Of a stretch of DNA of 64,000 nucleotides, positions 1-64,000 are shown in pieces. Both the position numbers and the translations under genes were made by a program. Below the pieces are notes generated by a model. The model was not told where the DNA came from and searched no databases. It saw only the letters and a program-made list of their open reading frames with translations. The first letter of the stretch is position 1. The number at the start of each line of letters is the position of its first letter. The stretch lies in contig OZ024745.1 of assembly GCA_964016885.1 (NCBI GenBank), positions 84,878,001 through 84,942,000 of the forward strand. Direction: 5' to 3'. Source of the DNA: Eledone cirrhosa. Taxonomy: Eukaryota.

Positions 1-190
<190 letters not shown>

Positions 191-502
191 TTCAAGAGTA
201 ACCGATCTTAAAGAGAGAGATTGAGATAGTAGAGGAGATATGAGAGGAAAGATTGGTGAGTTAGTTAGAAGCCAAAGCGTAAAGGCTTGTGCACAATGTG
301 CAATATGCAGTAGAAAGCAGCTCGGTGGCTGGGTTCATGCAGAGGTTAGGTGCGCAGAGCTGGAAATATTCATTAGTTAAGCAAAACAAGAGCACAAATT
401 TCACAAGGAAGACATTATTAAAAGATTGTCAACATATTTAGTTTGATGTAAGGAATGTAGAGAATAATAATAATAATAATAATATTAATAATAATATTGC
501 CC

Positions 503-624
503 GTTTACAATTGTTTCGCTACTCTGTATAATATTTCTGGATCAGATGACTATTTATCATAATTGATCTGGTTCAGTTGAAAATAATTAACATATTTAAA
601 AAAAACAGAGTGGCTCATCGGAAC
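503..624 (-). ncRNA. Type I hammerhead ribozyme with long stem II insert
   Basis: Minus strand: GUU-CCGAUGA-GCCACUCUG...CAGAGUAGC-GAAAC-AAUU-GUA-AAC; palindromic stem III. Confidence 0.75.
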
Positions 625-646
625 TCAAAGGAATATAAATTAAAAT

Positions 647-836
647 AATTGTTTCTACCTTTGGCACAAGGCCAGCAATTATCCAGTACATTACTGGTAC
701 TTTATTTTATCGACCCCGCAAGGATGAAAGGCAAAGTCAACCTCGGCGGGATTTGAACTCAGATCGTAAAGGGACGTAACTATGCTGGAAAGCATGGCGT
801 CCGACCCTCTACCGATACTGCCAATCCACCGCCCTT
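647..836 (-). mobile_element. tRNA-derived SINE
   Basis: Minus-strand A box TGGCAGTATCGG and B box GTTCAAATCC; core gcctttcatcct...ggggtcgataaaataaagtaccagt; near-identical copies at 5068 and 19551. Confidence 0.9.
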
Positions 837-3800
837 ATAAATTATAATATAAATTAAAATAAATATAAATTAAAATAATATTACATAATATAATGTTCCA
901 TATATTAGTTTTAACTATGGTGCCTTTGTTTCATGAGCTGTCAGACATAATCACGCAGTACTCATCTGTCGAGGCTGCCTATGGGTAACAAAATGGCTGC
1001 CAAAGGGCATATTTACCTTACTAATTAGAGGGTGATTTCAGGGGAAGTAACTTCTCGAGAGATTAGAGATTGTGTGTATTTTATAGTTATGTGCTAGTAT
1101 TTAAATTATTTAATTGAGAGACAATGTAGGGGAGGTAACTTATAATTATCGAGTTGTTCATAGCAATTTAACTTATTAGCTCCAATTAGAGATGGGGCTA
1201 CATGACTAAGTTGGGTCAAAAACTCTATTGGCGAAGGAATTAGCCCTTCGATGTTGACAGCTAATGGTTACCTCCGTTCTATCGTTAATTGGTAGAGGTC
1301 TTGATAGAGTTATGTAATATGCTTCCGTAACACAGAGATCACAAGATATCCTTCGTCCATTGAACGGTTGGGCCCTAGCTACGATATCCCATTTTAGTGA
1401 GTGTTGAACTTTGTTTAATTTAAGGTTTTTAATGAGCCTAGCTAGCGATGTCGAACATCTGTTGCTAGGTTCTCGGAAGGAAAAAGAGTGCGCGTTATAG
1501 CGTACCTTAAAAGGGTTAGGGGTAGACCCGATATAAGAGCTGGTATTCGAAGCAGTCTCAACTGTGCACCTATAGACTATGTTGGGTGTCAGGCAGTGTC
1601 CATTTAATGGGCATGCATTGGGGTACCGGCAGTTGCAGTTGCTTCTGCGGTTAGTGAGAGTAGGGTTATTTAACCTAAGCAGTTGGTCCGTGCTAGAAGA
1701 TTAGATGGGGGAGGTGTGCTACTAGAGTAATTATTGGTGTAGTGGCGTGGTGTATTTGATAGGGGTGGTGGTACCGCGGTGTGGGAGTTATAGTGTCTTA
1801 GCTTATGATGGTTACTAAACGCGATGTGGCTAGCTAGGTTAGGTGTAGTGGAGAATGAGATTTTAATGTTGTTTTTATTAAAGAGTTTGTAATATCTATG
1901 GTTAGGGGGGAAGTATTTGGATAGGATAGAGAAGAAGCGATTGGGGATATTAGTGGCTAGATTAGATGAGAATGGTGGGTTAAGCCAGGTTATATTTCTA
2001 GGCCTATTCCTTCTAGGGGTTCTAGTGGAGTTGGTAGGGGCCTTCATAGGGTTATTATTACCTGGGGATTTGTTATTTGTCATCCCGTTTCTCATTCCTA
2101 TTCTAGGGTTGATTCTTAGTTTGCTACTAGGAGTGGGGAGCAGGCCGCTGCCACCATTAAAGTTCCCTGTATAGGTGCTGTTACTGCTAAAATTCCGGCG
2201 AATCGGCTATATGCTAAGGTATTTCTAGTTCTAGTGTTAAGTTTATTATGGTGAGTTGCTGTGTTATGGCATTTTGGTATGTAATAAATTGATTGTTTAT
2301 AACCAGATTCAGAGAGAGCCTTATTATAATATTGTGCGTGGTTTATAAATATCTCTTCATTTGCTGATAGCATTGAGATCCTATAGGAGATAGATTTGAC
2401 TACTGCTCTGATGACTGCCGGTGGGTGGTTAGAGTGTGGGCTAATATATGTGAGTATTTCGCCTGGTTTATGGTAAGGGTTATAAAGGTTATTGTTGAGA
2501 TCAAGGGTGACGTCTAGGAAGTTTACTACTTTATGGTTCAGCTCGATGGTGATAGAGAGACCGTTATTTTTGAAGAATCTATGAAATTGTTTCTTAAGCA
2601 AATCGATTCCCTGATTAGTGCAATTGTGGACTGCAAATAGGGCGTCGTCCCTGTATATTCCACCTTGCATGGGTTGGATTTCGGCTCTGATGTTACGTAA
2701 TAGGTAAATCCCAACTAAATCGGTGACTTGCGCGGAGTCACTTGAGCCCATCGTAATGTCAAAGTTATCTGTTCTATCTTTTCTAGTCCAGAGTGCTCCG
2801 TTGAATTCAATGATAGTCTGCCTAGCCATGAGTATGATGTTAATCTCATTATTGGTTATGTCCGAATTGGTGGTTGCTAGGGCTAGTGATTTGTTGAGCA
2901 GTTCCGCGGTTATTGACGCGTAATAGCTGTCTATATCAAATTGGATGAACCTCATAGATTGCTTGGACTTAGATCGGAGAACCATCTGATGACTTGGCCG
3001 GTGTTGGACCACAACTTGTAGGTGGTATCATCCCGTAGCCCAGGGATTATCCTATCAAGGATGTTCTTACTGATGCGGCCCAGGTCAGATGTGGTTGGGC
3101 TTATGAGTCTAATGGATGGGTTCTCTATAAAGTTTGGCTTGTGGTCCTTGAGAGAGAACCTTGGGGTTGTTGGTACATAAGGGTGGGTAAATCTATCCAA
3201 ATGCAAATCCTTAACCAAAGCCTGGGCTTTTCGGTTAAGTACGTTTACACTGGAGGGTGTAGTTTTTTTTATAGTTTTTGTTGAGTTCTTTAAGAAGGAA
3301 AGAGTTGTAAATTTCAGGAGTCATGGTGTATAGATTTCTGGTTTTGTCAGACATAACAGGTAAGAGGTTGCTATCCTTAAATATTTTTATAGTTGTTGCT
3401 AATGTAGTGAGGAAGTTATTCCTGTGTCTCTAATGCTTTTTGAATTAATGCTCCTGACGAGGTTGAATAGATCTTTCTCAAAAGGGTCCAGCAGGATGTT
3501 GTGTGGGGGATTCTTGCATGTGGCAAATCCATATCTATTTGCTGTACTTCCGGCGTCAGCAGCAACCGCACGGTCAAAGTGGTACGATTTCCATCTTATT
3601 CTTCGGATGAAAGAGTTCACACTCTGTATTAATAGTTTGAGGTATGTCTTTCTGTCCGCAAAAGGTATGGACTTAAGTGATATTCTGAGTTCCTGTTTGC
3701 TCAACATGGTGACTTCTAACAGTAAATATCTCAACAACGGGAGCTCAAGTATACACAGTTCAAGAGTAACCAATCTTAAAGAGAGAAATTACTGCTATGG

Positions 3801-4010
3801 TTCATGGTAATAGTTAGGCTCTTGTCTTATTACCACCCCACTCCTCACTGATTAACCTCAGTGACACGTGATTGATTCTTTAGAATTTGCCACTGACCAA
3901 GCAGTCAGTGGATTTTTTCAGTGTCCTGGAATCTAGTCCCCGCTCGCTTTTTTTCCATCCACTGAATTATTTTTATATGAGTTCCTTGTGTCCACGCTTA
4001 GCTGAGAATG

Positions 4011-4095
4011 GACTCCTTGATGACGTAAGGATTTAATCTATAGTTGCGTTGCGTAACTATATTTATTCCCTTCCAGAAACTAATTAGGTTGGAGT
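4011..4095 (+). ncRNA. Degenerate hammerhead-like motif in an orphan element 3' end (3788-4143)
   Basis: CC-UUGAUGA...hairpin TATAGTTGCG-TTG-CGTAACTATA...GAAACUAAUUA-GG; stems imperfect. Confidence 0.4.
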
Positions 4096-4140
4096 GAAAA
4101 TTTTAGTAAGTTAATTTTAATAATTTTCTTATTTTACGTC

Positions 4141-4220
<80 letters not shown>

Positions 4221-4243
4221 TTATATATATATGTATATATATG

Positions 4244-4408
<165 letters not shown>

Positions 4409-4419
4409 GTATATATATG

Positions 4420-4456
<37 letters not shown>

Positions 4457-4557
4457 GCATATATATGTATATATATATATATATGTATATATATATGTAT
4501 ATATATATATGTATATATCTATATATATATATGTATATATATGTATATATATATATG

Positions 4558-4647
<90 letters not shown>

Positions 4648-4690
4648 ATAAAGAACACAAGAGCGTCTACAACATCAACAGATTTTTATT

Positions 4691-4736
4691 GGCTTACAAT
4701 GTTTCTTCCTTACGTAACCGTAGGCTTCTTCAGAGT
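4691..4736 (-). ncRNA. Minimal hammerhead ribozyme (partly decayed)
   Basis: CU-CUGAAGA-AGCCUACG-GUUA-CGUAAGGAA-GAAAC-AUU-GUA-AG. Confidence 0.55.
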
Positions 4737-5067
4737 TATAAAAGGGGTTTGATTGGTGTTATGGACTCTACCAACCAAACATTCAAGAACAAAGAGTAAA
4801 GAGAGTAAAGAGCAAAAGCAGGGGACGATAAGTCTAATTTTGGTGCGGGAGGGTGGGGTGTGGGTCCTTGTTTACTAGCTGTGGTCATATTCATTCCCGG
4901 GAGTCGAATGGTTAGTGGAGCCATAGATGGGGTGGCGTCGATAGTAGGGTGCAGAGGGTGTGCAGAGGCTACACACACACAAAGGGCATACAATATATAT
5001 ATAACGGAGGAGAAAGTACATGAGGTAATTAGAAATGGAATAAGAGTAATAATAATAATCTATAATT

Positions 5068-5257
5068 AATTGTTTCTACTTTTGGCACAAGGCCAGCAAT
5101 TACCCAGTGCATTACTGGTACTTTATTTTATCGACCCCGTAAGGATGAAAGGCAAAGTCAACCTCGGCGGGATTTGAACTCAGATCGTAAAGGGACGTAA
5201 CTATGCTGGAAAGCATAGCGTCCGACCCTCTACCGATACTGCCAATCCACCGCCCTT
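5068..5257 (-). mobile_element. tRNA-derived SINE
   Basis: Near-identical to 647-836. Confidence 0.9.
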
Positions 5258-6910
5258 ATTTACAAGGTCATTGACTTAATCTATAATTAATAATGTATAA
5301 TAAGGCATGGGGAAGATTACACTATAATAAGGTATAAAAGTAAGAATAAGGTAAAATATAAAGGAGGATAAGAGTGAAAATAAGAATAAAGATAAACAAT
5401 ATATATATAAAAAATATATATATAAAAAATATATAGAGAATATATAAAAAAATATAAGCAAGTATTAGAAGGGAAAAACACAATGTAAAAAAACCGATTT
5501 TGTCAAATAAAAATATTATAAATATGGGGGGAGAAAACGGGATAGAGAAATATAATCAAATGTGATTAGTTGAGAGAATATAAGATGATAATAGTTATGT
5601 CAAGTTTATACATCTTAATAATAAATAATCTGTATATCAGAGTTACACATCCTTCAATTCACTTGCAAGTTCAACCCACGTGGCATGGTCCATTGCTCAT
5701 CTGTGCGGTCGTGTGCGTTTGTGTTTGACACACAGTAGATGCACAAGTTCGTAAATTTCAATGCAGATAGAAATCTATTTTTGCTCACCCAGACATTGAC
5801 GGAGGATCCAATATTCCTAGTTCATTGCCGACCCAATATGTGTGTGGTGTTATTTTTGGTCGCACAAATCAATCACTTGGTTCAATATTATGGTGTATGG
5901 TTTTCTGGTCTTCGTTACACTATCAGTGGTTGTATATCTCGAAATTACAAGGATCACAGTACTCCGGTTTGGTGTGATTATCGGTCATACAACTATGTTG
6001 TCAGTGGTTGGATTCAATTCTATTGCCCAGAACGTATAACTTTGGTGTTGATTGAACATTAACGAGGCAGAGTGAGATCGCATCTGTGGTACAAAACGGT
6101 ACGCAAGGAAATTCTTCGTCTTCGTTTCATCCGGGTCTAGCAGTCACGTGCAAGAAGCGCTACGTAGTAATTGTGAGGGTAAGCGGTCAAGATAGTAACT
6201 GACCGAAAATTTTCTTGGGAATTCGGACAGGTATGACAGGTACATTTAGGTCAGCAGTTTCTTCATGTGTACGTGTGTCCGATACACACAGACACATATT
6301 TATATGTATTTCAACTCAAAAATTCAATTGATTCGCTTATTGATATTAAATCTCTGTTGCTCCCATGTGCATGTTGTGATGTTCTGGTCGTGTTTACCAT
6401 TCACTGTGTTTTTCCATTACCTTGGAATGTGATGTTTTGGTCATCAATAGTCCGGCAAGCGCATTCCTCTCTTATATTGTCGATAATGGTGTTCTGGTCC
6501 TCAGTAAACATTTGGGTCAGCAGGAGGGGTGATGGTTCTCAGTTTCAACTGCGACAATACATATGTGTTACTTTACATATCGTGCTCCTCTCAAAGAAGA
6601 GTATTATAGGAGGAATTCATGCCGAACACCACATATAGAGAAGACTTCTACAGAAAAAATATATATACATACACACATATATACATATCATACACACACA
6701 TACACATATATACACATATACATACATATACATATACATATCATATATACACACACATACAATATATATGTATATAATATACATATATATATATATATAT
6801 ACAATATATATGTATACAATATACATATATATATGCATGTATGCATGTACACGTGCACGCATATATACATACATATGTGTGTGTGTATGTGTGTGTGAGA
6901 TAAAAGGAGA

Positions 6911-6954
<44 letters not shown>

Positions 6955-8487
6955 CTTGTAGGGGACTGTTCCACCCATAGGCTACCTATCTATCTGGGTT
7001 ATGGGTTGGGGGGAGTTATAGTCAAGGAGGGGTATGTCTAGGTGGGGGTTGTGTAATATATGTTACGTCTATGTGCTAGGTTTAAAATAGAAGAAGGAAC
7101 ACAGGATTTTGTGTTGGCAAGAGGAGAAAATTTCCGATTTCCTGTTAAGCAGGTTAAGTTTAGAGTGTATTATGGTATGGCATTCTAGTAAACACAGGTC
7201 ACAACTCCCGCTCTGCGTTCGGCATGGCGTGGATCTAGTAAGCTTCCTCCAAAAAAGTTTGTATGGGGTATTATTATTTTTTAAAAAGGAGATGTATCCC
7301 GCCAGTGAGGTGGCATTCTTATGTCTATCGTGTCTAAATGTGCACATATGCGCGTTATATCTAGTTTTAAATGTATTGGACGTTGATCCTATATATGTTT
7401 TGGTAGAGTTGTGTGTGGTTACGTCACATGCATATACGATGTTTTTCATGAGGCAAGCCCCCCTTAGGGGACAGTTACTACTCTGCCTACAATTGCAACT
7501 GCGGGTTCGATCAGTTAGCGTACCTCCCGAACTTTGGTTACTAGCATTATCACTAGGTGCCTCTATATCATTAGATGGCTCAGTGATGCTATTATGTTGC
7601 CTATTTTCCAGTGTAGTCCGTTGCTGGTGGTTAACTGCCATTTTAATTGTTTCGAAACCTTCCCTAGTTTTCCTAATGTTCGTGCGTGCTAGGTGTGATG
7701 CGAAGTTAGGTGTGGTCGAATAGATAATTTAATCACGTTTTTGTTAATTATGTTGCGATATCTATTGCCTGGTGGGAAGTTTTTTTCTAATAATAAGAAG
7801 AATACTCTGGGGAGGTTAGGGAGGACCTCAGAGTTAAAAGGTGGGTTAAAATACATGTTTTTCCTTCTTCTATTTTTGTTATCTGTGGGGTGAGTCTCAT
7901 TACTGTGTGTACTATTTTGTAGGGTTCCGTTATTAACGTTAGTGGCGTTGTCTGTTTTGCTTATGCCCGGATGGTTTATATTCATGGCATGATCATTTGC
8001 TGCTTTAGAGTTGTGGTGAGGGACTCTAGTATTGTCTCTACGTGGTTTACATTTAGCTGGGTTACCGCCATTAGGGTTCTTACTATTATTCTTGCCTCTA
8101 CGTTGGTTAGGCTTTGTGGCCATACTATGTGTGATTATGTTGGTAGGTTTCACACTCATGGTTTGGGAGTCCTTATGTATATATGATAATCTATTCCCGT
8201 AACCAGATTCTGCTAGGGCCTTGTCATAATACTCTGCATTGGAGTTGAAGATACTCTCATTACAGGACAGTCTGGTAATTCTATTAGAGACCCCCTTGGG
8301 AATAGCATTTAGGACTGATTTGGGGTGGTTGGAGCTGGCGTTTACATATGTTAGTCTATCATTAGGTTTATGGTAGGGTTTATATACGGCTCTGCTCCAA
8401 AGCATAGAGCTAATTATTATGCTGCCAATACCTTAATGGGACACGGGTATACAATACCTAACTCCTATTAACCTAAGTATATATATG

Positions 8488-8584
<97 letters not shown>

Positions 8585-8699
8585 GTATAATTTAGAGTAC
8601 AAAACCTACAACAAATGCATTACAAACGAAATCTCTAAAATATACAAAACATCAACATGAGAAAACCTAGCACACATAAACAAACAGGCGAAAACAATA

Positions 8700-10776
8700 A
8701 TGACCGAACTGAGTATTGACGACAGGACCTTTCCTTACAACCCTAGGACACCGAGACTATCCATTAAAGACTATAAACCGGACTTCCAGTCAAAACTACC
8801 GGTCAGGCTCATAGCCCCCTCCAAATCGGACCTTGGTAGACTTAGCAAATCAATTATTGACCGAATTTTACCTGAACTTAAGATTAGAACTAAACTCAGC
8901 CTATGGTCTTGTACAAAGGAGGTAATAGACTGGTTTTGTGCCATTGAAACTAAGACGAATGTTCGATTAGTCCAATTGGACATTACGAACTACTACGCAT
9001 CTATATCCTCAATCATCCTTAACAAGGCACTGATCTCAGCCATGAACAGATCAAGCCTCACTAGAAGAGAAGTAGACATAATAATAACAGCTAGGAAAAC
9101 TTTACTAGAATTCGACGGAAGACTTTGGGAACGACAGAATAGACCAGATAGCTTCGACATCACCATGGGATCGACTGACTCGGCACAGGTTACAGATGTA
9201 GTAGGCATATACCTCCTAAACATATTAACGGACGAGATCCCCTCCTTGGGCGGTGGCTTATACCGGGATGATGCCCTACTATTGACCCGTGGACTTAATA
9301 ACAGCCAATTGAATAGAATACACAAACGACTTAGGTACATCTTTAAGACCCAAGGTTTAGCAGTAGAAATTGAACCTAACAATAGGACAGTTAACTTCTT
9401 AGACGTCACCCTAGAATTAGACTCAGGCCTCTACCGTCCATACCACAAACCTAATGAAAATCTTAGATACGTCAATAGACACTCCAACCACCCTAGGAGC
9501 ATAATTAACTCTATAGTTAAAAGCGTCTCCAACAGAGTGTCCACACTGTCGGCTAACGAAAACATCTTCAAGCAGCACGCGGAATACTACGACTCCGCAC
9601 TTATAAACGCTGGTTATACTGAGAAGATTTCTTACATCGACCCAAATAGAACCGTAACACAGCTAAACATAGCAGGACCCTTAGAAACGAACTTAGAAGA
9701 AACCTCCACACATAGGACACACAATAACCTTAGACGCTCCCTAGCCGGTAGCGCAGACAGCACCACACATAACTGTCTAGGAGATAAAGCCATACTCTCC
9801 AGCCCCAATAACAACTCCGACTGTCGCACGCGTTTGCGTACCAATAGAAACAAGGGACATAACGCCAATAGATTACCTGGAACCTATTTGAAACATACGC
9901 CTGACCAAAACACACACAAACTACCACCCAACCACAAAAACCTCACTAAACAACGCATAAACCGAAGCAGACCTGTCACGTGGTATAACCCACCCTATTC
10001 TATACACGTCGCCACTAACATACCGGGAACCTTTTTCAGGGCTCTCGAACAATCTTTTCCACACACGCACAAATACCACAAGCTCTTCAATAGACACACC
10101 GTAACATTCTCTTTCTCCACAGCACCAAACCTAGGCCACACAATAGCAGACAATAATAGGGCAAAAATACGAAAACACATGGTTTCCCCTCAACAAACCA
10201 CCACCACAACCCAGAACGAAACCACACACACAACACAACAAAACAACACACACACCACACCAACACCGCATGACACCAACCGCCATCGTGCCACCGCACC
10301 GGTTACATCCAAATGCAACTGCAAAAAACGGGGAGTGCCTCGTTAAGAATATTGTTTACCGGTGCAATGTCACAGTCGGCAATAAGGAGTACTCATATAT
10401 AGGTGCGACATCCACTACGTTTAAGGATCGCTGGTATAACCACAGAAGCTCCTTCAAACATAGATCGGAACGACCCCAAACAAAACTAGCCGACTTGATC
10501 TGGGACCTCAAGGACGAGAATATTGAACCCCAGATTTCGTGGTCAGTAAAAAGACGCGTGGCATATATCCCCAGTGATAGAAACCACTGCAGATTACGCC
10601 TAGCTGAGGCGGCGGAAATAATTAAACTAAATTCCGCCATAAACTATAGGTCGGACATAATTGTCAATTGCAGACACACTAGGATGAACACCTTTTCTGC
10701 ACAAACTTTCTTCACCAAAACCGACAACACATACCTCCACTCCCCAACCAACAATAGCGTGTGTGTCGGTGAGTAA
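8700..10776 (+). pseudogene. PLE reverse transcriptase + GIY-YIG endonuclease, frameshifted in the CxC linker
   Basis: ORF 8700-10346 (QLDITNYY, FDITMGSTDSA, GGGLYRDD) and 10270-10776 (CLVKNIVYRC, YIGAT, FKDRWYNH). Confidence 0.92.
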
Positions 10777-11110
10777 GTATTCTTACACATACGGACGTAT
10801 GAGTGTGCATGCGTGTACGCATAGTTATATGTATGTGTGTGTGTGTGTATGTGAATACAGGTGTATACATGTGTGTATATGTGGGTACATATCTGTATAT
10901 ATATGTGTATCTGTGTGCGTATGTGTATGTGTGTGTGTCTATATGTATGTGTATGTATGTGTATGTATGTGTGTATATGTGCACGTCTACATATATGTAT
11001 ATGGGTGAATCTGACTATATGTGTAGGTGAGCTCATGTATGTGCATGTATGTGTATATGTGCGTGTATATCTGTGTGTTGTCTGTACATGTGTGTGTGTA
11101 TATATATGTA

Positions 11111-11195
<85 letters not shown>

Positions 11196-12046
11196 ATGTA
11201 TGTATATGTATGTATATATATATATATGCGTAGGTATATGTGTGTGTGAGTGTGTATGTGTATATTTTGTATACGTGAGTGTGAGTCCATGTGCCCATAC
11301 CCATATGTGTGTATGGATATATGTATGTGTATGTATGTATGTAAAACACCTTCTACATTGCCTCTCACCTTCCCCTCATCTCCGTCGTTCGCCACCCCCA
11401 ACGATACTCCCCCACTCTCCATATTCGTGACCGCATGCGCACACGCACATACATGTGTGTACATATACATATGGCTGTGTGTGAGCGTGTGTTGATATGT
11501 GTGGGCAAAGATGTGCGTATGTGTTTTGTGGTGGGTGTGTTTATACAACAATATGTGTGCACATATATACCTATATGTGTGTGCGTATACGTATATACAA
11601 AGCATCTGTCAGACGATGAGCGTCTAGCTATGTATCTAGGTAATGACCTTGACGCCACCAATACATCCACCACACCACCACAAACGCCACTACCATAGAC
11701 AGCGGCACCAATACCACACCCCCCCACATACACCAACCCGTCTACTGACAACCCACTAATCTCATACCACAGCCCGTCCCACTAAGAAACCATAACCACC
11801 ACCATATCATAACATCCACCCCCACATACTCTACACGCCAAGGCCAATCAACCACCACCACACCACAGCCCATCTCATCCACCCATCGTCACCAACATCT
11901 CACCATCACACCCACCCCCATATACACTACAGGCCAGTACATTGCCTTGATTCTTCCCACCAATCAAAACAACTCATTTTGTCAAACTCTTGAATCTCTG
12001 CCTTTACCACATAGCATGTATTTCATTTTCTCATAGCATTTTGGGA

Positions 12047-12133
12047 AGGTCCGTTGAGCTGCGGATTATTGAGTCGGGTAGGATCGATATAGATCGAACC
12101 TTGAGCTGATCAGTAGCGAAACGCGCGTCACCT
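12047..12133 (+). ncRNA. Hammerhead ribozyme variant with extended stem II
   Basis: AGGU-CCGUUGA-GCUGC...GUAGC-GAAAC-GCGC-GUC-ACCU; core A6 replaced by U, so possibly inactive. Confidence 0.7.
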
Positions 12134-12327
12134 ATCAATAAATGCAATGAAGGAATAATCAATCGTCCTTTTTATCCTTTCTATATATTACACTCTGCAT
12201 AGCTCTACACATCATCACAGAAGTGAACCTAAACATCGAGTGCTCTCCCGGGTGAACCTGCAGTGACTCCTAGTTACACCCCCTGGATATATATGTATAT
12301 ATATATATATGTATATATATATATGTA

Positions 12328-12366
<39 letters not shown>

Positions 12367-12379
12367 GTATATCTATGTA

Positions 12380-12416
<37 letters not shown>

Positions 12417-12485
12417 ACGTATATCTATGTATATATGTATATATATATATATATTATCCATGTATATCTATGTATATATGTATAA

Positions 12486-12517
<32 letters not shown>

Positions 12518-12566
12518 GTATATCTATGTATATATGTATATATATATATCTATGTATATCTATGTA

Positions 12567-12655
<89 letters not shown>

Positions 12656-12690
12656 CTATGTATATATGTATATATATCTATATATCTATG

Positions 12691-12773
<83 letters not shown>

Positions 12774-12776
<3 letters not shown>

Positions 12777-13790
12777 AGGAGGTTATAGTTAACTTGAAGC
12801 ATTGTGTAATGAGGTATAAACGTTTGAATATGTATAATAAAGCCAAAACAATGCAGGTATGGACATAGAAAAAAGAATGCAATTGCAAAAGATATTGTTG
12901 ACAATTCGGCTTTTACCTTAGATTTATTTTAAACGTCCTTAATTTTAGAGATAATATCTCTTCTTCAGAGGGAAATAAAGGTCTCAAACCAGCGTTCTAA
13001 ATATCTTGCCAAGCCATGCTGACAGGAAGTAGTATAGAGTATCTGTTCTATCTCTAATGTCAAAGAGTTAAAATTAGGTGGATAAAGAGTAGTCTCCCTT
13101 TAAAAGGGGTTTGTTTAAGTTTTTTTTTATATACATGCTTGTTTAAGTGTGTGGGAGAATGCATGAAGGTGTAAGTATGTGAGTGTGTGTGTGTGAGTGT
13201 GAGAAGATAAGTCTATTCGTAAATGTGGGGGATAGGTGTTATCTGGTGTTAGAACTGGTTTTGTGTGTGTATGTGTGAGAGAGAATAAGTGGAGGTGAAA
13301 GCGTGTGTGTGTATGGGGGTGTAAATATGGGGCTAGAAGCCCTATCAGGTTATAAATTGGGTGTTGAGTTCTAGTCTATTATTGATAGGTGGTTGTGTTT
13401 TATCTATAATTTGTGCTTCCTTAATTCTAAGATTGCCGAGGTTTCTTTCCTTAGTTTCTATCCTAGCTGTTATGGTTTTGTCGGTGTTTTTGCATTTAAC
13501 TAGGTGTTTCTTAAATGAGGAAGCGTTAGTATTGAGGTGTTCTTTTATTCTTATGTGGAGTGGTCTGGTGGTGCTACCTACGTAGAAGTTGTTGCATTTG
13601 TCACACTCTAGTCTGTATACGACGTAAGCCTGGTGGCATAGGTCTGTGTCGTTGATGGGGCAGTTGGCTAGTCTGCAGCAGTTGTCATGTCTGGTGGAGT
13701 GTCTTTTGGGTAGCTGTCCGCGCAGAGAAGGACCTGAGTGGGCCAGTTGGATATCTAGTCCATCTCGTCTGATGGCTCTGCGGATGGCTG
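12774..13790 (-). mobile_element. PLE 3' fragment (GIY-YIG plus 3' UTR) of a different type
   Basis: Minus-strand translation ~13345-13690 gives YVVYRLECDKCNNFYVGSTTRPLHIRIKEH; degenerate HHR at 12937-12972 (CCU-CUGAAGA-AGAGAUA-U-UAUCUCU-AAAAUUA-AGG). Confidence 0.85.
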
Positions 13791-13811
13791 TTGTTGTTGT
13801 ATATATATATG

Positions 13812-13880
<69 letters not shown>

Positions 13881-13886
<6 letters not shown>

Positions 13887-16800
13887 ATACTTTGGGAGGG
13901 TCATGTTGCCAATAAGAAACACACGCACCAGTTGCTTTCACTTCAATTTATTATAATAAATTTATAATAAATTTATAAATTTATAAATTTCTGGTTGGTT
14001 GGTTCCACAACCAGATAGTTGTTTATATATTGTCATAGTTCTTTCGTCACACACTCTGTGACCTCTTTAGTGACTGGGGATTCCTTTCTTTGTTTTTGTG
14101 CCTCTCCTTTGTTCTGTGTGTGTGTTGTGTGCTCAGTCTGCGCATGCGCCACATCCGGGTGTCTGTGTGTGTTTATGTTCATTTATTTATTTGTTTATTT
14201 ACATGTTACTGGTTGGTTGTTTGTTTTATGTGTGTGTGTGTTTTCATTTTGTCCTTAATTGTAAGTTGTGATGTTCTGTTCCACTCATATTTTCTATTTA
14301 ATTTTGGTTGTAATTCTTTTATGTTTATTGCCTCTGTGATTTGTCTAAAGATTGCATCTTTTCTGTGTGTAGATTCTATTTTTATTTCTATGTTCTCTAA
14401 TCTACCCTTGTGTTCTATTTTAGCATGTTGGTAGAGTACAGATGATTTTTACTATCTTGAAGGTCTCGCCAGTGTTCATTTATCCGTTCCCCTACACTAC
14501 GAACTGTCTCACCTATGTACACTATATTTTTGTCTCTACATTGTCCTTCAGTACATCTTATACTATACACTACATTTCTAGTTATACAGTTAATATGGGG
14601 GCTTATCTTACAGGTTATACATTTCTTATCTATACATGAGGGTCTTTGAAAAGGGTATGTCTTGCTAATAAGTGTTTTTACGGAGGTATCTGGTCTTTCT
14701 ATTGAGTTTATGTTTATCTAGGGCCCTTCTAAATTTGTAAGCTAATTCACCTCTAGGGGTTGTATCGATGAACATTACACTCTGGTATTTATTGCTATCA
14801 TACCATGAGTTTATTCTATTAGCCTTGTTCCTAGTTCTTTCTATTCTATTCCAAAATTTGCTTCTATACAAGGGGCAGGTCTCATTTATGTCATTATTTA
14901 CCATTTTTTCCCATTTGGTTCTGACTCTGATTTTATCTCTCTGATTGTAGCCAGAGAACTGCATACGGTGGATGAAGTGTTGTATGTGTCTCTCTAGTTC
15001 TTCGGGGTTGCACATGCGGGACACGTTTCTCATCACCCGTACCAAATCCTCAATCAGTATGTTGATTTTGGTATGGTCCGAAACGGCCGAGTTTCGGTGG
15101 ATCAGATGTTTGGAAGTCATGGGTTTGGCATAATGGGAAATGGTATCTAACCAGAGCTATTTGTCTAGTACAGGTAATCGATGGTTGGGGTGTTTACTTG
15201 GGTAGTATATAGTAACTCTAATGCTCTGGTGGATGGAGTTAGCTATTTGCTGGATGCTTTCCATTGTGTTTTTCTCTAGTTCCTGACTGTTCTCTAGTGG
15301 GGGTGTCTTAACTACGATGTTTATATCATCAACGTAGCGGGAGTACATTATCAGGGTTAAGGGGGATTCTAATTGTTCTTTAAGTTTAAGTTTAAGTCTA
15401 CTGTCCCACCATACCATGAATAAGTTAGCTATGTCGCCTGCAATGCTAACACCAATGGCTGCTACTTCTTCTTGGGCATATGTTTTTACATTAAATTTGA
15501 ACATATGTTCCTTAAGGGTTAGTTTTATGCTGGCCCCTACCGCATGTGCAATCATTTTCTTCAGTTCATCGTGGTTTTCGGGTGTCCGTATGGCTCTGGT
15601 CCACCCGTTCCATCTATCTGTGTGGGTTTTCTTGGCCATTAAGGTAATGGTAGGTGGTCTGCCTCTTGCAGGTCTTGTAGGGCACAGGTTGCTAAGGTCA
15701 TATGTGTCTAGGTAAATATTACTATACGTAAGTTTAAGTAGGAGTCCCAGCTCACTGGTATCAATCCCACGGAACTCAACATTGCTCTCACTGATCATTT
15801 CTACGCATTTGTCCACAGCAAAATCCACGTCAATAGATGGATACAGGGACACAAACATCTATACTACCTATTATGCAGTTTGTTAGGTCCCTAGATCGGT
15901 TACCCTCGCCGATTCTGCTGAGGAAGTCCTCCGTGCTGTCACATACATCTGGGGACATTTCAATGATGGGGCGTATGATCAGGGAGAAGAAGTAGGAGAG
16001 TCTGTAGTTACTAGCAATGTTAGCTCCACAGACTGGCTGTGTTGGTGGTCCCGCGACAGGGACACTGCCCGTTTTATGGTCTTTTCGAAGCCCATACAAC
16101 GCCGGCACGTCATTGTCCCAGGCCTGGAAGGTGTTGGCAGTCCTTTTGTTGGGCTGCATTATATTCGTCCACATCACCATATGGGCATTGAGGGCCTTTT
16201 CTCTATCCTCATGCTCCTGTGGTGTTACCTCTCTTGTGTTAGTGATATGGGGTTGCATTGCCTGGATGTAGTTTGGCAGGCTGTCAACCGACATTCTGCC
16301 AGACTTGTCTGTTGGAAAGCATGCTATCTCTCCATTATGTGAGCGCTGCATGAGCTTACGCAAGCCATTTGCAGATTTTTCTCCCAGTTGCTGGGCCTCC
16401 ATTCTATTATGCTTCTTGCTATACTGTTCTATAATATTTCTAAGTTCGGATCTAGCTATACTAAATTGTACTTCTGTTTGTTCATCGACCTGCGACGGCA
16501 ATTGCGTGCGTTTGTTAAATGGTAAAGTCGTGGCGTGGACTCGTCGCAGGTCGAACGATTTATCCGAGGGATTATAGAAAGTAGAGTTCCAGGCTGCTGC
16601 TTTATGTGTACTAGTGCTATTGTTATTGTTAGTTGTGTTGTTTCTATTTCTATTTCCACCAACAGCCTCATGGTTGTTTCTATGTCTCTCATAATTACTC
16701 CTGTCTCTTTCCACTGGCTCATTGTTGTTATCTACCCTATTTTGTGTGTCTGTGTGTTCGTCTTGGTTATTTTCTTTGTCCTTAGTCTCCCATCTCCTTT

Positions 16801-18095
16801 TCCTTTTAATCCTATTACTTTCCCTTATTTCTGTGATTTCTGTGCTACTGTCATTACTTGTTTTCTATGTCTGTGTGTTTGTTAAGATTGTGGTGGTGGT
16901 GAGAGGCATTGAATGTGTGTGTGTTGTTGTTGTTGATGTGTGCTGTTGTTGATGTGTGTTGTTGTTGTCTCCGTGTGTGTTATTATTGTTGTGTGTGTTG
17001 TTATTGTTGTTTGTGTCTGCGTGTCTGTTGTTGTTGTTTCTGGGTATGTTATTATTGTTGTTGTTGTTGTTGTTGTTATTGTTGTTGTTGTTGTTGTTGG
17101 TGTGTGTGTTGTTGTCATTGTTGTTTGTGTCTGTGTGTCTGTTGTTGTTGGGATGTGTGTTGTATATGTGTGTGCGTATATTGTTACTTTTGTTTTTGTT
17201 TTTGTGGCTCCAGCGTAGTTTTGTAAATGATTTTTCTATTTCTGACAGACAACTAATCATATTTACCTTCTTGAATGTCGCAAATTTCGGTGGTAGACGT
17301 AATACAGATAACTCATCGTCATCTATTACCGTGTTGCCGTATATATTTGTGTTGTTGTTGTTGTTGTTGAACTCATCTGTTAATGAGGTGTCGGCCATAT
17401 TTATACCGTCAATTTTGTCGGGATATCTATTGGTATTCTCTACAGTATCCTGATTTAGCTTAATCTGCTTAAGCCACTTTAGTTTCTTGTTAAAGTGCTT
17501 ATCACATTCTTGAGTAATGTACTGTACTTCAGGACGTATAAGGCTTATAAATATTAGTTTCTCTCTTGGTGTGGTCATCCTAGCTATTTCTTGTATTAGG
17601 TTATGCTTATGTTTTTCTTGATGACTTAATTCTCTATAGATCTTCTTTTTTATGTTTAGAATTAGTGTTCGTTTTAGCCTATCTGCTTGTTTTTTGGTGA
17701 GTTGTAATCTTCTTACGTCGGTGTTGATGGTGTTGGTGTAAACTCGGGACGAGGCATATTCTTTTATGAAGTGTAGTTGTCGAGATGTTATGGTTTTTCG
17801 TAGAACATGGTGGTTTTCAGTATCTTGTTAGCCTGGCTAAGGCTTACGACATTTCGTTTCTGAATTTGTTTAGCAAGATTCTTTATTTGAAATCGTGTGT
17901 TGAAACCGATATTGTTATACTTTGGGAGGGTCATGTTGCCAATACAAAACACACGCACCAGTTGCTTTCATTTTCAATTTATTATAATAAATTTATAATA
18001 AATTTATAAATTTATAAATTTCTGGTTGGTTGGTTGGTTCCACAACCAGATAGTTGTTTATAAATTTTCATAGTTCTTTCGTCACACACTCTGTG
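13881..18095 (-). mobile_element. Full-length decayed PLE, 'family B', with pseudo-LTRs at both ends
   Basis: Broken ORFs 16865-17578, 15830-16714 (PTDKSG, LYGLRKDHK), 15157-15858 (SLYPSI, YSRYVDD), 14665-15120, GIY-YIG ~14260-14640; pLTR repeated at 13881-14060 and 17910-18095; 3' HHR core mutated (CUAAAGA). Confidence 0.92.
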
Positions 18096-18100
18096 CGTGT

Positions 18101-19168
18101 GTGACTTCCAAACATCTGATCCACCGAAGCTCGATCGTTTCGGACCATACCAAAATCAACATACTGATTGCGGATTTGGTACGGGTGATGAGAAACGTGT
18201 CCCGCATGTGCAACCCCGAAGACCTAGAGAGACACATACAACACTTCATCCACCGTATGCAGTTCTCTGGCTACAATCAGAGAGATAAAATCAGATTGTA
18301 TAGAGGAGCCAGAACCAAATGGGAAAAAATGGTAAATAATGACATAAATGGGACCTGCCCCTTGTATAGGAGCAAATTTTGGAATAGAATAGAAAGAACT
18401 AGGAACAAGGCTAATAGAATAAACTCATGGTATGATAGCAATAAATACCAGAGTGTAATGTTCATCGATACAACCCCTAGAGGGGTATTAGCTTACAAAT
18501 TTAGAAGGGCCCTAAACAAACATAAGATAGTAAAGAATCATCTGTACTCTACCAACATGCTAAAATAGAACACAAAGTTAAATTAGAGAACATAGAAATA
18601 AAAATAGAATCTACACACAGAAAAGACGCAATCTTTAGACAAATCACAGAGGCAATAAACATAAAAGAATTACAACCAAAATTAAATAGACAATATGAGT
18701 GGAACAGAACATCACAACTTACAATTAAGGACAAAATGAAAACACACACACACATAGAACAAACAACCAACCAGTAACATGTAAATAAACAAATAAATAA
18801 ATGAACATAAACTGACACAGACACCCGGATGTGGCGCATGCGCAGACTGAGCACACAACAGACACACAGAAACAAAATGGCGTAGGACAGAACAAAGGAG
18901 AGGCACAAAAACAAAGAAAGAAATCCCCAGTCACTGAAGAGGTCACAGAGTGTGTGACGAAAGAACTATGACAATATATAAACAACTATCTGGTTGTGGA
19001 ACCAACCAACCAACCAGAAATTTATAAATTTATTATAATAAATTGAAGTGAAAGCAACTGGTGCGTGTGTTTCTTATTGGCAACATGACCCTCCCAAAGT
19101 ATAACAATATCGGTTTCAACACACGATTTCAGATAAAGAAATTTGGTAAACAAATTCAGAAACGAAAT

Positions 19169-19169
<1 letters not shown>
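18101..19169 (+). mobile_element. Inverted 3' portion of family B PLE joined to the 5' end of the previous element; internal deletion in EN
   Basis: ORF 18101-18568 nearly identical to 14665-15120; pLTR with HHR. Confidence 0.92.
18929..18973 (+). ncRNA. Minimal hammerhead ribozyme (family B)
   Basis: GUCA-CUGAAGA-G-GUCACA-GAGUG-UGUGAC-GAAAG-AA-CUA-UGAC. Confidence 0.8.
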
Positions 19170-19260
<91 letters not shown>

Positions 19261-19265
<5 letters not shown>

Positions 19266-19775
19266 CTAAATAAAGATGGCGTAGAAAATACAATGCAACA
19301 GGAGGAAACAATAGCACCACTGACGATGTTGCAGATGTGCAACGAAAGAACTTTGATAAACTATATATATGTGTTTGTGTCTATATTGTATCTGTATTAT
19401 TTTTGACCGTTGGTCAGTCAATGGCAACATTGAGGACTGAATAAATTAGATTACCGATATAAAAGACACAGAAGCGAAAAGCGAAAACCAACCAAACAGT
19501 GAGTGTGTTCTGTTATTAATTCTGGCAATATTATACAATACTATACAAATAAGGGCGGTGGATTGGCAGTATCGGTAGAGGGTCGGACGCCATGCTTTCA
19601 AGCATAGTTACGTCCCTTTACGATCTGAGTTCAAATCCCGCCGAGGTTGACTTTGCCTTTCATCCTTACGGGGTCAATAAAATAAAGTACCAGTAATGCA
19701 CTGGGTATTTGCTGGCCTTGTGCCTAAAGTAGAAACAAATATTATACAAATATGACCCTCCCCAAGTATAACATT
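19261..19775 (+). mobile_element. Solo pLTR of a diverged family-B relative, interrupted by a SINE
   Basis: aagatggcg motif, HHR 19316-19357 (CUGACGA-U-GUUGCA-GAUG-UGCAAC-GAAAG-AA-CUU), ends in atgaccctccccaagtataaca like family B. Confidence 0.7.
19551..19740 (+). mobile_element. tRNA-derived SINE
   Basis: A/B boxes; flanking duplication tatacaaata. Confidence 0.9.
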
Positions 19776-19820
19776 ATATATATATGTATATATATATCTA
19801 TGTATATATATATATCTATG

Positions 19821-19905
<85 letters not shown>

Positions 19906-19910
19906 ATTTA

Positions 19911-22890
19911 TTTAAATAGCAGATTAAAGTTTAAGCAAAGAATCGCTGCTTTCACCCTTAACGGGCTCTTCTGAAACTAACAAAGTCTATCTGTAAACGC
20001 AGAACTGGATATTTCAAAAAACGTTGCAACCGGAGGAAGACAGGAAGACGATACTTTGGTTCGTGGAAACGTTCGCTGGCAAAGAACGGGAAAAAACGAA
20101 TATAATACGTCATTAACAGGAGCGGTGAAAAACAATTACGCGCAAAGACAGAACCACGTTAATGGTATAAAAGAGGTCGTAGACTAATGTTCTCTTAGGT
20201 GGTGCAGAGAGACGTTCTCTGGCAATAAGGATCACAAATCCGATTTTCCGAACAACCCCTCTATTCGGCTCATTAACCCTACGAAGTCCGATTTAGGTAG
20301 ACTTAGTAAAACGATTCTTGATAGAATTATACCTGAAATTAGAAGTTTGGCCCCTCTTGCACTGTGGAACAATTCTTTCGCGGTGATTGATTGGTTCAAC
20401 GGCATATGTAACAAGGAACATTGCCGTTTTATCCAATTCGACATCAACATTTACTACTCCTCCATCACTTTACCACTTCTCCTTAGAGCTGTCAATTTCG
20501 CTAAAACACTCACAGTGGTTAAGGATTTCGAAGTTGATGTCATCCTCAATGCCCGAAAGTCGGTGATTAATTTCGACGACTCTATTTGGATGAAAAAATC
20601 CAATAGTACCCCATTCGACGTGAGTATGGGCGCCAGTGATTCTGCGGAGGTCACTGATCTTATTGGCCTTTTCCTTATTTTCTCTATCAAGGACGAATTC
20701 CCCAACGCGGGCGGTGGTTTGTACCGTGACGATGGTCTTTTGACCATGACTAAGTGCGGACCTCGTGCTTGCGACAGGTTCAGAAAAGAACTCACAGCCT
20801 TCTTTAAAGGCTTCAACCTCTCTATACAGGTTGAGGCCAATCTCTCGGTCGTTAATTACCTCGACGTTACCCTCAATTTATTGAATGGGTTGTATTACCC
20901 GTATAGAAAGCCGAATGATATGCTTAATTACATAAGTAAGCATTCCAACCATCCTGCCAGCATAACCAAGAACCTGGTAAGAAACGTTTCGTTGAGGCTT
21001 TCCCGTCTTTCCACCAACGAACGTATTTTCAACGACCATTCCACTTATTACAATGATGCTCTTGCTTGAAGTGGATTTTGTCGATAAGGTAGCATATACA
21101 GAGTACGAAAATAGACCTAGAAGTAATAGACCCCGTCGCATTTGTTGGTATAACCCACCATATAATATGGAGGTCGCCACACCATTAGCTAAGCTCTTTC
21201 TTTCCCTTATTACGAAGCATTTTCCCCCTACACATAAATATAGTAAAATTTTTAATAGAAATACTATTAAAATTTCTTACTCTACGACTCCTAACCTTGC
21301 ACATAACATCACAGCTTCAAATTTAGCTAAACCGTAGGAACACGTGCAACCCTGTAGTTAGTAGTAACTGTAATTGCAGGAATCGGGCTGATTGCCCCCT
21401 ATCCGGGAAATGCCTCTCTAGTAACATTGTCTACAAATGTAAGGTTGTAACACCCACGTCCCGTAGGGCATACATAGATTTAACCGCCAATAGTTTCAAG
21501 CAGCGTCTTTACATGCATACCCATTCTTTTCGTTACCCTCTAAGAAGGAATATGACGTCACTTTCAGCTTATATCTGGAGTCTGAAAGATAACCACACCC
21601 AATATAAGTTACACTAGGAGATCCTAGCTAGGGCTAGATCGTATAACGGAAATAAAAGACCATGTGACCACTGCGCCGCTGAGGCCCTGGAAATATTCTA
21701 CGCCACAGACCACATCTTAAACAAAAAATCTGAGGCAATTCCGGCTTGTAAACATAAATTGCACAAAGCTTTCCTGTATTACAGCCCCACGTTATACCCT
21801 AACGGGTAGTACGATCTATACGTGGATATTTTACGTCTTGATGTGGGAGCTAAGTATATGTTTTGTTTATACCTTTACTTATTTGCATAGGTAAGGTATA
21901 TATTACCCGTTTGTTTTGTGAAGGTACGTATACCTTCTCGTACGTATATTTGATTGTTATGGTGTATAATTTTATATATTCTGGTACATATGGTTTGGCT
22001 ATGTGTATACGGGAGTTTTGCGTCTGTGTGAGTATGCAGGATCGTACGTATGGTGGGTGTGTGTATATGTGTACTTCATGTTTTGGTTGACTTTCGTCTC
22101 CGAACATTCGTGTGTTTATATGAAGGTATGTGTGTGCGCTTGTTATATACGTATTTATTTATTTATATACCTTTATATAATTATTTATTTATTTGTATAC
22201 ACGCATACACATACACACATATTTATATGTGCGGGGTTTTGTATAACTATGGTAAGTTTTTGCGTATGCTCGTGTATGTACGTTTTCTTTTGCATGTATG
22301 TATTTATTTGTTTCTATTACTTCTGTATTGTATTTATTTACTTTTTTCATAACTCTGTAGCGGCGATTCATTTGTTCTCCTTGTTAGAATTTTAGTCTAC
22401 GACTTCGGCTATACCATTTACGTGGTTTTGTCTTTGCGTGCTACTGTTCTCCACGCTCCACATATGACGTATTATCTTCGTTTTTTCGTTCATTGCCAGA
22501 GAACGTCTCTCTGCACCATCTAAGAGAACATTAGTCTACGACCTCTTTTATACCATTAACGTGGTTCTGTCTTTGCGCGTAATTGTTTTTCAGCGCTACT
22601 ATTAATGACGTATTATATTCGTTTTTTCCCGTTCTTTGCCAGCGAACGTTTCCACGAACCAAAGTATCGTCTTCCTGTCTTCCTCCGGTTGCAACGTTTT
22701 TTGAAATATCCAGTTCTGCGTTTACAGATTGACTTTGCTAGTTTCAGAAGATCCCGTTAAGGGTGAAAGCAGCGATTCTTTGCTTAAACTTTAATCTGCT
22801 ATTTTAATAAATATTTGCTCTACGGTTCTTATATATTTGATATATATTTATCCTTATCGAGCCCTCTTTGGATTTTAGTCTTCAAATTTA
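19911..22890 (+). mobile_element. 5'-truncated PLE (YRDD type) with inverted pLTR at its 5' end
   Basis: RT 20230-21069 (GGGLYRDD), 21053-21337, GIY-YIG ~21365-21790 with stops; 19911-20223 is the reverse complement of ~22494-22810. Confidence 0.92.
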
Positions 22891-22897
22891 TTATTAT

Positions 22898-25020
<2,123 letters not shown>

Positions 25021-25057
25021 ATCTATGTATATATATATGTATATATATATCTATATC

Positions 25058-25142
<85 letters not shown>

Positions 25143-25175
25143 CTATATCTATATATATGTATATATATCTATATC

Positions 25176-25346
<171 letters not shown>

Positions 25347-25387
25347 CTATGTATATATATATATATATATATGAAATATATGAAATA

Positions 25388-27631
<2,244 letters not shown>

Positions 27632-27734
27632 CTATATCTGTGTATATATATATGTATATATATCTATATCTATGTATATATATATATGTATATATATATA
27701 TATCTATGTATGTATATGTATATATCTATCTATC

Positions 27735-27917
<183 letters not shown>

Positions 27918-29097
27918 AGAGAAAAACACAATGGAAAGCATCCAGCAAAAAGCAAACTCCATCCACCAGAGCATTAGTGTTACTATAGACTACCCAAGTA
28001 GACACCCCAACCATCGATTACCTGTACTAGACACAGAGCTCTGGTTAGATACCATTAACAACCAAAAACAAATCCTCTATTCCCATTATGCCAAACCCAT
28101 GACTTCCAAACATCTGATCCACCGAAACTCGGCCATTTCGGACCATACCAAAATCAACATACTGATTGCGGATTTGGTACGGGTGATGAGAAATGTGTCC
28201 CGCATGTGCAACCCAGAAGAACTAGAGAGACACATACAACACTTCATCCACCGTATGCAGTTCTCTGGCTACAATCAGAGAGATAGAATCAGAGTGTATA
28301 GAGGAGCCAGAACCAAATGGGAAAAAATGGTAAATAATGACATAAATGAGACCTGTCCCTTGTATAGGAGCAAATTTTGGAATAGAATAGAAAGAACTAT
28401 GAACAAGGCCAATAGAATAAACTCATGGTATGATAGCAATAAATACCAGAGTGTAATGTTCATCGATACAACCCATAGAGGCGAACTAGCCTACAAATTT
28501 AGAAGGGCCCTAAATAAACATAAACTCAATATTAAGATAGTAGAAAGACCAGGTACCTCCGTAAAAACACTTATTAGCAAGACATACCCGTTTCAAAGAC
28601 CCTCATGTATAGATAAGAAATGTATAACCTGTAAAATAAGCCCCCATATTAACTGTAAAACTAGAAATGTAGTGTATAGCATAAGATGTACTGAAGGACA
28701 ATGTAGAAACAATAATATAGTGTACATAGGTGAGACAGCTCGTAGTATAGGGGAACGAATAAATGAACACTGGCGAGACCTTCAAGATAATAAAGAATCA
28801 TCTGTACTCTACCAACATGCTAAGATAGAACACAAGGGTAAATTAGAGAACATAGAAATAAAAATAGAATCTACACACAGAAAAGATGCAATGTTTAGAC
28901 AAATTACAGAGGCAATAAACATAAAAGAATTACAACCAAAATTAAATAGAAAATATGAGTGGAACAGCAACATCACAACTTACAATTAAGGACAAAATGA
29001 AAACACACACACACATAGAACAAACTACCAACCAATAACATGTAAATAAATAAATAAATAAACAAGTAGATAAATGAACACAAACACACACAGACAC

Positions 29098-29156
29098 CCG
29101 GATGTGGCGCATGCGCAAACTGAGCACACAACACACACACAGAAACAAAATGGCGT
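29098..29156 (+). promoter_or_regulatory. Putative pLTR promoter motif cluster (ETS-, NRF1- and YY1-like)
   Basis: CCGGATGT, GCGCATGCGCA and AAAATGGCG 50-110 bp upstream of the HHR; largely retained in other family B copies. Confidence 0.5.
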
Positions 29157-29201
29157 AGGACAGAAGAAAGGAAAGGCACAGAAACAAAGAAAGGAATTCC
29201 C

Positions 29202-29246
29202 AGTCACTGAAGAGGTCACAGAGTGTGTGACGAAAGGACTATGACT
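29202..29246 (+). ncRNA. Minimal hammerhead ribozyme (family B)
   Basis: AGUCA-CUGAAGA-G-GUCACA-GAGUG-UGUGAC-GAAAG-GA-CUA-UGACU. Confidence 0.85.
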
Positions 29247-29554
29247 ATATATAAACAACTATCTGGTTGTGGAACCAACCAACCAACCAGAAATTTATAA
29301 ATTTGTAGATTTGTAAATTTATAAATTTATAAATATATAATAAATTGAAGTGAAAGCAACTGGTGCGTGTGTTTCTTATTGGCAACATGACCCCCCCAAA
29401 GTATAACTATATACATATGTATATATATATATAAATATGTATTCTGTCTCTTATATATTCCATGTGCCATTACCAACCTCAATTTTCTCTATAACCTTCG
29501 TTTTGTGTAGAAAATTACACTTTTCATATATACTAACCTACGCAAATCCGGAAA

Positions 29555-30820
29555 ATGGCACTGGAACAAGACAACACCACTTCAAACTCCAATATCAATG
29601 AGGAAATCCTGAAAATCCTAAAAGAGATAAATGGAAAACTCACCATTCTGACAAAAAAACAGGATATACCCCAAACCACCACACCGACTGACAACCAAAT
29701 TTATTTAAACGTTCAAAACGTATGCAACTCCATCGAAAAACTTATGAATACCAACACAGAACAAACGACATTGCTCCATATCAAAAACCAAATGGGACAC
29801 CTCTGGAAAAAACATCTAAACACCAGAAAATTCACTTTCTGGAATATGATAAAAAACCTCAACAAAGCTGGAATTTACCAAAAATGGATTAACTCAACAC
29901 CGATAGTTTTACCACGTAAATTCCAAATAAAGCATATTACCAACGAACCTGAACCAGAAAGAAAACTCCGTGAACAAATGTCACTCAACAGGATAAACAT
30001 GGAAATAGAACTCCTAAAATTAAGGGCCACCTCAAACGAGCAAGAGTATAAGGATACTGATAAAAATATGGAGGAAGAATGCACTAAAAAGGCCGAGGGA
30101 ACAACCCTACAAAATTTAATCAAATCGTGGAAACAGGACTGCGAGAATGCAGAAACTATTTCCCTTAAACGGTGGGAAAAATCCGAAAACTGGTTCCTCA
30201 AATATGAAGAAGACTTTAAAAGGACGCACCAAACAGGTAACCCCTTTATAAAGCATTTGAACATAACAAGAACTACAACAGACACATTTACACCACCAAA
30301 CCCAACACACACTAACCACAGGCACATCCCCCACCAACACAAACCAAATACGGCCAACTACACCAAAAGAAACACACCCAACCACCACAACACAGGTTTC
30401 CGTAGAAATGCCCCCTACATAAACCAACGACGAAATAACATAGATCCAACTCACAACACACACACCACATTCCTCAGAAGAAATCCACCCAGGCCACTTG
30501 AAATCACAACAGAACTTACCCACAACCACACCAGACATCACCCTCAATCCAACAAAAGACAACCCCCCAGCCTCAACACTCTGTACCACAGAAATAACGC
30601 ACCCAGACCACATGAACCAACAACAGAACCCTTGCTCATCAACAACCACAACACATACCACCCCCACCATCACATTCACCCTCATGAAACAACAAGCTAC
30701 AGACCCACACGCAACAGACCAACAAAATATAATCACACACAAAACTACATTCCTTTTTTAGGGAAAAGCCTGAAATACCAGGATACTCGATGGCCCCTCC
30801 TCAGGAGAAACCAAAAATAA
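29555..30820 (+). CDS. PLE ORF1: helical/coiled-coil-like N-half and H/T/N/P-rich low-complexity C-half
   Basis: 421-aa ATG-started ORF directly after the terminal repeat, overlapping ORF2. Confidence 0.85.
   Translation: MALEQDNTTSNSNINEEILKILKEINGKLTILTKKQDIPQTTTPTDNQIYLNVQNVCNSIEKLMNTNTEQTTLLHIKNQMGHLWKKHLNTRKFTFWNMIKNLNKAGIYQKWINSTPIVLPRKFQIKHITNEPEPERKLREQMSLNRINMEIELLKLRATSNEQEYKDTDKNMEEECTKKAEGTTLQNLIKSWKQDCENAETISLKRWEKSENWFLKYEEDFKRTHQTGNPFIKHLNITRTTTDTFTPPNPTHTNHRHIPHQHKPNTANYTKRNTPNHHNTGFRRNAPYINQRRNNIDPTHNTHTTFLRRNPPRPLEITTELTHNHTRHHPQSNKRQPPSLNTLYHRNNAPRPHEPTTEPLLINNHNTYHPHHHIHPHETTSYRPTRNRPTKYNHTQNYIPFLGKSLKYQDTRWPLLRRNQK
30754..30760 (+). other. Putative -1 ribosomal frameshift heptamer U_UUU_UUA
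   Basis: CCT TTT TTA GGG AAA in the ORF1 frame; the -1 frame is open from 30733 into ORF2. Confidence 0.8.
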
Positions 30821-33066
30821 TCAACCTCTCAAAGACACCTCTAACCAACACACAAATCAACATTTTAAGTAAGGGCCTGAAATTTACACCTACACCACGT
30901 AAACCAAACTTCCCCGAAATGAAGGATGACATCATGGAATACTGCCGAAAGCTGCGACTAACGGAATTCTTCCACAACGACACCAACACTGAAGACGAAT
31001 CACTGGTTAGAAATAAAAGCAATTTCTGCCCACAAAAGGGAAGAAATAAAGCACTGGACACGTACTGCGAACACATCACCAACTTTCCCTATGAAACAAT
31101 TACAAATAAACACACGAAATCAAACCTATCTACACACGAATGGGAAGAATTATTCACACTTAGAAACAACCCTGAGATAACTATCAAAGAAGCCGATAAA
31201 GGCAGTACTGTTGTGATTATGAATACGGACTACTATAGGACCCTCGCACTTAACATTTTAGAAAACAACACATACTATGAAAAAACAGAAAACTACAAAC
31301 ACACCAAAACAATGGGGAACCTTTTGACCTTACTGAATAAATACCGCAACAGCTTAACCACAAAAGAGTTTAACTATATAAGCCACTTCAAATGCAATAC
31401 AAGCTCTTTTTACGGCTTACCGAAACTTCACAAATGTAAACCCATAAACGATGCATGTGACACCTCAACCAACAATTACATTGAACTAACACCACCAGAA
31501 GACCTAAAACTCAGGCCAATTATAGCAGGCCCTACATGTGAAACCCACAGACTTAGCAACTTTCTGGACATCCTACTGAAACCCTTTCTACAACATATAC
31601 AGAGCTACATACGAGATGACCTTGACATGCTGAAACACCTCCCTAAAACAGTAAGTGCAAATACAATTCTTGTCTCCTTTGACGTAATAAACCTCTACAC
31701 AAACATACCTCACAACTATGGAATAACAGCAGTCCAATACTGGCTTAACACACACCCATCAGAAATACCGACACGCATCAACACAGATTTTATCACTGAC
31801 GGACTCCGCTTTATCCTACAAAATAACTACTTCACATTCAATGGTTCAACATACAGACAAGTATCAGGTACGGCAATGGGCACGAAAGTAGCACCCACAT
31901 ATGCCAACCTAGTCATGGGATTCCATGAACAACAAATATACAGTCAGTCCCTTCTCTTATTTGGAGACTCTTTCCACACACACCTCAAAGCCAATTGGAA
32001 AAGATATCTAGACGACTGCTTTATCCTATGGCAAGAAGACATGAACTCACTTACTACGTTTAAAAACATGATAAACAACATAGATAATAACATACAATTC
32101 ACAATGGAATCCAATCCTAAGGAATTAGCCTTCTTGGATATTCTCATCTCTGTAATAGACGGGAAATTAGATACAGATATATTCTATAAACCCACAGATT
32201 CCAAGCAATACCTCTTTTTCACATCAAGTCACCCAAAACATACAAAACTTAACATTCCTTACAATTTGGCCAAACGTATATGTACCATAGTATCAGATCC
32301 ACCTAAACGGGAGCAAAGACTAAAGGAACTAAAAGACACCCTTATCTTAAGAGCCTTTCCACTTGAAATAATCAACAATGGAATAGACAGGGCAAAACAC
32401 CTAAATCCCCATCAACTTAACAATCCAAAACAGAAAACCACACTCAACACCCTGCCATATGTATCCACTTTCAACCCCAGAAATACCGAAATGTTTGATC
32501 ACCTACACAAAAACCTCCCCATCCTACTTAAAGATGTAAAAATGAAGTCTATTCTTGAAACACACAAGATCCTTAAAAGTAAAAGACAACCCAAATCACT
32601 TAAACGCATTCTCACTGGACCAAATATACCCAAACCAATCCTCAACCCTACAGTTACCAAATGTGGTAGAACAAACTGTGGAACGTGCCTCTACCTCACT
32701 GAAGGACAAACATTTACATTCAAAGATGGCCAAACATTTACAGTAAAAAACAATTTCACCTGCAACTCGGAGAACTTGATTTACGCAATAACTTGCGGTG
32801 GGTGCAAACACAACTACATAGGACAGACGGGCACCTCATTACGCAAAAGAATGACCATCCACCGCCAACAAATCCGGGACGCTAACACAAGAAAAATCCC
32901 CTTGAGCAGCCATATTGCGAACTGCGCAGGAATGACACTACCCAACTTTAAAATCTTCCCCTTCTACAAGTGCTCAGATTCGTTCACACAACAACAAAGA
33001 ATAAACAAAGAAAATCTATTCCTTAACAAATTTAAACCAAAACTAAACGGGTTATCACCCCAATAG
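30790..33066 (+). CDS. PLE reverse transcriptase + GIY-YIG endonuclease (ORF2)
   Basis: 758 aa: ADKG, FYGLPKLHK, RPII, SFDVINLYTNI, GTAMG, WKRYLDD, CGRTNCGTC linker, NLIYAITC..C...YIGQT. Confidence 0.97.
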   Translation: MAPPQEKPKIINLSKTPLTNTQINILSKGLKFTPTPRKPNFPEMKDDIMEYCRKLRLTEFFHNDTNTEDESLVRNKSNFCPQKGRNKALDTYCEHITNFPYETITNKHTKSNLSTHEWEELFTLRNNPEITIKEADKGSTVVIMNTDYYRTLALNILENNTYYEKTENYKHTKTMGNLLTLLNKYRNSLTTKEFNYISHFKCNTSSFYGLPKLHKCKPINDACDTSTNNYIELTPPEDLKLRPIIAGPTCETHRLSNFLDILLKPFLQHIQSYIRDDLDMLKHLPKTVSANTILVSFDVINLYTNIPHNYGITAVQYWLNTHPSEIPTRINTDFITDGLRFILQNNYFTFNGSTYRQVSGTAMGTKVAPTYANLVMGFHEQQIYSQSLLLFGDSFHTHLKANWKRYLDDCFILWQEDMNSLTTFKNMINNIDNNIQFTMESNPKELAFLDILISVIDGKLDTDIFYKPTDSKQYLFFTSSHPKHTKLNIPYNLAKRICTIVSDPPKREQRLKELKDTLILRAFPLEIINNGIDRAKHLNPHQLNNPKQKTTLNTLPYVSTFNPRNTEMFDHLHKNLPILLKDVKMKSILETHKILKSKRQPKSLKRILTGPNIPKPILNPTVTKCGRTNCGTCLYLTEGQTFTFKDGQTFTVKNNFTCNSENLIYAITCGGCKHNYIGQTGTSLRKRMTIHRQQIRDANTRKIPLSSHIANCAGMTLPNFKIFPFYKCSDSFTQQQRINKENLFLNKFKPKLNGLSPQ

Positions 33067-33609
33067 AATTGTCATAAAATATAAACACACATACGCACGG
33101 AATCACTACTATTAAAGACCAGAGACCAATTCTGTAGAATCAGGTTTATTCATTGACAGACCATGCCTTTGTGTGACCAACACATCCATGTTAAACCCTG
33201 CACGTGCACACACGTATATCTATATATATATGCGCACACAGAATTATTTTAATTTCACTGCCCCAACTTCTTATATTATGGAAAAAATATATGTGTCTGT
33301 ATGTATATATATATATATATATATTTGAAGGCCATTTCTCTGTGTGTGGGTGTATGTATGTGTGTGTGTGTGTGTGAGTATTGTGTGCATGTGGATGTAT
33401 GTATTGTGTGTGTGTGTGTGTGTGTATGTATGTGGGTATCTGGATGTATGCGTATGTGTATATATATATATATATATGCATGTGTGTGTGTGTGTGTGTG
33501 TATATATATGTGTGTGTATGTGTGTATATATATGTGTGTGTGTGTGTGTGTGTATGTTTGTATGTGTGTATGTATATATATATATGTGTGTGTGTATGTA
33601 TGTGTGGGG

Positions 33610-33703
<94 letters not shown>

Positions 33704-33734
33704 GTGTATCTGGATGTATGTGTATGTATATATA

Positions 33735-33787
<53 letters not shown>

Positions 33788-33856
33788 ATGTGTATATATA
33801 TGTGTGTGTGTGTGTATGTGTGTATGTATATGTATGTGTGTGTGTATGTATGTGTG

Positions 33857-33901
<45 letters not shown>

Positions 33902-34176
33902 GTATGTGTATGTATGTGTGGATGAAGGTATATGTGTGTGTATATTGCTTCCACCCCCTCACTGACCAGCAGCTGGCTATTGCTAAATCTGACCTTTATA
34001 AAATAACCCACACCCCAAATAACTTCTCATTCACTACCAGAAAGGGACACAGCAGTCAACCTGTTGTTGCTACCTAGATGAAAACTGCTATGAAATCCCA
34101 CAATGAATTTTATACTTGAATTTTCAAGTCTCAAATTTTAACTCTTCGTATTATTAATTTTTCTTAATATTAATCA

Positions 34177-34222
34177 ACATTTGAAAAGATGGCTTTTGCA
34201 GACCCATCGAAACCGGTCATTT
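34177..34222 (+). ncRNA. Minimal hammerhead ribozyme, U3-A8 core
   Basis: AU-UUGAAAA-GAUGG...CCAUC-GAAAC-CG-GUC-AU. Confidence 0.75.
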
Positions 34223-34323
34223 TTTATACCCTTTATTATTTCCTTACCTTATAAAATTATGTTTTTTCACAAAAAAGTATTCTGTCTCTTATATATTCCA
34301 TGTGCCATTACCAACCTCAATTT

Positions 34324-34387
<64 letters not shown>

Positions 34388-34404
34388 CATATATATATAT
34401 ATAC

Positions 34405-34555
<151 letters not shown>

Positions 34556-34570
34556 TATATATATAGATAT

Positions 34571-34600
<30 letters not shown>

Positions 34601-34604
<4 letters not shown>

Positions 34605-35304
34605 GAAAAGTATAGAAATTGTTGTAGCGAGAAGCTAACAGTATTCCATAACATATATGCGACTATAGCGTCAATATGGGAAAATAGTTCACATAAGATA
34701 TGGGAAAAATAATTCAGACTCAATTCAAAAAGAATCAGGATATAGATTTATTCAACAGAATTTAGAGAAATCCAGGGAAAAATCAATAGACCCTTAACTC
34801 ATGATAAAACAAAGTCTAAAGTACTCAAGCTTCATTTGGGACAACTTCAAATGCTCTGTATAGTCTTGAAAAAACTATTTCACGAAAACTTTCAGTGGAG
34901 ATGGTCACGGTTGGATTTCGTTCCTCAGCAGAGCTCAACATGGTAAACAAGGTCTCACTGGTAATATGCCAAAAAGGGAATCTAAAAGCAGGCTAGTTTA
35001 ACATCATGCGTGGTTATTAAAACAAACGCACATGTTGAAAAACAGGGCTGGTGACGTCAGAATGAGACAAATCTTTGTTTACATGAAACAACAGTCAAAA
35101 ACATTCCGAAAGAAAACTCTACAAAAGGAGTTCAGCAAAAAGCAATATCATCGCGGTCTTTTTCCAAAAAAAATACCGTGATTAGTCACAAATAATTTAA
35201 GCACTCTAAGAAATAAATCCGAGTATATATATATAAATGAAAAGTATAGAAATTGTTGTAGCGAGAGGCTAACAGTATTCCATAACATATATAGACTATA
35301 GCGT

Positions 35305-35310
<6 letters not shown>
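34601..35310 (-). mobile_element. Non-coding retrozyme-like element, 634-bp period
   Basis: ~76-bp terminal direct repeat (34601, 35235), no ORF, central HHR. Confidence 0.75.
34853..34934 (-). ncRNA. Hammerhead ribozyme with full stems
   Basis: GCUCUG-CUGAGGA-ACGAAA...UUUCGU-GAA-AUAGUUUU-UUC-AAGACUAU-A-CAGAGC. Confidence 0.88.
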
Positions 35311-35346
<36 letters not shown>

Positions 35347-35351
35347 GTATT

Positions 35352-35417
<66 letters not shown>

Positions 35418-35423
35418 TATATG

Positions 35424-38530
<3,107 letters not shown>

Positions 38531-38589
38531 TTGGGTAAATCTACACTTATTTTTACCTTGTATATTATTAAACCAAGAAAAAACAGAGG

Positions 38590-40960
<2,371 letters not shown>

Positions 40961-40978
40961 ACATATATATATATAAGT

Positions 40979-41799
<821 letters not shown>

Positions 41800-41893
41800 G
41801 TATATGTATGTATTTATATATATGTGTGTGTATGTATATAAATATATATATATATATGTATGTATATATATATATGTATGTATATATATATAT

Positions 41894-43629
41894 ATCATAA
41901 ATCATGTCTTTAGAATTATTAGATAAAATATATACCGTTTCTTCTTCCAATTAGCATAATTAACCATATAAAAAATCAATTAGACCAAGCTATAAGAAGA
42001 AAGGCTCTTATGAAGAAATCTTCGACAAATAACCGAAAGTGGCCTCTTCGCGGTGGCCCCAATATAGTATATTTATCCAACATTTCAACAGCATGTGGAA
42101 ACTGACTAAATATATCATCAGCCATACACAATTAGGTGTAAAATTAAACTCAGAAGAAACGTGTACATACCGTAATTATATCTCTACCATGGTTTCATCC
42201 GTATTTTTAGACATCCAATTAATAGGAATGTCCTGAGTTAGGATTCATCAGGAGACAAACTCAAAATCAGACATCTAGTTTTTCAACCTGATCGCGCCGA
42301 AATTAGATTCAAAAATGGCTAAGAATCGCTATGTGGCTGTGGTCAAGCTAGAAAGAATGTGATTGTCTGCTTACGGCGGGTAGGCTTGTTGCTAGAAAGC
42401 GCAGCCAAATGTCGCCAAATTTAATCTCAACCTCACGGGAGATTATTAAATATAAAGTTTTACATATACATAAAGTTATAGATATATATGTTGCAACCGG
42501 TCACTTTTAAGCTCTATGAAGTATTAATAAATTAAATAATCAGAGAAATATATCATAAATCATGTCTTTAGAATTATATGATATATTGCTCTGATTATTT
42601 AATTTATTAATTCTTCATAGAGCTTAAAGGTGACCGGTTGCAACATATATATTTATAACTTTATGTATATGTAAAACTTTATATTTAATAATCTCCCGTT
42701 AGGTTGAGATTAAATTTGGTGACATTTGGCTGCGCTTTCTAGCAACAAGCCTACCCGCCGTAAGCAGCCAATCACATTCTTTCTAGCTAAACCACAGCCA
42801 CATAGCGATTCTTAGCCATTTTTGAATCTAATTTCGGCGCGATCAGGTTGAAAAACTAGATGTTTGATTTTGAGTTTGTCTCCTGATGAATCCTAACTCA
42901 GGACATTCCTATTAATTGGATGTCTAAAAATACGGATGAAACCATGGAATAGATATAATTACGGTATGTACACGTTTCTTCTGAGTTTAATTTTACACCT
43001 AATTGTGTATGGTTGATGATATATTTAGTCAGTTTCCACATGCTGTCGAAATGTTGGATAAATATACTATATTGGGGCCACCGCGAAGAGGCCACTTTCG
43101 GTTATTTGTCGAAGATTTCTTCATAAGAGCCTTTCTTATTATAGCTTGGTTTAATTGATTTTTTATATGGTTAATTATGCTAATTGGAAGAAGAAATGGT
43201 ATATATTTTATCTAATAATTCTTTAGAATAATTTATGATATATTGCTCTGATTATTTAATTTATTAATTCTTCATAGAGCTTAAAGGTGACCGGTTGCAA
43301 CATATATATCTATAACTTTATGTATATGTAAATGTTAATAATCTCCCGTTAGGTTGAGATTAAATTTGGCGACATTTGGCTGCGCTTTCTAGCAACAAGC
43401 CTACCCGCCGTAAGCAGCCAATCACATTCTTTATAGCTTGACCACAGCCACATAGCGATTCTTAGCCATTTTTGAATCTAATTTCGGCGCGATCAGGTTG
43501 AAAAACTAGATGTCTGATTTTGAGTTTGTCTCCTGATGAATCCTAACTCAGGACATTCCTATTAATTGGATGTCTAAAAATACGGATGAAACCATGGTAG
43601 AGATATAATTACGGTATGTACACGTTTCT
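41894..43629. mobile_element. Inverted + tandem array of a ~658-bp non-coding HHR unit (retrozyme-like)
   Basis: Copy A 41894-42576 (HHR on minus), inverted copies B 42577-43222 and C 43232-43629 (HHR on plus). Confidence 0.85.
42180..42256 (-). ncRNA. Hammerhead ribozyme of the 658-bp unit (copies 42878-42954+, 43528-43604+, 48238-48314-, 48896-48972-)
   Basis: GUCUC-CUGAUGA-AUCC...GGAU-GAAAC-CAUG-GUA-GAGAU; canonical core, palindromic stem III. Confidence 0.9.
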
Positions 43630-43637
43630 ACAAAGAG

Positions 43638-43639
<2 letters not shown>

Positions 43640-43721
<82 letters not shown>

Positions 43722-43993
43722 ACACACTTCTCCGTATAAGACAAGAACTGAAAAAATATCTTTTAACATGTTAAAATATCCCCCACACACAGACACATTA
43801 CTACTGACCATCCCTCTACCACGAATTACTCTGCTACACACACACACACACACACACACACTTCTCCGTATAAGACAAGAACTGAAAAAATATCTTTTAA
43901 CATGTTAAAATATCCCCCACACACTTACAGACACATTACTACTGACCATCCCTCTACCACGAATTACTCTGCTACACACACACACACACACAC
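43640..43993. repeat. (CA)n tracts with a ~130-bp tandem duplication
   Basis: cttctccgtataagacaagaac...ctctgctacaca at ~43727 and 43861. Confidence 0.9.
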
Positions 43994-44544
43994 TTGTCTT
44001 AATAGGCATTTGAACTGACAACAGGCTGCGGTTCGCACACACATCCCTGCTGACCATTAACACAACAACGAACCTCTTTACTACTACTACTACACACACA
44101 CATATTTGTTAGAGTTATTTCTCAGTCAGCCGACACAAACCTACATTTGGAGCAAAATCAATTTTTTACATTCACATGACCTCTACCGACCAATCAAAAT
44201 TGTTTTGACCACAAGAATTTTTGCAACACGAATTGGGGCAAAACTTATTTTAATACCGCTGGAGCCACTTTTTTTAACATAAAAACAGGTAGAATTCCCC
44301 AAACTAATCAGATCAGAGCAAACATCACGGACGCTCTATCTCAAAATTATTTTTGAAAAGCATTAGAAATGCGCAACCGGTAAAACTTAAAACCAAAACT
44401 TAATACTAACCAATACTATTACTAATTATCACTTATTCCTAATTAAACTATTTTTCACTGTGAACAATTTGTCAGCATTTTCTATTCCGTTTACCAATAT
44501 ATCATAACTTGTGTGTTATACCTCTATTCTTTTAAATATATATG

Positions 44545-44579
<35 letters not shown>

Positions 44580-44580
44580 G

Positions 44581-44611
<31 letters not shown>

Positions 44612-44642
44612 GTGTGTATGTATATAGATATATATATATATG

Positions 44643-44696
<54 letters not shown>

Positions 44697-44710
44697 AATG
44701 TATATATATA

Positions 44711-44814
44711 TATCATAAATCATGTCATATATATCATAAATCATTCTAAAGAATTATTAGATAAAATATATACCGTTTCTTCTTCCAATTAGCATAATTA
44801 ACCATATAAAAAAT
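44711..44814. repeat. Fragment of the 658-bp unit, duplicated at 47931-48034
   Basis: Matching sequence including the private variant tcatgtcatatatatcataaatcattctaaag. Confidence 0.85.
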
Positions 44815-44827
44815 ATATATATATATG

Positions 44828-44907
<80 letters not shown>

Positions 44908-45025
44908 TTAATAAGAGGAATTCCAACTTTGTCTGATTTACTCGTTTTATTTACAATCCTTTAAAATATATATAATGGTATTATAATGAAATAGTATGAT
45001 AGAATATTAAATTCTAAGTGTTAAT

Positions 45026-45064
45026 TGAACAAGTACTTTCATGCTTTCGCAATCTTCAGGTTCA
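45026..45064 (-). ncRNA. Minimal hammerhead ribozyme
   Basis: UGAAC-CUGAAGA-UUGC-GAAA-GCAU-GAAAG-UA-CUU-GUUCA. Confidence 0.82.
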
Positions 45065-45439
45065 TGATATGTGGTGACAGTCGAGTTTGCAATTTTCAAC
45101 TGTAATGAGATGGGTAAATTTCCTACCTTTTATACATTTTATACAGAGAAAAGTGGCTCCAGAATGCAAAGCCCTGTAAACTGTATTTCGACCAATCAGT
45201 GTGTAGTTTCACTGAATTACTACAGCTGATTGGTTTAAGCGTCACGGCTGGTTGAGCATGCTAACGACCAATAGTCATATCCAACGTATCAATTGTTTTG
45301 CTTTTTTGAAATGATGAAAATAGCATTTTCTATTAATCATCACCATCAACATCACTTTTATTATCATTATTATTGTTGTTGTTGTTGTTGTTAGTGGTCG
45401 TGGTCATAGTGGTAGTAGAAGTAATACCCCTAGGCGTTA

Positions 45440-47626
45440 TTATTGTTCATTTAGCTTGGGTTTGAATTTATCAATAAAATTCTTTTCTTTGATTTTTCTC
45501 TTGATTTCATTTGGGCTGTGTAATTTGTAGAATGGGAATATTATAAATATTCCCTGACCACATGTTGCCAGGTGGCCGCTTAGGGGTATCTGACGGACAT
45601 TTGGGTCTCTGATTTGTTGACGGTGTACCCGTGCACGTTCCGATAGTGCATTTCCAGTTTGACCGACATATAGTTCTTCACAATTCGGGCATTTAATGCA
45701 GTAAATTAGATTTCTGCTTTTGCAGTTCATATTTGCATTTGTGAATATTTTTCCAGTTTTTGTTTTCATATATTGACCGGCGTGTATGGATTGACATGTG
45801 CCGCATCGATTATCATTGCATTTAGATACAGTGAATGATTGGTCTTTGTTGTTAAGGTCAAACTTTGCTTTTGTTAGCAATTGCTTCAAATTTTTTGGCT
45901 GTCTTTTACTAAGAGTCAAAGATCGATCTGTGATTAAGCCTTTTAATTCATTACTTTGAGCAATGATCGGTAGGTTTGCTTTGGCAGTGTTGAAGATATT
46001 CTGGTGACATGGGTTGTGTGTCATTATAAATGGTATGACCAGTTCTTGGTTTCTTCTTCTTTGGGTTGTTCTAAGTTGTTGTATAGGTATTTTTATAGCC
46101 CGCTGTATGCCATTTTCTATAAGTAGAGATGGGTATTTTTGTTTGAGCAAAAATTCTCTTAGTTCTGTTAGGCGTTTGTACCTGGTATTCGTATCTTCTA
46201 CAATGGTACAAATTCTTCTGGCTAGGCAGTATGGGATGTTGCGTTTTGTATGAGGTGGATGGCACGACTTAAAATTCAGATATTGATGGGTGTCTGTGTG
46301 TTTATAATATATATCCGTGGTAATGGTGGTGTCGTTTTTGATTATCATTATATCTAGGAATGGTAATTTGGTCCTACTCATCTCTTTTGTGAATTGGAGA
46401 GATGGGTGTAAGTTATTCAGGAGGATATTGAACTCATCCAGAGTATCTAGAGATTCTGTCCAGATGATGAAACAGTCGTCAAGGTATCTCTTCCAAGATT
46501 TTTCAATGTACTTTCTAAAGTCAGTACTATATTTTTCCTCTATTTCTTGGTAGAGTTGTTGTTCTAAGTATCCCATTACAGAGTTCGCGTAAACGGGAGC
46601 AAACTTCGTTCCCATCGCTGTGCCTCTAATTTGGATGTAATTCTTTCCATTGAAGAAGAAAGTGTTGTTTTCCAGAATAAGTTTAACTGCGTCTAATATA
46701 AATGGCGCTGTGAATCTAATGGGAATCACTTCTCTATGTTTTTCCACCCAGTATTTAACCGCCTTTATTCCTAAATCATGTGTAATGTTGGTGTAAAGGC
46801 TTACCACATCAAAACTGAGTAGAAGTGAATTCGTTTCCGTGGTTTTGGGAAGATGGGACAGGAAGTCGATATCATCCCGGATGAAACTGGGTATGTGAAT
46901 ACATAGTGGTTTCAAAATAATGTCAACAAAATTGCTTAGACGGTGAGTGGGGCATGTTGGACCAGCTATAATAGGTCTAAGTTTTAAGTCTTTTGGGTGT
47001 AATAATTTAATGTACTCACTGTTTTGTTCTCTTACTGCCAGTTGTATTTCTTTTGACTTGTGAACTTTCGGTAGGCCATACAGGTTGCTGGGTTTCGGCT
47101 CAAAATTGGTGATGTAGTCTCTTTCCTTATCAGTAAATGAGTTGTGGTATTTTGAAGCCAGGTTGTTGATCTTCTTCATGATGTTGTGGTCTATATTTGA
47201 CGGTATTTCATGATAGAATGTTGTGTCTTTCAGTTGTTCCTCAACCAAATCCTTGTAGTATTCAGTATCCATTATAACAACTGCACCCCCTTTATCTGCT
47301 TGTTTAATTATTATTGTTTTATCATTTTGTATACGTTTAAGTGCAGACATTTCTGATTTGTTAATGTTTGGCCTAACATTAGTATTATGTCTAAGAGGAA
47401 ATTTAGACAGGATGTCAATGTATTGGTCGAGATAGATATTTCTTCCTTTTGGCGGAGTGAAATTTGATTTATTCTTTACTAGTGATTCATCACTCTCATT
47501 ATTTTTATCAGCGAAGAATTCTACAAGACGTAATTTTCGACAGAATTCTTGGGTATCCTCCTTCAGTTCTTGGTGGTTGACTGTTGGAGTCGGTGTGAAT
47601 TTCAGTCCTTTTGACAGAATTTGCAT
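45440..47626 (-). CDS. PLE reverse transcriptase + GIY-YIG endonuclease
   Basis: 728 aa: ADKGG, LYGLPKVHK, SFDVVSLYTNI, GTAMG, WKRYLDD, CNDNRCGTC, NLIYCIKC..C...YVGQT; collinear with 30790-33066. Confidence 0.96.
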   Translation of the reverse strand: MQILSKGLKFTPTPTVNHQELKEDTQEFCRKLRLVEFFADKNNESDESLVKNKSNFTPPKGRNIYLDQYIDILSKFPLRHNTNVRPNINKSEMSALKRIQNDKTIIIKQADKGGAVVIMDTEYYKDLVEEQLKDTTFYHEIPSNIDHNIMKKINNLASKYHNSFTDKERDYITNFEPKPSNLYGLPKVHKSKEIQLAVREQNSEYIKLLHPKDLKLRPIIAGPTCPTHRLSNFVDIILKPLCIHIPSFIRDDIDFLSHLPKTTETNSLLLSFDVVSLYTNITHDLGIKAVKYWVEKHREVIPIRFTAPFILDAVKLILENNTFFFNGKNYIQIRGTAMGTKFAPVYANSVMGYLEQQLYQEIEEKYSTDFRKYIEKSWKRYLDDCFIIWTESLDTLDEFNILLNNLHPSLQFTKEMSRTKLPFLDIMIIKNDTTITTDIYYKHTDTHQYLNFKSCHPPHTKRNIPYCLARRICTIVEDTNTRYKRLTELREFLLKQKYPSLLIENGIQRAIKIPIQQLRTTQRRRNQELVIPFIMTHNPCHQNIFNTAKANLPIIAQSNELKGLITDRSLTLSKRQPKNLKQLLTKAKFDLNNKDQSFTVSKCNDNRCGTCQSIHAGQYMKTKTGKIFTNANMNCKSRNLIYCIKCPNCEELYVGQTGNALSERARVHRQQIRDPNVRQIPLSGHLATCGQGIFIIFPFYKLHSPNEIKRKIKEKNFIDKFKPKLNEQ

Positions 47627-47749
47627 TTCATCATTGTCAAGATCTCTTTTAGATAAATTAATTATTTTAGGATCTATCTACGTGTACAGCTGTTTTGGGT
47701 ATGTTTCCTCCTGGAGTTTTTCTTTTTCCGGTTTTTGTTGTCCTGACGT

Positions 47750-47756
47750 TAAAAAA
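47750..47756 (-). other. Putative -1 frameshift heptamer U_UUU_UUA
   Basis: CAT TTT TTA in the open ORF1-remnant frame, ~90 nt before PKIINLS. Confidence 0.72.
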
Positions 47757-47930
47757 TGAATTTTTCTCTGTTCAGGATTTATATTCCTGTTGGTGTTCGC
47801 TTGATAAACTTTTGGTCGTGATATTATATTTGGTTTCGTTATGTATTTTGTCCTATTTTTGGTATTCTGTATATTATTTTTCTTCCTGTTAGCATTATTT
47901 TTAACAATCTGGGAAAATGACCTATATATA

Positions 47931-48989
47931 TATCATAAATCATGTCATATATATCATAAATCATTCTAAAGAATTATTAGATAAAATATATACCGTTTCT
48001 TCTTCCAATTAGCATAATTAACCATATAAAAAATCAATTAGACCAAGCTATAAGAAGAAAGGCTCTTATGAAGAAATCTTCGACAAATAACCGAAAGTGG
48101 CCTCTTCGCGGTGGCCCCAATATAGTATATTTATCCAACATTTCGACAGCATGTGGAAACTGACTAAATATATCATCAACCATACACAATTAGGTGTAAA
48201 ATTAAACTTAGAAGAAACGTGTACATACCGTAATTATATCTCTACCATGGTTTCATCCGTATTTTTAGACATCCAATTAATAGGAATGTCCTGAGTTAGG
48301 ATTCATCAGGAGACAAACTCAAAATCAGTCATCTAGTTTTTCAACCTGATCGCGCCGAAATGAGATTAAAAAATGGCTAAGAATCGCTATGTGGCTGTGG
48401 TCAAGCTAGAAAGAATGTGATTGGCTGCTTACGGCGGGTAGGCTTGTTGCTAGAAAGCGCAGCCAAATGTCGCCAAATTTAATCTCAACCTAACGGGAAA
48501 TTATTAAATATAAAGTTTTACATATACATAAAGTTATAGATATATATGTTGCAACCGGTCACCTTTAAGCTCTATGAAGAATTAATAAATTAAATAATCA
48601 GAGCAATATATCATAAATCATGTCTTTAGAATTATTAGATAAAATATATACCATTTCTTCTTCCAATTAGCATAATTAACCATATAAAAAATCAATTAGA
48701 CCAAGCTATAAGAAGAAAGGCTCTTATGAAGAAATCTTCGACAAATAACCGAAAGTGGCCTCTTCGCGGTGGCCCCAATATAGTATATTCATCCAACATT
48801 TCGACAGCATGTGGAAACTGACTAAATATATCATCAACCATACACAATTAGGTGTAAAATTAAACTCAGAAGAAACGTGTACATACCGTAATTATATCTC
48901 TACCATGGTTTCATCCGTATTTTTAGACATCCAATTAATAGGAATGTCCTGAGTTAGGATTCATCAGGAGACAAACTCAAAATCAGACA
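47931..48989 (-). mobile_element. Tandem 1.6 copies of the 658-bp HHR unit
   Basis: Exact 658-bp period (48097 vs 48755); two intact HHRs. Confidence 0.88.
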
Positions 48990-49035
48990 TATATATGTAT
49001 ATATGTATATATATATATGTATATATGTATATATA

Positions 49036-49429
49036 TTAAGACAGGGGGGAAGAAAAAAAATGGCTTCACTTGTGCTTTCAATAAATTTATTTTCTTCACA
49101 AAATCCAAAAAGAATTTTTTTTTTATTTTCTTCCGGATTATAAAAAACTTTTCCTTAAAAAAAAAATTGTTGGTTAGGTCTTGGCAAACAGTTTGACAAG
49201 CGCACCTCAGCGTGAAAGGTCTTTCTAAGAACGAAGCAATACCTCCTACGTTAACCAAGAACTCCTAAGACCTAACCAACAACCAACAATTTAATTTATA
49301 AAAAAAAATTTTTTGAAGAAAAATTTTTTTCTAATCCGGAAAAAAAAAAAATTTATTTTGGATTTTGTGAAGAAAATAAATTTGTTGAAAGCACAAGTGA
49401 AGCTATTTTTTTCTTCCCCCCTGTCTTAA
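49036..49429. mobile_element. MITE with ~150-bp imperfect TIRs, TA-flanked (Tc1/mariner-like target)
   Basis: TA|TTAAGACAGGGGGGAAG...CTTCCCCCCTGTCTTAA|TA; non-coding centre. Confidence 0.85.
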
Positions 49430-50337
49430 TATACCTAACTGTACCAAGGATTACACACATTTTCCAATATATATATATATATATGTATATATATAGATAT
49501 GTATATATATATGTATATATATATGTATGAGGGAGCTTATAGATAGGACAACACACGCTGTCTTTTCGTGGGGTAAGTTTTTAATTAATTTTTGTATTCT
49601 GAAACATCAAAATACAACAATTTTTTGGTCACTGGACCAAAAAATGTCTCGACAGAAGTTTGTGGAAGTTACACAAATATTTTAGTATATTTTAGCAGAG
49701 CAATCCTTATTTATATCTTACATTTTACATTTACTTACATCTCAATATAACATGGCTAAAATTCAAATTTTGCTAAGAGAAGAAAACGGTCAAATGAACT
49801 AGACAACAGCTCACTGTCCCCACCACCACAATAACGTCTACACTCTCTCCCCACCATCACATGTCATAACCATACCATACCCTATCTAGACTAAAGTCAT
49901 CGACTTGTTGTCAAACTCTCTACTCTCTGTTGAATGTGTATATATATATATATATATGTGTGTATATGTATATGTGTGTATATACATCACTCAGTCAAAC
50001 GACCAGATTTCAACCCCAACATCTACAACAACAACAACAACAACAACACCGGCACTAATGTTTACAGCAACAACAGCTTCAGAATGAACTGAAATGAACA
50101 TTTACAACAACAACAACAGCGGCATCAAAACATAAAAACGGAAGGGAAAAGAAAAGAAAAGAAAAGAAAAGAAAAGAAAAGGAAAAAAAAACAAACAAAA
50201 AAAAACTCAAAATAACAAAACACACACACACGCACACAACACAACAACAACATCAACTGCCACCACCACCACCACAGTCACCGCCGCCGCCATCACCATC
50301 ACCAGCGACCGGGCCTTAAGAAAACAACTTTAATAAT

Positions 50338-50487
50338 AATTTTTCTGCTTTTGGCACGGATCCAGCGACTGGCCAGCGCATCACTGGTACTCTCTTTTGT
50401 TGACTCCGTGGGGATGAAGGGCAAGGTTGATCTCGGCGGGATTTGAGCTCAGAGCGTGGAGAGCCATAACTCTATGCTGTAAAGCAA
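50338..50487 (-). mobile_element. Diverged, 5'-truncated SINE copy
   Basis: ggatgaagggcaaggttgatctcggcgggatttgagctcaga aligns with the other SINE copies. Confidence 0.8.
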
Positions 50488-50589
50488 TTATAATAATACT
50501 GGACTGTAATACGATCGGCTTCAACTATACAAACTCTTTAAAGTCAACAGTTGACATAATCTTGTAATCTTGTATCAGTAATGACGGTA

Positions 50590-50623
<34 letters not shown>

Positions 50624-50754
50624 AAGTGAGTAGAGGAGCGTGTGTGTGTTTGTTTGTATGTATGTGTTGCTGTGTGCGCGCATATGTATGCGTGTTTGTG
50701 TATGTCGTACGTATAAGTGTCAATAAGTGAGTTTTTTTTTTTGTTTTTTTTTTG

Positions 50755-55263
<4,509 letters not shown>

Positions 55264-55291
55264 ATATATATGTATATATATGTATATGTAT

Positions 55292-55345
<54 letters not shown>

Positions 55346-55400
55346 GTATATATATGTATATATATATACGTATATATATATATGTATATATGTATATATG

Positions 55401-55525
<125 letters not shown>

Positions 55526-55566
55526 GTATGTATATATATATATATGTATATATATATGTATATATA

Positions 55567-55620
<54 letters not shown>

Positions 55621-55629
55621 ATATATATA

Positions 55630-55668
<39 letters not shown>

Positions 55669-55669
55669 G

Positions 55670-55825
<156 letters not shown>

Positions 55826-55842
55826 GTATATATATATATACG

Positions 55843-55878
<36 letters not shown>

Positions 55879-55885
55879 TGTATAT

Positions 55886-55945
55886 GCGGTGCCCCAGCAT
55901 GGCCTCAGCCGGATGGCTGAATCAGGTAAAAGAGTAAAAGAGTAA
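55886..55945 (+). mobile_element. 60-bp LINE/SINE 3' tail fragment
   Basis: gtgccccagcatggcc stem-loop followed by short tandem (aaaagagt) repeats, organised like the CR1-type tail at 61575-61650. Confidence 0.55.
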
Positions 55946-55957
55946 TATATATACATG

Positions 55958-56032
<75 letters not shown>

Positions 56033-56043
56033 ATATATATAAG

Positions 56044-56076
<33 letters not shown>

Positions 56077-56194
56077 GTATATATATATATATGTATATAT
56101 ATATATGTATATATATATGTATGTATATATATATATATATATATGTATGTATATATATAGTGTATGTATATAAATATATATATATATATATGTA

Positions 56195-58053
56195 CGATAT
56201 TAAACAAATGGAAACTATATTTATAAAACCATATTTATTTCGTTATATATATTTCTGGGATATCATATTAAAAATATGTTATGCCTTCCTCAGACAAAAT
56301 ACAATACATAAGCTGTTTTATAAATAATTAGTGACATACCTTGTAATAATGCAACTTCCTTTTTAAAAGTTGATTTGGTAGTGAAACTGTTATGATAGAT
56401 AGAAAGAAAACGAAGATGAGGAGAAGAAGGTTAAGAGATGTATGTAAATAAAAAAGAAGAAGATGAAGAGATGTATGCAAAGAGAAAAGAGATGTATGTA
56501 AAGAAAAACAACGGAGCGAGATAGAGAGACAAGGATAGAGAGAAATACATTGATGGTGAAAAAAAAAAAACATAGTAGGCTGCTTTTTGACAGATGATCA
56601 TCGTATATGTGAGAGGTTAAGGGAAGGGATACAGTTAGATTAGTGTATAGGAGAAAAAGAAAGAAAGACGATATATTTAAAATATATTAAAAATATATTA
56701 TGTCTCATCCATTTGAATTATCAATTTTTATGAATTAGGCATTATAATGTAAATATCAGTAATCATGAATGAGACACATATCTATAATGTGTAAAAAAAA
56801 GTGACCACATGCTCAGTTTAAAAATGCTTAGGTCTATAAGCAAAATCTGAGACAAAACTTCAAACATAAGTATATATGCATTCTCGTGAAAAATGAGAAA
56901 AGAGAAGGTTATCTCAAATTCAAGTTGATAAATATAGATGCACATGTGAACCTAGGTGATACGCTGCACTGATTCTTATATTTCATGAAAAACTTCAATG
57001 TGTCAGAAAAGAAAAACTTCAATGCGTTAGAAGAGATTCCACCCTACATACATTTACATACATATATACATATATATATAGACACAAAACATATAAGATA
57101 TACATTAACATCTAAAATAATCATCGATCAAGCATAGAGTAGACAACAGATATCAATATTAAAATTAAAAACGCCAAGAATATCTTCGTCACTCCACAGA
57201 GTATCTAGGGACGCAAGAGAACATAGTATGCCACGCATATCGGTCATAGAATCAGAGTCAAAAGCAAACAAGACCAAAATTGCTCACCAAGCCTTATTTA
57301 TCAGAAATCATTCAAAACTTATTCTACAAATGCTCTTATATTTATTATAGAAGTTTATCCAGCTTAAAAATTTATTCAAAAGATTGGGACCAACGCCAAT
57401 TTTAGGGTAGTTTATTTAATCTCATTAATTATATATTCATGCGGAATCGTTTTTAAAAAATTGAAGGAATCGAAAGATTTATCACCAAGTATCACAAATA
57501 GTCAAATACCTTAAGTAAATATACTACATTTTATACTACATTTTAAATTTATATTTATATTTAAATGTTGAGTTCAATCTATGTCTGCAACAGCTGAATA
57601 AATTGGTTCGTAAATTAAGGGAATTTTTAGATTTTAATATAAAGAATATCTCCTCCGCGCAGAGGTCACAAGTCTCAGAAGAGGAATTAAAAGTCATCCC
57701 TTTTGAGACTATATTCCAAACCATCGAATATCCAACTTTATCATGCTTAAGTTGCCAGAGTAACCCTGACAGCGATGTTGATGATTTTTTATTTGGATCC
57801 GTGAAAGAATTTTTGTGATTATTATAGCGAAGTTTAAATTCTGTCGAGGTGGAACCAACATAATTAAAAGAATTTAAATCAGTTCTAACATTACAGTTGT
57901 ATATTATATTTTTAACTAAGCAATTGTTATTTAGCGGACATTTAGATCTATCTCTACAGTTACGTAAACCTACTCCAGAAACTGTCGAGTGCTTTTATAT
58001 CAGTTATAAAATATTTACTCGTTGTAACCCAACAATCTTAAATAAAACTTTTG
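56195..58053 (-). mobile_element. PLE 3' fragment (GIY-YIG plus 3' UTR)
   Basis: 57536-57960 gives [22 protein letters not shown]...YVGSTSTEFKLRYNNH. Confidence 0.85.
56238..56299 (-). ncRNA. Hammerhead ribozyme
   Basis: UUUUGU-CUGAGGA-AGG...CAUAUU-UUU-AAUAUG...CCA-GAAA-UAUAUA-UA-ACGAAA. Confidence 0.75.
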
Positions 58054-58071
58054 CATATATATATATGTATG

Positions 58072-58102
<31 letters not shown>

Positions 58103-58153
58103 GTATGTATATATATATATATATATGTATATATATGTGTATATATATATATG

Positions 58154-58276
<123 letters not shown>

Positions 58277-58315
58277 GTATATATATGTATGTGTATATAT
58301 ATATGTACGGATATG

Positions 58316-58346
<31 letters not shown>

Positions 58347-58468
58347 GTATAAATATATATATATATATATATATATGTTTATATATATATATATATATAC
58401 ATATATATATACACATATATATACATATATACATATAGATACATATATATATATAAATATATGTATAT

Positions 58469-58499
<31 letters not shown>

Positions 58500-58507
58500 G
58501 ATATGTA

Positions 58508-58543
<36 letters not shown>

Positions 58544-58544
58544 C

Positions 58545-58600
<56 letters not shown>

Positions 58601-58601
58601 G

Positions 58602-60058
58602 CATTGTTATACTTTGGGAGGGTCATCTTGCCAATAAGAAACACACGCACCAGTTGCTTTCACATCAATTTATTATATATTTATAAATTTATAAATTTAC
58701 AAATCCACAAACTTATAACTCCACAAACTTATAAATTTCTGGTTGGTTGCTTGGTTCCACAACCAGATAGTTGTTTATATATAGTCATAGTCCTTTCGTC
58801 ACACACTCTGTGACCTCTTCAGTGACTGGGGATTCCTTTCTTTGTTTCTGTGCCTTTCCTTTCTTCTGTCCTACGCCATTTTGTTTCTGTGTGTGTGTTG
58901 TGTGCTCAGTTTGCGCATGCGCCACATCCGGATGTCTGCGTGTGTTTGTGTTCATTTATCTATTTGTTTATTTATTTACATGTTGTTGGTTGGTTGTTTG
59001 TTCTATGTGTGTGTGTGTTTTCATTTTGTCCTTAATTGTAAGTTGTGATGTTGCTGTTCCACTCATATTTTCTATTTAATTTGGTTGTAATTCTTTTATG
59101 CTTACTGCCTCTGTAATTTGCCTAAACATTGCATCTTTTCTGTGTGTGGATTCTATTTTTATTTCTATGTTCTCTAAGACCCTCATGTATAGATAAGAAA
59201 TGTATAACCTGTAAAATAAGCCCCCATATTAACTGTAAAACTAGAAATGTAGTGTATAGCATAAGATGTACTGAAGGACAATGTAGAAACAAAAATATAG
59301 TGTACATAGGTGAGACAGCTCGTAGTATAGGGGAACGAATAAATGAACACTGGCGAGACCTTCAAGATAATAAAGAATCATCTGTACTCTACCAACATGC
59401 TAAGATAGAACCCAAGGGTAAATTAGAGAACATAGAAATAAAAATAGAATCCACACACAGAAAAGATGCAATGTTTAGGCAAATTACAGAGGCAATAAGC
59501 ATAAAAGAATTACAACCAAAATTAAATAGAAAATATGAGTGGAACAGCAACATCACAACTTGCGATTAAGGACAAAATGAAAACACACACACACATAGAA
59601 CAAACTACCAACCAACAACATGTAAATAAATAAACAAATAGATAAATGAACACAAACACACACAGACACCCGGATGTGGCGCATGCACAAACTGAGCACA
59701 CAACACACACACAGAAACAAAATGGCGTAGGACAGAAGAAAGGAAAGGCACAGAAACAAAGTAAGGAATCCCCAGTCACTGAAGAGGTCACAGAGTGTGT
59801 GACGAAAGGACTATGACTATATATAAACAACTATCTGGTTGTGGAACCAACCAACCAACCAGAAATTTATAAGTTTGTGGAGTTATAAGTTTGTGGATTT
59901 GTAAATTTATAAATTTATAAATATATAATAAATTGAAGTGAAATCAACTGGTGCGTGTGTTTTTTATTGGCAACATGACCCTCCCAAGGTATAACAATAT
60001 CGGTTTCAACACACGATTTCAGATAAAGAATCTTGCTAAACAAATTCAAAAACGAAAT
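58602..60058. mobile_element. Inverted pair of family B PLE 3' ends (58602-59176 minus, 59177-60058 plus)
   Basis: GIY-YIG frame 59177-59569; intact HHRs at 58783-58827 (-) and 59774-59818 (+). Confidence 0.92.
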
Positions 60059-60099
60059 ATATATATGTATATATATATAAATATATGTATATATATATG

Positions 60100-60139
<40 letters not shown>

Positions 60140-60194
60140 TACTTATATATATATACATACATATATATATATACATACATATATATAAATATAT

Positions 60195-60256
<62 letters not shown>

Positions 60257-60326
60257 ATATATACATATATATATATACATACATATATATATATACATAT
60301 ATATATATATGTATGTAGATATATAT

Positions 60327-60394
<68 letters not shown>

Positions 60395-60421
60395 GTATGT
60401 ATATATATATATATGTATATA

Positions 60422-60502
<81 letters not shown>

Positions 60503-60563
60503 ATATATATATATATAAGTATATATATATATATATGTATATATATGTATATATATATATGTG

Positions 60564-60673
<110 letters not shown>

Positions 60674-60704
60674 TATACGTATATATAAAGTAAGACCATA
60701 TATG

Positions 60705-60837
<133 letters not shown>

Positions 60838-60912
60838 GTACATTATGAAGAGAGAAGAAACATTTAGATATAATTAGTAATAAAATGTATCATACCTAAA
60901 CTGCTCCTAAAT

Positions 60913-61002
60913 TCCTCGACTACGTAGTTTCGTGGCATAAACAAAAACAATATATCATAAAGATATAGAGTCCTTGCGAGGTCTGCCGACTTATCAAGAG
61001 GA
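60913..61002 (-). ncRNA. Hammerhead ribozyme, U3-A8 core, long stem II, in a non-coding segment 60841-61372
   Basis: UCCUC-UUGAUAA-GUCGGCA...UGCCAC-GAAAC-UACGUA-GUC-GAGGA. Confidence 0.85.
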
Positions 61003-61514
61003 TACCTCATTTTACTAGTCTCAAGAACGCGTCTACACGACGTGAGAAAGAATCCCAAAAGGCGGAGGGCGAGATAGTCACGCGATATAACGGTCGAGAA
61101 ACAGAGCTAAGCCTCTTATAACCCCGAAGAAAATACCACGGAGGCGGAGGGGGTATTTATATCGAGGCCGTAGAAGAGGTGGTGAAGAAGGCGAGAAGTA
61201 TGAGTAATGGAAGCTTTCCAGCTGTCCCCACACTTCAAAGATTGCTCGACCAGAGGGAGTTATTAACAATATATTTAGAAACACACAGATACACGCGGAC
61301 ACACACATATATACATGAATGCATCCGCACCCAACTGTGAGTTAAGGGTGCCAACTTCACCGATGTTGCTCAATATGTATATATATATATATGTATATAT
61401 GTATATATGTATGTATATATATATATATATATGTATGTATATATATATATAGTGTATGTATATAAATATATATATATATATATGTATGTATATATATATA
61501 GATATATATGTATG

Positions 61515-61547
<33 letters not shown>

Positions 61548-61571
61548 GTATACATATATATGTATGTATAT

Positions 61572-62868
61572 AACTTTGAAATGTAACTTTGAAATGTTTT
61601 GGCCAGTATTGGCCCAGGCCATGTCTAAATTAATAGCACCACCTGGCGAAGTCTTTCAATTCAGGATTTGGGCACCATGGCCCATTCGAGAAGAGAATTA
61701 CTGTTTGCGGAGACATATCCGGGTGTGGGTGGTTTGTCCGGGATTACTTGGAGGAATTTGTCCAAAGACTTCTTGAATTTTGTGTGGTCAGTTTCTGTTT
61801 TGACGTGTCCTGGTGTGATGTTGAAGAGAGCAGGGCCGATTGAGGTGAAATAATTGTGCCGTATTGTTGATATGAGTTGCGATTTAGATTTTTGAATGGG
61901 ACGGATAGCACGGGGCCCAAGCCTTGGGTGTATCTTGAAGGCGATGCCAACATCATTTGGGCAGTGATGATGGAACATTTTCCACATCATGCAGATAATA
62001 TAACGCTCACGGCGACGTTGGAGCGAGTAAAGTTTCAGGTTTTCTAATCGACCCCAGTAGTCAAGGTCTGACATGCCATCTATCTTTTTCGTGATTGCCC
62101 TTTGAGGAGCTTCAAGTTTCATGATACTTTGTTTCGTGTGGGGAGACCACAGTGGACAACAGTATTCAAGGTGTGGTCGGGCAAAAGTAGAGAAGAAAAG
62201 GATAATGGTGCGGGAATCTCTCGACTGGAAGGTTCTGAGGATCCAGGAACACATTCTGCGGGCCATGTCAACTTTGCTGCTTATATGCGTGGTCCAGCTT
62301 ATGTTGCTGTCCACGATTACTCCCAAGTCTCTGATGTTGTTAGATGCCACGAGAGTTTCCCCGGAGGGAAGGGAGTACGGGAGTTTCAGAGCATCCTCTT
62401 TTCCAAAGTGGATCAGTTCGAATTTGTCTTCGTTCAGTAACATGTTGTTCTATTCTGCCCATTGGGTAACAGCCAGTAGGTCTGACTGAAGGCTTATCCG
62501 GTCATCCACGCCATTGATGACCTTTTGGAGCTTGGAATCATCAGCGAAAATTTTAATGTTGCTGTGTTTGATGATGTCAGTGATGTCATTAATATAGATG
62601 ATGAAGAGAAGTGGGCCCAACACAGTGCCTTGTGGGACCCCACTACTGACTTTGGCTGGGCTTGATTTGACTCCCTCAACTACAACATGTTGGGTTCTGT
62701 TTGACATGAAGCTCTTGATCCACTGCAGCAGCTTTCCAGTGACACCAATATTGGACAGCTTTCTCAGTAGAATGTTATGATCAACCCTGTCAAAGGCCTT
62801 GCTGAAATCAAGGTAGATAACATCAGTGTTGGAACCCTCTCCCAAGGCTCTCAACATGTCATCAAAGT
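61572..62868 (-). mobile_element. 5'-truncated CR1/L2-group LINE
   Basis: [47 protein letters not shown]; in-frame stop at 62450; 3' tail with tandem acatttcaaagtt. Confidence 0.92.
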
Positions 62869-62911
62869 GATGATATATATATATATGTATATATATGTGT
62901 ATATATATATG

Positions 62912-62956
<45 letters not shown>

Positions 62957-62959
62957 GTG

Positions 62960-63010
<51 letters not shown>

Positions 63011-63039
63011 GTATGTATATATATATATGTACGTATATG

Positions 63040-63071
<32 letters not shown>

Positions 63072-63080
63072 TATGTATAA

Positions 63081-63131
<51 letters not shown>

Positions 63132-63195
63132 CATATATATATACACATATATATACATATATATATATAGATACATATATATATATAAATGTATG

Positions 63196-63237
<42 letters not shown>

Positions 63238-63241
63238 GATA

Positions 63242-63279
<38 letters not shown>

Positions 63280-63446
63280 CATATATATATATTTATATAT
63301 ATATATATGTATATATATGTATATATATATAAATATATGTATATATATATGTATATATATATATATGTATATATATATATGTATATATACTTATATATAT
63401 ATACATAAATATATATATATATATACATACATATATATAAATATAT

Positions 63447-63511
<65 letters not shown>

Positions 63512-63525
63512 TATATACATACATA

Positions 63526-63556
<31 letters not shown>

Positions 63557-63575
63557 GTATGTAGATATATATGTT

Positions 63576-63617
<42 letters not shown>

Positions 63618-63765
63618 GATTTTGAGTTTATGTTGGTTGTATACCAACACCTCAGTATGCAGGCTGGAGCACTCGACGAAGTGCGCAGGTTGGTTTGGTT
63701 ACTCCGGAGTAGTGTAAAATAAAGTTAAATAAAAGTCAAATGATTAAAATTTAGCTTCGTTTATT

Positions 63766-63820
63766 ACTGCTATATATATTTCAGTGACAGCCATCTTTGG
63801 CTGTGACCTCTTCAGGCAGT
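63766..63820 (-). ncRNA. Hammerhead ribozyme in an element 3' end (63618 to window edge)
   Basis: ACUGC-CUGAAGA-GGUCACAGCCA-AAGA-UGGCUGUCACU-GAAA-UAUAUA-UA-GCAGU. Confidence 0.82.
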
Positions 63821-64000
63821 TTGAATTAGTAAGGTATAGACAAGTACATATGTTGTTTAGGTGTATGATATTGTCAATACTCTGATATGCCCAGTTCCTT
63901 GTTGGGTTGTTAATTCACTGGGGAACTGGAGTCATATGAATTCAAACAAACGAATTTTAGTGTCACAGGTCCCCTTCTCCTCTCATTGGTCAGTTATTAG

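Follow-up and report, generated by a model that had tools for sequence, protein, structure and literature searches.

The question raised by this locus is how the reverse transcriptase (RT) of a Penelope-like element (PLE) is translated when it lies behind the stop codon of another ORF. In the window, that is, the whole stretch of 64,000 nucleotides that was analyzed, the RT ORF of an element on the minus strand follows the TAG of an ORF1 remnant in frame 0 of the assembled sequence, and the remnant carries a heptamer suited to -1 ribosomal frameshifting. It seems highly probable from the comparison of sequences that a tandem -1 slip on UUU UUR would give ORF1 alone plus a minor ORF1-RT-endonuclease (EN) fusion, and that an extra AGAT hides this layout in the present copy.

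The minus-strand element and its junction

The element (44909-47922, minus strand; 5' end at 47922) is a 5'-truncated Neptune-type PLE with an intact RT-GIY-YIG ORF, the label "Neptune-type" being used broadly because the tree described below holds unnamed loci only and thus does not separate Neptune from Nematis. It is probably a recent insertion. The N-terminal NLS, GxKF, and DKG motifs, YxDD, and the C-terminal GIY-YIG domain of EN-containing (EN+) PLEs all exist in one ORF, in which GIY-YIG scored above the cut-off (E = 3e-6) and RVT_1 below it (E = 2.7e-6), while the CCHH motif with CxxC between GIY and YIG is represented by YCIKCPNCEELYVGQT, HRQQI, and SGH. The CX2-5CxxC linker between RT and EN, which defines Neptune/Nematis according to excerpts of Craig et al. 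2021 (PMC8557442), is also present. Inspection of the region near the 3' end revealed a hammerhead-like motif composed of helix I (UGAAC/GUUCA), a CUGAAGA core, a short helix II, GAAA, and a palindromic GUAC, and a search of the 64-kb window, including this motif, against Rfam at gathering score gave no match. No second copy of the 3' UTR, as a pseudo-LTR or a partial tandem repeat, was found in the window, which is little informative for the family given the 5' truncation. Identity with Athena/Coprina, which are EN-, was ruled out by the GIY-YIG domain and by the end flank, which is (TA)n and not telomeric repeats. Among the matches listed, the closest named RT homologs come from bivalves and bivalve symbiont assemblies. 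The element therefore resembles the Neptune clade of EN+ PLEs (Arkhipova 2006, as cited in excerpts of Craig et al. 2021, PMC8557442) in its RT, linker, GIY-YIG with internal CxxC and two His, 3' hammerhead-like motif, (TA)n flank, and 5' truncation, but it differs from the texts, and from the canonical single-ORF organization, in that a separate, conserved ORF1 overlaps RT in -1 geometry.

Table 1. Features of the window, with positions counted from its first nucleotide
Feature	Position	Strand	Remarks
ORF1 3' remnant, ~81 codons, low-complexity N/K/R/Q tail	47678..47922	-	TAG 47680-47678 ends ORF1; matches P0218
Slippery heptamer U_UUU_UUA, ORF1 phase, Phe-Leu	47750..47756	-	Kept in relatives
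AGAT-AGAT tandem, one unit extra in this copy	47672..47679	-	Reads/contigs of other copies
RT + thumb + linker + GIY-YIG ORF, uninterrupted, 745 aa	45440..47677	-	Motifs IINLS, GLKF, DKG, QxxGTAMGT, YLDD
CX4CxxC linker zinc-finger-like motif, Neptune/Nematis type	45794..45820	-	Residues 620-628
Minimal type I hammerhead-like motif, 3' UTR	45026..45064	-	By eye against the description in PMC4209133
(TA)n tract at element 3' end	44815..44908		Sequence
112-bp flank copy	47923..48034		Exact repeat of 44703..44814
112-bp flank copy, identical	44703..44814		Exact repeat of 47923..48034
First element: full ORF1, 421 aa	29555..30820	+	Predicted helical core (pLDDT 92) followed by a low-complexity tail
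First element: U_UUU_UUA in ORF1 phase, then GGG	30754..30760	+	Sequence
First element: RT-GIY-YIG ORF, -1 frame	30733..33066	+	47.8% identical to that of the minus-strand element
Decayed divergent RT-endonuclease copies	1206-3788, 7069-8432, 23847-25022, 37337-38599	-	
Decayed divergent RT-endonuclease copies	8661-10776, 20188-21069	+	
Intact 1138-codon APE-endonuclease + RT ORF, non-LTR retrotransposon	51097-54513	+	

The window consists of eukaryotic DNA that is rich in microsatellites and crowded with retroelement fragments. The 112-bp repeat that flanks the element and its (TA)n tract lies within a copy of another repeat and is an unusually long candidate for a target-site duplication, which is its likely nature. 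A repeat family with tandem and inverted copies (~97% alike) occupies 41865-43635 and 47949-48993, has hammerhead-like cores at 42251, 48309, and 48967 (minus) and at 42883 and 43533 (plus), and has the appearance of pseudo-LTRs or of a non-autonomous element belonging to some other family. A distinct RT-GIY-YIG element, now decayed, is scattered over 13849-17827 (minus), 27917-29442 (plus), 18102-19266, and 58460-60160, and copies of its 3' end appear repeatedly together with a hammerhead-like core (18934, 29207, and 59779, plus; 58822, minus). At least six decayed copies of a divergent RT-endonuclease show YRDD, an unusual motif 4, and a CxC linker; compared by description only, they resemble the Hydra clade.

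At the junction of the minus-strand element, the ORF1 frame stays free of stops for 84 codons beginning at 47932, ~81 of them inside the element, and ends with EQRKIHFLTSGQQKPEKEKLQEETYPKQLYT at the TAG. The codons ATT CAT TTT TTA place U_UUU_UUA in the ORF1 phase, and the -1 frame reads FFNVRTTKTGKRKTPGGNIPKTAVHVD, reaches AGATAGAT at the tandem AGAT, and then stops. With four bases fewer, simple frame arithmetic puts the RT ORF in the -1 frame relative to ORF1, so that an X_XXY_YYZ heptamer exists in phase inside an ORF overlap. Across 18 related junctions, in-phase T6[AG] is found at 5 of the 15,031 in-phase positions of their ORF1 and RT coding regions, and from this background the chance of a heptamer in this 31-position overlap alone is ~0.01. 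The first-pass annotation of this DNA had described an ORF1 remnant of ~80 codons containing CAU_UUU_UUA, a -1 frame that meets a tandem AGAT-AGAT, and its joining, upon removal of one AGAT, to a downstream RT ORF with an IINLS-type motif, and the sequence bears out all of this.

The junction in other copies and in related loci

The same annotation expected the family to have a single AGAT, and other copies, judged from reads and contigs of four public runs aligned to 46900-48000, agree with it. The four letters at 47672 are absent in 64 of 67 raw reads of run X24 (six start places, which mean few molecules, as X24 is a reduced-representation (RAD) library), in four contigs of run X1, whose contig depth at 47678 is thereby fully explained (32/32), and in one contig of run X2. 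A second X2 contig, which is ~90% identical (24 other letters in 231), shows the net loss of four letters as 2+1+1, as does one X24 read. Run X7 covered the flank only. No record listed is shown to carry both AGAT units, up to two X24 reads and one X2 contig being ambiguous, and no heptamer change is found among the 40 of 225 differing places listed. Because the other copies have one AGAT, the family form has the -1 geometry; the extra AGAT is either private to this copy or an assembly error. Words of the element occur at a share of 0.6-0.8 in those of runs X1-X8 that bear three organism labels and at ~0.2 in the others, which suggests that the family is common to related hosts.

The window contains another element, hereafter the first element, with the same arrangement (Table 1). 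The earlier claim that the two share their layout despite unlike surroundings, and thereby support the frameshift independently, holds in its first part only: the heptamer is in both elements and the DNA around them is unalike (best blastn E = 0.016, over 15-20 bases), but their RTs are 47.8% identical and their ORF1s belong to one protein family. Since the elements are relatives, the shared heptamer is best regarded, on these identities, as deep conservation rather than independent origin.

A survey of related loci extends this conservation. Ninety-six loci were found, and the 65 in which the match reaches the start of the RT ORF were examined, with 30 loci lacking the junction and one duplicate left out. 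Among the 12 closest loci, L008 has too little upstream DNA, and 10 of the 11 others have an in-phase heptamer with ORF1 in the right frame, in the form of U_UUU_UUA in seven and U_UUU_UUG in three. The exception, L028, is decayed and has five T, with the RT frame broken after 91 codons, while its near-identical relative L004 has six. With L098, which was found later via ORF1 and shows the -1 geometry without T6[AG], the in-phase U_UUU_UUA/G is present in 10 of 12 informative close loci, or ~7 of 8 families. Six more distant loci, whose ORF1 includes an esterase, use U6A (four loci) or U_UUA_AAC (L015 and L021). By contrast, no in-phase T6[AG] exists upstream in the open RT frame of the 47 other PLE loci. 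The prediction that related PLEs have an in-phase heptamer upstream of the INLS motif was thus verified, and the clade-wide heptamer, together with the single AGAT of the copies, supports the view that the layout is a lineage feature rather than a mutation.

A quick tree of 46 rows with at least 230 uninterrupted residues divides into one side of 17 rows (SH-aLRT 99), comprising the minus-strand element, 15 frameshift-type rows, and L079, and another side of 29 rows with a single flagged row, L045 (UUUAAAU, 43 codons), which was treated as chance. The linker zinc finger follows the same split, being found in 7/7 full-length frameshift-type loci and in 0/17 long ORFs of the opposite side. The distance from the heptamer to the IINLS-type motif ranges from 57 to 198 nt, and the junctions are unalignable, yet the phase is kept. 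The RT frame opens 0-15 codons upstream of the heptamer in 18/18 junctions. Family-wide genome searches gave nothing new (0/122, and 1/184 that was already known), and no relative was found in viral contigs.

Several loci deserve separate mention. L038 and L061, which were not counted as support, are PLE-like RTs on long branches; they apparently lack endonuclease and have a long ORF upstream in -1 geometry as well as A_AAA_AAC-type sites. The heptamer overlaps an in-frame ATG of the RT ORF in L016 and L018. In the six esterase-type loci (L015-L019 and L021), an SGNH-fold domain (fold search E = 3e-7; best PDB sequence match 4c1b, an ORF1-encoded protein, E = 0.007) occupies the ORF1 terminus, immediately ahead of the slip site. 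L081-L098, of which L097 is a duplicate of L081, are animal retroelement contigs within bacterial genome bins (Bacteroidota, Campylobacteraceae, SUP05, and Poribacteria), most likely through host contamination.

The ORF1 protein family and the distance to its stop

The ORF1 core of the first element shares homology with the L002-L004 cores (E = 1e-31 to 2e-33), and a profile search yielded 991 protein clusters at E <= 0.001. The best 150 of these are 98-546 aa long and none continues into RT, while the best 120 of 618 RT homologs are 517-803 aa long, though lengths up to 1304 were allowed; no in-frame ORF1-RT fusion therefore exists among them. Word-seeded ORF1 searches, which carry little weight, gave two proteins without revealing any longer fused version. 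Structure prediction gives the core five long helices (pLDDT 92), whose structural matches are generic helical bundles only (best Z 9), with no Atlas match and no Foldseek match at E <= 0.001, and Pfam assigned no family to four ORF1 homologs at the same threshold, or to the ORF1 of the first element. The protein might be RNA-binding and self-associating.

The slip site has left its trace in these proteins. Among 96 ORF1 homologs whose tail beyond the core reaches 90 residues or more (54 shorter ones were dropped), Phe-Leu, the product of UUU UUR, occurs in the last 35 residues of 70 and in the preceding 35 residues of only six (Fisher p = 7e-23), whereas shuffles gave a mean of 8 and a maximum of 17, and the reverse dipeptide LF was found in 7. 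The 26 tails without FL in this range include some with FL at 37-42, some with FF, and some that are probably broken. The remnant in the window aligns with the C terminus of P0218 (37.5% identity over 80 columns, E = 7e-6 among 150 proteins), and Phe-Leu lies 25 residues from the end in the remnant as well as in P0218, P0239, and P0246. Given this match to P0218 and to a small subfamily ending in the same way, the remnant can be taken as a real ORF1 C terminus and the TAG as the natural ORF1 stop of the subfamily.

The mechanism proposed from these features is as follows. Most ribosomes would end at the ORF1 stop and produce a coiled-coil, basic-tailed structural protein, while a minority would slip back by one base, with tRNA-Phe and tRNA-Leu on UUU UUR, to produce ORF1-RT-GIY-YIG, and the product ratio would resemble that of gag/gag-pol. 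The copy in the window would make no fusion protein because its ORF1 start is absent and its -1 frame is closed by the duplication.

As for a stimulator of the slip, a simple folding search of the 18 junctions gave no conserved 3' hairpin or pseudoknot: z was below -2 in 3/18, strong downstream structure was seen in L001 and L033 only, and the 60 nt downstream in the minus-strand element fold at -3.4 kcal/mol (z +0.6). The interval between Phe-Leu and the ORF1 end, however, is far from random, being exactly 12 residues in 24 of the 70 proteins, against ~2 for each value of 13-35 and none below 12 (Poisson 4e-18 and 2e-9, assuming independent rows, although the rows are not fully independent). 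Twelve residues place the ORF1 stop exactly 30 nt past the heptamer, about one ribosome length, with the stop 11 codons past UUR. When the cores were re-delimited, 22 of 89 proteins fell into this 30-nt class, with a median core identity of 35% and tails of 91-187 residues. The last ten residues are unrelated between proteins of the class, and a peptide motif as the cause of the 12-residue end was rejected, as no column of these residues exceeds 7/22. On the FastTree tree, the 30-nt label needs 13 changes, at least nine of them forced by starred branches, and it is clustered relative to shuffles. At the DNA level, the spacing is found in L004, L005, L009, L011, L012, L033, and the esterase-type L017. 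The nucleotide that follows the stop is C, a weak termination context, in 5/7 of these 30-nt loci and in 0/8 loci with longer spacing (p = 0.007, related loci included).

One possibility, which we put forward tentatively and by analogy, is that in the 30-nt families this widespread clade of animal elements programs the -1 slip by a ribosome queue at the ORF1 stop instead of RNA structure. A spacing of about one ribosome length means that a ribosome pausing at termination may park the trailing one on the slip site. A monosome covers ~30 nt. Set beside this length, the human disome footprints of 60-64 nt (PMC12086091, in part) give 10-11 codons. In E. coli reporters, a heptad located 8-10 codons (peak 9) before a slow stop increases collision-driven -1 slip by the trailing ribosome with no RNA structure, as described in part of Smith et al. 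2019 (PMC6815119). Those constructs share with the present junctions the slippery heptad shortly before a stop, but they are engineered and bacterial, and the relatives here have a spacing of 11 codons from A-site to A-site, whereas the bacterial peak by analogy predicts 10. The queue also does not fit the minus-strand element (69 nt, 24 codons A-site to A-site), the first element (57 nt), or the esterase-type L015, L019, and L021, in which the ORF1 stop is 0-3 nt past the heptamer. Alternatively, a hairpin may simply precede the stop, as it does in L011 and L033, or the stop may aid refolding, as proposed for SARS-CoV-2 (PMC8168617). A hairpin stimulator is favored in L001 and L033, and in the minus-strand element neither queue nor hairpin is evident. 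A periodicity of the queue at two or three ribosome lengths (distances 22-25 and 32-33) was dropped in view of flat counts; the group at 24-25 is one subfamily with the stop within codons of a [VI]DPK motif and hence gives periodicity no support. No paper on this heptamer-to-stop spacing was among the matches listed for ribosome collisions in the literature outside subscription journals and Repbase notes. If the queue is real, this would be natural eukaryotic collision-stimulated frameshifting, and the ratio of enzyme to structural protein would depend on ribosome load and termination speed.

Rival readings, known systems, and meaning

The main rival is splicing, in which the T-tract (TTTTTTAG) acts as a 3' acceptor for the spliceosome and RT is translated from spliced RNA; splicing would likewise conserve phase. 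AG directly follows T6, as in TTTTTTAG, at 10 of 16 T6[AG] sites, the nearest AG is 6 nt on in the minus-strand element and 12 nt on in L081, in the same phase, and introns do occur in PLEs (PMC8557442, in part; PMC4209133). We nevertheless give splicing little chance, since L004, L009, L016, and L018 have their first AG 17-29 nt on and in another phase, L015 and L021 use another classic heptamer, about one-third of the ORF1 FL sites precede residues for which no codon begins with G, the tract consists purely of T6 and A/G and is always read as Phe-Leu, and the spacing of the ORF1 stop would be left unexplained.

It is also improbable that RT is made separately through reinitiation or an internal AUG near the start of its ORF, with the heptamer being secondary. 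An in-frame ATG before the IINLS-type motif exists in 6/18 junctions, including the first element (MAPPQEKPK), but 12/18 have none between the heptamer and the motif, and it is the heptamer that is conserved, not the ATG. The minus-strand element has a Met at residue 18 of P0001, before GLKF; a start there would lose the conserved IINLS motif, and the element has no stop-start overlap. Met starts of called proteins are no evidence either way, because a gene caller may write GTG/TTG starts as Met. An annotation that agrees with a separate start is that of a fish Neptune element with two non-overlapping ORFs (PMC12602865, in part).

A transcriptional frame change, in which polymerase stuttering on the T6 run adds a base, would suit a homopolymer run without a consistent RNA stimulator, and L028 shows that the run can lose a base. 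It is very unlikely all the same, as six T is short for stuttering, and only ribosomes are sensitive to the phase, to UUR as the second codon, and to the U_UUA_AAC variants. The assembled form itself, with ORF1, TAG, and RT sharing one frame, as read-through of the TAG or a nonsense mutation in a single long ORF would have it, is almost certainly not the functional one and is already refuted for the family by the one AGAT in other copies, the ORF1s of P0218, P0239, and P0246 that end at the same place, and the in-frame fusion missing from the homologs above.

The preferred -1 slip has precedents. Arkhipova and colleagues reportedly described in 2017 a T6A frameshift in Athena/Terminon elements and may mention Neptune; a coiled-coil ORF1 upstream of RT is joined to it by the frameshift there, as would be the case in the present elements. 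Athena, however, is without endonuclease, and no conserved pseudoknot was found in the present junctions. The HIV-1 gag-pol heptamer is UUUUUUA. The gag-pol -1 frameshift involves this heptamer plus a stem-loop (PMC12086091, in part), and the heptamer type and the structural-protein/enzyme logic are alike in the two systems, whereas our elements have no Gag fold, protease, integrase, LTRs, or consistent stem-loop. Judged by its sequence, the junction would thus work like gag-pol in an element that is not a retrovirus or an LTR element.

Among descriptions of PLEs, the abstract of Craig et al. 2021 (PMC8557442) terms EN+ PLEs single-ORF, and excerpts of PMC6431247 assign one ORF to PLEs with EN and two to those that lack it. 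In the former paper, the Fig. 1 legend speaks of an ORF1 of PLEs "separated by a frameshift with a pseudoknot"; it names no clades, so Neptune may already be covered, and one supplementary file of that paper had no relevant match. Esterases are noted in Neptune-like or Penelope-like elements in excerpts of PMC5408684 and PMC3905857 with no frameshift attached, the word being absent from the latter and used once in the former, about LTR elements. The six esterase-type loci share the -1 junction, whereas the ORF1 family of the minus-strand element is helical and without esterase. The accessible parts of PMC3846280, PMC5718144, PMC13159263, and 10.64898/2026.07.22.740005 hold nothing on the junction, and no paper describing the heptamer in EN+ PLEs was found in the literature on PLE frameshifting outside subscription journals and Repbase notes. 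That Neptune-type elements have a gag-pol-like -1 junction as a rule is possibly half-known to specialists.

What appeared as the oddity of one copy thus becomes a lineage rule: Neptune-type elements, usually annotated with one ORF, carry an unrecognized ORF1 family of 991 clusters without a Pfam family or a specific fold match. The -1 slip that they likely use is a gag-pol-like trait usually tied to retroviruses and LTR elements, and the annotation and expression of full-length Neptune-type elements should change accordingly. Within the literature covered (PMC6815119, in part), stimulation by a terminating ribosome has been shown with engineered bacterial reporters only, and junctions with the 30-nt spacing would be natural test cases for such stimulation of programmed frameshifting in animals.
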